NCBI GenBank assembly: GCA_963785725.1
Contig: CAWAWS010000016.1
Location: 256,001 to 320,000, forward strand
Length of the DNA: 64,000 bases
Reading direction: 5' to 3'
Origin: an uncultured delta proteobacterium
Lineage (GTDB): Bacteria > Myxococcota_A > Polyangia > Palsa-1104
Within the stretch, counting starts at the first letter, position 1. The number at the start of each line of letters is the position of its first letter. Positions 1 through 64,000 of this stretch are shown piece after piece. The notes beneath the pieces were generated by a model. It worked only from the letters and a program-made list of their open reading frames with translations, did no database searches and had not been told where the DNA came from. A program made the translations under genes and the position numbers.

Positions 1-690
1 CATGATGTCGAAGTGATTCTCGCCGTCGAACGGCGTCGTCCCGCACAGCGCCTCGTACAGCGTGATCGCCAGCGAATACAGATCCGAGCGCGCGTCGGCC
101 ATCTTGCCGCGCACCTGCTCGGGCGACATGTAACGCACGGTGCCCATCGTCTGCCCCGTCGACGTCAGCCGCGAGTTGCCCATCATCTTGGCGATGCCGA
201 AGTCGGTGACCTTGACCGCGCCGTCGCTGCGCACGAGCACGTTCGACGGCTTGATGTCGCGGTGAATGACGCCCTGCGAGTGCGCGTATTCGAGCCCTTT
301 GCAGACCTCGATCGTCACGCGCAGCGCCTCGTCGGCCGGCACTTTACCGAGGCTGACGATCTTGGATTCGAAGGTGACGCCCTCGACGTATTGCATCACC
401 AGGCACATCCGCCCGCCTGCCTCGGTGAAGTTGTTGAGGTGGACGATGTTGGGGTGCTCGAGCTTGGCCAGAACGCGCGCCTCCTCGACGAAGCGTGCCT
501 TGAGCTCCTCGTGCACGGCGAGCTCGGGCGGCAGGATCTTGATGGCGACTTCCTGACCGGTTACGCGATGTTGACCCCGATAGACGACGCTCATGCCGCC
601 CGACCCGAGGATCGCCTTGAGCTCGAAGTCGAGCACGCGACTGCCGATGAGCCGTTCCGGTCCTTCCAAGGCTTTGGCGTCGTCGCTCAT
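1..690 (-). CDS. Ser/Thr protein kinase (Hanks type), 3' end outside window
   Basis: Not in ORF track. Manual minus-strand translation from ATG 690 gives [10 protein letters not shown]...[10 protein letters not shown]...VAIK...HPNIV...HRDIKPSN...DFGIAK; the + ORF 13..723 is its antisense shadow. Confidence 0.93.
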
Positions 691-753
691 AGAAAACTTG
701 CGCTCCTCGATTCCCTACTTTAGCCTACATTTAACTACAGACTGGAGGCGTCG

Positions 754-1098
754 ATGTTCACGAAGGATAACCGAGGCGACCGACGGATGGCGGTCGACAT
801 CCTGCTCAACAAGTACATCGACGGGGAGCCTCATACTTGCCGCGCCGTCAATATTTCACGCGGCGGAATGTTGCTCTACAAAATTTTCGAGCCCGATTGC
901 GAACAGGAAGGCGAAGTCTCGCTCGAGTTCCAGCTGCCGGGCTCGATGCGGATCCTGCGCGTCGACGGGATTACTCTGTCGGAGCATCGCTGGGCGCGCG
1001 CACACGGCGTTCGCTTCACGCGCATGAGCGACGACGATCGCGACCTGTTGCAGCAGTATCTGCGCGGCGAGCTAGTCGAAGAAGCCGCGGTGATGTAG
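754..1098 (+). CDS. PilZ domain protein
   Basis: RGDRR and NISRGG motifs (RxxxR, D/NxSxxG); GVRF near C-terminus; GGAGG RBS. Confidence 0.85.
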   Translation: MFTKDNRGDRRMAVDILLNKYIDGEPHTCRAVNISRGGMLLYKIFEPDCEQEGEVSLEFQLPGSMRILRVDGITLSEHRWARAHGVRFTRMSDDDRDLLQQYLRGELVEEAAVM

Positions 1099-1109
1099 CT
1101 GAAAATGAA

Positions 1110-1150
1110 GTCGCCCGTCGCGGACGCACAGCTGCGACCACGCGGGCGAC
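1110..1150. terminator. Imperfect hairpin between convergent genes
   Basis: GTCGCCCG...CGGGCGAC arms with inner CGCA/TGCG stem; weak U tail. Confidence 0.35.
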
Positions 1151-1195
1151 CGTCCTGCCTTTTGCGAATTAAGTTAAGCCAAGCCTAAGTCAGAG

Positions 1196-2110
1196 CTAGA
1201 AATAGACCGCGACGCCGAGGCGGAATTGACCGCCGACCTCGTCGCCGAGCGCGTGCACCGGCTTGCCGTCGATGGAGGTCGTGGCCGCGACGTTCTCGGC
1301 GACACCGTTGGCGCGCTTCTTCGCGTCGAGGCGCGCGTCGGCGGTGATGGCGACGTGCTGGCCGAGCCGCAGCTCGAGACCGCCGCCGATCTGACCGTCG
1401 AGGTAGATGGCGTCGTCGTGGGTGAACTTCAGGTCCTGCGACGCGAAGTCGGCGCCGGCGGCGACCACGAAATACGGCGACACGACCCAATCGGGCCGGC
1501 CGATGTGCATGCGCAACCCGAACGTCACCGGCACGTCGGTGCGACCGAGGGCGTTGGCGGCCGAATGGTCGTATTCGGCGGCGAGCTCGGTCGTCAGATG
1601 CGGCGTCGCTCTATATAAGAGCTCGCCACCGATGCCGAGGTTGTTCCAGCCGTCGTGCTCGACGGCGCCGGTGCCGCGCACGCCGAGGCCGAGCCGCGAC
1701 GTCCATTGCGGACCGGGCGGACGCGCCGGCTCGACCACGACTTCGGGCGCCGCCAGCTGCGGCGCGCAACAGCACGGCGGCGGCACGATGACCGGCGGCG
1801 GCACCGCCGGCAGCGGCATGATCGGCGGCTCTTGGTATTGCGGAACCTGGACAACGACCGGCGGCGGCGCCTGAACGTAGATGACGCGCGGCCGACGACG
1901 CAACCACCAGCGAATTCGTTCACGAATATAGACATGTGGCGGCATCGCGCCGGGCGTTGCATAGATCATCGGCGGCGGTCCGGGCGGCGGCGGCGGCGGC
2001 ATCGGCGGCATGGGCGGCATCGCCGGTGCCTGGACGTACACGACTTGCGCAGCCGCAACGGAGGGCGCCGCGAGCACCACTAAGGCCAGCAGCCGATAGG
2101 CGCGAATCAT
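1196..2110 (-). CDS. Exported Pro-rich protein with C-terminal outer-membrane beta-barrel
   Basis: Signal peptide from ATG 2110, poly-Pro tracts, amphipathic strands, terminal RLGVAVYF aromatic. Confidence 0.75.
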   Translation of the reverse strand: MIRAYRLLALVVLAAPSVAAAQVVYVQAPAMPPMPPMPPPPPPGPPPMIYATPGAMPPHVYIRERIRWWLRRRPRVIYVQAPPPVVVQVPQYQEPPIMPLPAVPPPVIVPPPCCCAPQLAAPEVVVEPARPPGPQWTSRLGLGVRGTGAVEHDGWNNLGIGGELLYRATPHLTTELAAEYDHSAANALGRTDVPVTFGLRMHIGRPDWVVSPYFVVAAGADFASQDLKFTHDDAIYLDGQIGGGLELRLGQHVAITADARLDAKKRANGVAENVAATTSIDGKPVHALGDEVGGQFRLGVAVYF

Positions 2111-2123
2111 GGGTGCGGCACCT

Positions 2124-2139
2124 AGCAACCTATGCGCCA
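2124..2139 (-). promoter_or_regulatory. sigma54 -24/-12 promoter
   Basis: TGGCGCA-TAGG-TTGCT on minus strand, just upstream of ATG 2110. Confidence 0.7.
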
Positions 2140-2242
2140 TCACGTAACGTCATACGGATCAATAGCTTACGAAGTCATCGAGGACGTTCGTTCACAGCTT
2201 GTTTCGTGAACGGCGGGCTGTAAGTGCAAACTGGCGTACTCC

Positions 2243-2271
2243 TTGACAGCCCTACACTCGATTGCTAGGCT
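2243..2271 (+). promoter_or_regulatory. sigma70-type promoter
   Basis: TTGACA-17 nt-TAGGCT with extended -10 TG; GGGAGG RBS follows. Confidence 0.75.
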
Positions 2272-2300
2272 CCGCGCGACTATCGGGAGGAAAATTCCCC

Positions 2301-3539
2301 TTGGACGACAATAAGAAGCCGGGCCCGCGCGACATCAGTGATCTGAAAGCGCGACTTGGACTGAAAAAGACAGGTGTGATGCCGGCCACAGCGCCAGCCT
2401 CGCACGCTACTCCCCCGACGGGTCAGCCGGCTATGCCGGTTGCGCCGTCACCCGTTCCGGCGCCGTCGGGCTTTGGTCCGCCTGCGTCAGAACCGCCGCA
2501 GCAGCAAGCGCCGCGGTCGATTCCCTCGCCCTTCGCGAGGCAGGAACCGCCAGCTCCGGCGCCACAGCCGCAAGCGCCGCCGGATCCACGTCGCGATCCG
2601 TTCGCGGCGCAGCAGCAAGCGGCGGCGGCGAACTTGGCGGCGTTCTACGGCATGGGCCAGGCGTTGCCGGGCTCTGCGGACGCGAGCTCGGAGGCGCCGA
2701 TCTCGAAGCCGGCGATCACCGGGACGCTCATCAAGATCGCGGCCATGGCGGCGATTCCGTTCATCGTCGGCGCCGGCGTGGGCGGCATCTCCAAGAGCCG
2801 CAGCGAGTACAACGTCACCACCGATCAGGCCGGACAGATCCGCGAGGAGGTCGAGAAGATCTCCAAGCAGCTCAATCTGTTGTCCGACACGATCATGAGC
2901 TCGGCCGAGACGCGCAAGGGCGGCGTCGACATCGACATGTCGGCGAAGCTGGGTGCGCTCGATCTGAAGAAGCCGGACACGAACAAGATCTTCCATACGA
3001 ACTATCAAAATATGGAACCGGTGATCGTCGAGCGGCTGATGCAGTACTACGACGGCACGGTCAAGCTCTTCGACGAGGTGCAGGCGCACTCGAAGAAGAC
3101 GGACAACGACAAAGACGCGCTGCTTCGCATGGGCAAAGAAGGCGCGAAGTCGGACAAGAACTACGGCGTCATCGTCGAGCCGCAGGGCGGTCTGATGCTG
3201 GCGAAGTTCGTCGAGGTCGGCGCGCCGGTGTGCAACGATCCGGCGAAGACCGATTGCAGCGCGGCGGACCTGAAGGGCTTTCAGTATCGGCTCGATTCGG
3301 GTAGCGGCTGGGGTCAGCGTCCGGTGAAGGGCAAGCCGGAGGCGATCGTGATGCCGTTGCAGCAGACGCCGCTGTTCAAGGCGGTGGCCGCGGGTAATCC
3401 CGACTTCCTGGCCGTGAAGGATTACGCGCGCCGGATCGCGGAGATCCGCACGCAGTTGGCGCTGTTGAAGAATCAGGAGAAGGACGTTCTGTCGGATCTG
3501 AAGAAGACCGAAGAGCGGCCGAAGCTCCTCGCGTTCTAA
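2301..3539 (+). CDS. Hypothetical membrane protein (Pro-rich N-terminus, one TM, helical extracytoplasmic domain)
   Basis: TTG start after RBS; DISDLKARLGLKK motif, Pro/Gln tract, TM segment IAAMAAIPFIVGAGVGGI. Confidence 0.75.
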   Translation: MDDNKKPGPRDISDLKARLGLKKTGVMPATAPASHATPPTGQPAMPVAPSPVPAPSGFGPPASEPPQQQAPRSIPSPFARQEPPAPAPQPQAPPDPRRDPFAAQQQAAAANLAAFYGMGQALPGSADASSEAPISKPAITGTLIKIAAMAAIPFIVGAGVGGISKSRSEYNVTTDQAGQIREEVEKISKQLNLLSDTIMSSAETRKGGVDIDMSAKLGALDLKKPDTNKIFHTNYQNMEPVIVERLMQYYDGTVKLFDEVQAHSKKTDNDKDALLRMGKEGAKSDKNYGVIVEPQGGLMLAKFVEVGAPVCNDPAKTDCSAADLKGFQYRLDSGSGWGQRPVKGKPEAIVMPLQQTPLFKAVAAGNPDFLAVKDYARRIAEIRTQLALLKNQEKDVLSDLKKTEERPKLLAF

Positions 3540-3572
3540 GTCTTTCGCCTCTACTCCACTTCGATAGTCACG

Positions 3573-3614
3573 ACGATGAAGCGCCGACGGGAAACCGCCG
3601 GCGCTTCGTCGTTT
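3573..3614 (+). terminator. Intrinsic terminator-like hairpin
   Basis: ACGATGAAGCGCCGACGG-GAAA-CCGCCGGCGCTTCGTCGT then TT, about 33 nt after the stop. Confidence 0.6.
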
Positions 3615-3904
3615 GGGCGGCGGCTCGTCGTTTGACGACCATTCGGCTAGCGCACAGGAGAAGAAGCACGACGATCGATTCCGGAGGATGGTGGGCTCGG
3701 CGTCATTTCCCCCGACCGCCCGCCCCATGTCATCGGCAACTCCGCCCAAAAGTTGCCTGCCAAAGCGTACGACTCGCGCGCACGAAGTTGCGCAGCGGCT
3801 CGGGGCCATGCGCAGACGAGCGCCGCGCCGCGCCGATTCCAGTCACCTGATTCCAGAGAGAAGCGGCGCGCGCAGAGGGCGCCGAAGATCGAAGCGAAGG
3901 CGCG

Positions 3905-4741
3905 CTAACGCTTTTGCGGCTGCTTGCCGGTGATCTGATCGACGATGTTCTCGTTGCTGTCGTTGCTGTTCTTCTCCGGCTGCGTCACGGCGTCGATGAG
4001 CGCCGAGCCGGCATGCGGCTTCGTGTTGTGCTCCGTCCGCGCCGACTCGACCTGCTTGGCGACGCCCGGATTGAACAGCACGAGGCAGAAGTTGCCGTAG
4101 AAGTCCGACTGATCGATCGCGTACAGCTGGAACTCGCCCGCCGCCGGCCACTCCAAGTGGTGCAGCGTCATGTCGTCGCTGGTCCGCTTCTGGGCGAACT
4201 TCATCTCCGCCTGGCCGTACCGGTTCTGAATGATCTTGGCGAAGTCGTCGAACGTCTTGCCCGCAAACACCGGGTGCTCGTTGTTGAACGCGATGTACTG
4301 CTTGTAGAGCCGATCGTGCCAGAAGAACAGGAAGCGCCGCTGATCGCGCTCCCACATCGTGACCATCGACTCGTCGTTGCGCGGCGCGAACTCCGCCTGC
4401 ACCAGCGACGTCGACCACTCTTTGTTGCCGGCGGCGACGCCATCGAACTTGATGTACGAGTCCTTGACCTTCTGGATCTCGTCGCCCTCGTCTTTGCGCA
4501 GCTGATCCTGCTTGTAGACGTCGGGCTCCTTCTTCGCCAGCTCGACATATTTGGCGTGGATGCCGTCGCTGATGACCTTGATGACTTCCTCGGGCGACGT
4601 GCCCCACTTGAACTTGCCGGCCAGCTCTCCGATCGCGCGCGAGTTCGCCGGCGCCGCCTTGGGCGCGGCCGCCTTCTTCGACTTGGCGAGGGCGGGCGTC
4701 GTGATCGCGAGCAGCGCCAGAACGGCACAGAACCGCTGCAT
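3905..4741 (-). CDS. Hypothetical exported protein
   Basis: Signal peptide MQRFCAVLALLAITTPALA; AGGAGG RBS; natural composition. Confidence 0.75.
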   Translation of the reverse strand: MQRFCAVLALLAITTPALAKSKKAAAPKAAPANSRAIGELAGKFKWGTSPEEVIKVISDGIHAKYVELAKKEPDVYKQDQLRKDEGDEIQKVKDSYIKFDGVAAGNKEWSTSLVQAEFAPRNDESMVTMWERDQRRFLFFWHDRLYKQYIAFNNEHPVFAGKTFDDFAKIIQNRYGQAEMKFAQKRTSDDMTLHHLEWPAAGEFQLYAIDQSDFYGNFCLVLFNPGVAKQVESARTEHNTKPHAGSALIDAVTQPEKNSNDSNENIVDQITGKQPQKR

Positions 4742-4817
4742 TCGGGCCTCCTTGCGCGCCGTTATACCACGCGTGCAAGGATTGCTAGCCGCTGTTTCAG
4801 GTCAAATGAGGGCCAAA

Positions 4818-7800
4818 TCAGGGCCCGATCGTCTGGATCTTCGACGCGTCGCGCGACAACGAGACCGAGGCGCTCGTGAGCGCGTCTTGGTCGAGCGCGA
4901 TGTCGAGCTCGAGGCCGGAGACCGAGCCATGGCAACCGGCGCAGACGCTGTTGAAGAACTTTTGCGGCACGCCGCGCGAGATGAACTCGCCGGGACCGAG
5001 CTGATCCTCCTCGGACATCGTGAAGATCTTGCTGCCGCTCGCCGACTGCAGCTCGAGGATGACCGGCGTCAGCGCCGGCAAACGCACCTGCACCGAGCCG
5101 TCCGACGCCAGCGCCGCGCGCCCGAGCTCCATGCGGTTCTGATAGACCATCTGCGAACCGGTCAGCCCCGCCATCGCCGCCGCCGGATCGCTCGGCGGCG
5201 CCTGATCTTGGTAGACGACGAGCTCGGTGCCGGCGCGCATCATGTCGACGAAGCGACCGGTGCGCAGGTTGGCGCCGAGCAGCGTCGCGATCATCGGCAG
5301 GTCGGGATAGTGCACGGTGCCGTGCGCCGGATCGGTCGTGTCGACGTGGCCGCCGAAGACCAGCTGGGTCTCGTTGTGGAACAGCGGCCGCGGCTCTCGC
5401 CGGTAGACGAGCACCGACTCGACGTGCGACATCGCGCCGCCCGAGAACGCCGCCAGCGACTGGTGCGTGCCGTCGACGGGATTGACGATGACGAGATCGT
5501 AGCGCGGCGTCTGCATCGACAGATCGGTCACGGTGCCGTCCCAGCTGGCCAGATAGTTTCCGTCGGGCAGCGGGAACGGCGAGCGATAGGCGCCTTGCGT
5601 GGCGCCCGCGCGGCCGGTGGCATTGGGATCGAGGATCTCGACCGAGCGCAGGAATTGGATGTCGGTGCGATCGGACTCGAACGGACCGACAGAGCGGTTG
5701 AACGTCGCCAGCGTGCCGCCGCCGCCCTTGGCGCCGACGTCGGACAGGACGAGCACGAAGTTGCGGTCGAGCCCTTCGCGGATCTCGGTCGCCTGCTGAT
5801 AGTCGACCGACGGATGCATCGCCAGCGTCTGCGTATCGACGGTGTAGCCTTGTGACTGCGAGCGCTGCGCCAACAACGGGTGATAGTCGGTCAGGTCCCA
5901 ATTGATGCGGCGGCCGCTGAGCTGATAGAAGTCGGCGCTCGCCTTCTCGGCCGTGAAGGTCATTTGGCCGTTGAGCATCATCGCCGGCGACAGCTCGGAG
6001 CCGAGCAGCGCCGTCATCTGCGTCGGCGCGCCGTAGCCGCCGCTGCCGTTGGGCGACATGCGCCACAGATCGGTTTGCGGCAGCAGATACTTGAGCGATC
6101 GCGTCGGACCGGCGGCGCCGCCGCGCGTGGACGCGAAGACGAGCGTGCCGTCGGACGCGTACATGGGATCGAGGTTGTGGCGCAGGATGCCGTTTTGCGA
6201 CATGCCGTTGCCGTCGGTGACTTTGGTGCACGTGTGTGTGGCGTCGAGCGTGACTTCGTAGATGTCGAGCGTGTCGGTGGCCGACAGGCGCATGGCGAAG
6301 GCGAGCTTGGACGTGTCGTAGCTGACGGCCGGATGGCGCACGTCGACGTTCGAGCGATCGGCGGCGACGCCGGCGCAGTTGCCGATGAGGCTCACGCCGG
6401 CGGTGGTCTTCGTGCCGTCGATGGCGCCGAGCACGCCGACGCCGATGGTGCCCATGACGAGGTCGGCGCCGGGGCGATAGGTGTCGAAGTCGATGTTGCG
6501 ATCGGGGTCAGGCGGGCGCACGACGCTGACGAGGGGCAACGTCGAGCCCGACGCCATCGCGTCGACCGTGCCGGCGGTCAAGAGCGCGGCGCGCTCGCGG
6601 CGATGCCACTCGACGAAGGCGCAGAACGGCGTGGCCGAGCCGTCGGTCGGGAACGGCTGCGCGCACAGCGTCGGGTCGAGCGTCTCGCCCGCGGTCTGCA
6701 GCGGCGGACCGCCGCGATGGACGAGGCCGAAGCCACCTTCGAGCGCCGACACGACCGGCTTCTTCACGAGGCGGCTTTGGCGAACGTCGGGCACATCGGC
6801 GACGAGGAACTGATTGCGCGCGACGTTGTAATTCTCCTGCAGCGAGAACGTCGAGAAGAAGCCTTGCGAGCCCGAGCGCAGCTTGAAGTCGTTGGTGGAG
6901 CCCGGCGAATGGCAGGCCTCGAGCGCGCAACCACGCTTCAAGAACACCGGCATGATGAAGTCTTGGAAGAACTGCTGCCCGTCCGACAGCATCACGGTCG
7001 ACTGCGCCGCGCCGACCTCCGCCGCCCACGCCGACAGCTTGAGCCACGTCGGATCGGTCTTGGTCTGGAAGAAGCTGCCGCCCGTGTGCGCCAGACCGCC
7101 GCCCGACGGCGCCAGCGGCTTCAACAGGATCTCCGACGTCTCCGGCGGATTGCCGACGTAGGCTTGCGCTTCGAGGTAGTTGAACTTGTCGGCGTCGTCG
7201 GTGCCCGAGCCTTTGCAGGTGAGGAAGAAGTCGGACTGCTCGCCCGAGTGGCAGGTCGAATAGGTGCAGCTCTTGGCCAACACCGGCTCGACGTTGGCCT
7301 GGAAGTCCTTGTACGCCTGCGTCGTCGTGTCGACGGTGGTGAGCTGCGCGGCGACGTCGGGCCGCACGGTCGCGAAGTCGGGATTGCACGGACCGGTGCC
7401 GACCTGCGACGGCCGCACGGTGACCGAGCCGTCTTCGTTGGCGCCGTCGTCGAGCCACTTCTGCAGCGTCGTGAACGCCGCCGACGTGACGGTGATGCTG
7501 TTGCCGCCGACGTGCTGAATCTCGGACGTGTAGAAGTGCGTCGTGCCGTCGCTGTTGCCTTTGTACGGGAACTGCGGCACATCGGCGCCGGTGGCCTTCA
7601 AGAGCAAGAGCGGCACCGAGAACGAGCCGAACGTGCGCGTCACGTCCTTGCGGCGAATGAGGTTGGCGTAGCTGGTGAGATCGAGGTTGCCGAGCGCGTT
7701 GCCGTTGCCGTCGTCCTTGTGGCAGGCGCCTTGATTGAACACGCAGTTTTGCGTCAGGATGGGCTGGATCGTGCGCTCGTAGAACATCGGACCGGCGGGC

Positions 7801-7877
7801 GCGCTGTCGTCGCAGCCGACCGCCGCCAGCAGCAGGAGACCGATGCTCGTCGTCGTCGCCTTCAACCGCCAGTTCAT
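4818..7877 (-). CDS. HzsA-related multiheme lipoprotein (three cytochrome-c-like repeats, TolB-like propeller, HZS-alpha-like domain)
   Basis: Lipobox AAVGC; CX6CH, two CX4CH and CAGCH; propeller motifs HPAVSYD, LVFASTR; LGRAALASDGSVQVRLPALTP. Confidence 0.7.
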   Translation of the reverse strand: MNWRLKATTTSIGLLLLAAVGCDDSAPAGPMFYERTIQPILTQNCVFNQGACHKDDGNGNALGNLDLTSYANLIRRKDVTRTFGSFSVPLLLLKATGADVPQFPYKGNSDGTTHFYTSEIQHVGGNSITVTSAAFTTLQKWLDDGANEDGSVTVRPSQVGTGPCNPDFATVRPDVAAQLTTVDTTTQAYKDFQANVEPVLAKSCTYSTCHSGEQSDFFLTCKGSGTDDADKFNYLEAQAYVGNPPETSEILLKPLAPSGGGLAHTGGSFFQTKTDPTWLKLSAWAAEVGAAQSTVMLSDGQQFFQDFIMPVFLKRGCALEACHSPGSTNDFKLRSGSQGFFSTFSLQENYNVARNQFLVADVPDVRQSRLVKKPVVSALEGGFGLVHRGGPPLQTAGETLDPTLCAQPFPTDGSATPFCAFVEWHRRERAALLTAGTVDAMASGSTLPLVSVVRPPDPDRNIDFDTYRPGADLVMGTIGVGVLGAIDGTKTTAGVSLIGNCAGVAADRSNVDVRHPAVSYDTSKLAFAMRLSATDTLDIYEVTLDATHTCTKVTDGNGMSQNGILRHNLDPMYASDGTLVFASTRGGAAGPTRSLKYLLPQTDLWRMSPNGSGGYGAPTQMTALLGSELSPAMMLNGQMTFTAEKASADFYQLSGRRINWDLTDYHPLLAQRSQSQGYTVDTQTLAMHPSVDYQQATEIREGLDRNFVLVLSDVGAKGGGGTLATFNRSVGPFESDRTDIQFLRSVEILDPNATGRAGATQGAYRSPFPLPDGNYLASWDGTVTDLSMQTPRYDLVIVNPVDGTHQSLAAFSGGAMSHVESVLVYRREPRPLFHNETQLVFGGHVDTTDPAHGTVHYPDLPMIATLLGANLRTGRFVDMMRAGTELVVYQDQAPPSDPAAAMAGLTGSQMVYQNRMELGRAALASDGSVQVRLPALTPVILELQSASGSKIFTMSEEDQLGPGEFISRGVPQKFFNSVCAGCHGSVSGLELDIALDQDALTSASVSLSRDASKIQTIGP

Positions 7878-8037
7878 CGCGCTTCACCTCTCCGCTTCCG
7901 ACTTGCCGCGCCCACACGCCCGAAAGGCGGACGCATAGATCGCTGCCGCACCATTTTATACTGCGGCGCGACGACGGCGAAGCTCATTTTGGGAGACGTT
8001 CGAGACTTCGCTTGGGGATTTGCAGTGGAGCTGCGAG

Positions 8038-8886
8038 CTAGCGGAGGTTGGCGAGCGCGGTCGTGGCGACCGAGCGAACCAGCGGATCGCTGTCGCTCTG
8101 CGCCTGCTGCAGCGCGGCGCGACCGGTGCCGTCCTTGAGCTGACCGATGGCCCACGCCGCCGACTTGCGCACGGCCGGCGCCGCGTCGGTGTTGACGATC
8201 GCCGTCAGCGCCGCCAGCGCGCCGGTGACGTCGCCGCCGGCGCCGCCGATGAAGCCGATGGTCACCGCCGCCTGATGGCGCACGTTGGCGTCGCCGTCGG
8301 CGAGCAGCGGCAGGAGCGGCGCCACTTGCGCAGCGACCGGCGAGCCCTTGGGCGCGCGCAGATCGCGCAGCGACGCCGCCGCTTGCGCGCGCACGCCGGC
8401 CAGAGGAGAGCCGAGCGCCGTCGCCAGCGTCGCCACGCTCGACGGATGCCCGATGGCGCCGACCGCCAAGACGACCGCGACGCCCGAATCCTCGTCGAGC
8501 GGATGCGTCAGATAGGCGCTCAAGGTCGGCAGCGTCGAGTAGTCGCGCATCGCCGCCAAGACGTCGCCGGCGTTGCGCGCCGCAATCGGATCGCTGCCGG
8601 TCGTCAAGCGCGCCGTCATGGCCGCGATGACCTCGGTGCGCACGCCGCGGCGCGTGAGCCACCAGCCGGCCGCGTCACGCACGCGCTGCTGCGGATGATC
8701 GACGAGCTGCTGCACGACGCCGATGCAGCCCAAGCAGGCCAAGTATTCGGCGCGCTCGATCTCGGCCACGATGGCGTCGGTCGATCCCGACTCGACGGCC
8801 GACTGAATGGCGATCTGCGAGCCACCACGTCCCGCCCATGCCGACGACGACAAGAGCGCGACCATCACGAACGTTGCCGTACGCAT
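8038..8886 (-). CDS. Exported HEAT-repeat protein
   Basis: Signal peptide; repeated VRxxAAxxL/IG units; CLGC near N-terminus; TAATG overlap with upstream gene. Confidence 0.8.
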   Translation of the reverse strand: MRTATFVMVALLSSSAWAGRGGSQIAIQSAVESGSTDAIVAEIERAEYLACLGCIGVVQQLVDHPQQRVRDAAGWWLTRRGVRTEVIAAMTARLTTGSDPIAARNAGDVLAAMRDYSTLPTLSAYLTHPLDEDSGVAVVLAVGAIGHPSSVATLATALGSPLAGVRAQAAASLRDLRAPKGSPVAAQVAPLLPLLADGDANVRHQAAVTIGFIGGAGGDVTGALAALTAIVNTDAAPAVRKSAAWAIGQLKDGTGRAALQQAQSDSDPLVRSVATTALANLR

Positions 8887-11105
8887 TAGTAGACCCTCCC
8901 CGGCGAATTCTCGCGGAAGTAATATTGTCCGCCGGTGTCGGCGTTCAGGATCATGAGGTAGTACTCGTCGGCCGACAGCTGGTACTTGGTCGACGTGCCA
9001 TCGAAGCCGTTGTACGTGCCGACCTCGGCCGGATGCACCGGCGTCGTCGGGTAGGCGCGCGTCGTCATGTCGACGGCCGGGAAGCGCACCGGCGGGTTCA
9101 ACATCTGAATCGCGACCGAGTCGTGCGCCGCGCCCGACGTGATGTACTGCTTGACCTCGCCCGAGATGGTGATCTGCTTCTCCATGAACGCCATCTGCGG
9201 ACCGAGCATCGACACGTACGACGAGTTGTAGGTGTACATCGTGTCGCCCGCGTCGATCGTCACCGGCGTCGACGTCAGGTTGAACGTGAAGCTGAACATC
9301 GTCATGTCGGTGACGTCGGTGATGGTGTAGCTCGGGTTGGCGGCGCCGGCGGTGCCGTCATGGCAGTCGATGCAATGCGCGTCGAAGATCGGCTGAATCG
9401 CCTTGTCCCACGGCGTGCCCATGACTTGCTCGTAGGTGAACGTGTCCGACAGGCGATCCTGGCGCGGCACCGTCGAGAACAGGTCGACCGCGTCGGTGGC
9501 CTGCAAGAGCGACGAGCCGGGCGCGATGGCGATGGCTTCGGTGCGGCTCTCGTGGCAGCCGCCGCAGACGCGCGATTCGCCGGGACGGCCCTGAATCCAG
9601 ATGGGCTCGGACGCGGTGTCGCCGCCCGGGCTCGAGCCGGCGGTGGTGAGCGCCATGCCGAATTGATCGATGAGCTGCAAGCGCACCGGCGTGTTGGCCG
9701 GGACGAGCGCCTTGAACGAGCCGTCGGGGTTGACCGGGACCTCGCCGAGGCGCGCCTGACCGTCGAACTCCGAGAGGCCGAACATGTTGGGGAAGCCCTC
9801 TTCGGTCGAGAAGCCTTCGGAGACGCGCACCTTGACGGCGGTGCCTTTGGTCATCCCCGGGAACATCGTGGAGTCGTAGACGTTGACGGCGGCGAGCAAG
9901 GTGCCGGCCGTGTTCTGCGTCGGGAAGAGCGGCGTCAAAGTCGGCGGCTCGGTGCGCGGGGCGATGGCGATGGGCGAGTGCTCCCACGTGCCGATGCCGT
10001 TGACGACCGGGTAGCGCGTCTGCGACTTGGAGTCGAAGACGTAGATGCCGAAGTCGGGCGACGTCTTGGCCATCGACAGCGTGCCCGTCTCGACCGGACC
10101 GTCGGCCCAGGTGACGAGGAAGCGATCGGTCGTGCCCGGCAGCGGCGCGACGTCGTAGTAGCGGCCGACGCCGGCGAACGACGGCGTGCGATCGGCGGGC
10201 ACGAGCGGCGTCAGATCCTCGGCCGACGACAGCGCCTCCGACTGCTTGGTGATGTCGGTGCCGCCCAAGTTGATGCGCAGGATCTTGCCGGCCTGATAGG
10301 TGCGATCGCGCGAGGTGCCGATCGCCAGGATCATGCCGGGCGAGACCTCCTTGGCGCGCAAGTAGGAGTTCGTCAGGCCCTTGCCTTCGCGACCGAAGCC
10401 CTCGCGCACGCCGGTCAGGTCCTGCTGCATGATCGTGAGATCGCCTTCGTTGGTCTCACCCAAGTGGCGCCACTCGGTCATGAGCACGCGGCCGTCCGAC
10501 AACAGCGTCGGCTTGACGCGGTGCGAGACGTTGCGCGGCGCCAGCGTGATGTCGGAGCCGTCGAGGTTCATGCTGCCGGCCTGCGCCGTCGTCGCGCGCT
10601 CGTACTCGTCGCGAAACTGCGGCACGGCGGCGCCTTCGACGTTTTGGTTGGTGCAGAAGAAGATGCGACCGGCCGGCATGTAGATGGGGTCGACCTCGTC
10701 GTTGGCGCCCATCGTGATCTGACAGGGGCCTTGCGAGACCTTGCCCAGCGCCGCGTCGCACGGGTTGGTGCCGTCGACGTTGACGCGGAAGATGTGATAG
10801 TGGTCGTCGCTCGGCGCGCGGCCGGAGAAGACGAGCTCGCGGGCGTCGAACGACAGGTCGACCGAGTTCACGTCGCCGCCCGACCAGTTGGTCAGGTTCT
10901 TCTTCACGCCGTCGGCGGTCGGCGGCGTGAGCGTGAACAGGTTGCCGTCGTTGCCGTTGCCCGTGTAGTCGAACACGTTGCCGGTGTCGACGGGTGAACG
11001 CGAGATGTACGCGATCGCCGGCACACCCCCGAGCACGTTGGACTGTCCGCTGTCGCATCCGAGCGGCAGCGCGGCAGCCATGGCCAGCGTCAGGATCTTG
11101 CGCAT
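8886..11105 (-). CDS. HzsA-related diheme lipoprotein (beta-propeller plus HZS-alpha middle-like domain)
   Basis: GGAGG RBS, lipobox LPLGC, SFDARELVFS, DPIYMPAGRIFF, LGEVPVNPDGSFKALVPANTP, CGGCHE and CIDCH. Confidence 0.75.
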   Translation of the reverse strand: MRKILTLAMAAALPLGCDSGQSNVLGGVPAIAYISRSPVDTGNVFDYTGNGNDGNLFTLTPPTADGVKKNLTNWSGGDVNSVDLSFDARELVFSGRAPSDDHYHIFRVNVDGTNPCDAALGKVSQGPCQITMGANDEVDPIYMPAGRIFFCTNQNVEGAAVPQFRDEYERATTAQAGSMNLDGSDITLAPRNVSHRVKPTLLSDGRVLMTEWRHLGETNEGDLTIMQQDLTGVREGFGREGKGLTNSYLRAKEVSPGMILAIGTSRDRTYQAGKILRINLGGTDITKQSEALSSAEDLTPLVPADRTPSFAGVGRYYDVAPLPGTTDRFLVTWADGPVETGTLSMAKTSPDFGIYVFDSKSQTRYPVVNGIGTWEHSPIAIAPRTEPPTLTPLFPTQNTAGTLLAAVNVYDSTMFPGMTKGTAVKVRVSEGFSTEEGFPNMFGLSEFDGQARLGEVPVNPDGSFKALVPANTPVRLQLIDQFGMALTTAGSSPGGDTASEPIWIQGRPGESRVCGGCHESRTEAIAIAPGSSLLQATDAVDLFSTVPRQDRLSDTFTYEQVMGTPWDKAIQPIFDAHCIDCHDGTAGAANPSYTITDVTDMTMFSFTFNLTSTPVTIDAGDTMYTYNSSYVSMLGPQMAFMEKQITISGEVKQYITSGAAHDSVAIQMLNPPVRFPAVDMTTRAYPTTPVHPAEVGTYNGFDGTSTKYQLSADEYYLMILNADTGGQYYFRENSPGRVY

Positions 11106-11133
11106 CGTTCGAGCCTCCACGGCTCGCTCGTAG

Positions 11134-11149
11134 AGCAAGCAGCGGGCCG
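11134..11149 (-). promoter_or_regulatory. Candidate sigma54 promoter
   Basis: CGGCCCG-CTGC-TTGCT (GG-N10-GC) upstream of the RBS of 11105. Confidence 0.5.
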
Positions 11150-11158
11150 AAGCGAAAC

Positions 11159-11932
11159 CTAGGGATTCCGAATAATTGGCGTGACGCCTGCAGGAACGCT
11201 GGGGGTCGGCGCCCCCGGCGCGACGGGCAAGTGAGGGTCACCGCCCCCCTCTTGCTCCTGCACCGACTCGGCTTCGTCGGCGCCCTCCTCGGCCGTCTTC
11301 TCGGCTTCGAGATCGCCTTTGACGTCCTTCGAATAACGCGCGCGCTCGCCGGGACCCGAGTAGTCGATCCAGAACGCGTTGTGCCGCAAGCGCGACGGAT
11401 CGACGTCGAGGTGCACGAAGTCGGAGTTCGGATAATAGCCGACGCCGACGCGCGGCAGCGTGCGCTCGAAGTCGCGCAGCTCGGTGTTGGCGATGCCCTC
11501 GACGCGGAAGTCGCAGGCCACGCCCTTTTTGTGCGGCGACTTCGGGTTGCCCTTCTCGCGCGCGACGCGTGGCGCGCGATAGCCGGCGACGACGACGATG
11601 CGCTTGAAGTCGAAGTGCTGATCGACCTGGTAGATGAGCTGCGCCAGCCGCGTCGACATGTAATGCACGCGGCCCGTGTGATGACAGCGCAGGAAGCGAT
11701 TCCAGCCGTGCAGCTGCGCCTTACTGAAGCGACCGTGCGCGTCGGGCCGCAGCGTGAAGGTCTCGTGCGTGTTGATGGCGTAGAGCTCGGCCGCGGGCGG
11801 CGGCGGCGGCTTCGGCTTGCGCGGCGGCTTGGCGTGCGCGATGGCGCCGGAGAGCCCGACGACCAACGTGGCGACCAGCGCGCGTAGCATCGCCTTCAGT
11901 GTTTTCGGCGCAGCCTTCGCTGTCAATGCCAC
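11159..11932 (-). CDS. YcbK/MepK-like (DUF882, peptidase M15) Zn peptidase
   Basis: GYRAP, SPHKKGVACD, GVGYYPNSDFVHLDV motifs; start uncertain. Confidence 0.85.
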   Translation of the reverse strand: MALTAKAAPKTLKAMLRALVATLVVGLSGAIAHAKPPRKPKPPPPPAAELYAINTHETFTLRPDAHGRFSKAQLHGWNRFLRCHHTGRVHYMSTRLAQLIYQVDQHFDFKRIVVVAGYRAPRVAREKGNPKSPHKKGVACDFRVEGIANTELRDFERTLPRVGVGYYPNSDFVHLDVDPSRLRHNAFWIDYSGPGERARYSKDVKGDLEAEKTAEEGADEAESVQEQEGGGDPHLPVAPGAPTPSVPAGVTPIIRNP

Positions 11933-11971
11933 TGTCTATAATAGACGCGTTGCCGTGCTACTTTGTTCGCC

Positions 11972-12409
11972 ATGACCGTGCTGTTGCTGCTGGCGACGCT
12001 CGTCGGTGCGCTCTTCGTCCTCCGGCAGCTGGTGACGACGCGAGCGGCCCAGCGGGCGACGCCGGCCTTGCGCCTGGCCGGCGGGCCGCCCGACGACGCC
12101 CGTCACGGCGACAGTGACGGCGATGAAGCCGGCGCCGGGCGACCGCTGCTCGACGCCATCGCGCTGGTGCTGCGCGCGCAGGGCGCCGAGGTCGCCGCCG
12201 TCGAGGCCGACGACTGGGGCTTCGCGGCCGCGGCGATCGTCGACGGGCAGCCGTTGACGCTGAAGCTCGGCGCCCACGGATCGAACGGCGTCGGGCCCGA
12301 GTGGCTGCTCGTGCTCGACGGCGCGCACGACTCGGCGGCGCTGCGGCGCGCGATCGAAGCGGCGGCCGCCGCCGTCACCGGGGTCAAGCTGCTCGGCTGG
12401 GACGACTGA
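11972..12409 (+). CDS. Hypothetical protein with N-terminal membrane anchor
   Basis: Hydrophobic N-terminus; TGcTACTTT 7 nt before ATG. Confidence 0.6.
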   Translation: MTVLLLLATLVGALFVLRQLVTTRAAQRATPALRLAGGPPDDARHGDSDGDEAGAGRPLLDAIALVLRAQGAEVAAVEADDWGFAAAAIVDGQPLTLKLGAHGSNGVGPEWLLVLDGAHDSAALRRAIEAAAAAVTGVKLLGWDD

Positions 12410-12421
12410 CCGACGCCCAGC

Positions 12422-14020
12422 TCAGTCGCATTCCTGCTCCCACATGCGCTCGCTCTTCCATTCGCGCTGCGTGTGGCCGGGAGCGGGCGTGAGGCTGTAG
12501 TCTTCGTAGAGCGCGAAGTGATCGAGCGGCTGACCGTCGACGCCGCCGGCGGTGCGCCAGCTCGCGCACAAATAGCGGCCCAAGGCCTTGAACAGCCGCG
12601 TGCGCCGCGGGCTCGGCTGCTCTTTGGTCAGCGCGAGCGCGTATTTGGTCCAGCGATGGTTGCTGTCGATGCCGTTGAACGAGACGGGGCCGCCGTCGAT
12701 TCCGTGCAAGCGCGTCGACCTTGCGACCGTCGATGAGCACGCCCTCGGCGCGCACGGTGCGATCGGACGGCAACGGCCGCGGCGCGAACATGTCCCAGCG
12801 CTGCCACAGCTCGATGACGCGCATGACGCTCGAGAGCGGCCGCGGCAAGTGCGCGCCCGCCTCGCCCGGCAGCGAGTAGAGCATGGCCATGACCAGCGTC
12901 GCCGCCAAGAGCGCGCGGCCGACGGAGCGGTAGCGCGGCCGCCACGAGAACGACCGCAGCGGCTCCGGCCCGACGAGCTGCGCACGCCACGGCACCAGCA
13001 GCCGCTCGCGCCAGCTCGCCGGCAAATCCGACGCGCGCGCGCCACCAGCGCCTCGGCCCAGCGCGGCTCGAAGAGCAGCGGATACGAGGCCAGCATCATG
13101 AGCGAGAAGTTGCCGACGTTCATGGTGAGGGCGATGCCGACGTGCAGCCCGAGGCCGGCGAGGAGCGCCAGCTTGCGCAGCCGCGACTGCTGAATCGGCG
13201 CGAAGACCAGCAAGACGAAGGCGGCCTCGAACGCCAGCGTGCCGTAGGTCGCCGGCACGGTCAGCCAGCCGGCATTGAAGAGCGCGGCGCCGAGGCGACG
13301 CGTGAACAGGTGGTCGAGGCCGAACGCGTAGTGCAGCGCGGTGCCGTTTTCCCAGGTGCGATCGCCGATCTTGCATAAGAACGTGCACACGTAGATCCAG
13401 CACAGCTGCAGCTGCAAGAGGCGCACGACGAAGGGAGCGCCGTGCATCGGCAGCGGGCGGCCGGCGGCGCGCGCCTCTGCGGCGTCAACCGAGTAGGTCG
13501 CGCCGATGGGCAAGAACAGGCACCAGAAGAGGAAGACGCGCGCCACGCTGTCGGAGCCGTCGAAGATCATCGGGTTCCGCTCGTGCAGGCCGGAGACGAG
13601 GACGAAGGTGGCGATGGCGGCCCACCGCGTGCGCCAACCGGCGACGAAGGCGAGCGTCGCGACGACCGCGAGCAGCCACAGCGCCCACGTCATCGCCAAC
13701 GGACCGGCGAGGTCGAAGACGGAGAAGCGGTCGGCGCGCGCCACGCCGCCGAGCAGCACCGAGCGCGGCAGGACGCCTTCGTCGGACAAGAGCGCGCGCA
13801 GCACCGGCGCCACGGTCGCGAGCGACCACAAGACGACGGTGCCGAGCGTGATGCGCATGAGGCCGAGCGGCCGGAGATCGAGCGGCGCCGTCCAGAAGCG
13901 ACGCGTGAACGGATGGTCGCCCTCGGGCGGCTGTGCGACCGTCGCCAGCGCATCGCGCGCGGGCACGGCAACGTCGGACACATTCACGAGCTGGAGCGCG
14001 GAGCTCGACATGGAGGTCAT
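12422..14020 (-). CDS. HTTM-domain membrane protein with two compensating frameshifts (about 13035 and 12709)
   Basis: LGLMRITLG, LSDEGVLPR, RNPMIFDGSD, IYVCTFLCKIGDRTWENGTA; LWQRWDMFAP lies in the alternative frame 12384..13403; ATGA overlap at start. Confidence 0.8.
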   Translation of the reverse strand: MTSMSSSALQLVNVSDVAVPARDALATVAQPPEGDHPFTRRFWTAPLDLRPLGLMRITLGTVVLWSLATVAPVLRALLSDEGVLPRSVLLGGVARADRFSVFDLAGPLAMTWALWLLAVVATLAFVAGWRTRWAAIATFVLVSGLHERNPMIFDGSDSVARVFLFWCLFLPIGATYSVDAAEARAAGRPLPMHGAPFVVRLLQLQLCWIYVCTFLCKIGDRTWENGTALHYAFGLDHLFTRRLGAALFNAGWLTVPATYGTLAFEAAFVLLVFAPIQQSRLRKLALLAGLGLHVGIALTMNVGNFSLMMLASYPLLFEPRWAEALVARARRICRRAGASGCWCRGVRSSSGRSRCGRSRGGRATAPSAARSWRRRWSWPCSTRCRARRARTCRGRSRASCASSSCGSAGTCSRRGRCRPIAPCAPRACSSTVARSTRLHGIDGGPVSFNGIDSNHRWTKYALALTKEQPSPRRTRLFKALGRYLCASWRTAGGVDGQPLDHFALYEDYSLTPAPGHTQREWKSERMWEQECD

Positions 14021-14457
14021 TCCTTTGTTGGATCGCGACCGCGGGTGGGAGGCAGGCCGGCGCGCGCCACGCCCGTCAGGACCGCGACGAGGCAAGCGGC
14101 CAATCCCGCGCCCAGCCCGAGCGAGCGGTAGACATCGCCCGAAGTCGCGCCGAAGAAGAGGCCGGCGTAGACGATGAGGACGCCGGTCGGCAAGAGCATG
14201 CGGATCGGCGTGAACAGTCGCGTGCGCCGCGGCTCGGGGCGCACGACGGCGAGCACGGTGAAGACGAGGTAGAGCGCGGCCGCGACCAGCGTCGCTTCGA
14301 CGAGCGCGTGCAGCGGCGAGACCGCGCGCACGCCGTCGGCGCCCCACTGCAGCGTCACGGCATGCGGCCAATGCGCGCGCGTCAGCCAGGCGCCGCCGTA
14401 AAACAGCGCCAGCGCGCTCGCGGGGACGATGATCGCCGGCGACGACGCGGTCCTCAC
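14017..14457 (-). CDS. Small 4-TM membrane protein, DUF1648/SdpI-like immunity candidate
   Basis: GTG start overlaps hydrolase stop (GTGA); WPHAVTLQWGADG after TM1 resembles DUF1648 LPxxVPxHWxxxG. Confidence 0.55.
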   Translation of the reverse strand: MRTASSPAIIVPASALALFYGGAWLTRAHWPHAVTLQWGADGVRAVSPLHALVEATLVAAALYLVFTVLAVVRPEPRRTRLFTPIRMLLPTGVLIVYAGLFFGATSGDVYRSLGLGAGLAACLVAVLTGVARAGLPPTRGRDPTKE

Positions 14458-15977
14458 GGCCGCACCGTAGCCACGATCGCGTCGACGAGCGCGGGCGCGA
14501 TCGGCAGCTGCGGATCGCGGTAGCTCGCCTGCGGCGACGACGTCGACGGATCGACCTTGAGCGCGTGGCTGACGCCGGCGAGGATGGTCAATTCGACGCC
14601 GGGACGCGCCGCCGCCAGCAGCCGCGCGTCGCCGACCGTGACCTGCAGATCGTGGTCGCCTTGGATGACGCGCGTCGGCAAGGTCAGCCGCTTCTGCAGC
14701 GCGAGGGGATCGGCGAACAGCCAGCCTTGACGAAAGCGAAACATCGCGCGCGTAAAGAGCGCCGCCAGCGCCGGATCTTGCGGCGCGACGAAGCGGCCGG
14801 CGCGCTCGCCGGCGACGAGGCGGTCGTACTCCTGCAAGGTCGTCGCCGAGGCCAGCGCGGCCAGCTGCTCGCGCAGGAGCGTCGCTACCGGACGTCCGCT
14901 CGTCGACAGCAGCACGAGGCCGTCGAGCGGCAGGTGCTGCGCCAGCATGAGCGCGATGAGGCCGCCTTCGGAGTGGCCGCAGACGTAGAGCTTGGAGACG
15001 GCCGGATCTTTGCGCGCGAAGGCGACGACGGCGGCCGCGTCCTGCACGAAGTCGTCGAAAGAGACGGCCTCGAGGTCGCGCGGCCAATCGCTGGCGCCGA
15101 CGCCGCGCTTGTCGTAGCGCAGGCTGGCGATGCCGCGCGCTGCCAACGCCTCGGCCAGCAGACGATAGCTGGCGGACGTGACGCCGAGCGTGCTGTTGCC
15201 GTCGCGATCGGTCGGGCCCGAGCCGGCGACGAGGACGACGGTGGGAAACGGGCCCGCCCCTTCCGGTCGACGGATGGCGCCGCGCACGGTGACATCGGCG
15301 CGCTCGACCGCGAACGGCGCCTCGCTTGCCGGCGACGGCGACGCCGGCTGCGCCGACTGCCGCACGCTCACCTGCCGGTCGACCGCGTGCGCGACGAGGC
15401 CTTGGCTGGGCACGCCGCCGGCCACGACGACGCCCGCCGCCGACAAATCGACCGCGACGGTCACCGCGCCGATGACGACCGCGACGTGGCGACCGCCGTC
15501 GGGCCGCGCCGTCACCTGGATCGTGCCCGGCACGACGACCGCCCGCGACGGCACCAGCACCTGCACCGGCGTCGGCGTCGCGGCAGCGGCGAAGTCGTCG
15601 GCGGCGACGAGATAGGCGCCCCAGTGAAAATTCTCGAGCGCGAGCCCGCCGGCCGGGATGTCGCGCTCGAGCCGCTCGCCGCCCTGCTCCAGCGTCACCC
15701 GGCGATGATCACGATCGATGCGAATGGTGACGTCGCCGCTGCCTTCGAAGCGCAGCTGGCTGGTCACGACATGGCCATCGTCGCTGAACTCTTCGCGCCC
15801 GATCTCGCGGTCGCCGATCGTCGTCGCCAGCGCGCCCTGGCGCAGCGGCCGCGCCGGCGCGACGGGCGCGGGCCGAACGACCACCGGGCCCGCGACCGGC
15901 GTCTGCGCGCGCGGCCCGGCGCAGCCGAACCCGACCAGCGCAAACAAGAGCGTCCATTGCGGCGGCTTCTTCATCAT
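14454..15977 (-). CDS. Lipoprotein alpha/beta hydrolase
   Basis: Lipobox VGFGC; GSGPTDRDGN, RYDKRG, GHSEGG nucleophile, QGDHDLQV, VSHALK. Confidence 0.88.
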   Translation of the reverse strand: MMKKPPQWTLLFALVGFGCAGPRAQTPVAGPVVVRPAPVAPARPLRQGALATTIGDREIGREEFSDDGHVVTSQLRFEGSGDVTIRIDRDHRRVTLEQGGERLERDIPAGGLALENFHWGAYLVAADDFAAAATPTPVQVLVPSRAVVVPGTIQVTARPDGGRHVAVVIGAVTVAVDLSAAGVVVAGGVPSQGLVAHAVDRQVSVRQSAQPASPSPASEAPFAVERADVTVRGAIRRPEGAGPFPTVVLVAGSGPTDRDGNSTLGVTSASYRLLAEALAARGIASLRYDKRGVGASDWPRDLEAVSFDDFVQDAAAVVAFARKDPAVSKLYVCGHSEGGLIALMLAQHLPLDGLVLLSTSGRPVATLLREQLAALASATTLQEYDRLVAGERAGRFVAPQDPALAALFTRAMFRFRQGWLFADPLALQKRLTLPTRVIQGDHDLQVTVGDARLLAAARPGVELTILAGVSHALKVDPSTSSPQASYRDPQLPIAPALVDAIVATVRP

Positions 15978-16019
15978 GGCCTCGTCATACCGCGACTGCG
16001 GCGGGCGCAACAACGGCGC

Positions 16020-16994
16020 TCACGCCGCGTGCTCGGCCGCGACCGGCGCGACCACCAGCGCCAGCTGCGGCGCCGGCCCGCGCCGCGACAGCCGCATGCG
16101 CAGCGCGTCGATCCAGGCGAACGGCTCGTCGACCGGCTGCAGAAAGAGGATGAGCGCCGCCGACATCGAGCCGAAGAAGCTGACGAGACCGTGGATGAAG
16201 ATGATGGCGGCGTGGAAGGCCAGCCCCAGCGGCAACAGCCGACGCCGCCAACGCCGCTCCATGAACAGCGCGCCGAACAGCACGACCTCGAGCAGCAGCG
16301 TGCCCCACGTCAAGGCCACGACGCCCGCCGACTTCGACAGGATCGGCATCGCCCAGCGCTCCAGCGTCGGCGACAGACCGATGGTGGAGTTGGTGAACCA
16401 GTAGTAGCAAGCGGTGCCGTCGCGCCACTCTTTGACGCCGAGCTTGGCGGTGCTGGCGTGGAAGTAGATGCCGGCCACCTGCAGGCGGACCGTCCACAGC
16501 ATGAGGCGGCTCACGAACGCCGCCAGCTGCGCGCCGACGCCGGGGCCGATCGCCGGCGGCGCATCCCAGTGCCAGCGGCGGCCGTCGGTGAGCGTGACGG
16601 GCACGAGCAGCAGCGCCAACACCGCCGCGATCTGATCGCCGCCGTCGATGACGATGCACGACGTGGCGAAGCTGGCGGCCACGTACCAATGCAGGATGCC
16701 GGTGAAGCGCGGCCGCCAGCCCGACACGACGAGCGCCAGCACGGCAATCGCGATCGCGCGCGCCAGCCCGAGGTGCGCCGGCGCGAGGAGGCCGAACAGG
16801 CTCAGCCGCACCGGCAAAAAGTCGCCCGCCGCGTCGAGCATCGTCTGATTCGCGGGCCGAAACAGCATATCCGACGAGTTGACGATCAGCGTCAGCAGCG
16901 TGCCCGACGCGACGACGGAGCGCGCCAGCCCGACGACGTTGGTCCAAACCGGGCGTTCAGTCGTGTGCTCGATCGATTTCATCGTGTCCCTCAT
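16020..16994 (-). CDS. sdpB: SdpB-family antimicrobial peptide system protein
   Basis: PVWTNVVGLARS, VVSGWRPRFTG, DGGDQIA, LTDGRRWHW, IYFHASTAKLGVKEWRDGTA; ATGA overlap with sdpA. Confidence 0.88.
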   Translation of the reverse strand: MRDTMKSIEHTTERPVWTNVVGLARSVVASGTLLTLIVNSSDMLFRPANQTMLDAAGDFLPVRLSLFGLLAPAHLGLARAIAIAVLALVVSGWRPRFTGILHWYVAASFATSCIVIDGGDQIAAVLALLLVPVTLTDGRRWHWDAPPAIGPGVGAQLAAFVSRLMLWTVRLQVAGIYFHASTAKLGVKEWRDGTACYYWFTNSTIGLSPTLERWAMPILSKSAGVVALTWGTLLLEVVLFGALFMERRWRRRLLPLGLAFHAAIIFIHGLVSFFGSMSAALILFLQPVDEPFAWIDALRMRLSRRGPAPQLALVVAPVAAEHAA

Positions 16995-17530
16995 TTCCAG
17001 ATGACGTTGAGCTTGACGACGTCCGACGGCATGTAGACCCGATCGCGCGCCGCGCTCCAGGCCCACGGCACCGGCTGCGCCGAGGCAATGACCACTTCGC
17101 CCGCCAGCGAGCGCACGAGCATCGGGTTGACGACGCGCGCCACCGGCAGCTTGGGATTGGCCAGGCAGGCGTCGAGGCTGCCCTCGCATTTGAAGTGCTT
17201 GGACGCGGGCACGAGGCTCATCAGCTTCTCGATCTCGGCGCCCTCGACGCGGTCGTTGCGCTTGAGGCCGAGCCAGACCCGCGACTGCGCTTGGCTGTGC
17301 CGCACCCAATGGCCGTTCTCGCGCAGGTAGACCGACTTGCTCGACTCGCGCGGGTCGCGCGTGAAGAAGGCCCAGCCCTCGGGCAAGATCGAGACGAGGC
17401 GCGTTCGCGTCGCGACGCCGGCGGACAGCGGCATCTCCGTGATCGAGCCGCAGGCGACGAAGACGATCAGCGCCACCCAAACGGCGACGATCGCGCCTTT
17501 CATGACGAGCAAGAGACTACGAGCGCTCAT
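16991..17530 (-). CDS. sdpA: SdpA-family antimicrobial peptide system protein
   Basis: PEGWAFFTRDPRE and PVPWAW motifs; GGAGGAG RBS. Confidence 0.88.
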   Translation of the reverse strand: MSARSLLLVMKGAIVAVWVALIVFVACGSITEMPLSAGVATRTRLVSILPEGWAFFTRDPRESSKSVYLRENGHWVRHSQAQSRVWLGLKRNDRVEGAEIEKLMSLVPASKHFKCEGSLDACLANPKLPVARVVNPMLVRSLAGEVVIASAQPVPWAWSAARDRVYMPSDVVKLNVIWK

Positions 17531-17567
17531 GGTGCTTCTCCTCCGTGAAAACCGTGGCCAAACTGCC

Positions 17568-17612
17568 GCCTCCATCCGCGCCGGCCGGCGGCGACCGCGC
17601 GCGGATGGAGGC
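17568..17612. terminator. 14-bp perfect inverted repeat between precursor genes and sdpA
   Basis: GCCTCCATCCGCGC (17568-17581) / GCGCGGATGGAGGC (17599-17612). Confidence 0.7.
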
Positions 17613-17620
17613 GCTTCGAG

Positions 17621-18436
17621 CTACTTCGCCAAGTGCACGGCGATGGCGTCGACGAACTGGTCGTGCGACACGCCCGCCGCCCCGTTCACCGCCCGACTGG
17701 AGGTGGCGATGTGCAGGTAAAAGATCGGCGGATACACCGGGATCACGACGGCAACGAAGATCGGCTGGACGATGATCGGATCGACGACGATCGGCGCCGG
17801 CGGTGCCGGCGGAGTGCCGCCGGTATCGCCGCTGTCGGCGCCACCGCTGTCGCCGCTGTCGGCGCCGCCGCTGTCGCCGCTGTCGGCGCCACCTTCGTCT
17901 CCAGCGCCGTCGTCACCGCCGCCGCCGCCGTCCTCGACGCACGTCGCGCAATAGTCGTCGGCGTGCACGCCCGCGCCCTTGTGCGCCTGCGCCGCCCGCT
18001 TCTGCAGCTTGCGCGCCGAGGCCTGCGCCAGCTTGCCCGCCGCGTCGAGCGACCGCTCGATGCGCAGGCGATCCCCGCTCTCCATGTCGGCCTTGAAGTC
18101 CGCGAAGAACGCCGGCTGCTGCGCGCGCATCTGACGCACCAGCCCCATGAGCTGCGTCTTGGCCTTGGCCAGCTGCTGCGCGTCCGGAACCGCGTGCTCG
18201 AGCTTCTGCGCGCTACCGATCTCGGGCAGCGCGTCGGCCACGCGGCCGCTACCGAACGCGATGCCGAGAAAGAGCTCTTCGCCCGTGTAATCCGGCCGCG
18301 CCGTCGCCGGCTGTGCCGCCGTCGCCGCCGCCTGCTGCGCGACGACCGTGCTCTCGGAGCCGCCCGGCGCCACGCCGCAACCGAGCGCGAACGACAGCGC
18401 CAGCGCGCCGAAGGTCCATTTATAGCTTCTCTTCAT
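17621..18436 (-). CDS. SdpC-family toxin precursor 2
   Basis: Lipobox FALGC; YTGEELFLGIAFGSGRVADALPEI; FFADFKADMESGD; C-terminal DQFVDAIAVHL; adjacent to sdpAB. Confidence 0.8.
   Translation of the reverse strand: MKRSYKWTFGALALSFALGCGVAPGGSESTVVAQQAAATAAQPATARPDYTGEELFLGIAFGSGRVADALPEIGSAQKLEHAVPDAQQLAKAKTQLMGLVRQMRAQQPAFFADFKADMESGDRLRIERSLDAAGKLAQASARKLQKRAAQAHKGAGVHADDYCATCVEDGGGGGDDGAGDEGGADSGDSGGADSGDSGGADSGDTGGTPPAPPAPIVVDPIIVQPIFVAVVIPVYPPIFYLHIATSSRAVNGAAGVSHDQFVDAIAVHLAK
17826..17893. repeat. 24-nt in-frame tandem repeat (about 2.8 copies, GGADSGDS)
   Basis: TCGCCGCTGTCGGCGCC(A/G)CCGCTG units at 17826, 17850, 17874. Confidence 0.85.
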
Positions 18437-18440
18437 TGAC

Positions 18441-19400
18441 TCAGTTCCCCTGATTCTGGTTAGCGACGAGGTGCACCGCGATCGAGTGGACGAGCTGCTC
18501 CTGGATGAGCGACGACTCGGGGACGCCGTTCTTGTAGGCCGGCAGCGCCACCACCGCCGCCAGCGCCGCCGCGACCACCGACGCGACCGAGATGTTGTGC
18601 ACGAGCGCGATGTGGACCGCGGCCGCGACCGCCACCCACAGCACGACCGCCGCCGACTTGTAGATGAGCGACAGGCCAGCCACCGGGCCGGTGCCATCGT
18701 CGCCGCCGCCGCCGTCGTCGGCCGTGCCGTCGTCGCCGCCGTCGTCGGCGCTGCCGTCATCGGCGCCGCCACCGTCGTCGCTGCCGCCGCTGCCGCCGTC
18801 CTCGACGCACGTCGCGCAATAGTCGTCGGCGTGCACGCCGCCTTTGCCGTGCATCGCGACGAGGTGCTCCTGCGTCTTCGACTTCAGCTCGGCGAAGGTC
18901 TGCGGCTCCTTGCCGTCCAAGCCCAGCTCCGCCGGCGACATCTTGGCCAGCCGCGCCTTGGCCGCCTTCGTCCCCGGCAGCCCGTCGACCGCCGCCTGCG
19001 TCACCAGGCCGGCGTCCCACAGGCCCTTTTGGATGACCAGGTGATCGCCGCTCTCCATCTGCGCCTTGAACGCGTCGAAGAACTCCGGCTTGGAGCTGCG
19101 CACGAGCGCCACGATCTTGTCCTCGGCGCGCCGCACGGTCGCCAGCGTCTTCGGCGAGGTCTGGAAGTTCTCCAGCTTCAGGTTGTCGCGAATCTCGGGG
19201 ATCGCGTCAGCCACCGGGCCGTGCAAGAGCATGATGCCGCGATAGAGCTGCTCGCCGGTATAACCCGACGTCGCCGCCGTCGTCGCTGCCGCCGCCGTGG
19301 GCGCGACCGCTGCTGACCCGGAGCCGGGCTGTCCCACGCATCCGACCATGACGACCGCCAAGATGGGCGCCGTCAGTGCTGCTACTTTCCAATGTTCCAT
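18441..19400 (-). CDS. SdpC-family toxin precursor 1
   Basis: GGAGG RBS; lipobox VMVGC; YTGEQLYRGIMLLHGPVADAIPEI; FFDAFKAQMESGD; Ala/Val-rich core; EQLVHSIAVHL. Confidence 0.82.
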   Translation of the reverse strand: MEHWKVAALTAPILAVVMVGCVGQPGSGSAAVAPTAAAATTAATSGYTGEQLYRGIMLLHGPVADAIPEIRDNLKLENFQTSPKTLATVRRAEDKIVALVRSSKPEFFDAFKAQMESGDHLVIQKGLWDAGLVTQAAVDGLPGTKAAKARLAKMSPAELGLDGKEPQTFAELKSKTQEHLVAMHGKGGVHADDYCATCVEDGGSGGSDDGGGADDGSADDGGDDGTADDGGGGDDGTGPVAGLSLIYKSAAVVLWVAVAAAVHIALVHNISVASVVAAALAAVVALPAYKNGVPESSLIQEQLVHSIAVHLVANQNQGN

Positions 19401-19462
19401 TCGTCCGTCCTCCGCTTTGCGTTGCGCGCGCGGCTGCATTCGCCGCGAGCGTGCGACCGCAC

Positions 19463-19478
19463 TTCAACCGCCGTGCCA
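19463..19478 (-). promoter_or_regulatory. Candidate sigma54 promoter of the Sdp-like operon
   Basis: TGGCACG-GCGG-TTGAA: perfect -24 box, -12 GA instead of GC. Confidence 0.55.
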
Positions 19479-19642
19479 CGACGCGTTTACCGTCGCTGAC
19501 AGCGGCCGAGCAGCGCATACGCGCGGGTCCACGTGCGCAAGATCACACGCGCTGCCGCCGCGGCTCGAGCAGGTCCGATTCGTCGACGGGAATGGCCGCA
19601 GAGACGCGGCGCGGATGGGGCGACGGCGAACGAAGACCCACC

Positions 19643-19676
19643 GTCCCATGAGACTGTCGCGGGACTGTCCCGCGTC
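19643..19676. promoter_or_regulatory. Palindrome/direct repeat, candidate activator binding site
   Basis: CGCGGGAC-T-GTCCCGCG (19658-19674); GACTGTC twice, 11 bp apart. Confidence 0.4.
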
Positions 19677-19714
19677 AGCGGTCGCGCGCGCCCCGGACGA
19701 TCACGCTGAAGCGA

Positions 19715-20587
19715 CTAGAGCGCGCGCAGCAGCCGCTCGAGCTCGACGCGCATCGCGGCCGGCGACTGCGCGTGGAAGCGGCGGCCATGGCCGGGCAAGA
19801 TCGTGTGGAACGAATACTGAAGTAACCGCTTCAGTGATTGCAGCTGCTCCGTCCACGAGTACCAGCAGACGTCGCGGCCGGCGTCGAGACGGCCGAGCTC
19901 GTCGTCCCACCAGACGTGGTCGCCGGTGAAGAGCACGCCGTCGTGCAGGAGCGCCAGCGAGCCGCGCGTGTGGCCGGGCACGGGAATGAGCAGCAGATCG
20001 TCGGCGAGCGCGATGGGATCGGCGCCGTCGACGCGCTGCTCGATGGCGAGCCGGCCGGCATCGGCGGCGTGCATGACGCGCGTACAGCCGAAGCGGCGCG
20101 CCAGCTGCTCGTGGTCGGCGACGTCGTCGCGATGGGTGAGCACCAGCTGCGCGACGCCGCCGAGCGCCGCCAGTCGCGCCATGAGCGGACGCGCGGCGCG
20201 CGGCGAATCGACGAGCACATTGCCGCGCGCGCGGACGATGAGGTACGAGGCGGCGCCGTAGGAGTCGGCGCTGTGGTAGCCGCAGTAGTAGATGTCGCCG
20301 TCGCCGATGCGCTCGGGAAAGCGGGCGGCGGCGGCGCGCGCGGCGCCGGCTTTGGCCAGCGGCTGCGCGCCGATGCTGGCCGTCGGGCAGGCGACGAGCG
20401 CCATGAGCGCGCGCTCGGTGGCGGCGGCGTCGCCGTCGTCGGGCTGCGCGGCGACGATGGATTGGTCACCCGCGCGCGCGAAGACCTGCGGCGCCAGCTG
20501 GCGGCAGGCGTCGCAGTCGATGCAGCTGTCGTCGACGAAGAAGCGGCCGGGCGCATTGCCAAAGAGCCGATGAGCGACGCGCGCCAT
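19715..20587 (-). CDS. Ferredoxin-fused MBL-fold metallohydrolase
   Basis: CIDCDAC...CP; THRDDVADH, PGHTRGS, FTGDH, LPGHG. Confidence 0.88.
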   Translation of the reverse strand: MARVAHRLFGNAPGRFFVDDSCIDCDACRQLAPQVFARAGDQSIVAAQPDDGDAAATERALMALVACPTASIGAQPLAKAGAARAAAARFPERIGDGDIYYCGYHSADSYGAASYLIVRARGNVLVDSPRAARPLMARLAALGGVAQLVLTHRDDVADHEQLARRFGCTRVMHAADAGRLAIEQRVDGADPIALADDLLLIPVPGHTRGSLALLHDGVLFTGDHVWWDDELGRLDAGRDVCWYSWTEQLQSLKRLLQYSFHTILPGHGRRFHAQSPAAMRVELERLLRAL

Positions 20588-20635
20588 CTCCCGAATGTAG
20601 CGCCGGGCTACGCGTTGCGCACGTCGAACGAGCCG

Positions 20636-21412
20636 CTACTTCTCGACCACCGTCCCATGGGCGCGCTTGACCAAGGTGTCGACGATGTAGCTCGCCACCT
20701 GCGACGGCTTCGTCCCGGGACCGAACCCCGCGTCGTAGCCGAGCTCGCGCGCCAGCTTGTGGTCGATGCGCGGCCCGCCGAGCAGGAAGATGAGATCGCG
20801 CATGCCGTTCTTGCGCGCCAGCTCGATCAGCTGCTGCGAGTTCTCGATGTGCAGATCGCGCTGCGTCATGATCTGCGACACCAGCACCGCATCCGCGTTC
20901 AGCTCTTTGGCGCGCGCCAACAGGGCCGCGTTGTCGACCTGCGCGCCCAAGTTGTAGGCGTCCATCCACGGATAGGCCTCGAGGCCCTTGTCGCCGGCAT
21001 AGCCCTTCATGTTCAAGATGGCGTCGATGCCGACGGTGTGCGCGTCCGAGCCGGTGCAGGCGCCGACGACGACGACCTTGCGATGCAGCTCCTCGTGGAT
21101 GAGATGGTTGATCTCTTTGAAGCCCCACGCAGGCACCGTCACCTCCGGCACCTCGATCTCGCTGTAGTCGAGCTGCACGTCGGCGTTGGCGTAGACGACG
21201 AAGAAGCTGAAGCTGGCGCCGGCCTGCTCCATCGTCGCCACCAGCACGTTCTTCAGGCCCAACTCGACGGCGAAGCGGCGCGCGGCCTCTTTGGCGCGGC
21301 CCGACGGCGGCACCGGCAAGGTGAAGCTCAGCTGGATGCGGCCGTCGTCTTTGCGGTCGCCGTAGGCGCGGATCATCTCCGGCGGACGCTTGTGCGGCGC
21401 GGTGTCAGACAT
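20636..21412 (-). CDS. kamE: Lysine 5,6-aminomutase beta (B12-binding) subunit
   Basis: YGDRKDDGRIQLSFTLP; DAHTVGIDAILNMKG (DxHxxG). Confidence 0.92.
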   Translation of the reverse strand: MSDTAPHKRPPEMIRAYGDRKDDGRIQLSFTLPVPPSGRAKEAARRFAVELGLKNVLVATMEQAGASFSFFVVYANADVQLDYSEIEVPEVTVPAWGFKEINHLIHEELHRKVVVVGACTGSDAHTVGIDAILNMKGYAGDKGLEAYPWMDAYNLGAQVDNAALLARAKELNADAVLVSQIMTQRDLHIENSQQLIELARKNGMRDLIFLLGGPRIDHKLARELGYDAGFGPGTKPSQVASYIVDTLVKRAHGTVVEK

Positions 21413-22961
21413 GGCGGCCCTCCTCCAGCACGTCGAGGATCGGGTTGACGTAATCGGCCGCCTTCTCGACGACGCCGGCCAAGCCGCGCCCGCCCTTCTC
21501 CGGCCGCTTGACGTCGGCGAAGGCGCCGCGACCGATGGCCGCGAACATGCCCTCGGCCTGCACCTCGCCGAGCAAGGTCTTGGCCTCGTCGAGCACGAGC
21601 TTGGCGCGCGCGACGATGCGACCCGCCGGATTCCAGATGATCTCTTCCGACAGGTGGCGCGCGGCGTTGAAGACGTACTCGGCGCCTTTGATCGCGCAGA
21701 AGCGATCTTGCAGGAGCGGCGTGTGAATCGACTCCGTCATCATGCCGAGCAGCTCGATCGACTGCTCGGTGGCGACGCCGACGAGATCGTACAGACCGTC
21801 GACGCGATGGCTCCAGAAGATGTCGCCCGATTTGTGCTTCGTCGACGGCATCCACTTGATCGGATGCTTCGGGAAGATCTGCCGCACCAGCTGCGCCTGC
21901 GCCATCTCCATCAAGAACGAGTCTTCGATCGACTTGTCGATCTCGAAGGCGTGGCCGAGGCCCATTTGCTCTTCGGGCAGGCCGGCGCGCAGGGCGAAGG
22001 CCTCGTTGATGAACTGCGAGGCGAAGACCGTGTGCGCCTTGTCGATGGCGTCGGCGGTCGTCAGGTAATTGTCCTCGCCGGTGTTGATGATGATGCCGGC
22101 GCGGGCGATCATGCGACGCGAGAAATATTGATCGCAGAGCGTGCGCCGCGGGTTGATGTCGCGAAACAGGATGCCGTACATGGCGTCGTTGAGCAGCATG
22201 TCGAGCCGCTCGACCGCGCCCAGATAGGCGATCTCCGGCATGCACAAGCCGGACGAGTAGTTCACCTGCATCAAGTAGCGCCCGAGCTTCTCCTGCTCGT
22301 CGTCGAGGGCGCTGCGCACGATCTTGAAGTTCTCCTGCGTCGCCCAGGTGCCGCCGAAGCCTTCGGTGGTCGCGCCGTAGGGCACGTAGTCGATGAGCGA
22401 CTGCGCGGTCGAGCGGATGACGGCGATGACGTCGGCGCCCGCCTGCGCCGCGGCGCGCGCTTGATCGGCGTCGTCGTAGATGTTGCCGGTGGCGACGATG
22501 ACGTACTTCCACGGAATGGGCCCGGTGCCGAGCCGCTCGCGATCGCTCTTGCGCTTGTCGCGCGCGCGGTCGATGCGCTCGATCGCCGCTTTGGTGTGCG
22601 GCGCGAGCGCGGCGTGCACGTCGGCGAGGCTCGGTCCGCCGGCGCCGGAGTCGACTTCGCTGCCGTAGGCGAGCGCTTCGGCGGCCTCTTGCGGATCGGC
22701 GGCGCCACGAGCGAGCGCTCGGCCGAGCCACCAGGCGATGCCGTGACCGAGGCCGCCCGAGGCCAAGTAACGGTCGACGCAGCTGTTGACGAGCGGCACG
22801 CCTTCGGCGTCGGCACCGTCGATGCCGTAGGCGCGCAGGACCGTGCGTTCGATGGAGACCGTGGTGTGAGCGTCGATGAAGCGCTGCACCCCGCCGGCGA
22901 TATCTCCGGCGAGGCGGCGACAGTCGTCGACAATCGCGTTATCGATGGGGAGCGGATGCAC
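21405..22961 (-). CDS. kamD: Lysine 5,6-aminomutase alpha subunit
   Basis: HTTVSIER, YVIVATGNIYDD, NYSSGLCMPEIA, INTGEDNYLTTADA. Confidence 0.93.
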   Translation of the reverse strand: MHPLPIDNAIVDDCRRLAGDIAGGVQRFIDAHTTVSIERTVLRAYGIDGADAEGVPLVNSCVDRYLASGGLGHGIAWWLGRALARGAADPQEAAEALAYGSEVDSGAGGPSLADVHAALAPHTKAAIERIDRARDKRKSDRERLGTGPIPWKYVIVATGNIYDDADQARAAAQAGADVIAVIRSTAQSLIDYVPYGATTEGFGGTWATQENFKIVRSALDDEQEKLGRYLMQVNYSSGLCMPEIAYLGAVERLDMLLNDAMYGILFRDINPRRTLCDQYFSRRMIARAGIIINTGEDNYLTTADAIDKAHTVFASQFINEAFALRAGLPEEQMGLGHAFEIDKSIEDSFLMEMAQAQLVRQIFPKHPIKWMPSTKHKSGDIFWSHRVDGLYDLVGVATEQSIELLGMMTESIHTPLLQDRFCAIKGAEYVFNAARHLSEEIIWNPAGRIVARAKLVLDEAKTLLGEVQAEGMFAAIGRGAFADVKRPEKGGRGLAGVVEKAADYVNPILDVLEEGRHV

Positions 22962-23017
22962 GAGCGCAATCTATCCTCGCCTTGCCGAAGACTCAACCTC
23001 GGCCACAATTTCCGACG

Positions 23018-23533
23018 ATGGACGTCTCTACGGCGCTGCCCTTACTGCGCGAGCACTATGGCAAGGTCAACGGCGAGAAGTTCGATCGCATCTTGCCGGC
23101 CGACTACGACATCGCCTTCAATCCGCTGTTACGCCGGCTGACGGGGCGCATCACGTACAGCCAGCGGCTCATCGAGATCTCGGCGTTTCACTTCCGCGAA
23201 TATGGCTTCGCCGACGCCGTGCAGACGCTCGAGCACGAGCTCTTGCATCTGTATTTGCACACGCTCGGCAAGCCGTCGGGGCACAACGCGCTGTTCAAGG
23301 CGGCGGCGCGCGATCTCGGCATTCGCGTGTTTCACGCCAACCCGTATCCGCAGAATCGCTCGCCGCGGCACCGCTATCTGTACGAGTGCCCGTCGTGCCG
23401 GCGCATGGTCTTTCGCAAGCGGCCGCAAGATCGCCACGCCATCGCCTGCGGCGTCTGCTGCCGCGAATTGGCGGGCGGCGTCTGGGATCCGCGCTTTACG
23501 CTGCAGCTCGTCGAGAAAGTGAAGCTGGCTTAG
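23018..23533 (+). CDS. SprT-like zinc metalloprotein
   Basis: TLEHELLH...GH...F, CPSC...CGVC. Confidence 0.85.
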   Translation: MDVSTALPLLREHYGKVNGEKFDRILPADYDIAFNPLLRRLTGRITYSQRLIEISAFHFREYGFADAVQTLEHELLHLYLHTLGKPSGHNALFKAAARDLGIRVFHANPYPQNRSPRHRYLYECPSCRRMVFRKRPQDRHAIACGVCCRELAGGVWDPRFTLQLVEKVKLA

Positions 23534-23536
23534 CCG

Positions 23537-24370
23537 CTACGTCCGATTGCGCGGCAGGCCGAGCTCGTCGAAGCGCGACATCACCTGCTGCAGATCGTTC
23601 CACACTTCGCGCTTGGCCGACGGCGTGCGCAATAGGAACGCCGGATGGTACGTCGGCATGAGCGGGATGCCTTCGTACTCGCGCCAGGAGCCGCGCAGCC
23701 GCGAGATCGGCGCGTCCGAGCGCAACAGGCACTGCGCCGCGAACTTGCCGAGCGCGACGATCATGCGCGGGCGAATCGCCGCCAGCTGCTTCTTCAGGAA
23801 CGGCTCGCACTGCAAGATCTCGTCGGGCTCGGGGTTGCGATTGCCCGGCGGACGGCACTTCAAGATGTTGCAGATGTAGACGTCCGAGCGACCGAGCCCC
23901 ATCGCTTCGATCATCTTCGTGAGCAGCTGACCGGCGGCGCCGACGAACGGCTCGCCGGTGCGATCCTCGTCGGCGCCGGGCGCTTCGCCGACGAAGACGA
24001 GCGCGGCATCGGGGTTGCCGACGCCCCAGACGAGGTTGGTGCGTTTGGGGGCGAGCTTGCAGCGCTGGCAGTCGCCGAGCTCGTCGCGCGCGACCTGCAA
24101 CGCGGCCGCGCCGACGCCGAGCGCGCGCGGCTCGTAGACAATGCGTGGCGCCGGTGCCGACGCCGGCTCGCTTGGCCTGGCCGGGGCCGACGTCGGCGCC
24201 TCGGCCGCACGCCTCGTGGCGGCGACCGGCGCCGGCGCGACCGACGGCGGCGCCGGCGGCACACCGACGACGCCGCCGCGCTCGAGCCAGGCGACGTGCT
24301 CTTTGACCTGCCGGGTCAACGCCAGCAGCTCGGCGCGCGCGCTCGGCTGATTCGCGTCGTCGGCGCTCAC
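23537..24370 (-). CDS. Uracil-DNA glycosylase family 4 (4Fe-4S)
   Basis: [32 protein letters not shown]. Confidence 0.93.
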
Positions 24371-25578
24371 GCCACGGCCTCGGTCGGTCCGAGGAGGCGC
24401 GCCGCGCGATCGAGGATGCGATCGGCCACTTCATCCTTCGTCAGCTGCGGCAACGACTCGACCGCGCCGTCACGCCCGACGATGAGGACGCGATTGGTGT
24501 CGGTGCCGAAGCCGCTGCCCGCCTCCGAGACGTCGTTGGCGACGATGAGATCGCAGCCTTTGGCGCGCAGCTTGGCCGTGGCGTGGCGCTCGACGTCTTC
24601 GGTCTCGGCCGCAAAGCCGACGACGACCGGCGCGCGGCCGGCCAGCTCGGCGAGAATGTCGGGATTGCGCGTCAGCAGGAGCGACGGCGCGTCCCCGAGC
24701 GCGTCCTTCTTCAGCTTGTGCGGCGCCACGTCCGCCGGTCGATAGTCGCCGACCGCCGCGGTCATGACGATGAGCGCCTGCCCCTCGGCGTGCGCCAGCG
24801 TCGCCTCGCGCATCTGCAGCGCGGTCTCGACGTCGACGCGCCTGACGCCCGGCGGGGTCGCCAGCGCGACCGGGCCGGCCACGAGCGTCACCTGCGCGCC
24901 CCGCCGCGCCGCCTGGCGGGCGATGGCGAAGCCCATCTTGCCCGTCGAGCGGTTACCCACGAAGCGCACGGGGTCGATGGGCTCGAACGTCGGTCCGGCG
25001 GTGACGAGCACGCGGCGCCCCTGCCAATCGCGGCGACCGAGCGCCTGCACGCAGGCGGCGGCGATGTCGGCCGCCTCCATCATGCGCCCCTGCCCGACCC
25101 AGCCGCAGGCCAGCTCGCCCGCATCGGGGCCGCACGTCGACACGCCGCGCTCGACGAGCACGCGCAGATTCGCCTGCGTCGCCGGGTGCTGCCACATGTT
25201 GACGTTCATCGCCGGCGCCAGCAGCAGCGGCGCGCGACAGGCCAGCGCCACCGTCGACAAGAGATCGTTCGCCAGCCCGTGCGCCAGCCGCGCGATGATG
25301 TCGGCCGTCGCCGGCGCAATGACGAGCAGCTCGGCCCAATCGGCCACTTGGATGTGCCCGATCGTCTGCTCCTGCGACAGATCGAACGTGTCCGTCGCAA
25401 CCGGCTGCTGCGACAGCGACTGCAAGGTCAACGGCGTGATGAACGCTTGCGCCGCCTCGGTCATGACCACGCGCACCGACGCGCCCAGCTTGACGAGCGC
25501 GCGCACCAGCTCCGCCGCTTTGTAGGCCGCGATGCCGCCCGCGACTCCGACGACGATGCGGCGCCCGTTCAGCTCCAT
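24367..25578 (-). CDS. coaBC: Bifunctional PPC decarboxylase / PPC ligase
   Basis: [47 protein letters not shown]. Confidence 0.96.
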
Positions 25579-25602
25579 ATGCCGAACCTAGCATCGGCGC
25601 GG

Positions 25603-26523
25603 TCAACGCGCGAGGCCCAAGCCGCCGCGCGCGACCACGAAGACGCGCCACGCGGGCGCGCCGACATCGCGGTCGAGCCCGCCGCCGGCGCCGGCGTCGA
25701 AGGCGACCCAGCGCGACGTCACGCGCAGCGCGCCGCGCAGCTCGGCCGGCCGCGTGTACGTGAACTCACCGACGGCGCCTTCGGCTTCGAGGACGGCGGC
25801 CAAGCCCGCGCGCGGCCGCGTCACGATCGCCACCGCCGCCGCCGCGCCCCAGGTCAGCTCGTCGCCGAATTTGGTGGTGAGCAGCGTGCGATCGGGCGCG
25901 AAGCGCACGCCCAACGTCGCGCCCAAGGTCAAGCGGCCGCTGCGCCAGTCGACGACCAGGCGCGGCTCGATCGTCGCGCCCGCCGTCGCCGCGAAGTCGT
26001 GCTGGCCCGACGCCGGCGCCGTCAGCTGCAGCTGCAGCGCCGCGTGGAAGCCGTCGGCCGCGGGGTTGCCGGCCAAGAGCGCCTTCACCCGCAGGCGCAC
26101 GTCGCCCGCCGCCGCCGCCGCCAGCGGCGTGTCGTCGACGCCGAGGCCGCGCAGCCGATCGCCGTCTTGGAACAGCACGACCGGCATGCCGATCGCCACC
26201 GCCAGCCGCTTCCAGATGCCGAACTCGAGGCCGACATCGAGCACCAGCGCGTCCTTCACCGGGTAGGTCACGATCCCGGTCGCCGGCGAGAGCCGAATCG
26301 GATCGCGGCCGAGATCGAGCGCGACCACCCACGACACGGCGCCGGCGGCGGTCGTGGGCGCGCCTTCGATGCCGACGAACGAGCCCGGCCCGACGGCGGG
26401 CGTGAAGCGATCGGCGACGATGCCGGTCGAGGTCGTCGCGGTCGTCGACGGCGGCGTCGTTTGCGCGCGGACGCTCGCTGACGCCGCGCACAAAAGCAGC
26501 GCCACCGCCAGCGCGCGCGTCAT
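25603..26523 (-). CDS. Outer-membrane beta-barrel-like protein
   Basis: Signal peptide; DRFTPA, GDVRLRVK, APAWRVFV amphipathic strands. Confidence 0.6.
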   Translation of the reverse strand: MTRALAVALLLCAASASVRAQTTPPSTTATTSTGIVADRFTPAVGPGSFVGIEGAPTTAAGAVSWVVALDLGRDPIRLSPATGIVTYPVKDALVLDVGLEFGIWKRLAVAIGMPVVLFQDGDRLRGLGVDDTPLAAAAAGDVRLRVKALLAGNPAADGFHAALQLQLTAPASGQHDFAATAGATIEPRLVVDWRSGRLTLGATLGVRFAPDRTLLTTKFGDELTWGAAAAVAIVTRPRAGLAAVLEAEGAVGEFTYTRPAELRGALRVTSRWVAFDAGAGGGLDRDVGAPAWRVFVVARGGLGLAR

Positions 26524-27149
26524 CCGTCCTTGTAGATCTTGTCGGCGGCGACGTGCTGATAGCGCAGCGCCTTCAAGTGCAGGCGCAACAGGTGAAACAG
26601 CAGCTCGGCCCGCGATTCACCGGCTTTGCGCGCCAGCTCCGCGTGTCGCTTGAGCTCGGGTCGTGCCTCGCGCGGGTGAAACTGAAAGGCGCGCGTGAAC
26701 AGAATCTGCGGCGGCGTCACCGGGTTGGCCACGAGCCGCACTTCCAAGATCTCGCTCGGCTCGACGCCCGGCAGCCGCCGCCGCTCGGTGACCGAGAAGG
26801 CGCCGCCACCGACGAGATCGTCGAGCAGAATCTCGCCCTCACGCACCTCGCGCACTTCGAACAGCGAGCGATGCGTGGTCGCCAGCGCGTGCACCCACGC
26901 GCGGTCGAGCTCGTCGAGCGGCTTGTCGGCGTGGGCCTCGGTCAGAAAGCGCGTGGCCGGCAATTTGCCGTCGCTGGCCGGCCGTTCGAGCGCGTACCAC
27001 TCGAGGAACGCCGTCGTCCGCTCTTCGTAGAGCGCGTCGTCGTGAAAGACGCGGCCGGCCTTCTCCGCCCACTCCTCGCGCGCCCGCACCAGCTCGGCCT
27101 CGTCGCGCGCCGCGAAGGCGATGACGCGGTCGAGCATGTCGGCGAGCAT
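26520..27149 (-). CDS. Hypothetical protein
   Basis: Coupled to carA (TGATG) and to the downstream gene (ATGA); FLEWYALER, SLFEVREV. Confidence 0.7.
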   Translation of the reverse strand: MLADMLDRVIAFAARDEAELVRAREEWAEKAGRVFHDDALYEERTTAFLEWYALERPASDGKLPATRFLTEAHADKPLDELDRAWVHALATTHRSLFEVREVREGEILLDDLVGGGAFSVTERRRLPGVEPSEILEVRLVANPVTPPQILFTRAFQFHPREARPELKRHAELARKAGESRAELLFHLLRLHLKALRYQHVAADKIYKDG

Positions 27150-28307
27150 CAGCCGGTCCGCTGGCGGTCGATCATCGCCAGGAAGCGATCGAACAGGTAC
27201 GACGCGTCGTGCGGCCCGGGCGAGGCCTCGGGGTGGTACTGCACGCTGAAGGCCGGCTTGTCGGCCAAGCGCATGCCCTCGACGGTGTTATCGTTGAGGT
27301 TGACGTGCGTCAGCTCGGCCTTGCCGCGCAAAGAGTCGACGTCGACGGCAAAGCCGTGGTTCTGCGACGTGATCTCGACCTTGCGCGTGCCCAAGTCCAT
27401 GACCGGGCAGTTGGCGCCGTGGTGGCCGAACTTGAGCTTGTAGGTGCTGCCGCCGAGCGCGAGGCCGAGGATCTGATGGCCCAAGCAGATGCCGAAGAGC
27501 GGCACCTTGTGCTCGACGATGGTGCGGCACGCGTCGACGGCGTAGGTGACCGCGGCCGGATCGCCGGGCCCGTTCGACAGAAAGACGCCGTCGGGGCGCA
27601 GCGCCAGCGCCTCGGCCGCCGGCGTCGTCGCCGGGACGACGGTGACGCGGCAGCCGGAGTCGACGAGCATGCGCAGGATGTTGCGCTTGATGCCGAAGTC
27701 GTAGGCGACGATGTGCTTCTCGGCTTGCCGCCGCTGCGACGCGTCCTGCGCGTGCCGCCAGCTGCCTTCGGCCCACGGATAGGTCGCCGCCGACGTGACC
27801 TCGCGGACGAGGTCGCGCCCTTCCAAGCCGGGCGAGCGGCGCACGCGCTCGATGAGCGCCGCGTCCGACAACTTATCGACGGGCGTCGACGGTGATGATG
27901 CCGCGCATCGCGCCTTGGTCGCGCAACTTCTGCGTCAGCGCGCGCGTGTCGACGCCGGCGATGCCGGGCACGCCCGCCTCGGCCAGCACCTTGTCGAGGT
28001 CGACCGTCGCGCGCCAGTTGCTGACGACCGGCGACAGCGCGCGCACGACGAAGCCGGACAGCCAGGCGCGGCTCGACTCGAGATCCTCGAGGTTCCAGCC
28101 GACGTTGCCGATCTCGGGCGCCGTCATGACGACGATCTGCCCGCGATACGACGGATCGGTGATGACCTCTTGGTAGCCGGTCAGCGCCGTGTTGAACACG
28201 ACCTCGCCGGCGCCGCCGTCGCCATGGTCGATGGCGACGCGGGCGCCGAACGCGGTGCCGTGAACGACGGTGCCGTCTTCGAGCGCCAGTCGCGCGCGAT
28301 CAGCCAT
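27149..28307 (-). CDS. carA: Carbamoyl-phosphate synthase small subunit, frameshifted near 27883
   Basis: GEVVFNT..GYQE..TDPSY in 27873..28307; [23 protein letters not shown] in 27149..27871. Confidence 0.93.
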
Positions 28308-29589
28308 GCGCGTCCTCCTCGTGGACCAGCTTGCCGGCGACGAACGTGTGGGTGACGCGCCCGCGCAATTCCCAGCCGCGGAACGGCGAATTGCGCGACT
28401 TGGAGCGCCAGCGCGTGGGATCGACTGTGTAGATCGTGTTCACATCCAAGATGGCGACGTCGGCGGGCGCGCCTTTGGCGAGCGTCCCTGCGCGCAGGCC
28501 GAAGATCCGCGCCGCGCCGCTGGTCATGCGCCGAATCAGCGTCGGCAAGGTCAGCAGCTTCTCGTCGACGAGCTTCAGGCCGAGGCCGAGCGCCGTCTCG
28601 AGGCCGATCATGCCGAAGGCCGCTTGATCGAACTCGACGTCCTTCTCTTGCGCGGCGTGCGGCGCGTGATCGGTCGCGATGCAGTCGATCGTGCCGTCGG
28701 CGAGCGCCTCGCGTACGGCCTGGCGGTCGGCTTCGCCGCGCAACGGCGGCGCGCACTTGGTCGCCGTGTCGTACGAGCAGCACGCGACGTCGGTCAGCGT
28801 CAGATGATGCGGCGTCACTTCCGCCGTCACCGGCAAGCCTTGCGCCTTGGCGCGCCGCACCGCCGCCACCGCCGCCGCCGTCGAGATGTGCGCCACGTGA
28901 TAGCGCGCGCCCGTCCAGGCGACCAGCTCGAGATCGCGCGCCACCATCACCGACTCGGCCATCGGCGGCTGACCGCGCAGGCCGGCGCGCGTCGACGCCG
29001 GCCCTTCGTTCATGACGCCGCCCTGCGCCAGCTGCTTGTCCTCGGCGTGCTGCACGACGGTGAGCCCGAACGTGCGCGCATATTCGAGCGCGCGGCGCAT
29101 GAGATCGGCGTTCATAACCGGCATGCCGTCGTCGGACACGGCGATGATGCCCGCGTCCTTCATCTCGCCCATCTCCGCCAGCGACTCGCCTTTGAGCCCC
29201 TTGGAAATCGCGCCCACCGGCAACACGCGCACGACCGAAGCCTCCCGCGCCCGCCGCACGATCAAGTCGGTCACCGCGCGGTTGTCGTTGGGCGGATTCG
29301 TGTTCGGCATGCAGCAGACGGTCGTGAAACCGCCCGCGGCCGCCGCGCGCGCGCCCGACGCCAGGTCCTCTTTGTACTCGTGACCGGGCTCGCGAAAGTG
29401 GACGTGCAGATCGACGAAGCCGGGCACGACGACGCGACCGGCGCAATCGATGACGCGCGCGCCTTCGCGGTGTGCGCCATTTTCGACGGCGGTTATGACG
29501 CCGTCCTCGATCAATAGGTCGGTCGTGCGGTCGAGATCGGCGGCGGGGTCGATGACTCGCCCGCCCTTCAAAACGAGTGCCTGCGGCAC
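28300..29589 (-). CDS. pyrC: Dihydroorotase
   Basis: DLHVHFREPG, MPNTNP, EVTPHHL, IATDHAPH; start uncertain (GTG 29589 or TTG 29625). Confidence 0.95.
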   Translation of the reverse strand: MPQALVLKGGRVIDPAADLDRTTDLLIEDGVITAVENGAHREGARVIDCAGRVVVPGFVDLHVHFREPGHEYKEDLASGARAAAAGGFTTVCCMPNTNPPNDNRAVTDLIVRRAREASVVRVLPVGAISKGLKGESLAEMGEMKDAGIIAVSDDGMPVMNADLMRRALEYARTFGLTVVQHAEDKQLAQGGVMNEGPASTRAGLRGQPPMAESVMVARDLELVAWTGARYHVAHISTAAAVAAVRRAKAQGLPVTAEVTPHHLTLTDVACCSYDTATKCAPPLRGEADRQAVREALADGTIDCIATDHAPHAAQEKDVEFDQAAFGMIGLETALGLGLKLVDEKLLTLPTLIRRMTSGAARIFGLRAGTLAKGAPADVAILDVNTIYTVDPTRWRSKSRNSPFRGWELRGRVTHTFVAGKLVHEEDAHG

Positions 29590-29655
29590 GGGCAATGGTG
29601 TAGCGACTCGCGGACGAAACTGCAAGCGCCTAACGCAGCGCGCGGTTATTCGCGA

Positions 29656-30381
29656 CTATTCGACGCGAACGACGGCCGGACCGAGCGCGCGCACCAGATC
29701 TTCGCAGGCGGCGGCGACGGCCGTCGCGTCCTTGCCTTCCAGCGTCAGCTTCACCTTATAGTCGGGCGCGCTGAACGTCGGATAGCTGCCGACGGCCACG
29801 GCGCCATAGCGGGCGACGATGCGATCGAGCTCGCCGGCGATGAGCCCCTCTTCCGACGTCGTGTAGACGTTGCGCAAGATATAGGGCGCTTCGCGAAAGC
29901 GTTCTTTGATCGAGTCGAACTTGCGGCGGAAGAGCTCGGGGACGCCGGGCAAAATATGGACGTTGCGCATGGCGATGACGGGCCAACCAGGGCCGCCTTC
30001 GCCGATGACGAAGTGGGCGCCTTCGGGCACGTCGGCCATGCGCAGGTCGCGCTCGCGCAGCCGCTCGCCGTAGTGGCCGCGCAGCATCTGCTCGAGCAGC
30101 GGGTGGCGGATCACCTTGCCGGCGAAGGCGCGCGCGACGCCTTCCATCGTCAGATCGTCGTGCGTGGGACCGACGCCGCCCGACGTGAACACGAGATCGT
30201 AGCGCGCGGAGAAGTCGGCGACGGTGGCGGCGATCTCGTCGAGCACGTCGGGGATGACGGTGATGCGCCGCAAGGCCACGCCCAGCTTGCGCAGCTCGTC
30301 GACGGCGTGGCGCGCATTTTCATCCTGCACCTTGCCCGAGAGGATCTCGTCGCCGATGAGGATGATGCCCGCGGTGGACAT
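29656..30381 (-). CDS. CinA-like molybdopterin-binding-domain protein
   Basis: IGDEILSGKVQDEN, SGGVGPTHDDLT, LPGVP. Confidence 0.88.
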   Translation of the reverse strand: MSTAGIILIGDEILSGKVQDENARHAVDELRKLGVALRRITVIPDVLDEIAATVADFSARYDLVFTSGGVGPTHDDLTMEGVARAFAGKVIRHPLLEQMLRGHYGERLRERDLRMADVPEGAHFVIGEGGPGWPVIAMRNVHILPGVPELFRRKFDSIKERFREAPYILRNVYTTSEEGLIAGELDRIVARYGAVAVGSYPTFSAPDYKVKLTLEGKDATAVAAACEDLVRALGPAVVRVE

Positions 30382-30500
30382 GGCGGGGGCAGTGTAGTAC
30401 CAAAGTCCGCCGTGAGCGAGCGCCAGCGAGCGAACGTGAGCGTGGCCCGTCGGGCCCGCGGATCAATTTACGAGCGCCAGCCCGTAGCGAGCCCGCGGCC

Positions 30501-31066
30501 ATGAGCGAGCGCGACGGTTCTCTCGAGGAGCTGCGCGAGCTGCTCGATTCCGCCGGCATCGGCCGCGCGCTCAAGCGCATCGCGCACGAGATCGTCGAGC
30601 GCAACGCGGCGGCGGGCGCGGTGCTGCTCGTCGGCATTCGCACGGCGGGCGTGCCGCTGGCCGAACGCTTGGCGGCGATCGTCAACGCCACCGGCGAGCT
30701 GACGGCCGAGCTGGGCGCCATCGACATCACGCTCTACCGCGACGATGTCTTCGAAGGGCTGCCCAAGCCGGAGGTCGGCTCCAGCGAATTCCCCGGCCAC
30801 ACCATCGCCGGCAAGACCATCATCCTCGTCGACGACGTGCTCTACACCGGCCGCACCATTCGCGCCGCGCTCGACGCGCTCATGGATTACGGCCGGCCGC
30901 GCGCGGTGCAGCTGGCCGTGCTCGTCGACCGCGGCCATCGCGAGCTGCCGATTCAGCCCGATTACGTGGGCTCGAAGGTGGAGACCACGCGGCAGCAGTC
31001 GGTGAAGGTGATCCTCGACGGACGCGATCGCGCCGTGTTGCGACAGCGCAAAGCCGAGGGCAAACG

Positions 31067-31070
<4 letters not shown>
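30501..31070 (+). CDS. pyrR: Pyrimidine operon regulator / uracil phosphoribosyltransferase
   Basis: [37 protein letters not shown]. Confidence 0.95.
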
Positions 31071-31996
<926 letters not shown>

Positions 31997-32117
31997 TTCT
32001 GCTTCGGCTTCGCCGGTAGATCATTCTTCGGCTTGCGATCGCCGAAGCCAGCGTTCGTGAAATACGAGAACAGGCCGATCAACACGGCGACGGCAATGAG
32101 GATGCCCAGCGTGCCCA

Positions 32118-33935
32118 TTATTCGTCGAGGATGACACGAGTCGAGCTGCCGCGGTCGTGAACATTGACCGGGCGCTCGATCTCGACGGTGCGGTCGCCTT
32201 CGGGCGCGTAGAGCGTGATGTGGTGCGGGCCGGGCTTCATCGAGATGCGCGCCTCGGCCGGGCACGAGCGGCCGCTGTCGGCGCCGTCGACGAAGATGCG
32301 ATATTGCCCGGGATGCTTGCACACGAGCTTCAGGCCCGCGTCGCCGTCGATCTCGGCCGGTAGCATGGCGGCGACGAGCGGCGCTTCGATGCTCACGCCG
32401 GCGTCGAGCGGACCGCGCCACAGCCGCTGCCCTTCGGCCACGACGACGAGCGCGTGCACGCCCGGCGGCAGCGGCAGCGACGCCGGCGTCGTGCCCGCGG
32501 CCTTGCCGTCGATGAAGAGCCGCGCCCCGCTCGGCTGCGACCGGACGGTCGTCGTCAGCGGCGTCGTCAGCGACGTCGTCGGCGCACCCAACGCGACCGG
32601 CGGCGGCGGCGGCGCCGTTTGCGCGACGATCGCGGGCTCGGTCGCCTGCGGCTGCGATTGCGCGTCCCGCGGCGTGCGGCCGCGCTCGATCTTGAAGGCG
32701 ATCGTCGCCACCGACAGCGCCATCGCCGCCAGCGCCATCGCCGGCAACATGCGCTGCCCGACCGACGGCCGCTTACGGCGCAGCGCGTCCAACGTCGTCG
32801 TCGCCGTGGTCGACGGCGGATCCCACACGGTCGTCGACGGCGGCGGCAACAGCGGCCGACCACCCCACGGCGTCGCCACGCTCGCCGCCGACGGCAACAT
32901 CGACGGCGGCGGCGGCAAGGGCAGCGTCTCGCCGCCCACCTCCGGCATGGCCGCGAAGAAGTCGTCGGCCACCGACGGCGCGCGAATCCCCGTCGCCGGC
33001 GGCGGCTGCGGATTGCCGATGCCTTCGAGCGGCGAGCGGCGCGTGACGTCCGCCGGCAGCTTGTCGCGCGCGCGTTCGGCCAGCATCGACCGCGCCGTGT
33101 TCACGCGCTCGCCGAGCAGCGTCAGCGCCTGCGTGCGGAAGTCGGCCAGCGACGGCAGACGCGCCGCCGCTCGCGCCGCCAGCGCGCGCGCCAACAGCGG
33201 CCCCGCCGCCGCCGGAATCCCCGACAGCGACGGTGGCGACGCGTCCGACTGCGCCGCGATCTCGACGGCGCGCGTGCCCACGAACGCGGGACGACCGGCC
33301 AACAGCTCGAACAGCACCGCCGCCAAGCCAAAGACGTCGGCGCGGCCGTCGAAGTTGCCGCGTCCCATTTGCAGCTCGGGCGCGGCGTAGCGAAGCGCGT
33401 CGACGAAGGCGTCGTCGTCGGACCAGCCCGGCTGCACGCGCATGTGCAAGAGGCCGAAGTCGCGCACGAAGACGCGGCCGTCACCGTCGACGAGGATGCA
33501 CTCGGGCGACAGGCCGAGGTGCAAGATGCCGCCCGGCAGCAGGTCGGTGCGAGCGTGCGCGTTGGCGACGGCGTCGGCGACCTCGATGGCGACGAGCAGC
33601 GCCGCGTCGGTCGGCAGCGGTCCGTCGGCGACGAGCGCGCTCAGCGGCGCGCCGCGAATCCAGTCGGAGACGAGGTAGTGGACGTCGCCTTCGGCGGCGA
33701 GCTCGTGGGCGCGGGCGATGCGCGGATGCGACAGCCGCGCCCAGCCGTTGGCGGCGCGCACCAGTCGAGCCATCGCCTCTTTGTCGGTCGCCAGCTCGTC
33801 CGCGACGATCAGGAGCGCAAAGTCCTTCTCGAAGCCGGCATCGCCGTAAACGCGCGCGCGATGCAGGATTCCGAGCGGTCCGCTGGCGATCTCCTCACCG
33901 CAAACGAAGCGCCCGAGCGTTCTGCGCTCCCCCAT
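32118..33935 (-). CDS. Membrane Ser/Thr pseudokinase with PEGA domain
   Basis: Kinase fold with HRD replaced by HLG and VAIK by FALL, DFG kept; TM; VRSQPSGARLFIDGKAAGTTP. Confidence 0.8.
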   Translation of the reverse strand: MGERRTLGRFVCGEEIASGPLGILHRARVYGDAGFEKDFALLIVADELATDKEAMARLVRAANGWARLSHPRIARAHELAAEGDVHYLVSDWIRGAPLSALVADGPLPTDAALLVAIEVADAVANAHARTDLLPGGILHLGLSPECILVDGDGRVFVRDFGLLHMRVQPGWSDDDAFVDALRYAAPELQMGRGNFDGRADVFGLAAVLFELLAGRPAFVGTRAVEIAAQSDASPPSLSGIPAAAGPLLARALAARAAARLPSLADFRTQALTLLGERVNTARSMLAERARDKLPADVTRRSPLEGIGNPQPPPATGIRAPSVADDFFAAMPEVGGETLPLPPPPSMLPSAASVATPWGGRPLLPPPSTTVWDPPSTTATTTLDALRRKRPSVGQRMLPAMALAAMALSVATIAFKIERGRTPRDAQSQPQATEPAIVAQTAPPPPPVALGAPTTSLTTPLTTTVRSQPSGARLFIDGKAAGTTPASLPLPPGVHALVVVAEGQRLWRGPLDAGVSIEAPLVAAMLPAEIDGDAGLKLVCKHPGQYRIFVDGADSGRSCPAEARISMKPGPHHITLYAPEGDRTVEIERPVNVHDRGSSTRVILDE

Positions 33936-34005
33936 GCTCGTGAGCATGAGTAACATGCAGACACACAGAGAGTCGATGACTTTTGCACCCTAAATCGTCC
34001 CGCGA

Positions 34006-34992
34006 TCACGCGAGGTCGGCGACGGCAGCTCCAATGATTTCGTCATATTCGCCGTTGCGGTAGTAACTGAAGCCCTCACTATCGGGCGCGCGACTGGCGT
34101 ATGCCAGCATCCAAGGTCCAATGCCGGCGACGCCCAGCTCGCGCGCGCATTCGAACCAGCCGGCGTAGATCTCCCGGCGCGCGTCGGCCGGCAGGCGACT
34201 GCCGGCAATGCCGAATTCGCCGACGATCAAGGGACGCGTCACGTGATGCGCCGCCTGCGTGATGCGCTGCAAGCCGAAGCGCGCCTCGTCACCGACGGCA
34301 GCGCCCTGCTTCTCCGGGTAGAAATGCAGCGACGCCAGGTCGAGATCGGGCGAGTCGCGCGCCTCTTCGTCGCCGAGGCTGACCAGCTGGCGCGAACGAT
34401 CGCGCACACAGCCGGCGGCGAACGACACCCAATCGGACGGCGCTTGCCGCGCTTCGTTCATCAGCTCCCAGGCGAGCACCGTCGGATCGTCGCCGTAGCG
34501 CACGCCGGTCACGGAGTTGCGGCGATCGAGCAGCGTCGTCACACGCAGTCGATAGGCGTCACGCAGCTGCGGATCGGCATAGAACTGCGCGGCGTAGTCG
34601 GCGGGCGATTGGTCGTTGCGCACGGGCACGCCGCGCCAGCGCAGCCACTGCGCCATGCCGCCATACGACGGCCAATAATCGTGCAGCGCCAGAATCAGAC
34701 GCAGCCCGCGACGGCCGGCGGCGGCGACGGCGCGGTCGAGCGCGACGAACCCGCTTTCCATCGGTTGGTCGAGCCCGTTCCACATTCGGCTCGTCTTGTC
34801 GGGATTGTCGTTGAAGGCCCAGGCGCGCACGACGGCGGCGCCGAGCGCGACGGCGTCATCGAGCGCCGCGTCGCAGTTTTCGGGCGCGCCTTGGCCGATC
34901 TCGTCTTGCAGGTAGTAGGCGTTGGCGAGGATGAAGCGCCACGGCTTGCCGTCACGCAGGAGGGTCGCGCCGTCGCTGCCGATGAAGGTCAC
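34006..34992 (-). CDS. GH5 endo-beta-mannanase-like glycoside hydrolase
   Basis: ANAYYL, RAWAFND, YGGMAQW, AWELMNEAR acid/base, IVGEFG nucleophile. Confidence 0.85.
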   Translation of the reverse strand: MTFIGSDGATLLRDGKPWRFILANAYYLQDEIGQGAPENCDAALDDAVALGAAVVRAWAFNDNPDKTSRMWNGLDQPMESGFVALDRAVAAAGRRGLRLILALHDYWPSYGGMAQWLRWRGVPVRNDQSPADYAAQFYADPQLRDAYRLRVTTLLDRRNSVTGVRYGDDPTVLAWELMNEARQAPSDWVSFAAGCVRDRSRQLVSLGDEEARDSPDLDLASLHFYPEKQGAAVGDEARFGLQRITQAAHHVTRPLIVGEFGIAGSRLPADARREIYAGWFECARELGVAGIGPWMLAYASRAPDSEGFSYYRNGEYDEIIGAAVADLA

Positions 34993-35065
34993 GCTTTACG
35001 GTAGCACGCGCGGCGGCGCCAAAGGCGGGGGCGAGCGCCGGCGAGGCTATGATAAGGTTGCCGCG

Positions 35066-36256
35066 GTGACTTCCTACGCGGACGCCGGACCGGAGGACGC
35101 AGCCAAGGTTCGTTTCGTGCGCCGGCGCGCGGCGGCGGTCTTCGGCGCGCACGGTTATCGTGAGCTCTTGCCGTCGGCGTTGGAGCCGGTCGGCACCGCG
35201 GCGCGCATCGGGGCCGCGCTGGCCGCGCCGGCGCTGCCCGACGGCCGCGAGCTGCGCCTCGACGCCATGGTCTCGTTGGCGCGCGCCTATGGCGCCGGGC
35301 CCGATCGCGGGCGCTTCGCGCGGCGCATGATGGGCGGCGCGCTCTTCGATCCGCATCCGGCCGGCCGGCTGCGCTCGCCGACGTTCGAGATCGAGGCCGG
35401 CGTCATCTTCGGCGTCTCCGATCCCGCGGCCGACGCCGAGGTCTGCGCGCTGGCGCATGCGCTCGGCGGCGATCCCGGCTTGGGCGGCGCCGAGGTCGTG
35501 GTCTCGACCGTGGGTGACGCCGGTGACCTCGAGCGTTACGCCGGCCGCTTGGCCGAGCTGGGCACGCTCGCCTGTCCGCGCTGCCTCGCCACCGCCGATC
35601 CACTGCGCTTCTTGGGCTGCGACGAAGAGGGCTGCCGCGCGCTGGCGCAATCGGCGCCGCCCTTGCGCGACGAGGTCTCGACGCCGGCGCGCCGCCATCA
35701 CGAGGCGCTGCTGGCGCTGCTCGAGGCGGCCGGCGTGCCCGTGCGCGACGATCCGCGGCTGGCGTTCGGCTCGACGCGCTATCGACGCACGATCTTGGAG
35801 CTGCGCGCGCTCGAAGGCGACGACACGCGGCTCGTCGTCGCGCGCGGCGGTCGTCGCGACAACCTGGTGGCGGCCACCGGCGGCCCGCAGACGCCGGCGG
35901 TCGGCTTGACGCTCGGGCTCATGCGCGCCGCCGCTTGCGTCTCGCCCGCCGACGCCAGCTTCGAGCCGGGCTGCGAGATCTTCTTCGCCGCGCAAGGCGC
36001 GCGGGCACGCGCCTGGGCCTTTCGCGCCGCCGCCGCCGAGCGCGCGCGCGGCTTCCGCGTCGACGTCGACTTGGGCGACGGCAGCTGGGACGAACAGCTG
36101 GCGCGCGCCGACGAATTGCACGCCCGCGTCGTCGTCTTGTGCGGCGAAGACGAGCGGCAAAGCGGCGCAGTGCAGCTCCGCGATCTGCGCTCGCAGCAGG
36201 CGCTCACCGTCCCCGAAGCCGAGCTGTCGAGCATCCTCAAGCGGCTGTTGCGCTAA
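35066..36256 (+). CDS. Degenerate histidyl-tRNA synthetase paralogue (HisS/HisZ-like)
   Basis: FGAHGYRE, CPRC..DPLRFLGC, ADAEV, TPAVGLTLGLMR and C-terminal anticodon-binding-like domain; catalytic motifs altered. Confidence 0.7.
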   Translation: MTSYADAGPEDAAKVRFVRRRAAAVFGAHGYRELLPSALEPVGTAARIGAALAAPALPDGRELRLDAMVSLARAYGAGPDRGRFARRMMGGALFDPHPAGRLRSPTFEIEAGVIFGVSDPAADAEVCALAHALGGDPGLGGAEVVVSTVGDAGDLERYAGRLAELGTLACPRCLATADPLRFLGCDEEGCRALAQSAPPLRDEVSTPARRHHEALLALLEAAGVPVRDDPRLAFGSTRYRRTILELRALEGDDTRLVVARGGRRDNLVAATGGPQTPAVGLTLGLMRAAACVSPADASFEPGCEIFFAAQGARARAWAFRAAAAERARGFRVDVDLGDGSWDEQLARADELHARVVVLCGEDERQSGAVQLRDLRSQQALTVPEAELSSILKRLLR

Positions 36257-36397
36257 GCCGTTCGCCGTAGCCTGCGGCAGCCGCGCGCCAAAAGCCGTTC
36301 AGCCCGTCGCGAGCGCGAAGCGGAGCGCTCCTGCCGGTGAGCCGCGCATCGCAGCGACAACGTGGCGATCGGACCGCGCAGCAGGTTTGAACGAGTT

Positions 36398-36652
36398 CTA
36401 CGCCGTATGAACTGGCGGTGCGCCCAAGAAGAACCAGTTTTCCCCGTCGACTAGGCGCAGCGCGCGCTTGAACGACGTCTTCAGGCGCGCCGGCAAGCGC
36501 GGCTTGAGCGCCCACAGCGTGCGCCGTCCCCGCGTCGTGCGCGCCAAGACGACGACGAAGGCGATCGCGAACAGCGCCACCAACCCGCCCGGTAAAGCCA
36601 CCATCGCCGCCAGCATCATCATTTTGCGCGCCACGTCTCCGGTGCGTTGCAT
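36398..36652 (-). CDS. Small hypothetical membrane protein
   Basis: Hydrophobic segment then basic tail; start uncertain. Confidence 0.45.
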   Translation of the reverse strand: MQRTGDVARKMMMLAAMVALPGGLVALFAIAFVVVLARTTRGRRTLWALKPRLPARLKTSFKRALRLVDGENWFFLGAPPVHTA

Positions 36653-36682
36653 CGCGCATACCGCAGCTCCACGACGCGCGCG

Positions 36683-36823
36683 GCTAGCACCTCACCACAG
36701 CGATTTCGACCGGTCCGCGCCGGTCTTCGACGTCCATGGCTTCGTTGCTCCTCCTCGAAATACAGACAGTATTCCTTCGTCGTCGCGCCTCGCCCTTCAA
36801 AATCGCTGTGGCGAGGTACTAGC
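36683..36823. mobile_element. MITE-like element, about 140 bp, CTAG-bounded terminal inverted repeats
   Basis: GCTAGCACCTCACCACAGCGATTT (36683-36706) vs AAATCGCTGTGGCGAGGTACTAGC (36800-36823): 22/24 complementary. Confidence 0.65.
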
Positions 36824-38033
36824 GTTTGCGGCGCGCGTAGAGGCCGAGCAGCACGAGCACGAGCGCGCCGCCGGCGAGCGACCATGAGTGGCTCTCCGGT
36901 CGCGCCGGGCCGATGGCGGGCGCGTCGGCGGCGAACATCGGCTCGCCGTTCGCGAAGCGGACGAGCTCGATGGGCGGGCCGTCATCGAGCGGCAGCGCCG
37001 CCACCTCCACGGTCGGGCCGTCGACGCGCACGCGCAGCAAATGATAGACGGGTCGATAAATCCGCTTGGCCGCGCGATCGACCGGGCTGCACGGTGACTC
37101 GTCGTATAAAGGCGCCCCGCCGCCGCCGCTGACGAAGTAGCGGACGCCGTTGCGCTCCAAGCGCTCGTAGGCGTGATCGTGGCCGGCGAAGACCGCGCTC
37201 ACGCGATGCTCCTCGAAGAGCCGCACCCACTCCGACTCTTCGATCGCGGCGCCGCAATGGGTGCCGACCGACAAGGGCGGCTGATGGACGAGGACGAAGG
37301 TGTGCGTCACGTGCTCGCGGGCGGCGGCGTCGAGCTGCCCGCGCAGCCACTCGGTCTGCGCGGCCGTGGGCGCGTTGCCGTCGAGGACGATGAAGGCCAG
37401 CGGACCCCAGCGAAAGCCGTAGTAGAGCCGCTGGCGGCCGTCGTCGGGCAGCGCGAACGCCTCGCGAAAGCGGTGCGCCTCGGGGTCGTGGAAGATCTCG
37501 TGGTTGCCGAGCGCGGGGTAGATCGGCACGTCGGCCAAGAGCGGCGCTTCGGCGTCGAAGAAGTCCTGCCAGCCCTGCGCGTCGCCGCCGTGCACGGCCA
37601 AGTCGCCGGTGTAGAGGACGAACGACGGCGACAGGCTGCGCGCCAGCGTCGCCAGCTGCGCGCCCTCCCGCTGCCCGTTGCGCGTGTCGCCGTACACGAC
37701 GAACGTCACCGGCTTGGCGGCGTCGGCAAGTCGCACCTCGCCGCCGCCGGCCTCTTGGCCGTCGACGCGCACGCGATACGAGACGCCCGTCGCCGTAGCC
37801 GTTACGCCGCGCAGGACGGCTTCGTGGTGCGTGCCCGTCGTCGTCACGTGCACGGCGCCGGCGCGGACCTCGACCGTCGCGGCGGCGGCGCTGTCGCAGA
37901 CGACGGTGAAGCCGTCGCCGCGCACGTCCTGCACGTACGGGCCGCGCGTCAGCCGGCCGCTCGGCTCATCGGCGCCGGCGGAACGGCAGACGATCACGAC
38001 CGCGCACAGGCAGACGATCGCCCGAGCCTGCAC
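36819..38033 (-). CDS. Exported calcineurin-like metallophosphoesterase with C-terminal anchor
   Basis: RGPYVQ, YGDTR, TGDL, LGNHE, VHQPP, AGHDHAYER; TM plus RRKR tail; start approximate. Confidence 0.85.
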   Translation of the reverse strand: MQARAIVCLCAVVIVCRSAGADEPSGRLTRGPYVQDVRGDGFTVVCDSAAAATVEVRAGAVHVTTTGTHHEAVLRGVTATATGVSYRVRVDGQEAGGGEVRLADAAKPVTFVVYGDTRNGQREGAQLATLARSLSPSFVLYTGDLAVHGGDAQGWQDFFDAEAPLLADVPIYPALGNHEIFHDPEAHRFREAFALPDDGRQRLYYGFRWGPLAFIVLDGNAPTAAQTEWLRGQLDAAAREHVTHTFVLVHQPPLSVGTHCGAAIEESEWVRLFEEHRVSAVFAGHDHAYERLERNGVRYFVSGGGGAPLYDESPCSPVDRAAKRIYRPVYHLLRVRVDGPTVEVAALPLDDGPPIELVRFANGEPMFAADAPAIGPARPESHSWSLAGGALVLVLLGLYARRKR

Positions 38034-38047
38034 GCGCAACGAACGGC

Positions 38048-38489
38048 TCAGCGCCGCCGGGTGGCGATCGCCAAGCGGCGCAGACCGGCCGCCTTGGCCA
38101 GCTCCATGACGGCGACGACGCGACCGTGATGCGTGGCTTCGTCGGCCTGCACGACCACCTGCGTCTCCGGATCGCGCGCCTTGGCGTCGTCGAACATCTT
38201 GCGCAAGGTGTCGGCCGAGACGGGCTTGCCGTCGACGACCATGTTGCCGTCGGTGGTGATGGCGACGGTGACGTCCTTGGTGTTGCTGGCGATCTCTTTG
38301 GTGGCGCCCTTGGGCAAGTTGACGCGCACGCCGGCGCGCGCGCGCGTCGGTGGCCATGACCGACGAGGTCACCATGAAGATGATGAGCAAGACCAGGAAG
38401 ATGTCGGTCAGCGGCGTGATGTTGATGTCGGCGAACAGCTCGGCACCGTCACCGCCGTCGTCGCTCTTCTTCGGTCCGCCCATCGCCAT
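38048..38489 (-). CDS. exbD: ExbD/TolR family protein, frameshifted at the (CG)n run near 38340
   Basis: INITPLTDIFLVLLIIFMV in one frame; VNLPKG...VQAD...HGRVVAVM in the next. Confidence 0.88.
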
Positions 38490-38494
38490 GCGGG

Positions 38495-39199
38495 TTAAGC
38501 CTCCGACGCCGACGGCTTGGTCGCGATCGCCACCGGCGCCGTCTCGAGGATGCGCTGCTCGCCCGACGGCCGCGCGTCCGGCTTCTGCTCGCGCAAGAGC
38601 TCGACGAACTCCTCCGACATGAGCTTGAGCTCGAGCGACGTGCGACCGAGCCGCTGCATGAAGTAGTTGTAGATGACCATGGCCTCGATGGCGACGACGA
38701 TACCGGCGGCCGTCGTCACCAGCGCCTCGGCGATGCCGGGACCGACGACGTCGATGCCGGCTTGGTGCGTGGCGCCGATCTGATCGAACGCGCGCAAGAT
38801 GCCCCACACCGTGCCGAAGAGGCCGACGAAGGGCGCGATGGCGCCGATGGTCGCCAAGAGCCACAGCTGCCCCTTGAGCGCCAGCGCCACGCGCTGCCGC
38901 TCGCGATCGACGGCGGCCTCGAGCGCGCCTTCGGAGCTGCGGCCGTGGCGCTCGAAGCCGACGAGGAAGAACTCCGCCGCCAGCGATGACGAGCGCTCGC
39001 ACGCCGCGCGCGCTTCGGCGAGCGCGCCGCGATAGAGGCAGCGTTTGACCGTCTCGCCGAGCGTGCGAGCGCGATCGAGGAAGCGCCAGAGCGCCGCGAC
39101 GCGCTCGATGCCGACCGCCAGTGCCAGCACCGAGCAGAACACGATGAGCCCGAGCGTCACGCCGCCCGCCTTCATCGTTTGAATGAACCCGTGGAACAT
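38495..39199 (-). CDS. exbB: MotA/TolQ/ExbB proton channel protein
   Basis: LATIGAIAPFVGLFGTVWGI, GIAEALVTTAAG. Confidence 0.9.
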   Translation of the reverse strand: MFHGFIQTMKAGGVTLGLIVFCSVLALAVGIERVAALWRFLDRARTLGETVKRCLYRGALAEARAACERSSSLAAEFFLVGFERHGRSSEGALEAAVDRERQRVALALKGQLWLLATIGAIAPFVGLFGTVWGILRAFDQIGATHQAGIDVVGPGIAEALVTTAAGIVVAIEAMVIYNYFMQRLGRTSLELKLMSEEFVELLREQKPDARPSGEQRILETAPVAIATKPSASEA

Positions 39200-39220
39200 G
39201 TGGGGAGTAGGTATAGCTTC

Positions 39221-40387
39221 TCAGATGTAGCGCGTCCAGCCGTCGGAATGCCGAGATTTGTAGCTACGGTACCAACGACAAATTGGCAGGAACAAAACGA
39301 GCACGATCAGCGTCACGCCGTAGGTTTTGAGGAGACCGTGCTGCTGCGGATCGGCGTGGAAGAGCCGCCGGGCCACGAGGGCGCCGAGCCCAATGACGTG
39401 CACGTGTAGGAGATAGAAGAAGAACGCGGTCGCGCCGAAGATCCCGAGCGGCTCCAAGAAGCGGCGTAGCCGGCCGTCGTCGAGCGCCGTCAAGAGCGCC
39501 AACAAGAGGAACGTCTGCCCCAGCTCCAGCGTCGTGTAGCTCAGGCTGGGCGGATATTTGGCGACGTGCATCCACTGTAGAATCGAGCCCGAATCGCGGT
39601 GCAGGCCCCAGTTGCCGTAGCCGTCGAGGCCGCGCACGACCGCGAACACGGCGAGGAGCGCGCCGCCGATGGCGAGCAGCGTGCGCACGCGCTCCGCCGT
39701 CGGCCGCGCCCGCGTCGCCAGGAGCCAGCGGCCGAGCACCCAGCCGGCCATCATGATCGACAGCCAGGGAATCAGCGGATAGCCGTTGAACGCGTTCGCG
39801 AACGGATGGCCGGGCCGAAACAGCGCGACGTCGATGGCGTGCGCCGGCTGCGTCGTCGGCTGCCAGCGCTCGGCCAGCTCGCCGAAGACTTGGATGGCGA
39901 CGGCGCCGGCGAGCAGCCACGCCGACGACAGCCGTCGCAAGAACGCCATGATCACGAGCGAGATGCCGATCGCGTACAGCACTTGGAAGACCGCGACGTG
40001 ATAGCCGGTGAAGCCGAGCGACATCCACAGCGGATCGAGCGCCGCGATGACGAGGCCGCGCTTGACGATGAACGCCGTCTGCCGCGGGTCGTCGCGCCGC
40101 CGCTCGCTCGACAACGCCAGCGCTGCGCCCGCCAGCAGGACGAAGGTCGGCGCGCACAGGTGCGAGATCCAGCGCGTCAGAAACTCGGCCGGCGGCAGCG
40201 GATTGCCGCGATGCCAGCCGTCGGCGGCGTCGCCGTGCAGGTGGTGCGCGTCCCACATCGTGCCGGCGTGATCGATCGTCATCAGGATCATGACGAGCCC
40301 GCGCAGCCAATCGATCGCTTGCAGCCGCTTCGACTTCGCCGCCACCGCCGCCGCCACCGTCGTCGCCGGCTCGGCTGCCGGCATCAC
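39221..40387 (-). CDS. DUF1624 / acyltransferase-like membrane protein
   Basis: IDWLRGLVMILMTIDH, TRWISHLCAPTF, KYPPSL. Confidence 0.85.
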   Translation of the reverse strand: MMPAAEPATTVAAAVAAKSKRLQAIDWLRGLVMILMTIDHAGTMWDAHHLHGDAADGWHRGNPLPPAEFLTRWISHLCAPTFVLLAGAALALSSERRRDDPRQTAFIVKRGLVIAALDPLWMSLGFTGYHVAVFQVLYAIGISLVIMAFLRRLSSAWLLAGAVAIQVFGELAERWQPTTQPAHAIDVALFRPGHPFANAFNGYPLIPWLSIMMAGWVLGRWLLATRARPTAERVRTLLAIGGALLAVFAVVRGLDGYGNWGLHRDSGSILQWMHVAKYPPSLSYTTLELGQTFLLLALLTALDDGRLRRFLEPLGIFGATAFFFYLLHVHVIGLGALVARRLFHADPQQHGLLKTYGVTLIVLVLFLPICRWYRSYKSRHSDGWTRYI

Positions 40388-42656
40388 GGATAGCGCTTGC
40401 GCATCAGATACGAGACGGCGTCACGCGAGCAGCTGTCGCAGTAGCCGAACTTCTCCCGCATGTTGCGGATGGTCGTCTCGACGCGCTCGAACGCCTCTTT
40501 GTCGATGCGCGTGCGCATCTTGTCGGCGCCGTCGGTGAGGTACTGCAAGACCTCGTCGATCGTCTTCTTGACGATCTTCTTGCGCTGCTCGAAGTAGGCC
40601 TCGCGCAGCTGCTGCAGCTGCCGCGGAAACACGCCGCGCGTACTCGATCTTCTGCCCCGGATGATCGATCGACCAAGACGCGATGCGGCCGATCACCTCG
40701 TGCCGGAAGTCGTCGCGCTTCTGCCCGGTGCCGAGCGTGCGCTCGACCTCGGTCATCATGTCCTCGTCGGGATCTTCGAGCCGCCCGGTCGACGCGTTGC
40801 GCAGCTTTTCCTTCTTCGTCCAGTGCGAGACGTGCGTGATGTACTTCGTCAGCAGATCCAGATACTGCCGCTCGTCGACGAGCCCCATCGACGACGCGCA
40901 CCTCGTCGTCGACCTTGTCGAGGAACTTCTCGCGCACGACGACGATGAACTTCTTGTTCTCGTGATAGCCGCCGGGCAGCGGCTCCTGCTTCAAGAACTC
41001 GTAGACGGTGACGTTCTTGACCAGCTCTTCCATCTCTTCGAACACCGCCAGCGGCGACACGCAGGCGTACTTCGGGTTCTGCGCGGCGTTGAGGAGCAGC
41101 ACCTTGATCTCGCGCGGGCTGGCGCCGGTGCGCCCTTCGTAGTTCGGATAGGCGTCCGACTCGCCCCAGATCTTGTCGATGTTGCCGAGCAGCTCTTTGG
41201 TCTGCTCGGCGTTAAGCCCGTCGGGCGCGCGGCCGTGCGCGTAGAGCTCGGCCTTCTCGATCGGCGTCAGCTTCGCCACCATGTCGGCCAGGCCCTTCGG
41301 ATACTTCTCCGGCAGCGGCTTGCGCATGCGCGTCAGCGTCGACCACAGCGCCGCGACGTAGGCGGTGTGCGGCGCGATGTGCTTGCCGACGCCCGAGCCC
41401 GAGACCTGCTCTTCGTAGATGTGCCGCTCGACCTCGTAGTCGAGCAGATAGGGCACGCGAATCAGCTCGAGCCGCCCTTTGAACGACTGGAACTCGGGCA
41501 CCTCTTTGAACACCGCCAGATGCGACTCGTTCGACGAGCCGATGAAGAACTCGTCGAGGAAGAGGATCGTATTCTGCATCGGCACTTCGCCGTGCTCGAC
41601 GGTGCCGAGCAGATATTTGTAGGCTTCGAGCGGCCGCTTCAAGAGGTCGGCGTACTCGATGATGCCGCGGTTGGCGTCGACCAGCTCGCCCGAGTATTCG
41701 AACAGCGACAGTCGACTGCAGCGCCGGCGGCAGCGCGGCCAGCGAGCGATCCATCGTCAGCTGCCGGCCGGCGCGCGTCGACGGCGAGCTGCGGCTCGAC
41801 GGTCACCGCCGCGTTGCGATAGCGCCGCGCGATGTAGAAGCGCTCGACCTGCACGTGGCGCAGCACCTTCAGATAATCGCCCTTGTAGGCGACGAGCAGC
41901 GCCTCGAAGATCTGCTTGTTCTTGTGCCCGAGATCGCCGAAGCGGATGTAGTCGCTGGCGTCGAACGGCTTGCCGCGCAGCTTCTCGTCGAGCAGCTGCT
42001 GCCGCTTCTTCGCCGGAATCAGCAAGAGCGGGTTGTCGCGCAGCTCGTCGACCAGCTTGGCGTCGATGAGCTCGTCGTCGAGATAGGCGAAGCTGTCGAC
42101 GGCGCGGCCGTCGCCGTAACCGGTGGCGGCGCCGGGAAAGCCGGAGAAGCCCATGCCGCTCTTTTGCAGCTTGGCCGACGGGAAGATCCAGTTGAAGCGA
42201 TAGACGCGCGCCTTCGTCGAGCGTCGAATAATACTCGAGCGCGCGCACCAGGCAGGACACGAACGTCGACTTGGCCGAGCCGTTCGGGCCCGTGCAGCAG
42301 CGAGCAGCTTGTTGACCGCGCCTTCGCGCACGAAGTTCGACAAGCACGCGATAGACGCGCGCCTGCACCTCTTCTTGGCCGATGAGCCGATCGCGGCCGC
42401 CGTCGAAGGGCAGGTCGAACAGCTTCCAGCGCGGCAGCATTCCGCGCGGCGTCTTGACCTCGTAGGTGCCGAAGTAATCGAAGACGTCTTTTAGATATTG
42501 GGCGACGTTGCGGGCGTACTGCTCGGGCTTGGCCTGGAACAGACCGTAGAATTCGTCGAACGACATGACGCGCTTGTTGCGCGTGTAGCCGTCGCGCACT
42601 TCCTGACCGATCTGCGCCAGGGAGCCCGTGGGCGCTTCATCGTCGGGGGGTGTCAT
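40384..42656 (-). CDS. prkA: PrkA-family AAA serine kinase, split by about seven frameshifts
   Basis: GQEEVQ, GPNGSAKST Walker A, GELVDANRGIIEYADLLKRP, FKGRLE, EGRTGASPRE spread over successive frames. Confidence 0.8.
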
Positions 42657-42677
42657 GCCCCGATTGTACGCGCGGGA

Positions 42678-43106
42678 TTATCGGACGTCGATCTCGAAGC
42701 TGACCGGCGACTTCTTGGGATCGCACGAGTTGGCGCTGCAGACGGCGAACTTGAGCTCGCCGGTGACGATCTGCTTGCCCGGCTTGGCGGCCGTGTAGGC
42801 GACGTCGAACTGCGCCTCGCGCTCCTCGAACTTGGCGGCATCCTTGGCCGTCAGCTTGGCCTTTTCCAGCGTCACGCCTTCGGGCGGGCTCAACGCCAGT
42901 GACGTGGGATACTCCTTGTTCATGTGAAAGCCGACGCCGGGCGTAATCTTGAGATGGGCGACGGCGTGCTCGCCCTTCTTCGCCGCCGGTGACTCGACCT
43001 TGAGCGCGTAGCTGGCGTCGCTGTGCGCCGTGGACGACTGCGCCGACACCAGCGGCGACAGGAAGAGAGAACCGACGGTAATGCCGAACAGAGACAGCTT
43101 CTTCAT
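42678..43106 (-). CDS. Exported protein, DsbD-N-like Ig fold
   Basis: Signal peptide; PGVGFHMNKEYP, CSANSC. Confidence 0.7.
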   Translation of the reverse strand: MKKLSLFGITVGSLFLSPLVSAQSSTAHSDASYALKVESPAAKKGEHAVAHLKITPGVGFHMNKEYPTSLALSPPEGVTLEKAKLTAKDAAKFEEREAQFDVAYTAAKPGKQIVTGELKFAVCSANSCDPKKSPVSFEIDVR

Positions 43107-43157
43107 TTACACACCTCGGGGTCGATTGTACGATCGGAACCGCACCCCTATTCAACC

Positions 43158-44786
<1,629 letters not shown>

Positions 44787-44805
44787 GCCACGTGCGCCAC
44801 CAAGG

Positions 44806-47145
44806 CTAACGCGATCGCAGCTCGACGTGGGATTCGTCATCGGCGCGGACGTCGACGTCTTCGCTCACGACGCTCGGCAGCTCGACGAAGATGCGGGCAT
44901 GGCCGGCGGCGACGCCATCGAGGCGAAAGTTGCCGTCGCGGTCGGTGCGGCCGCTGACGGGCGGCCCGCCCGCCGGCGCCGCGCGCACGACGACCTCGGC
45001 CAGCGGCTCGCCGTGATCGTCGCGCAAGCGGCCGCTGATGCTGCCGCCGCGCTCGAGCTCGATGCGCACGTCGCGGACGGTGACGTCGTGCAGCCGTTCG
45101 CCGGCGGGGATGTCGATCGGCCGCGTCCACACGACGTAGCCGGGCGCGCTGGCGGTCAAGGTCGCGCGGCCGGGCGGCACGGCGTTGGCGCTGAAGCGGC
45201 CGCCGACGATCGTCAGCTGACGCGACGGGCCGACGACGGGCGACAACTGCACGCGCGCGCCGGCGGGCACGCCGCCGCTGCGCGCGTCGCCGAGATCGCC
45301 GTCGATGCCGCCGCCGGGCACGAGGACGAAGTGCGCGTCGTCGCCGGCGGGCACGCCGTCGAAGCTACCGGCGGCGAAGTCACCATGGCTGACGGCGACG
45401 TGAAACGGGCCCGGCCCTAAGCCCTCGGCGCGAAAATGGCCGCCCGAGTCGGTGGTGAACCAGCGCGGCGCCGCGGCTTTGGCGCGCGGCCCGGGCGGCG
45501 GCCCCGGCATGACGACCTCGACGCGCGCAGCCGACACCGGCGCGCCGCGATCGTCGACGACATCGCCGGCCAAGTGCCCGTCGGCCTGGCGCAACGTCAC
45601 ATCGATCGGCCCGCGCTCCGACGGCGAAGTGGCGCGCGTCGTCGGCAGAAAGCCGCTCGCGTGCACCGCCAGCGTCAATGGACGCGCGACATGGGCGAGC
45701 TCGAATTCACCGTGATGGTCGGTCATCGCCAAGGTCGCGCCATCGTCACCGGACACCTCGGCGCCGACGATCGCCTGCCCGCGCTCGTCGCTGACCCGGC
45801 CGGCGAGGCGCACGCCGCGGCTGAGCACCACCGTCACCTGCGCCTCGCCGCCCGCCGTCACCAAGAGCGGCTCGGCGGCGCCGCGCGCGTAGTCGGGATG
45901 GCTGGCCGCGACGACCAACTTCCCCGCCGGCAAGCCGATGACGCGGAAGTTGCCGCTGCCATCGGTGATGAACATCTTGGCGGCGCTCGGCGTCGGCTGC
46001 GTCGCTGCCGGCGCGGCAATCGGCGGCGGCGCGCCCAGCGGCGGAAACGGAATCGGGCCGTGCAGGATGCCGAGCTCGCCCGACGACTCCAGCTGCGCCG
46101 ACGTCGCCATCGATGGCGCGCTCGTCAAGCTGGCGCTCGAAGCCGTGACCGCGATGGGCGTGCCGTCGGGCGATTCCCCGGCGACTTCGACCTCCGCGCC
46201 GGCGATCGGCTGCGCCCGCTCGTCGAGCACGCGCCCGCTGATGACCGCGCCGCGCTCGAGCCGCAGCTCGACCGTGGCCGCCGACTTGGCGATCCGCTGC
46301 GCGTGCGGCGCCGCCGGATAATAGCCCTCGGCGCGCGCATCGACGGCGTAGCTGCCCGGCAACACGGCCACGAAATGCGCGTCACCGGCTTCGTTGGCAA
46401 CCTCGGTGCGCGGCAGCGGCGTGCCGTCGGCCTCGGTCAGCGTCACCTCGGCGCCAGCGATGGCGCGACCGCCTTTGTCGCGCACGCGCGCCGTCAGCGT
46501 CGTCGCCGGCTGTAGATCGAGCAGCAGCACGGCGCTGCCGCCATCGGCATCGGCCGACACGACGACGCCGTCGACGAACGCCGCTTCGCCGTCGCGCCCC
46601 GCGCGCACGGCATAGCGTCCTTCGGCCAAGCTCGCGACCGTGAATGCGCCGTCGGGACCGCTCTTGAGCGTCTGCAAGCCACCCGGGCCACCGACGGTCA
46701 CTTGCACGTCCGCCGCCGGCTTGCCATGCGAGCGGACGAGCCCATCGAGCGCCAACGTGCGCACCAACGTCAGCTCGAGGCCGGCTTGCGGCAGCTCGAT
46801 GCCGTGCAGCTCGACCGCGCCGAACCCAGCCGCTTCCGCGCGCACATTGACGCGCGCCGGCGCCGTCAGCGTCAGCGCGTAGCGGCCGTCCGCGTCGCTC
46901 GTCGCCACCGTCCAGCCGTGCAGGTCGCCGCGCTCCGGCACCGCCGACACCCGCGCGCCGCCGACCGGCCGGCCGACGCGATCGACCACCCGACCGGCCA
47001 AGCGCGCATCGGCGTGCAGCTGAACGCTCGGTCCGACGCGCGAACGCCGGCTGAAGTGACGCACGGCGATCGTCCCAGCGACGACGAGGACGAGCGCGCC
47101 GGCGCCGATCGCCCACTGGACGCGCCGGCTGACCGGCTTCATCAT
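44806..47145 (-). CDS. Membrane-anchored carboxypeptidase-regulatory-like (transthyretin-fold) repeat protein
   Basis: Repeated GRVxDxxGxPxxGAxV ... TDxxGxF units. Confidence 0.85.
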   Translation of the reverse strand: MMKPVSRRVQWAIGAGALVLVVAGTIAVRHFSRRSRVGPSVQLHADARLAGRVVDRVGRPVGGARVSAVPERGDLHGWTVATSDADGRYALTLTAPARVNVRAEAAGFGAVELHGIELPQAGLELTLVRTLALDGLVRSHGKPAADVQVTVGGPGGLQTLKSGPDGAFTVASLAEGRYAVRAGRDGEAAFVDGVVVSADADGGSAVLLLDLQPATTLTARVRDKGGRAIAGAEVTLTEADGTPLPRTEVANEAGDAHFVAVLPGSYAVDARAEGYYPAAPHAQRIAKSAATVELRLERGAVISGRVLDERAQPIAGAEVEVAGESPDGTPIAVTASSASLTSAPSMATSAQLESSGELGILHGPIPFPPLGAPPPIAAPAATQPTPSAAKMFITDGSGNFRVIGLPAGKLVVAASHPDYARGAAEPLLVTAGGEAQVTVVLSRGVRLAGRVSDERGQAIVGAEVSGDDGATLAMTDHHGEFELAHVARPLTLAVHASGFLPTTRATSPSERGPIDVTLRQADGHLAGDVVDDRGAPVSAARVEVVMPGPPPGPRAKAAAPRWFTTDSGGHFRAEGLGPGPFHVAVSHGDFAAGSFDGVPAGDDAHFVLVPGGGIDGDLGDARSGGVPAGARVQLSPVVGPSRQLTIVGGRFSANAVPPGRATLTASAPGYVVWTRPIDIPAGERLHDVTVRDVRIELERGGSISGRLRDDHGEPLAEVVVRAAPAGGPPVSGRTDRDGNFRLDGVAAGHARIFVELPSVVSEDVDVRADDESHVELRSR

Positions 47146-47225
47146 GGCCGCGCCCGCCGGCAAAATCGCTTGCGCGACCAGCGACCTAGTGTTAGAAGGT
47201 CCGCCTCTCGGGAGTCAGTGTAGCC

Positions 47226-47417
47226 ATGGCGAATACGTGCGAAATCTGCTTCAAGGGTCGGCTCGTGGGTAACAAGGTGAGCCACTCGAACATCAAGACC
47301 AAGAAGGTTCAGCGCCCGAACATTCAGCGCGTTCGCGCGCTCGTGGACGGCTCGCCGGTGCGTTTGCGCGTCTGCACCCGCTGCTTGCGCTCCGGCCTCG
47401 TCACCAAAGTCGCCTAA
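47226..47417 (+). CDS. rpmB: 50S ribosomal protein bL28 (Zn-ribbon form)
   Basis: CEICFKG..GNKVSHSNIKTK..PNIQ..VCTRCLRSG. Confidence 0.97.
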   Translation: MANTCEICFKGRLVGNKVSHSNIKTKKVQRPNIQRVRALVDGSPVRLRVCTRCLRSGLVTKVA

Positions 47418-47461
47418 GCTTTCGTTCCCCGAAAGTCCCGCGACACGCTCGGTAACGCCCG

Positions 47462-47497
47462 AAGCCGCATGATCCCCCGCGGGGATCGTGCGGTTTT
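47462..47497 (+). terminator. rpmB intrinsic terminator
   Basis: GCCGCATGATCCCC-CGC-GGGGATCGTGCGGT followed by TTT. Confidence 0.7.
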
Positions 47498-47632
47498 CGC
47501 GCGTCCGGAGTCCGCGCTCTTCCGCCGCCAATCCGCCCGTACGACGGCCGCGCGCCCACCTCAGCCGGCGCGCGACCGCGTCTTCATCATTGAATTTACG
47601 AGCGAATTTGGCGGAGTCCGCCACCGCGAGGC

Positions 47633-48016
47633 CTAGTCGGCAACGGCGACGGCGTCGATCTCGACGAGCGCGCCGCGCGGGAGGCCCGCCACCTGGACCG
47701 TCGCGCGCGCCGGCGGCGCCTCCGAGAAGTAGCCGCCGTAGATCTCGTTCACGTCTTTGAAGTGCCCGAGATCGGCCAAGAAGATCGTCGTCTTCACGAC
47801 CTGGGCGAACGACGATCCGCCCGCCTGCAGCACCGCGCGCAAGTTCTCCATGACCTGCTTGGTCTGCGCCTTGACGTCGCTGCCGCCGACCAGCTCACCC
47901 GTCTTGTAATCGAGCGGGATCTGCCCCGAGCAGAACAGCAAGTTGCCGGCCTTGATGGCCTGCGAATAGGGGCCGATCGCCTTGGGTGCCTCGTCGCTGT
48001 GCACGGCTTTGCGCAT
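47633..48016 (-). CDS. ridA: RidA-family enamine/imine deaminase
   Basis: APKAIGPYSQA, SGQIPL, PPARATV, VEIDAVA. Confidence 0.93.
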   Translation of the reverse strand: MRKAVHSDEAPKAIGPYSQAIKAGNLLFCSGQIPLDYKTGELVGGSDVKAQTKQVMENLRAVLQAGGSSFAQVVKTTIFLADLGHFKDVNEIYGGYFSEAPPARATVQVAGLPRGALVEIDAVAVAD

Positions 48017-48037
48017 GGGCGGCGTTATATCACATTG

Positions 48038-50386
48038 CTACTTCTTGCCGAACGCGGCCGCGAACGGATTGTTGAACGGCTTATTGCCCGGCGGCGGCGA
48101 CTTCGGCGGCGGCGGCGATTGCGGCCGCGGCGAGCCCGGCGCGCGCTGCGGCGTCGACTTCGGCTGCTGCGCGTAGGCCGGCAGCTTCTCGTTCGACGGC
48201 TGTTGCTGCGGCTTGGAGACCGGCGCGGTCGCCTGCTTCACGCTGAGCCCGATGCGCTTGCGCTCGACGTCGACCTTGATGACCTTGACCTTGACGCGAT
48301 CGCCGACCTTGGCGACCTCGGCCGGATCCTTGACGAAGCGATGGGCCAATTCCGAGACGTGGACGAGGCCGTCCTGATGCACGCCGACGTCGACGAACGC
48401 GCCGAACTGCGTGACGTTGGTGACGACGCCATTCAAGACCATGCCCTCTTTGACGTGGTCGAACTCGGTGACGGTCGGGTCGAAGCCGACGGCCTCGAAC
48501 TCGGCGCGCGGATCGCGGCCGGGCTTGGCGAGCTCGCCGACGATGTCTTTGAGCGTCGGTAGACCGCGCCGATCGTCGACGTATTTGGCGATCTCGATCT
48601 TCTTCAGCATCTCCGCATGGCCGACGAGCCCGAGCACGTCGACGCCGAGATCCTTCGCCATCTTCTCGACGACGTCGTAGCTCTCCGGATGCACCGACGA
48701 GTTGTCGAGCGGATTGCCGCCGCCGCGCACGCGCAAGAAGCCGGCCGCCTGCTCGAACGCCTTGGCGCCGAGGCGCGGCACCTCCATCAGCGCCGCGCGC
48801 GACTTGAACGCGCCCTTCGACGCGCGATGCGTGACGATGTTCTTGGCCAGCGTCTCGCCGACGCCGGCGACATATTGCAGGAGCTTGACCGAGGCCGTGT
48901 TGACGTCGACGCCGACCGCGTTCACGCAGCTCTCGACGACGGTATCGAGCGCCTTCTTGAGCGTCCCTTGATGCACGTCGTGCTGGTACTGCCCGACGCC
49001 GATCGACTTGGGATCGATCTTCACCAGCTCCGCCAGCGGATCTTGCAAGCGACGCCCGATCGACACCGCGCCGCGCACGGTCACGTCCTCGTTCGGCAGC
49101 TCCTCGCGCGCCACTTCCGACGCCGAATAGACCGACGCGCCCGCCTCGTTGACCGGGATGACCTGAATCGCCGCGCTCAATTTGCCGTCGCTGACGAGCT
49201 TGCGGATGAACGTCTCGGTCTCGCGGCCGGCGGTGCCGTTGCCGATGGCGATCGACTCGATGCGGTACTTCTTGCACAGCTCCTCGATCGTGCGGCCGGC
49301 TTCGGCGACCTTGTGCTCCGACATCGTCGGGAACACGACGTCGTGCGTCTGCAAGTCGCCCTTCTCGTCGACGACGGCCACTTTGCAGCCGGTGCGAAAG
49401 CCGGGATCGATCGCGAGGACGCGCTTGCCACCGAGCGGCGCCTGCAACAGAAGTGCGCGTAAGTTGTCGGCAAACACCTTGATGGCGTCGGCATCGGCGC
49501 GATCTTTGAGGACCAGCCGCACATCGACTTCGATCGACGTCTTGAGCAGGCGATCGTAAGCGTCGTCGACGGCGAGCTTGAGCTCGGGCGCGAACGTCGC
49601 TTGCGGCGCCACGATCACGTGATGACGCACTTGCGTCTTGGCGGCGTCGGCGTCGACCTCGAGACCGACGCGCAAGAAGCCCTCGGCCTCGCCGCGCCGC
49701 AGCGCCAGCAAGCGATGCGACGGGATGGCCGCGGCCTTCTCGCTGAAGTTGAAGTAGTCCTTGAACTTCGCGCCCTCTTCTTCTTTGCCGGCGATGGCCG
49801 CGCCGAGGAGGATGCCGTCGCTCAGCGCCTGCTCGCGCAAGGCCGCGCGCACTTCGGCGCGCTCCGCGACCCGCTCGGCGACGATGTCGCGCGCGCCCGC
49901 CCACGCCGCTTCGACGTCGGCGACGCCCTTCTCTTCCGACACGTACTGTTGGCCGAGCGCGGCGCGCGATTCGGCCACGTTCTGTTGCGCCCAAATGAGA
50001 TCGGCGAGCGGCTCGAGCCCCTTTTCGCGGGCGATGGTCGCGCGCGTCCGGCGCTTCGGCTTGAACGGCAGGTAGAGATCTTCGAGCTCCGTCTTCGACA
50101 ACGTGCGCGTGATCTGCTGCTTGAGACCGTCGGTGAGCTTGCCCTGCTTCTCGATCTCGGCCAGCACCGTCATCTTGCGCGCGTCGATCTCGGCCAAGTA
50201 GACGCGACGCTCTTCAATGGTGCCGATCTGCACCTCGTCGAGGTTGCCCGTCTGCTCCTTGCGATAGCGAGAGATGAACGGGATGGTGGCGCCGTCGGTC
50301 AGAAGCGCGACGGTGCGTTCGACCTGCGCCGGCTGGATGCCGAGCTCGGCGGCGATCGTGGATGCGTGGTGGTAGGCTGTCGTCAT
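48038..50386 (-). CDS. tex: Tex family RNA-binding transcription accessory protein
   Basis: TIPFISRYRKEQTG, DPGFRTGCK, EAGASVYSAS, S1 domain. Confidence 0.96.
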   Translation of the reverse strand: MTTAYHHASTIAAELGIQPAQVERTVALLTDGATIPFISRYRKEQTGNLDEVQIGTIEERRVYLAEIDARKMTVLAEIEKQGKLTDGLKQQITRTLSKTELEDLYLPFKPKRRTRATIAREKGLEPLADLIWAQQNVAESRAALGQQYVSEEKGVADVEAAWAGARDIVAERVAERAEVRAALREQALSDGILLGAAIAGKEEEGAKFKDYFNFSEKAAAIPSHRLLALRRGEAEGFLRVGLEVDADAAKTQVRHHVIVAPQATFAPELKLAVDDAYDRLLKTSIEVDVRLVLKDRADADAIKVFADNLRALLLQAPLGGKRVLAIDPGFRTGCKVAVVDEKGDLQTHDVVFPTMSEHKVAEAGRTIEELCKKYRIESIAIGNGTAGRETETFIRKLVSDGKLSAAIQVIPVNEAGASVYSASEVAREELPNEDVTVRGAVSIGRRLQDPLAELVKIDPKSIGVGQYQHDVHQGTLKKALDTVVESCVNAVGVDVNTASVKLLQYVAGVGETLAKNIVTHRASKGAFKSRAALMEVPRLGAKAFEQAAGFLRVRGGGNPLDNSSVHPESYDVVEKMAKDLGVDVLGLVGHAEMLKKIEIAKYVDDRRGLPTLKDIVGELAKPGRDPRAEFEAVGFDPTVTEFDHVKEGMVLNGVVTNVTQFGAFVDVGVHQDGLVHVSELAHRFVKDPAEVAKVGDRVKVKVIKVDVERKRIGLSVKQATAPVSKPQQQPSNEKLPAYAQQPKSTPQRAPGSPRPQSPPPPKSPPPGNKPFNNPFAAAFGKK

Positions 50387-50714
50387 GGCGGCGGTAGTCT
50401 ACTTGGTGAACGATCTGTTGTTCACGTCGAAAATTCGCGAAACGGCGGCGCAGCTGGGGCTCGATGTGCAAGCCGTGCGCGCAACCGCCGATGTGGCCAA
50501 GGCCACGGCCGGCGCGCGCTTCTTCGTGATCGATCTACGTCGGCCCGATGCGCTGGCGGCGCTGAAAGATGCAGATCCCGCCGCGCGCAAGATCGGCTTC
50601 ATCGATCACGAGCGCACCGACGTGATGGAGGCCGCGCGCGCGCTCGGTTGCACGGCGTTGGCCAAGGGCAAATTCTCCAGCGACTTGGGACGCCTCTTGT
50701 CCGCGACCGCGTAA
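50385..50714 (+). CDS. Atypical single-domain receiver-like protein
   Basis: DLLFTSKI...VIDL...GFIDH...AARALG; TGgTAGGCT 6 nt before ATG. Confidence 0.7.
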   Translation: MAAVVYLVNDLLFTSKIRETAAQLGLDVQAVRATADVAKATAGARFFVIDLRRPDALAALKDADPAARKIGFIDHERTDVMEAARALGCTALAKGKFSSDLGRLLSATA

Positions 50715-50731
50715 CCGGCTATGACCCCGGG

Positions 50732-51184
50732 ATGCTCGAGCCCGGCGATCGTGCGCCCGCATTCACGCTACCCGGAGACGATGGCGAGAATCATTCGCTC
50801 TCCGACTTCGCCGGACAGACCCTGATCCTCTACTTTTATCCGAAGGACAACACGCCCGGCTGCACCACCGAAGCGTGTGACTTTCGCGACGAAGCGGCCG
50901 CCTACAAGAAGAAAAAGGCGGTCATCGTCGGCGTCAGCCCCGACAAGCCGGCGACGCACGGCAAGTTCAAGGACAAGTACAACCTCGACTTCTTGCTGCT
51001 CTCGGACGTCGATCACGCGGTCGCCGAGAAGTTCGGCGCGTGGGGCGACAAGGTCTTGTACGGCAAGAAGTACAAAGGAATCATCCGCTCGACGTTCGTC
51101 ATCGACGGCAAGGGCAAGATCGTGGCCGCGCACTACAAGGTCGCCGTCAAAGGCCACGCCGCCGCGATTCGGGAGGCCTTGTGA
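50732..51184 (+). CDS. bcp: Thioredoxin-dependent peroxiredoxin Bcp
   Basis: LYFYPKDNTPGCTTEACDFRD. Confidence 0.95.
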   Translation: MLEPGDRAPAFTLPGDDGENHSLSDFAGQTLILYFYPKDNTPGCTTEACDFRDEAAAYKKKKAVIVGVSPDKPATHGKFKDKYNLDFLLLSDVDHAVAEKFGAWGDKVLYGKKYKGIIRSTFVIDGKGKIVAAHYKVAVKGHAAAIREAL

Positions 51185-51903
51185 ACTTCGGCGAGGCGCG
51201 CTCGGAGCTGGTCCGGCACGCGCGCCAACTGGAGGAGCTGGTCAAGGCGCGCCTCGAGGTCGACGTGCCCGGCCTCGTCGCCGGCGTGCGCGCGCGCGTC
51301 GAGACGCGGCTGCATCTGCAGCCGATTCCCGTCGACAACGATCTCGCCGACAAGCCGGGGCCGCTCAAGCTCGGTCACGTGCGCACGCTCGCTTGGGAAT
51401 GCCCGGAGGCGCGCAAAATCGTGCTGTCGCAAGTTGCAATGCGACCGCTCCTCGAGGGGCTGGCGCTCGTCATTCATCCGGCGGCCAATCGCGCGGCGCC
51501 GATCTTCGCCTGCGATCTGATGGCGCTGCCGACGCGTATCTCGGTGCATGCGGACGTATATGGCGACCCGGCGCGCACGCGCGGCGTCTTCGATGCGCTC
51601 GGTGAGAGCTTCGGCCGCTTGCGCTCACAGTCGGGCCCGGCGTGGGCGCAGCCGATCGGATCGGGGCGCGGCCTGCACGCGCGCGCCAGCTTGCGGCTCG
51701 TCGACGATGTCTTCGCCGCGCTCACGTCTGCGCTCGGTGTCTACCTCGATGTCCTTACGGCCGCGCCCGTGACCGAGAGCAACGAAGCGGCCGACAAGAG
51801 CTTCTTCGAGGCTTTTCACGCGCACGGCCCGCGTCGCGGGCCACTTGGCCATGTGCTCGGATCTGCTTGGGCTGAGCGTTATAGTCGTTTGATTTTTGAG
51901 TAA
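51181..51903 (+). CDS. Ferredoxin-dependent bilin reductase-like protein
   Basis: GTGA overlap with bcp; VIHP...APIFACDL and LGSAWAERYSRLIF resemble PcyA/PebAB/RCCR motifs. Confidence 0.55.
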   Translation: MNFGEARSELVRHARQLEELVKARLEVDVPGLVAGVRARVETRLHLQPIPVDNDLADKPGPLKLGHVRTLAWECPEARKIVLSQVAMRPLLEGLALVIHPAANRAAPIFACDLMALPTRISVHADVYGDPARTRGVFDALGESFGRLRSQSGPAWAQPIGSGRGLHARASLRLVDDVFAALTSALGVYLDVLTAAPVTESNEAADKSFFEAFHAHGPRRGPLGHVLGSAWAERYSRLIFE

Positions 51904-51982
51904 GGGCGCGTAACCTACTTGCACAGGCGTGCGCGCTGGTCTATGGTCTGACCGCTTCGCGCCCGAGGGAGGATTTCGGAAA

Positions 51983-52660
51983 ATGCGGATCTTGCGCGCG
52001 CGTTACCGCAACGGCGAGGAGTTCCTCCGGCATCATCAACCGTCGCTGCCGGGCGGAGGTATCTTCTTTCCCACACGAGAAGCCATTCCACTCGGCGAGG
52101 CCGTGCTCGTCGAGCTGCGCTTCCCCGAGCTCTGCAACAAACAGCTCCTCCGCGGCTTCATCGCGTGGCGGCGAGCGGGCAAGCATCGCACCAAGCTGCG
52201 CGCCGGTCTGGGCATCGAGTTCCTGCCCGCCGAGGCGAAGCGTCGCGACTTTTGTATCGCCGTCGCCAAAGGGGAGATTGTGGAGATGATCACTCGCCGG
52301 CACCGTCGCTTGCCCGTGACGTTGACTGCAGATTGGCGTGTCGTCCTCGATCGCGAGCAGCACCACAGCCACATCGAGGACATCGGGCCCGGCGGTGCGT
52401 TCTTGCGCACCACGGAGTTCCTGCCGCCCGGCACCGAGATCGTGCTCGACGTGACGCCGCCCGGCAGCCTGCGGCCGCTCGAGATCGCCGGTCGCGTCGC
52501 CTGGACGCGTCACACCGAGGGCGAAGAGGGCATCGGCATCGAGTTCAAGACGCGCGACGCCGGCGGCACGCGCCGCTTGAAGGAGCTCGTGCGCCGCTTG
52601 GAGATGCTCGAGGCCGAGAACGCCATCGACAGCTCCGACGACGTCGCCGAGCTCGCCTAA
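51983..52660 (+). CDS. Tandem PilZ-domain protein
   Basis: GGIFFPT...GLGIEF; RRHRR, DIGPGGAFL, GRVAW...GIGIEF. Confidence 0.85.
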   Translation: MRILRARYRNGEEFLRHHQPSLPGGGIFFPTREAIPLGEAVLVELRFPELCNKQLLRGFIAWRRAGKHRTKLRAGLGIEFLPAEAKRRDFCIAVAKGEIVEMITRRHRRLPVTLTADWRVVLDREQHHSHIEDIGPGGAFLRTTEFLPPGTEIVLDVTPPGSLRPLEIAGRVAWTRHTEGEEGIGIEFKTRDAGGTRRLKELVRRLEMLEAENAIDSSDDVAELA

Positions 52661-52719
52661 CCCGCCTTCATCCGCCTCTTTTTCACGGGGCTTCGGTCAT
52701 CGCTAAATGCAGGGAAGCC

Positions 52720-52748
52720 TTGACAGCCGACGGCTGTGGCGGCAACCT
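52720..52748 (+). promoter_or_regulatory. sigma70-type promoter with overlapping palindrome
   Basis: TTGACA at 52720, weak -10 CAACCT 17 nt later; ACAGCCG-A-CGGCTGT at 52723-52737. Confidence 0.5.
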
Positions 52749-52774
52749 GCCTGCCTTCACCAGGAGAGAACACG

Positions 52775-52933
52775 ATGGGTCTCGGAGACAATCGCTGCTC
52801 GCCCAAGATGCGGCGTAAGCATGCGCAGAAGAAGTTGAAGCAGCGGATCAAGAATCGTCGCGCCCGCGCCGCCACCGAGCGCGCCTCGGTCAAGGGTGCC
52901 ACGACGACGAAGAGCAAGAAGTCGTCGAAGTAG
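52775..52933 (+). CDS. 52-aa highly basic protein
   Basis: AGGAGAG RBS; MGLGDNRCSPKMRRKHAQKKLKQRIKNRR...; own promoter and terminator. Confidence 0.7.
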   Translation: MGLGDNRCSPKMRRKHAQKKLKQRIKNRRARAATERASVKGATTTKSKKSSK

Positions 52934-52983
52934 CTCGTTGGCGACGGCCGGTACGGCGTCGCCCGCGTCACTGCGGTCGCTTC

Positions 52984-53009
52984 GAGGTTCCCCTTCGGGG
53001 GACCTCTTT
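52984..53009 (+). terminator. cUUCGg-capped terminator hairpin
   Basis: GAGGTTCCCC-TTCG-GGGGACCTC-TTT. Confidence 0.65.
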
Positions 53010-53051
53010 CGCGGTCTCGCCGTTTTCGATCGTTCGAAGCTTTAGTGTCGT

Positions 53052-53957
53052 CTAGTTTTGCGTGAACGGCAGCGTGGTCACCGTCGCGCGCCGTCCTTCG
53101 CCGAGCGTCAGCTCGGTTCCCGGATCCCACAGCGTGCGATGGACGTAGGCGAGCGCGATGGCGCGGCCGAACCGCTGCGAGCGAATCGACGACGTCACGA
53201 ACCCGGCATCGGGTCGCGACGGCGACGACAGCTTGTCCTGCGGCGCCGCCGGCAGCTCGCCATCGAGCCATAACCCGACGAGCTTGCGGTTGATGTGGCC
53301 GAGGTTCGTCGCGCGCGCGATCACCTCTTGGCCGAGGTAGCAGCCCTTGGTGAAGCTGACGGCGTCGGCGATGCCGGCTTCGATGGGCAGGCGATCTTCG
53401 CCCATGTCGACGCCATAGCGCGGCGTGCCGGCTTCGATGCGCAGGGCTTCGTAGTCGTCGGCCGAGAGCGGCTTGCCTTCGACGGTCGCGATGTCGGCGC
53501 CGAACACGTGGAATCCGTCGAGGCCGAGCTCCGGCGTGCGCGCGACCCGCTTGCCGTCGACGACCACGGACGCGTAATTGGGCAGCGCCGTCAGCGTTCG
53601 CGGATCGACGCCGAGCCCGGCGCCGATGACGCCCGCCGCTTCGTCGCCGTAAAAGCCGGTGACGCTGGCGTCGCTGACGTCGGCGAACTCGACGTCGTCC
53701 ATAACGATATGCTTGTCGAGCACGGTCTTGATCTTGTCGCGCAGCGCGAAATCGAGCACCAGCGTCAGCGACTCGGCGTCGGCGAAGATGACGAGATCGG
53801 CGAGCATCTTGCCCTTCGTCGTCAGCATGGCCGCGTGACAGCCCTGCCCCGCTGCGAGCGCCTCGACGTCGTTGGTGACCATGCCGTGGAGGAAGCGCAC
53901 GCGATCTTCGCCCGTCAGGACGAGCTGAGCGCGTTGCAGCGCGCGGACGAGGAGCAT
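53052..53957 (-). CDS. ygfZ: YgfZ/GcvT-family folate-binding protein
   Basis: GEDRVRFLHGMVTNDV, KGCYLGQE signature. Confidence 0.9.
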   Translation of the reverse strand: MLLVRALQRAQLVLTGEDRVRFLHGMVTNDVEALAAGQGCHAAMLTTKGKMLADLVIFADAESLTLVLDFALRDKIKTVLDKHIVMDDVEFADVSDASVTGFYGDEAAGVIGAGLGVDPRTLTALPNYASVVVDGKRVARTPELGLDGFHVFGADIATVEGKPLSADDYEALRIEAGTPRYGVDMGEDRLPIEAGIADAVSFTKGCYLGQEVIARATNLGHINRKLVGLWLDGELPAAPQDKLSSPSRPDAGFVTSSIRSQRFGRAIALAYVHRTLWDPGTELTLGEGRRATVTTLPFTQN

Positions 53958-53971
53958 CTCGGAAACGTAAG

Positions 53972-54469
53972 TCAGTGGCCGCGTGCGCGCAAGGCGAGTC
54001 GGTGCGCGCGGCGCGCTTCGGCGTCGGCGAAGCGGCGCCGATCGTCGTCGTTCTCGAGCACGAGCGGCGGAATCGGGCGCGCTTTGGCGGCCGCGCCAAT
54101 GACGACGCCTTCGATGGCCACGAAGGTCAAGTAGGCCTTGGTCGTGTAGCGGCGCGTGCGATCTTTGGGGTTCTCGGCTTCGACGCGAACGCCGATCTCC
54201 ATCGACGTCCGGCCGACATAGTTGACCTGCGCGCGTAGGACGACGATCTCGCCGAGGTGGATAGGCGTCAGGAATTGCAAGGCGTCGATGGATGCGGTGA
54301 CGACCTGGCCGCCCGAATGACGCATGCCGGCGACGGAAGCGGCGATGTCGATCCACTGCATGACCTTGCCGCCGAAGATGGTGCCGAGCGCGTTGGTGTC
54401 GCCCGGCAGCACGATCTCGGTCATCTCCACGCGCGACGCCGTCGGCGTCCTTCCGGTGAGGTCACTCAC
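53972..54469 (-). CDS. Acyl-CoA thioesterase (hotdog fold)
   Basis: PGDTNALGTIFGG, VTASID, VGRTSMEIGV. Confidence 0.92.
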   Translation of the reverse strand: MSDLTGRTPTASRVEMTEIVLPGDTNALGTIFGGKVMQWIDIAASVAGMRHSGGQVVTASIDALQFLTPIHLGEIVVLRAQVNYVGRTSMEIGVRVEAENPKDRTRRYTTKAYLTFVAIEGVVIGAAAKARPIPPLVLENDDDRRRFADAEARRAHRLALRARGH

Positions 54470-54545
54470 CGACGCACCATCAGGGAGCAAGCCGTCGACC
54501 CGCGGGTGATGCAGGCCACGCTCGCCTTCGCTCGCTCGACCGCGC

Positions 54546-54740
54546 TCATGGCTTATCGCGGAACAAGGCCGCCTTCAGCTCGGAGAGGCGGGCGCGCTCG
54601 TCGCTCGTCAGCGCCGGATGCTTGGCGGCGAGTGCAACGTATTCGGCGTGCAGCGCGTCAAAATCGGCACTGCTGAGCTTGGGCTCGCCTTGCCGCGCAA
54701 AGTAGGAATGGAGCTCTAGATATTCGTGATAGCCCTTCAC
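54546..54740 (-). CDS. 64-aa hypothetical helical protein
   Basis: GTG start overlaps upstream stop (GTGA); natural composition YHEYLELHSYF... Confidence 0.55.
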   Translation of the reverse strand: MKGYHEYLELHSYFARQGEPKLSSADFDALHAEYVALAAKHPALTSDERARLSELKAALFRDKP

Positions 54741-54940
54741 CCGCCGCAGAGTAGCGCAAGGACGGCCCCAAAGGCACTGCCGGCGATGCAGGCGCCGCCG
54801 AGCCAGGCCGTGGCGCGCTTGACGTCCGGCGAGAGTCGCCAGCGCTTGACGCTCGGCGGGTGGCTCGGGCAATCGCCGAAGCAGTCATGATGGCGACAAC
54901 GGAGACAGATGACTTTGCCGAGTGCGATCTGAGCGCCCAT
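54737..54940 (-). CDS. 67-aa Cys-rich protein with C-terminal TM
   Basis: CLRCRHHDCFGDC then a hydrophobic helix; sigma54-like box just upstream. Confidence 0.45.
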   Translation of the reverse strand: MGAQIALGKVICLRCRHHDCFGDCPSHPPSVKRWRLSPDVKRATAWLGGACIAGSAFGAVLALLCGG

Positions 54941-54952
54941 GCATCGCGGTTG

Positions 54953-54968
54953 AGCAACGCGCGTGCCG
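54953..54968 (-). promoter_or_regulatory. Candidate sigma54 promoter
   Basis: CGGCACG-CGCG-TTGCT on minus strand. Confidence 0.55.
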
Positions 54969-55034
54969 CATGGTAAGAGGGCCCAAGCTGCACGTCCGGC
55001 CGCGTCTCACCCAGGTCCACAGCAGCGACGGAAA

Positions 55035-56480
55035 ATGAGTTCCCCCGAGTCACGACTGTTACTCCCACGACGACGAACCCGCGTTCTCTTGGCGCTGGGG
55101 ACGCTGCTCCTCGGCGCGGGGTGGTCGCGCCCTGCCGCGGCGCGGCGCTACACGCTGGCGGAGCTGATCGCGCGTGTCAACGCGCATTACCCGGGCGTCG
55201 AAGCGGCGCGCGCCGGCGTCGAAGTGGCCAAGGCGCAGCTGTCGCAAGCCAATCGGCTGTGGTTTCCGAGCGGGCAGCTGTCGTTCGCCATCACGGGCTC
55301 GCCCGACATTCGCTGCGCCGGCGCCAACGGCGTCGTCAACGACGCGCTGACGCAAAAGGAGCGCGAGCAGAACTGCGTCTCGACGACCGCAAACGCCAGC
55401 TTGACCAACACCAGCGACATCCTGAAGACGCTGCCTTTTCACGGCGTGGCGTTGAACTTGGGCGTGACGCTCACGCAGCCGCTGTACACGTTCGGCAAGA
55501 TCGAGAGCGCGCAGCACCTGGCGCACGCCGGCGTCGACGTGGCCAACGCGCAGGTGGAAAAAGATCGCGCCGACATCACGTTCAACATCACGAAGGCCTA
55601 TTGGGGCTTGAAGTGGGCGCGCGCGGCGTTCGGCACGCTCGACGACGGCGCCGGTCGCCTGCGCGGCTGGGTCAAGCGCATGAACGACGACATCGACAAG
55701 GGCAAGTCGACCTATACCGAGAACGACTTAGCGCGCCTCAAGATCGCGCTCGATGCCGCCGAACTGGCCGAGCTCGACGTCGACAAGGCGCAGCAGGTGG
55801 CGCTGGTCGCGGTGCGCACGCTGAGCGGCGACGGCGACGCCGACATCGACGACGACGAGCTCGACGTCGCCGACTTGCAGGAGCAGCCGGTCAGCTTCTA
55901 CGAAGACGCGGCGGTCGTGCATCGACCCGAGGCGCGCATGCTGGCGGCGGGCTTGAAGGCGGCGCACGCGAGCGTGCAGCTGCAGCGTGCCAGCTTGACG
56001 CCCGATCTCGGCCTCTTGTTCGGCTTCAGCTACGGCTACGCCGAGTCGGTCGACGATCCGCAGAACGCGTTCATGAGCCATCCCAACAACCTCGGCGCCA
56101 GCATCGCGCTCGGCCTGCGTTACGATCTCGGCATCGCGCAGAAGCTGGCGACGATCCACAAAGCGCACGCCGACGAGCGGCTCTTGCAGGCGCGACGGCA
56201 GCAGGCGCTCGGCGGCATCACCGTCGAGATCGAGACGGCGTGGCAAGAGACGCGGGCGGCGCGCAAGCGATCGGACCTCTTGGCGCATTCGGAGAAGGTG
56301 GCGCGCGGCTGGTACAACGCCGTCGATCAGAACATGCAGCTCGGTGTGGCCGAGGCGCGCGACCTCGTGGATGCGGCGCGCGGCTACTTCGAGTTGCGCT
56401 TGCGCCACTTGCAATCGATCATGGACGTCAACTTGGCCATCGCCGGCTTGAAGCAGGCGGCGGGCACCCTCGTCCAATAG
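55035..56480 (+). CDS. TolC-family outer membrane protein
   Basis: Signal peptide; LTQPLYTFGKI, RPEARML, two helical OEP repeats. Confidence 0.88.
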   Translation: MSSPESRLLLPRRRTRVLLALGTLLLGAGWSRPAAARRYTLAELIARVNAHYPGVEAARAGVEVAKAQLSQANRLWFPSGQLSFAITGSPDIRCAGANGVVNDALTQKEREQNCVSTTANASLTNTSDILKTLPFHGVALNLGVTLTQPLYTFGKIESAQHLAHAGVDVANAQVEKDRADITFNITKAYWGLKWARAAFGTLDDGAGRLRGWVKRMNDDIDKGKSTYTENDLARLKIALDAAELAELDVDKAQQVALVAVRTLSGDGDADIDDDELDVADLQEQPVSFYEDAAVVHRPEARMLAAGLKAAHASVQLQRASLTPDLGLLFGFSYGYAESVDDPQNAFMSHPNNLGASIALGLRYDLGIAQKLATIHKAHADERLLQARRQQALGGITVEIETAWQETRAARKRSDLLAHSEKVARGWYNAVDQNMQLGVAEARDLVDAARGYFELRLRHLQSIMDVNLAIAGLKQAAGTLVQ

Positions 56481-56504
56481 CTGAACCGGCGAATAGCTGC
56501 TTAG

Positions 56505-57119
56505 ATGATGGAGACGATGCGGAATCTGACGATCGCGATGACTGTGCTCCTGTTGCCGCTCACGGCCGTCGCGGCGCCGGCGACGGCGCTGTCGACGTTG
56601 AAGGCCAAGAACGGCGAGGTCGACCGCCTCTTGCACAACAAAGTCGAGAAGGGCTCGCCCGAGGAGGCCAAGCAGAAGGCCGACATCAAGGCGATGGCCG
56701 GCGGGCTGCTCGACTACGATGAGCTGGCCAAGCGCTCGCTGGCCGGCCATTGGGACAAGCTGACGACGGCGCAGCGGACCGAGTTCGTGGCGACGTTCCG
56801 CGAGCTCATCGAGCGCAACTACGTCAAGCAGCTGCGCTCGAACTTGGATTACCAGGTGCAGTACAAGAGCGAGCAGAACGACGGCGACGACACGACGGTG
56901 ACGACCATCGTCAAGGTCAAGTCGGCGGGCAAGAACACCGACGCCGAGATCGTCTACAAGATGCACAAGGTCGGGCCCGAGTGGCGGGTTTGGGACGTCA
57001 TCACCGACGAGGTCCCGTTGACGCGTAACTACAAGACGCAGTTCAACAAGATCATCACCGAGCAGTCGTATGACGCGCTCATCAAGAAGATGAAGACGAA
57101 GTTGGAGGAGAAGAACTGA
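56505..57119 (+). CDS. MlaC/Ttg2D/HpnM-family lipid-binding periplasmic protein
   Basis: DYDELAKRSLAGHW...QRTEFVATF...Y; WRVWDV...NYKTQFNKII. Confidence 0.9.
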   Translation: MMETMRNLTIAMTVLLLPLTAVAAPATALSTLKAKNGEVDRLLHNKVEKGSPEEAKQKADIKAMAGGLLDYDELAKRSLAGHWDKLTTAQRTEFVATFRELIERNYVKQLRSNLDYQVQYKSEQNDGDDTTVTTIVKVKSAGKNTDAEIVYKMHKVGPEWRVWDVITDEVPLTRNYKTQFNKIITEQSYDALIKKMKTKLEEKN

Positions 57120-57121
57120 GC

Positions 57122-58642
57122 GTGCGCCGGGCAGCGCTGGTCGTCGCGTTGGTGGTGGCGGGCTGCACCGAGACGCATTGGACGGCGCTGCCCTTCCCCA
57201 TCCCGCTGACGCTGTCGGGTGACGGCGGTGGGCTCATGGGCGCCGGGACATTCTTCACCGATCCGACGATCTTGCCGACGGTCATCGACACCGGCACCGT
57301 GCTCACGACCTACGACGACGGCTCGCAAGCGACCAAGGCGCCGACGGGCGAGCTCACGATCTTCGGCGTCTCCGCCGGCGTCGACATCCCGCGCGTGCAC
57401 ATCACCGACGTGCAATTCTTCGAGGCGCCGCTGGGCTCGCTCGGCGTCGGCGACAGCGCGACCAAAGTGGGCGCCATCTTCGCCGGCGACAACCTGTCGC
57501 GCTTCGCCGCGTCGTTCGACTATCGCGGCGCGACGCCGACGATGACGCTGATGGCGAACCTGCAGCCCTGCAGCTGCGAATTCCAGCCGCAGCCGGGCGC
57601 GCCCCAGTGCGCGGCGGGCGGGTCGTTCGACTGCTCGGCCGACATCGCGTTCTCGCTGGCGGGCGGGCAGAACAGCGCGCTGCAGAGCCAGACGCGGGTC
57701 ATCGTCGGCAATAATCAGTACACCTATCCGCCGACGCGCGTCCTCATCGACACCTGCGTCGAGCCTTATCCCGATCCGCTGACGACGGTGGTGCCGGGCA
57801 ACACCGATTACGCCGTGTGCTCGACCGAGAGCGCGGTCTGTCCGTCGGCGCCCTACTTGCCGTCGGGCGTCGATGCGCACATGCTGGTGGCGAGCGGCTT
57901 TCCCGGCCTGGCGCTGTCGGCGGGCGCCTACGATCGACTGCGCGGCGCCGGCGCGGCCGAGGCGCTCTTGGCCGGCACGACGGTGACGCTGCATCTGCCC
58001 GACGCCGCCGACGGCACGGGCGTGCAAGCGGCGCTGACGACGCTGGGCACGGCGCCGAGCGAGGAGAACCCGGGCGCGGCGGCGTTGGCGCTGGTCTCGC
58101 ATGAATATTATTTCGGGCCGTGCGCGCTGTTGGCGCGCAGCCGGCGCATTCGTCGCGCCAACACCGTCGCCGCCGAGAAGACGCCGTGTCTGCTCGGCCC
58201 GCAGCACGAGTGCGAACAAGGGGGGCAAATGCAGCCCGATCCGTACAGCGCCGCTTGTGAGAACGCGACCGGCAACCCGAAGTGCGACGACAACAACGCC
58301 GACACGCCGACGCCGGCCGTCATCGAGCTGGCGCCGACCATCCCCGTGTACGTCATCAGCGATACGTCGCCGCTGTTCTTGGGGATCAACGCCGACGTGC
58401 GGCCGGCGGAAGCGACGGTCGAAGGCGTCATCGGCACCGAGGTGCTGCAGCGCCTCGTGACGACGGTCGACTATCCCGGCAATCGCTTCGTGGCGCGCTG
58501 CGCGTCCGACGACAACTGCAAGGCCTATCCGCGGCTGTCGCTGCCCGACCTCGTGCGCAACGCCTGCGACAACTTCTGCCACGGCGCGCCGGCGATGAAG
58601 GATTGCGCGCCGGGGTTGGCCGCGTGCGCGGTGGCCCAATGA
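57122..58642 (+). CDS. Cys-rich lipoprotein with clan AA aspartic-protease-like lobes
   Basis: Lipobox VVAGC; VIDTG...GAIFAGDNLSRF; LVASG...GVIGTEVLQRLVTTVDY. Confidence 0.55.
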   Translation: MRRAALVVALVVAGCTETHWTALPFPIPLTLSGDGGGLMGAGTFFTDPTILPTVIDTGTVLTTYDDGSQATKAPTGELTIFGVSAGVDIPRVHITDVQFFEAPLGSLGVGDSATKVGAIFAGDNLSRFAASFDYRGATPTMTLMANLQPCSCEFQPQPGAPQCAAGGSFDCSADIAFSLAGGQNSALQSQTRVIVGNNQYTYPPTRVLIDTCVEPYPDPLTTVVPGNTDYAVCSTESAVCPSAPYLPSGVDAHMLVASGFPGLALSAGAYDRLRGAGAAEALLAGTTVTLHLPDAADGTGVQAALTTLGTAPSEENPGAAALALVSHEYYFGPCALLARSRRIRRANTVAAEKTPCLLGPQHECEQGGQMQPDPYSAACENATGNPKCDDNNADTPTPAVIELAPTIPVYVISDTSPLFLGINADVRPAEATVEGVIGTEVLQRLVTTVDYPGNRFVARCASDDNCKAYPRLSLPDLVRNACDNFCHGAPAMKDCAPGLAACAVAQ

Positions 58643-60553
58643 CGCCGCCGACGCCGGCCGTCCCGCTGCGTCGTCGCTTCGCCATCGGCGCCAACTATTG
58701 GTCGCGCGCGGGCGGGCCGCGCATGTGGTCGCGCTTCGACGCGGCGGCGATTCGCGACGAGCTCGCACAGCTGAAGCAGATCGGGCTCGACAGCTTGCGC
58801 ATGTTCGCCTTCGCGCCCGACTTCATGCCGTCGCCGCCGGCGATCGACGCGACGATGCTGCAGCGACTGCACGAGTTCGGCGTGCTGGCGGAGACGGCGG
58901 GGATCGAATCTGTGGCCGACGCCTCTGGTCGGCCATATGTCGGGCGAGAACTTCGACTTCGCCGGCCAAAACGCCAACGGCGACAATCGCTCGCTCTATC
59001 GCGACGCCGAGCTGCTCGACTGGCAAGAGGCGCTGGTGCGCGCGGTCGTGCAGGCGCTGGCGGCGCGGCCCAACATCGGCGGCTGGATTCTGACGAACGA
59101 GTTTCCACTGTGGGCGGGCGTGCCGGTCGCGGGCGAGGCCGAGGCGTGGGCGCAGCGGCTCGTCGCCGCCGTGCGCAGCCTCGACGCGACGCGGCCGGTC
59201 GGCACCGGCGACGGCTGCATGGCCGGCTGGCCGACGGCGCAGCTGGCGGCGACGGTCGACTACATCGGCCCGCATTTCTATTACGGCGACATCGATCCGC
59301 TGCGCCAGGCGTGGAACAGCGACTTCGTGCTGCGCACGATGCAAGGCATCGGGCAGGCGGCGAATCGGCCGGTGCTGCTCGAAGAATTCGGCGGCTCGGC
59401 GACGCAAGTGGGCGAAGTCGAGCACGCCGCTTACGTGCGCGAAGTGATGCTGGCGGCGTTCGGCTGCGGCGCGGCCGGCGCCTTCGTGTGGTGCGCGAGC
59501 GACTTCGATCGGCAGACGCTGGGGCTCGAAATTCCCTACTCGCACCACGCGTTCGAGCTCGGCTTCGGCCTCTTGCGCGCCGACGGCAGCGAGAAGCCGG
59601 CCTGTCAGGAGACGCGCGCGCTGCGCCAGCTCGTCGACGGTCTGGGCGACGCCGGCTGGACCCGTCCGCGCGCCAAAGCGGCGCTCTTGCGCAGCGACTG
59701 GCAGACGCAGTCGTTCCCGTTCTCGTGGGAGGACAAAGGCGGCCTCCGGCGCACGCTCTTGCAGTCGTACGTTCTGGCGGCGCAGGCGGGGCTCGACGTC
59801 GACGTCATCGGCGAAGACGACCCGCTCGACGGCTACGCGCTCGTGCTCGTGCCCGCGACGCAAAAGCTGCGCGTTCCGACGTGGCACAAGCTGGAGGCGG
59901 CCGCCCGCGCCGGCGCGACCATCTATTGGTCCTATTTCTCGGGCGAGAACGAGTTTCACGAGGGCGCCTGGTGCTCCAACTTCGAGGCGCTGACGGGGCT
60001 GCGTCATCGGCTGCGCTACGGCTGCTTCGATCTGCCGGGTGAGCGCGTCGTCTTCAAAGGCGAGGTCGCGCTGTCGTTGCCGACGGGCGAGGCGACCTCG
60101 GCGCGGCCGCAGTCGTTGTCGCGCCTGCCGGTCGAGGTCGCGCCCGGCGCCGCCGTCGAGACGATGGCCGTCGACGGCGCGGGCCGGCTGGCGCTGACCG
60201 AGCATCGGCTGGGCCAAGGCCGCGTCATCTTCTGCGCCTATCCGATCGAGCGTTACTTGATGGAGCGCGCCGACGGCTCGACGCGCGACGTGCATCGCCT
60301 CTATCGCCTGCTCGCCGACGAAGCCGGCATCGAAGCGGCCTACGCGACGCACCATTCCGACGTGCAGTCGCGCGTTCTGCACGTCGGAACGGACGATGTG
60401 GTCATCGTGCAGCATCGCGGCTGGAGCGCGGCCGTCGACGACGCCAGCGAGATCCCGCGCGACGCCGAGCTGCTCTACGACCGCGGCAACCCGGCGCCGA
60501 ACGCGTTCGGGCCCAAAGGCGCGCGCGTCTACCGCGTCCGCAACGTCCGCTGA
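58639..60553 (+). CDS. GH5-type beta-mannosidase-like hydrolase, frameshifted near 58914
   Basis: GANYWSRAGGPRMW; removing one G restores PTPLVGHMSGENF; ILTNEF, LLEEFG, PYSHHAFELGFGL. Confidence 0.8.
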
Positions 60554-60554
60554 A

Positions 60555-61088
60555 TCAGAGCTTGAGCGCGGCGCAGGGCGCGGTGTCGAACGTGCCGGTC
60601 ACGTGGTCGGCGCCGAAGGTCAAATCGAAGCTGCCGACGTAGTGGCCGCTGGCGACGCCGGTGAGCGTGACTTTGCCGGCCGTGGCCACCGATTCGGTCT
60701 TGTCGGCCGTCGAGGCGCCGACGGCGACATAATTCGCGCCGGCCAGCTGCCCGGTCATCGTCGCGTCGGTGGCGATGACGTAGTCGCCCGAGTGCGCCGG
60801 CGCGACCGTGTTGCCGCTCATGTCGGCTTCGAAGAGGTCGAACGTGAGCGCCTGCGCGTTCGTCGTGTCGTTGTCGGCGTCGATGTTTCCGCACAGGTTG
60901 CCGAGGTCGCTGATGACGACGAGCGCCGACACCGACTGCCCGCTGCCCGACGTATTGGCGACGGCGTTGGCGCTGGCGAAGCGCTTGCCGGCGATGGTCC
61001 CGGTGACGGCGGCGCTGCCGTCCGACGGGCCGCCGCAGCCGCTGACGAAGATCATGGGAACGCAGGCCATGAGAAAGCAGATCCGCAT
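60555..61088 (-). CDS. Hypothetical lipoprotein
   Basis: AAGGAG RBS; lipobox FVSGC; beta-rich GSFDLTF...GTFD..C. Confidence 0.7.
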   Translation of the reverse strand: MRICFLMACVPMIFVSGCGGPSDGSAAVTGTIAGKRFASANAVANTSGSGQSVSALVVISDLGNLCGNIDADNDTTNAQALTFDLFEADMSGNTVAPAHSGDYVIATDATMTGQLAGANYVAVGASTADKTESVATAGKVTLTGVASGHYVGSFDLTFGADHVTGTFDTAPCAALKL

Positions 61089-61242
61089 CTCGTCTCCTTG
61101 ACGGTGAAAGGACGACGGGCGCCTTCGCACGACGCGTGCCGGCCGCTCGGCGACGCCATTTCGCGAACCTAGGCTGGATTGGCGCGCCCAAAACCGGACA
61201 GCTTTGTCGTGTTGGCCGTCGCGAAAAGGGAGACGCGAACGA

Positions 61243-62619
61243 TTACGAGGCGAGATCGGCGCCGATCTCGGCGAGGACGCGGGCGAACGTCGGGAAGCTG
61301 GTCGCGACATTGCGCGTGTCGCGGATGACGGTCTCGCCGGCGGCGCCGAGCGCGCAGATGGCGCCGGCCATGGCGATGCGATGGTCGCCGCGGCTCTCGA
61401 CGACGCCGGCGCGCACGCCCCGACCGCCGCGCACGGTCATGCCGTCGGGATGCTCTTCGACCTCGACGCCGAGCGCGCGCAGCATGGCGGCGGTGGCGGC
61501 GATGCGGTCGGACTCCTTGACGCGCAGCTCGGCGGCGTCGCGGATGCGCGTGTCGCCGTCGGCGTGGGCGGCGATGGCGGCGAGCAGCGGCAGCTCGTCG
61601 ATGGCGCGCACGGCCAGCTCGCCGGCGATCTCGATGCCGGCGAGCGTGCCGGCGACGCACACGAGGTCGGCCACCGGCTCGCCGCCGACGACGCGCTCGT
61701 TCTCGAGCGTGACGGCGGCGCCCATGGCGCGGAGCGCGTCCAAGACGCCGGTGCGCGTCGGGTTGACGCCGACGCCGCGCACGACGACGCGACTGTGGGG
61801 CACGACCGCCGCCGCGCCGAGCAGGAACGCCGCCGACGACAGATCGCCGGGCACCTCCAAGTCGCGCCCGGCCAGCTTGCCGTCCCAGCCGCGCGGATCG
61901 AGCCGCACCGTCAAGCCGTCGACGGTGAGCGGCGCGCCCATATACGCCAGCATGCGCTCCGAGTGATCGCGCGAACGCTCGGGCTCGGTCACCTGCGTGA
62001 CGCCTTCGGCCGCCAAGCCCGCGAGCAGAATGCACGACTTGACCTGCGCGCTCGCGACCTTCGACGTAAAGCTCATGCCGCTCAAGCGCTCGTGGCCGCG
62101 CGGGCCGATCTCGAGCGGCGGATAGGTCTCGCCCAACTTCGCGCCGGCCGAGCCGCCGATGTTGGCGCCCATTTGCCGCAGCGGATCGACGACGCGGCGC
62201 ATGGGACGCGCGTGCAAGTAGGCGTCACCGACGAGGCGCGCCGCGAACGGACGCGACGCCAGCAGGCCGGCGAGCAGGCGCATCGACGTGCCCGAGTTGC
62301 CGCAGTCGAGATCGACCGTCGGCGCGCGCAGGCCGTCGAGGCCGCGACCGTCGACGGTGACCATCCCGGCGGCGACGTCCTCGATGGCGACGCCGAGCGC
62401 GCGCAAGGCGCCGATGGTCGAGCGGTTGTCCTCGCCGCCCGACAGGCCGCGCACGGTCGCCTTGCCGTCGGCGATGGCCGCGAACAGCACGGCGCGATGG
62501 CCGATGGACTTGTCGCCCGGCACGCGCACGTCGCCGGCCAGCGCCGAAGCCGGCCCGCGCACGCGCAGCGTCTCGATGGGCGCGCCGCCATGCCCGGTTT
62601 CCGTTTCCGACGGGCTCAT
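61243..62619 (-). CDS. aroA: EPSP synthase
   Basis: PGDKSIGHR, DCGNSGTSMRL, SAQVKS, RDHSERML, ELRVKESDRI, GDHRIAM. Confidence 0.96.
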   Translation of the reverse strand: MSPSETETGHGGAPIETLRVRGPASALAGDVRVPGDKSIGHRAVLFAAIADGKATVRGLSGGEDNRSTIGALRALGVAIEDVAAGMVTVDGRGLDGLRAPTVDLDCGNSGTSMRLLAGLLASRPFAARLVGDAYLHARPMRRVVDPLRQMGANIGGSAGAKLGETYPPLEIGPRGHERLSGMSFTSKVASAQVKSCILLAGLAAEGVTQVTEPERSRDHSERMLAYMGAPLTVDGLTVRLDPRGWDGKLAGRDLEVPGDLSSAAFLLGAAAVVPHSRVVVRGVGVNPTRTGVLDALRAMGAAVTLENERVVGGEPVADLVCVAGTLAGIEIAGELAVRAIDELPLLAAIAAHADGDTRIRDAAELRVKESDRIAATAAMLRALGVEVEEHPDGMTVRGGRGVRAGVVESRGDHRIAMAGAICALGAAGETVIRDTRNVATSFPTFARVLAEIGADLAS

Positions 62620-63581
62620 CGCGCCGCCTTGTCGGGCGAACGCGGGGTCAACGCCTGCATCTGCGCCAAACGCGTCACCAACTGATCGACGCGCCGCTCT
62701 GCCAACCGATAGGCCACGTGCACCTCCGCCTGCTTGGCCACCACTACGAATGGATCGACATAGGGCACGAGCCCCAACAGACGCATGGTCACTTGGCTCT
62801 TGAGCTCGTTGGCGCGCTGACGCATCAGCTCCGCCAGCGTGTTGGCTTCGGCCGCGCCGCGCGCGCCGCCGATGATGCCGACGTCGAAGCCGTCGCCGAT
62901 GGCGAACGACAGCGCCAGCCAGTCGAGCTCGGCGGCCGAGCCCCACTTCTCGGCGCGCAGCCGCTCGCGCAACGGCGCCGTCGCGACGAGGCCGAGCATG
63001 AGCGCCGGTCGGCCCAGCTTCGCCGTCGGCGCGCGGTCGAAGGCGTCGCGCAGCGGCTTGTCGATGGCGCCGCCGCGCACGCTGTCGTCTTGCCGCGAGC
63101 TGACGTCGAGCACGCGGCGAACCATGGCGCGGCTGCCGAACGCCAGCACGCGCGGCGTCACGCGGGCGATCGAGTCCTCGCCGTCGCGATCGACGACGGT
63201 GGCGCCGTGGTAATCGACTTCGGGCGCGCCGCCGCGCAAGGCGTCCCAGTCGAGGCGGCCGCGCACGATCGTCGCCGCTTCGGAATCGGCCGCGCCGGCG
63301 CGATAGACGCCGACGACGACCGCTTCGACGCGCGCCAACGGATCGTCGCCCAGCCGCTGCAGACGCTGCTTTCCCGCGGCCGGCAACAGATCGAGCAGGC
63401 GCCGCGCCGTGGGCCAGCTGTCCAGCTGCGCGACATCGACGTCGACGAGCAGATCGGGGCCCGACGGCATGAGATCGACCAAGTCCTCGCCGATCGGCCG
63501 ATCGGGCAGCGACACGATCGGCCCCTCGTGCGCGCAGCCGGCCAGCTGCGCCAACGCCAACGCCAACACCGCGCGCTTCAC
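62616..63581 (-). CDS. Hypothetical lipoprotein
   Basis: GTG start coupled to tyrA stop; lipobox LAGC; ATGA overlap with aroA. Confidence 0.7.
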   Translation of the reverse strand: MKRAVLALALAQLAGCAHEGPIVSLPDRPIGEDLVDLMPSGPDLLVDVDVAQLDSWPTARRLLDLLPAAGKQRLQRLGDDPLARVEAVVVGVYRAGAADSEAATIVRGRLDWDALRGGAPEVDYHGATVVDRDGEDSIARVTPRVLAFGSRAMVRRVLDVSSRQDDSVRGGAIDKPLRDAFDRAPTAKLGRPALMLGLVATAPLRERLRAEKWGSAAELDWLALSFAIGDGFDVGIIGGARGAAEANTLAELMRQRANELKSQVTMRLLGLVPYVDPFVVVAKQAEVHVAYRLAERRVDQLVTRLAQMQALTPRSPDKAAR

Positions 63582-64000
63582 CGGCGCGACTCCATGACGC
63601 GGCTGCGGCCCGAGCGCGCGCGGGCGACGATCGACTCGATGGCGTCTTCGTCGCCGTCGTCGATGGCGCGGCGCAAGGCCGCCAGCTCGTCGCCGAGCGC
63701 GTCGAGCGCGGCCAAGAGCGGCGCGCGGTTGGCGACGAAGATGTCGCGCCACATGGCCGGATCGGACGCGGCGATGCGCGTCGTGTCGGCGAAGCCGGCG
63801 CCCGACAGGCCGGCCACTTCGTCGGCGACGCCACCGACGGCAGCGGCGAGCGCGAACGCGGCGGCGTGCGGCAAATGGCTGACCCAGGCGATGACGCGAT
63901 CGTGATGCGCCGCCGTCAGCGTCATCGTGCGCGCGCCCGCCGCTTGCCACAGCGCCGTGCAGTGGTCGAGCGCGTCGGCGGCGGTGCGCGCCGTCGGCGT
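63578..64000 (-). CDS. tyrA: Prephenate dehydrogenase, 5' end outside window
   Basis: HDRVIAWVSHLPH, GFADTTRIAASDPAMWRDIF. Confidence 0.92.
   Translation of the reverse strand, partial: TPTARTAADALDHCTALWQAAGARTMTLTAAHHDRVIAWVSHLPHAAAFALAAAVGGVADEVAGLSGAGFADTTRIAASDPAMWRDIFVANRAPLLAALDALGDELAALRRAIDDGDEDAIESIVARARSGRSRVMESRR

Follow-up and report, generated by a model that had tools for sequence, protein, structure and literature searches.

A seven-gene inserted block around sdpA and sdpB in a diderm bacterium, a variant of the Sdp family

According to PMC6818787, the toxin SDP of Bacillus subtilis consists of 42 residues of its precursor SdpC (C141-S182), and SdpAB are needed for its processing. 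SDP, a cannibalism toxin, stems from the hydrophobic domain of SdpC. Homologs of SdpC have the N-terminal three quarters in common, the hydrophobic C-terminal domain being individual to each of them. The same source describes the yitPOM island, which encodes a membrane antitoxin other than SdpI, namely YitQ, together with NprB, a secreted neutral metalloprotease that aids the toxin in passing the biofilm matrix. Moreover, an SdpC-family protein of Myxococcus xanthus has been listed (PMC3924187) and an SdpABC-like system has been noted in a Gram-negative flavobacterium (PMC6421346).

The window, i.e. the whole stretch of 64,000 nt that was analyzed, contains seven co-oriented genes, all on the minus strand (12422-19400). 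The gene calls are open reading frames; the reading frames were checked by a GC3 frame plot and the start codons were examined. The features are:

12418-19743, minus strand: inserted block, seven genes and a leader of about 275 nt, delimited by blastn against same-genus genomes
19464-19478, minus strand: sigma-54-like element TGGCAC-N5-TTGA upstream of C1
18441-19400, minus strand: C1, sdpC-like precursor 1, 319 aa, GGAGGA ribosome-binding site 9 nt upstream
17621-18436, minus strand: C2, sdpC-like precursor 2, 271 aa
17567-17613, minus strand: stem-loop of about 21 pairs in the C2-sdpA gap
16991-17530, minus strand: sdpA, 179 aa, single N-terminal hydrophobic segment, GGAGGAG ribosome-binding site
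16020-16994, minus strand: sdpB, 324 aa, polytopic membrane protein, HTTM superfamily
14454-15977, minus strand: hydrolase, lipoprotein-type alpha/beta hydrolase, 507 aa
14017-14457, minus strand: 4TM, small four-segment membrane protein, 146 aa, GTG start
12422-14020, minus strand: HTTM2, SdpB/VKGC-like membrane domain followed by a C-terminal domain, with two frame breaks in the assembly

From C1 to HTTM2, the junctions are 4 nt, 90 nt, an ATGA overlap (sdpA-sdpB), 42 nt, a GTGA overlap and an ATGA overlap, exactly as an earlier note on this DNA had described them for seven co-oriented genes. Its upper limit of 19478 corresponds to the first base of the sigma-54-like element and not to the end of a coding part; C1 starts at 19400. 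An alternative ATG start of C1 is located at 19439.

Compared by blastn to four genomes of the same genus, the whole seven-gene set represents one 7.3-kb indel block (4/4 genomes). Homology ends at window positions 19733-19750 and restarts at 12407-12417; the flanking genes are adjacent in all four genomes, with only 41-69 bp between the two homology end points in three of them (G001, G002 and G004) and about 400 bp in the fourth (G003). A search at the block edges revealed no flanking repeats of note. The GC content of the block is 0.709 versus a genome mean of 0.679 +/- 0.025. SdpA is carried by 2 of 60 relatives and by 2 of 400 genomes of the phylum, and its rarity among relatives fits an acquisition as a unit. 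The host, a soil bacterium resembling myxobacteria, is indeed a diderm, as its BamA matches TIGR03303 with 653 bits. There is no sdpR/sdpI pair near the locus, nor is there a DUF1648 or SdpI Pfam match anywhere in the host's own genome (88% complete).

SdpA, the sole one in its genome, matches PF17418 (94.4 bits) and TIGR04034 (90.8 bits, cut-off 53.1), and SdpB matches TIGR04033 (241.1 bits, cut-off 178.4). The SdpC profile TIGR04032 recognizes C1 (E 2.7e-15, 56.6 bits, model positions 2-105 of 172 only) as well as C2 (E 8.8e-22, 77.8 bits, model positions 2-114 of 172 only), in both cases confined to the N-terminal domain and below the cut-off of 99.2 bits. With SdpA and SdpB above the curated cut-offs and both precursors matching the SdpC profile, the proposed classification of the core as an SdpABC-type cassette is confirmed; for the precursors, the profile match expected by the earlier note exists, but only for the N-domain and not at cut-off strength. 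For a diderm, however, such a system is no novelty, as shown by SdpB loci in named records and by the reports in PMC3924187 and PMC6421346. SdpAB loci were found in records of Gemmatimonadota, Bacteroidota, Myxococcota, Acidobacteriota, Firmicutes and Actinobacteria, and among 79 SdpB loci from genomes there are named records of Longimicrobium, Gemmatimonadetes, Flavobacterium, Pyxidicoccus, Polyangiales, Nannocystales and Acidobacteriota. The set used for comparison below comprises 113 sdpB loci with 1.72 Mb in total.

The precursor C1 is composed, in this order, of a lipobox (VMVGC), an SdpC-type N-domain, DDYCATCVEDGG, an acidic Gly/Asp spacer, two hydrophobic segments and a conserved tail. 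C2, which shares 36% identity with C1, runs from a lipobox (ALGC) through the N-domain, a CxxC motif as in C1 and a GGADSGDS-type spacer to a hydrophobic segment, so rich in Pro that it is atypical for a membrane helix, and the conserved tail. Both proteins exhibit the same three parts, namely a signal with lipobox, a conserved N-domain and a hydrophobic C-terminal domain with the conserved tail, and this layout is shared across 17 aligned SdpC-like proteins. The acidic spacer of about 40 residues between the hallmark Cys and the hydrophobic domain is absent from all 15 other aligned precursors, so that the Bacillus precursor is no guide to the cleavage sites. No relatives of the hydrophobic parts of C1 and C2 were detectable.

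On balance, it seems likely that the seven-gene 7.3-kb block around a bona fide sdpA-sdpB pair yields one or two hydrophobic peptides that are secreted and toxic, by analogy to sdpABC of B. subtilis. The two precursors are expected to undergo export and lipidation, and SdpB, together with the membrane-anchored SdpA, would turn these pro-proteins into the active hydrophobic peptides, which are predicted to attack membranes. Roles of the block in toxin production and immunity, and in predation as proposed by the earlier note, are putative.

The stem-loop begins 8 nt past the C2 stop, inside the 90-nt gap ahead of sdpA. The RNA of positions 17525-17630 (minus strand) folds with -56.5 kcal/mol (z -3.59), a value equaled by none of 200 shuffles. 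There is no U-run directly downstream of the stem-loop, which might act as a terminator or a stabilizer; the hairpin probably fixes a high ratio of precursor to enzyme. Within the block, terminator-like sites are not in excess (3 seen, 3.1 expected). The sigma-54-like -24/-12 element upstream of C1 has one mismatch to TGGCACNNNNNTTGC, which falls on the -12 GC, and the pattern occurs in the whole window about as often as expected by chance (63 matches versus 61.8), leaving the element as a weak lead for a promoter signal. A sigma-70-like site was not found in 12000-20000.

The hydrolase matches PF12146 with 76.2 bits (cut-off 27), its best NCBIfam match being EstD with 98.7 bits versus a cut-off of 600. 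It consists of an all-beta N-domain and an esterase-like catalytic domain with an intact triad (Ser of GHSEG, Asp, His), and structural comparison of its AF2 model gives feruloyl/cinnamoyl esterases and lipases as similar proteins (TM-target 0.70-0.79). It looks nearer to carboxyl-esterases and lipases than to peptidases. At a threshold of at least 40 bits, the 8.9-Mb genome of the host encodes three homologs, the island copy included, and a homolog lies beside sdpAB in 6 of the 113 loci. Its start overlaps the sdpB stop by 4 nt in L013 (a Gemmatimonadetes MAG) and L126 (a metagenome contig), it is located downstream of sdpB in L026 (Flavobacterium ichthyis), and in L107 (a metagenome contig) it follows sdpC and two DUF1648 genes. 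The two weaker cases are L073, with the gene upstream and on the opposite strand, and L049, with the gene 3.2 kb downstream of sdpB and four ORFs intervening. The triad is present in the hydrolase of the window and in five full-length sdp-linked homologs (the L107 copy is cut before the triad) and is lost in an unlinked paralog from the host's own genome. This esterase-like serine hydrolase is probably accessory to maturation, release or self-protection, while its assignment to maturation or release in particular is somewhat doubtful.

The 4TM protein has four hydrophobic segments and belongs to no Pfam or NCBIfam family, Pfam giving no match at E<=10. Its one homolog, P0004, is 66% identical. 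It resembles DUF1648, the N-domain of SdpI, in size, in the four-segment layout and in the 'P..V....GxDG' stretch after the first segment, on which the two align, and its Atlas matches are DUF1648 clusters (0.88 and 0.87). It differs in that it has no Pfam match, aligns only weakly (hhalign E 0.17 and 0.034), possesses Gln in place of the motif His and is devoid of the SdpI C-terminal domain. Of the 113 loci, 14 encode DUF1648/SdpI-type proteins at no more than 4 kb from sdpB. Like SdpI and YitQ in Bacillus, 4TM could possibly be an immunity factor, an assignment by analogy that is plausible but tentative.

The last gene of the block encodes an SdpB homolog (hhalign E 3e-14) that scores 28.9 bits with PF05090 (cut-off 27.7) and 57.8 bits with TIGR04033. 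Its family profile matches the membrane domain of vitamin K-dependent gamma-carboxylase chains with an E-value of 3.4e-10 (PDB 9wfn, 9bvk, 13ib and others); SdpB itself has no PDB match by sequence and no Pfam HTTM match. HTTM2 might be another enzyme of the SdpB type, its gene traveling with that of 4TM. In the alignments, an invariant Lys of the HTTM2 family and Lys184 of SdpB, a putative membrane enzyme of the HTTM superfamily, coincide with the second Lys of the 'KK' in the carboxylase (residue 218 of the full-length protein), the catalytic base. SdpB is not known to depend on a quinone or to have a Gla-type substrate or a propeptide site. The earlier note had counted two maturase modules; the homology of the last gene to SdpB bears this out in part, but the phrase is overstated given a single SdpA and a frame-shifted HTTM2.

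As assembled, HTTM2 contains a -1/+1 frameshift pair. It departs from the frame of its homologs near 13024-13030 and returns near 12708-12709, with about 105 codons out of frame, and the family-conserved 'ELWQRWDMFAP' stretch is missing. It is possible, but rather unlikely, that the breaks are real mutations of a partly decayed cassette, the seventh gene being a pseudogene or encoding an altered protein and the system working, if at all, without HTTM2. The homologs do keep the other frame over these codons, and the indels listed for X1 contigs against the 7.4-kb stretch include no other frame-changing coding indel, the remaining ones having lengths divisible by three, being offset within 5 nt or lying between genes. 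On the other hand, the out-of-frame codons retain a GC3 periodicity that agrees with the frame of the homologs (0.92-0.98), which would suit an assembly error or a change that happened very recently, and the breaks lie at a GG and a TT doublet, respectively, which are sites where run-length errors arise. At the first break, the extra base is found in a soil contig of about 96% identity. In favor of real mutations, this base is present at position 13024 in only 4.7 of 10.1 depth, and the soil sample may thus also contain contigs that do not have it.

With HTTM2 taken as a gene of the block, it might still be asked whether the seven genes form one system. C1-C2-sdpA-sdpB could be a toxin cassette that was merely co-inherited with hydrolase-4TM-HTTM2 as a separate envelope module (e.g. 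an esterase/lipase with an LMF1/HTTM-type maturation factor) having no toxin or immunity role. We consider this unlikely. The co-conservation of the extra genes with sdpAB, as proposed earlier, does apply to the hydrolase (6 of the 113 loci) and to the common insertion of all three, but for neither 4TM nor the C-terminal part of HTTM2 was a homolog found in any of the 113 sdpB loci. The closest relatives of 4TM and HTTM2, P0004 and P0007, co-vary, both being 66% identical and each recorded on one contig of 22,544 bp, and two more distant HTTM2 relatives carry PF06762 of the lipase-maturation-factor family. The last three genes are also joined to one another by overlapping codons, yet lie 42 nt from sdpB. 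This gap is, however, devoid of a terminator-like site, all seven genes are a single indel, and the same type of hydrolase overlaps or follows sdpB in the Gemmatimonadetes, metagenome and Flavobacterium loci. Moreover, in the class, 19 HTTM-family loci are without a hydrolase or 4TM gene at a distance of up to 1.5 kb, and a module of hydrolase and HTTM of general occurrence is thus not apparent. It is improbable that the SdpC-like lipoproteins are envelope or signaling proteins which SdpB and HTTM2 chemically modify rather than merely cleave, for instance on the acidic CxxC-spacer region. Such a role would suit the homology of both enzymes to a modifying enzyme with the aligned Lys kept, the CxxC and Asp/Glu/Gly-rich stretch that other family members lack, and the absence of a recognizable immunity gene from block and genome. 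Yet the hydrophobic C-terminal domain and the conserved tail are kept, the distribution is patchy and island-like as is usual for competition genes, and two members of the family, SDP and YIT, have been demonstrated by experiment to be toxin systems (PMC6818787).

We compare the locus, read as a probable producer of toxic peptides, with the known systems. The cassettes L013, L026 and L126 possess the same two-domain 'GSGPxDRD...GHSEG' hydrolase directly after sdpB, and L107 shares the lipoprotein-type precursor, with its two DUF1648 genes between sdpC and hydrolase. Unlike the present block, all four are without HTTM2 or a detectable 4TM homolog, and in L026 a gene for a DCC1-like thiol-disulfide oxidoreductase follows instead. 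The aligned precursors of L013, L026 and L107 have no CxxC-acidic spacer, and no precursor was detected in L126.

To the cannibalism system sdpABC/sdpRI of B. subtilis, as described in PMC6818787, the locus is similar in the SdpA and SdpB families, in a precursor with N-domain, hydrophobic domain and short tail, and in the organization as one gene cluster. The order differs, being A-B-C with one precursor in B. subtilis and C-C-A-B with two precursors here. The precursors here also have lipoprotein signal peptides, the CxxC and the acidic Gly/Asp spacer and score below the TIGR04032 cut-off; the block is without sdpR or sdpI, carries three extra genes and resides in a diderm. The yitPOM-yitQ-nprB island, in the same source, is alike as an sdpABC paralog inserted as a block between conserved genes, with a precursor that resembles SdpC only N-terminally and has its own hydrophobic domain, a membrane antitoxin unrelated to SdpI and a co-inserted gene for a secreted hydrolase. 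This hydrolase is a metalloprotease, whereas an esterase-like alpha/beta hydrolase is found here, and the island as described there has no second HTTM protein, a regulator (yizB) that has no counterpart here, and a monoderm host. The locus is a variant of the known and widespread Sdp family and not a new kind of system; specific to it are the lipoprotein precursors with CxxC and acidic Gly/Asp spacer and a strong hairpin that lies downstream of the precursor genes and ahead of sdpA.

The island at 12418-19743 comprises seven genes, which were picked by third-position G+C and start-codon context; the region has a G+C content of about 70% and therefore many spurious open frames. The genes and two accompanying signals are:

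19464-19478, minus strand: sigma-54-like element TGGCACGGCGGTTGA
18441-19400, minus strand: C1, SdpC-like precursor (alternative ATG at 19439)
17621-18436, minus strand: C2, SdpC-like precursor
17567-17613, minus strand: stem-loop of about 21 pairs
16991-17530, minus strand: sdpA
16020-16994, minus strand: sdpB
14454-15977, minus strand: hydrolase
14017-14457, minus strand: 4TM, small membrane protein (GTG start)
12422-14020, minus strand: HTTM2, SdpB/carboxylase-like membrane protein

The earlier note had described seven co-oriented genes, and this layout stands, since the same gaps and overlaps were recovered from the open reading frames: from C1 to HTTM2 the junctions are 4 nt, 90 nt, an ATGA overlap, 42 nt, a GTGA overlap and an ATGA overlap. 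C1, C2, sdpA and sdpB are contiguous, so that both precursors are encoded beside sdpA and sdpB. Around the island, the promoter search gave no sigma-70-like promoter and the signal search no excess of terminator-like sites. The sigma-54-like element lies 25-64 nt upstream of both candidate C1 starts, has GA in place of the -12 GC and belongs to a kind of match that occurs at chance level within the window. The stem-loop is located in the 90-nt gap after C2, with the precursor genes on one side and the processing genes on the other. Its region folds with -56.5 kcal/mol (106 nt folded; z -3.59; 0 of 200 shuffles as good), and it could be a partial terminator or a 3' stabiliser.

Judged by their profile scores, SdpA and SdpB are clear family members. 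SdpA exceeds the cut-offs of TIGR04034 (90.8 against 53.1) and PF17418 (94.4 against 25), and SdpB, whose gene shares the ATGA overlap with sdpA, exceeds that of TIGR04033 (241.1 against 178.4) over model positions 7-276 of 276. The genome contains one sdpA and one full sdpB. With the SdpB alignment we obtained 79 loci from named genome records (Longimicrobium, Gemmatimonadetes, Bacteroidota, Flavobacterium, Bacillales, Actinomycetes, Pyxidicoccus, Polyangiales, Nannocystales, Myxococcales and Acidobacteriota) and at least 32 metagenome loci. The scan of 35 of the 64 metagenome parts gave no relative above 53% identity among the matches listed. The resulting set of sdpB loci, numbered with the prefix L, consists of 79 plus 32 loci and those of two relatives, i.e. 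113 loci and 1.72 Mb. In 107 of these, sdpA lies beside sdpB; three of the others (L012, L120, L123) begin at or within about 225 nt of the sdpB match, and L065, L078 and L130 have room upstream of sdpB and no SdpA match. Pairs of sdpA and sdpB are doubled in tandem in L014 and L109, L020 has a second, contig-cut sdpB ahead of the pair, and in L049 one pair is surrounded by four SdpC-like genes. The window is thus not alone in having multiplied parts.

The designation of C1 and C2 as SdpC precursors in the earlier note holds in part. Both match the N-terminal part of the SdpC model TIGR04032, C1 at model positions 2-105 of 172 (E 2.7e-15, 56.6 bits) and C2 at positions 2-114 (E 8.8e-22, 77.8 bits), but neither reaches the curated cut-off of 99.2. 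We found 52 SdpC-like ORFs in the sdpB loci and aligned 17 SdpC-like sequences. Common to these are a signal peptide and an N-domain (YxGExLFRG...GPVA...DPxFF...SGD), which is followed by a variable linker, often (in most of the sequences printed) with a terminal Cys directly before the hydrophobic domain, and after that domain by a tail with the pattern S.L..[DE]..V..IA..L. C1 and C2 show the signal peptide, the conserved N-domain, the hydrophobic C-terminal domain and the conserved tail. What sets them apart from the 15 further sequences of the alignment is DDYCATCVEDGG, followed by about 40 Gly/Asp/Ser residues before the hydrophobic part; in C2 this spacer consists of GGADSGDS-type repeats. 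C1 has two hydrophobic segments and C2 has one, which is Pro-rich.

C1 (VMVGC), C2 (ALGC) and also the hydrolase (GFGC) have lipoboxes. A lipobox pattern is present in 9 of the 52 SdpC-like ORFs, all from diderm-type or metagenome records, and in 0 of the 23 from named Firmicutes and Actinobacteria records. The precursors of Pyxidicoccus (GPGC) and of genome G058 have a similar lipobox look. The host encodes BamA (653 bits) and is therefore a diderm. The precursor most similar to C1 (43% identity, with the tail SRLLQEQLVHSVATLLAS) is encoded on a 238-kb metagenome contig and is without the CxxC-spacer. In the same locus, a 148-residue protein without Pfam family follows sdpB (L125:10958-11401, plus strand); it contains three hydrophobic segments besides an N-terminal CxxC and may represent a further partner of the immunity type. 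In a delta-proteobacterial MAG (L038:6358-7602, plus strand), an SdpC-like N-domain runs into a long PRAEPPRRH-type repeat with no hydrophobic domain, possibly through a frameshift or by expansion of the repeat. Of 8000 candidates with shared words in the search for C2 homologues, only C2 and C1 passed; the words shared were mostly of low complexity, so this is no evidence of isolation.

The earlier note also counted the hydrolase, 4TM and HTTM2 as extra parts of the system. The hydrolase does recur, in 6 of the 113 sdpB loci, while tblastn found 4TM and the C-terminal part of HTTM2 in none of them; for 4TM this means not found with that query, as tblastn can miss small, divergent membrane proteins. 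The six loci (L013, L026, L049, L073, L107 and L126) contain a homologue of the catalytic half with at least 40 bits, against a background of three such matches in the 8.9-Mb genome, the island's own included. The sdpB stop and the start of the hydrolase gene share 4 nt in L013 and L126. The hydrolase gene follows sdpB in L026 and sdpC plus two DUF1648 genes in L107, lies upstream on the other strand in L073 and 3.2 kb downstream in L049.

The hydrolase is an alpha/beta hydrolase (PF12146, Hydrolase_4, 76.2 against 27). Its best NCBIfam match is the equivalog EstD (NF041096), with 98.7 bits far below the cut-off of 600. The closest solved structures by sequence are cinnamoyl and chlorogenic acid esterases (E about 1e-9), and the AlphaFold model (mean pLDDT 67.7) best fits feruloyl and cinnamoyl esterases and lipases (TM-target 0.70-0.79). 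In this model the catalytic domain mostly reaches 80-96 per 10-residue block, with four blocks at 49-64, and the all-beta N-domain only 40-69. As to a possible function as peptidase, S9 and acylaminoacyl peptidases match weakly or loosely, and both sequence and fold favour esterases and lipases. The triad (Ser of GHSEG, Asp, His) is kept in the hydrolase of the island and in five full-length sdp-linked homologues. The genome encodes a paralogue of 40% identity and the same two-domain layout (L132, G000:C15:298770-300128, minus strand), located beside the gene of a SPOR-like protein. This paralogue, which is unlinked to sdp, has GHGEG for GHSEG, is without the catalytic His and is probably a non-catalytic relative. 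A repeated hydrolase-4TM-HTTM module in the genome was rejected, since this paralogue (contig C15) and the HTTM paralogues (C7 and C8) lie in unrelated contexts. In Flavobacterium ichthyis, a DCC1-like thiol-disulfide oxidoreductase (PF04134; L026:12558-12923, plus strand) directly follows the sdpB-linked hydrolase.

4TM has 146 residues with four hydrophobic segments and matches no Pfam family, PF07853 (DUF1648, the N-domain of SdpI-type proteins) included, even at E ≤ 10. Its sole homologue among 5.8 billion clustered proteins (P0004) is 66% identical, and the metagenome scan with an alignment of 4TM gave 66 pattern matches, of which none was confirmed. Near the island, whose flanks are housekeeping genes, neither SdpI nor SdpR was found, and the whole genome (88% complete) gave no match to PF13630 or PF07853 (SdpI and DUF1648) at E ≤ 0.01. 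By its position and by analogy to SdpI and YitQ, 4TM is a candidate immunity factor. Small multi-segment ORFs (90-300 aa, at least three hydrophobic windows, no overlap with core genes) are found within 4 kb of sdpB in 40 of the 113 loci (57 ORFs). With E ≤ 1e-3 as the limit, 14 loci have DUF1648 and/or SdpI domains near sdpB, and in nine of these the match exceeds the Pfam cut-off; the other partners comprise YhfC, DUF3784 and HAAS proteins (all three in Bacillales), ABC-2 permeases and one Rce1-like protein. DUF1648-only proteins of the Streptomyces loci (139-182 aa, and one ORF of 212 aa) have the stretch LPDxVxTHxGxDGxDGF..P after the first segment, the counterpart of which is HWPHAVTLQWGADGVRAVSP in 4TM. 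An hhalign comparison of 4TM with such proteins beside sdpAB aligns precisely at this stretch, but with weak E-values (0.17 and 0.034). DUF1648 clusters also take ranks 2 and 3 among the Atlas neighbours of 4TM (0.88 and 0.87; 196 and 192 of the 256 features in common). In Bacillales and relatives, some loci have other proteins near sdpAB in place of SdpI, namely the intramembrane metalloprotease YhfC (L016, L018, L019, L021, L056), DUF3784 (L016, L018, L019, L022) and HAAS-domain proteins (L016, L022, L104), which may be alternative immunity or sensing sets.

HTTM2 narrowly passes the cut-off of PF05090 (HTTM, 28.9 against 27.7) and also matches the SdpB model (57.8 bits). Homology between SdpB and the HTTM2 family extends over 261 columns (probability 98.2%, E 3e-14), and the family profile matches the vitamin K-dependent gamma-carboxylase chains (E 3.4e-10). 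The invariant Lys of the family, K217 in HTTM2 and K184 in SdpB, aligns with the second Lys of the carboxylase KK, which is residue 187 in the 696-residue chain and 218 in the 758-residue chain; Lys218 is the residue that we take to be the catalytic base. HTTM2 thus combines matches to PF05090 and to the solved carboxylase chains with the aligned Lys. Among its 47 relatives, many come from Myxococcales or Polyangiaceae and have a DCC1-like thiol-disulfide oxidoreductase fused to them; PF06762 (lipase maturation factor) occurs in two. The DCC1-like domain in these fusions and beside the Flavobacterium hydrolase is a hint that HTTM-type enzymes could be linked to thiol/redox chemistry. The closest relatives are P0006 (80% identity) and P0007 (66%). 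P0007 and the 4TM homologue P0004 are each encoded on a single contig of 22,544 bp, and because these contigs are equally long, the 4TM-HTTM2 pair is probably conserved there. The family is present in 99 of 401 genomes of the class (E ≤ 1e-20; best non-self identity 35%), and in 19 loci of the class neither the hydrolase nor 4TM was found within 1.5 kb of the HTTM-family gene.

As assembled, HTTM2 has no uninterrupted reading frame colinear with its homologues. These agree with the ORF frame up to ...ARARR, continue in another frame for about 105 codons, which include the near-invariant ELWQRWDMFAP, and rejoin the ORF frame at HGIDGGP.... The off-frame piece is matched by 13 of 19 class homologues (30-52% identity), and GC3 periodicity in this stretch tracks the homologues' frame. 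One additional base near 13024-13030 and the removal of one base at TT 12708-12709 would restore the frame. The breaks may be due to either mutation or assembly error. In a soil metagenome (X1), eight contig pieces together make up a copy of the complete block with approximately 96% identity, one piece covering HTTM2, 4TM, the hydrolase and the sdpB end and another running from C1 to the flanking gene. One of the X1 contigs shows an additional base behind 13024, at a depth of 4.7 of 10.1, and the other indels, among those listed, are multiples of three, compensated within 5 nt or intergenic. In a second run (X2), the contig over 12540-12741 has one gap. Since X1 and the source sample may be related, the X1 copy is not taken as independent conservation.

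The island is bordered by the following features:

19715-20587: ferredoxin/metallo-beta-lactamase fusion, flanking the island
11963-12409, plus strand: small conserved ORF on the other flank, 148 residues, no family, convergent with the island
11159-11932: M15 peptidase, beyond the small conserved ORF

Both flanking proteins are present in all five queried relatives (four of the same genus, one of the same family) and are adjacent in all four same-genus genomes. The blastn homology to the latter stops at 19733-19750 and restarts at 12407-12417, and the homology ends are 41-69 bp apart in three relatives and about 400 bp apart in the fourth. The seven genes and a leader of about 275 nt (12418-19743) are therefore a single indel. 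SdpA is found in 2 of 60 relatives, including 0 of 4 of the same genus and 0 of 10 of the same family, and in 2 of 400 sampled genomes of the phylum; the two SdpA-bearing genomes have only sdpA and sdpB with an SdpC-like gene. On these sequence comparisons, a gain of the island in this lineage is the simpler reading. No integrase, tRNA or convincing flanking repeat was found at the island, the best repeat being a 12-nt direct match outside the junctions, and its G+C of 0.709 is ordinary for the genome (a value reached by 7.5% of windows of the same size). Outside the insertion, the DNA of the small conserved ORF is 70-75% identical in the four same-genus genomes. In one of these, a nine-contig, 53%-complete assembly, the ferredoxin/metallo-beta-lactamase gene matches as two overlapping pieces (G002:C4:239459-240314), which suggests a frame break. 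Two neighbouring proteins of 1019 and 750 aa (4818-7877 and 8886-11138, minus strand) have as sole Pfam match PF18582 (22.8 and 47.7 bits), the middle domain of hydrazine synthase alpha. The sequence runs that contain the island locus are soil metagenomes. Because of these runs and the source names of the HTTM2 homologues ("Myxococcales", "Polyangiaceae", "Deltaproteobacteria"), the evidence points to a soil myxobacterium as host.

In the proposed core, the precursor pair C1/C2 would be processed by SdpAB, and the predicted role of the products is that of secreted peptides killing sensitive cells. This toxin-precursor core is the most likely reading on the basis of family membership and of Bacillus experiments, as described in the excerpt of PMC6818787; for the features specific to this locus, we infer their roles. 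That excerpt describes Sdp-type toxins from Bacillus and gives no mechanism by which SdpA and SdpB turn SdpC into SDP. A more far-reaching idea is a diderm-adapted Sdp class, in which lipid-anchored pro-toxins with an acidic CxxC-headed spacer would be matured by SdpB and HTTM2 as quinone-dependent membrane enzymes resembling the vitamin K carboxylase, freed by the dedicated esterase and delivered across the outer membrane to other cells, in vesicles or by outer-membrane exchange, so as to serve myxobacterial killing or kin discrimination. We regard this as quite improbable; if it were true, the long unknown chemistry of SdpAB would be exposed.

The earlier note considered the island the best candidate in the window for an undescribed system. 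This cannot be maintained, since Sdp-like loci in diderms are already in print (PMC3924187, PMC6421346), and neither the island nor its relatives amount to a new kind of system. The literature search returned no paper with both HTTM and SdpB, and "sporulation delaying protein" and "myxobacteria" co-occur in a paper whose abstract deals with Bacillus subtilis biofilms. New here are lipoprotein precursors that carry a CxxC-acidic spacer, the recurrent esterase partner, and the extra SdpB-like enzyme with the small membrane protein. The Sdp family spans at least six phyla, and its diderm members often have lipoprotein precursors; the esterase-like hydrolase is a recurrent partner of sdpB, joined by overlapping codons, SdpB and HTTM2 keep a Lys aligned with the carboxylase active-site Lys, and the whole gene set moves as one block. 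The locus and its relatives offer specific mutants and assays by which maturation could be studied, as well as a pair of candidate antibacterial peptides whose source is a soil myxobacterium.

In the sdpABC-sdpRI region of B. subtilis, SdpI and SdpR are encoded nearby, whereas the present locus has neither of them as far as found. The closest analogue in organisation is the yitPOM island of Bacillus, which was likewise acquired by insertion, along with a membrane antitoxin other than SdpI and a secreted hydrolase.
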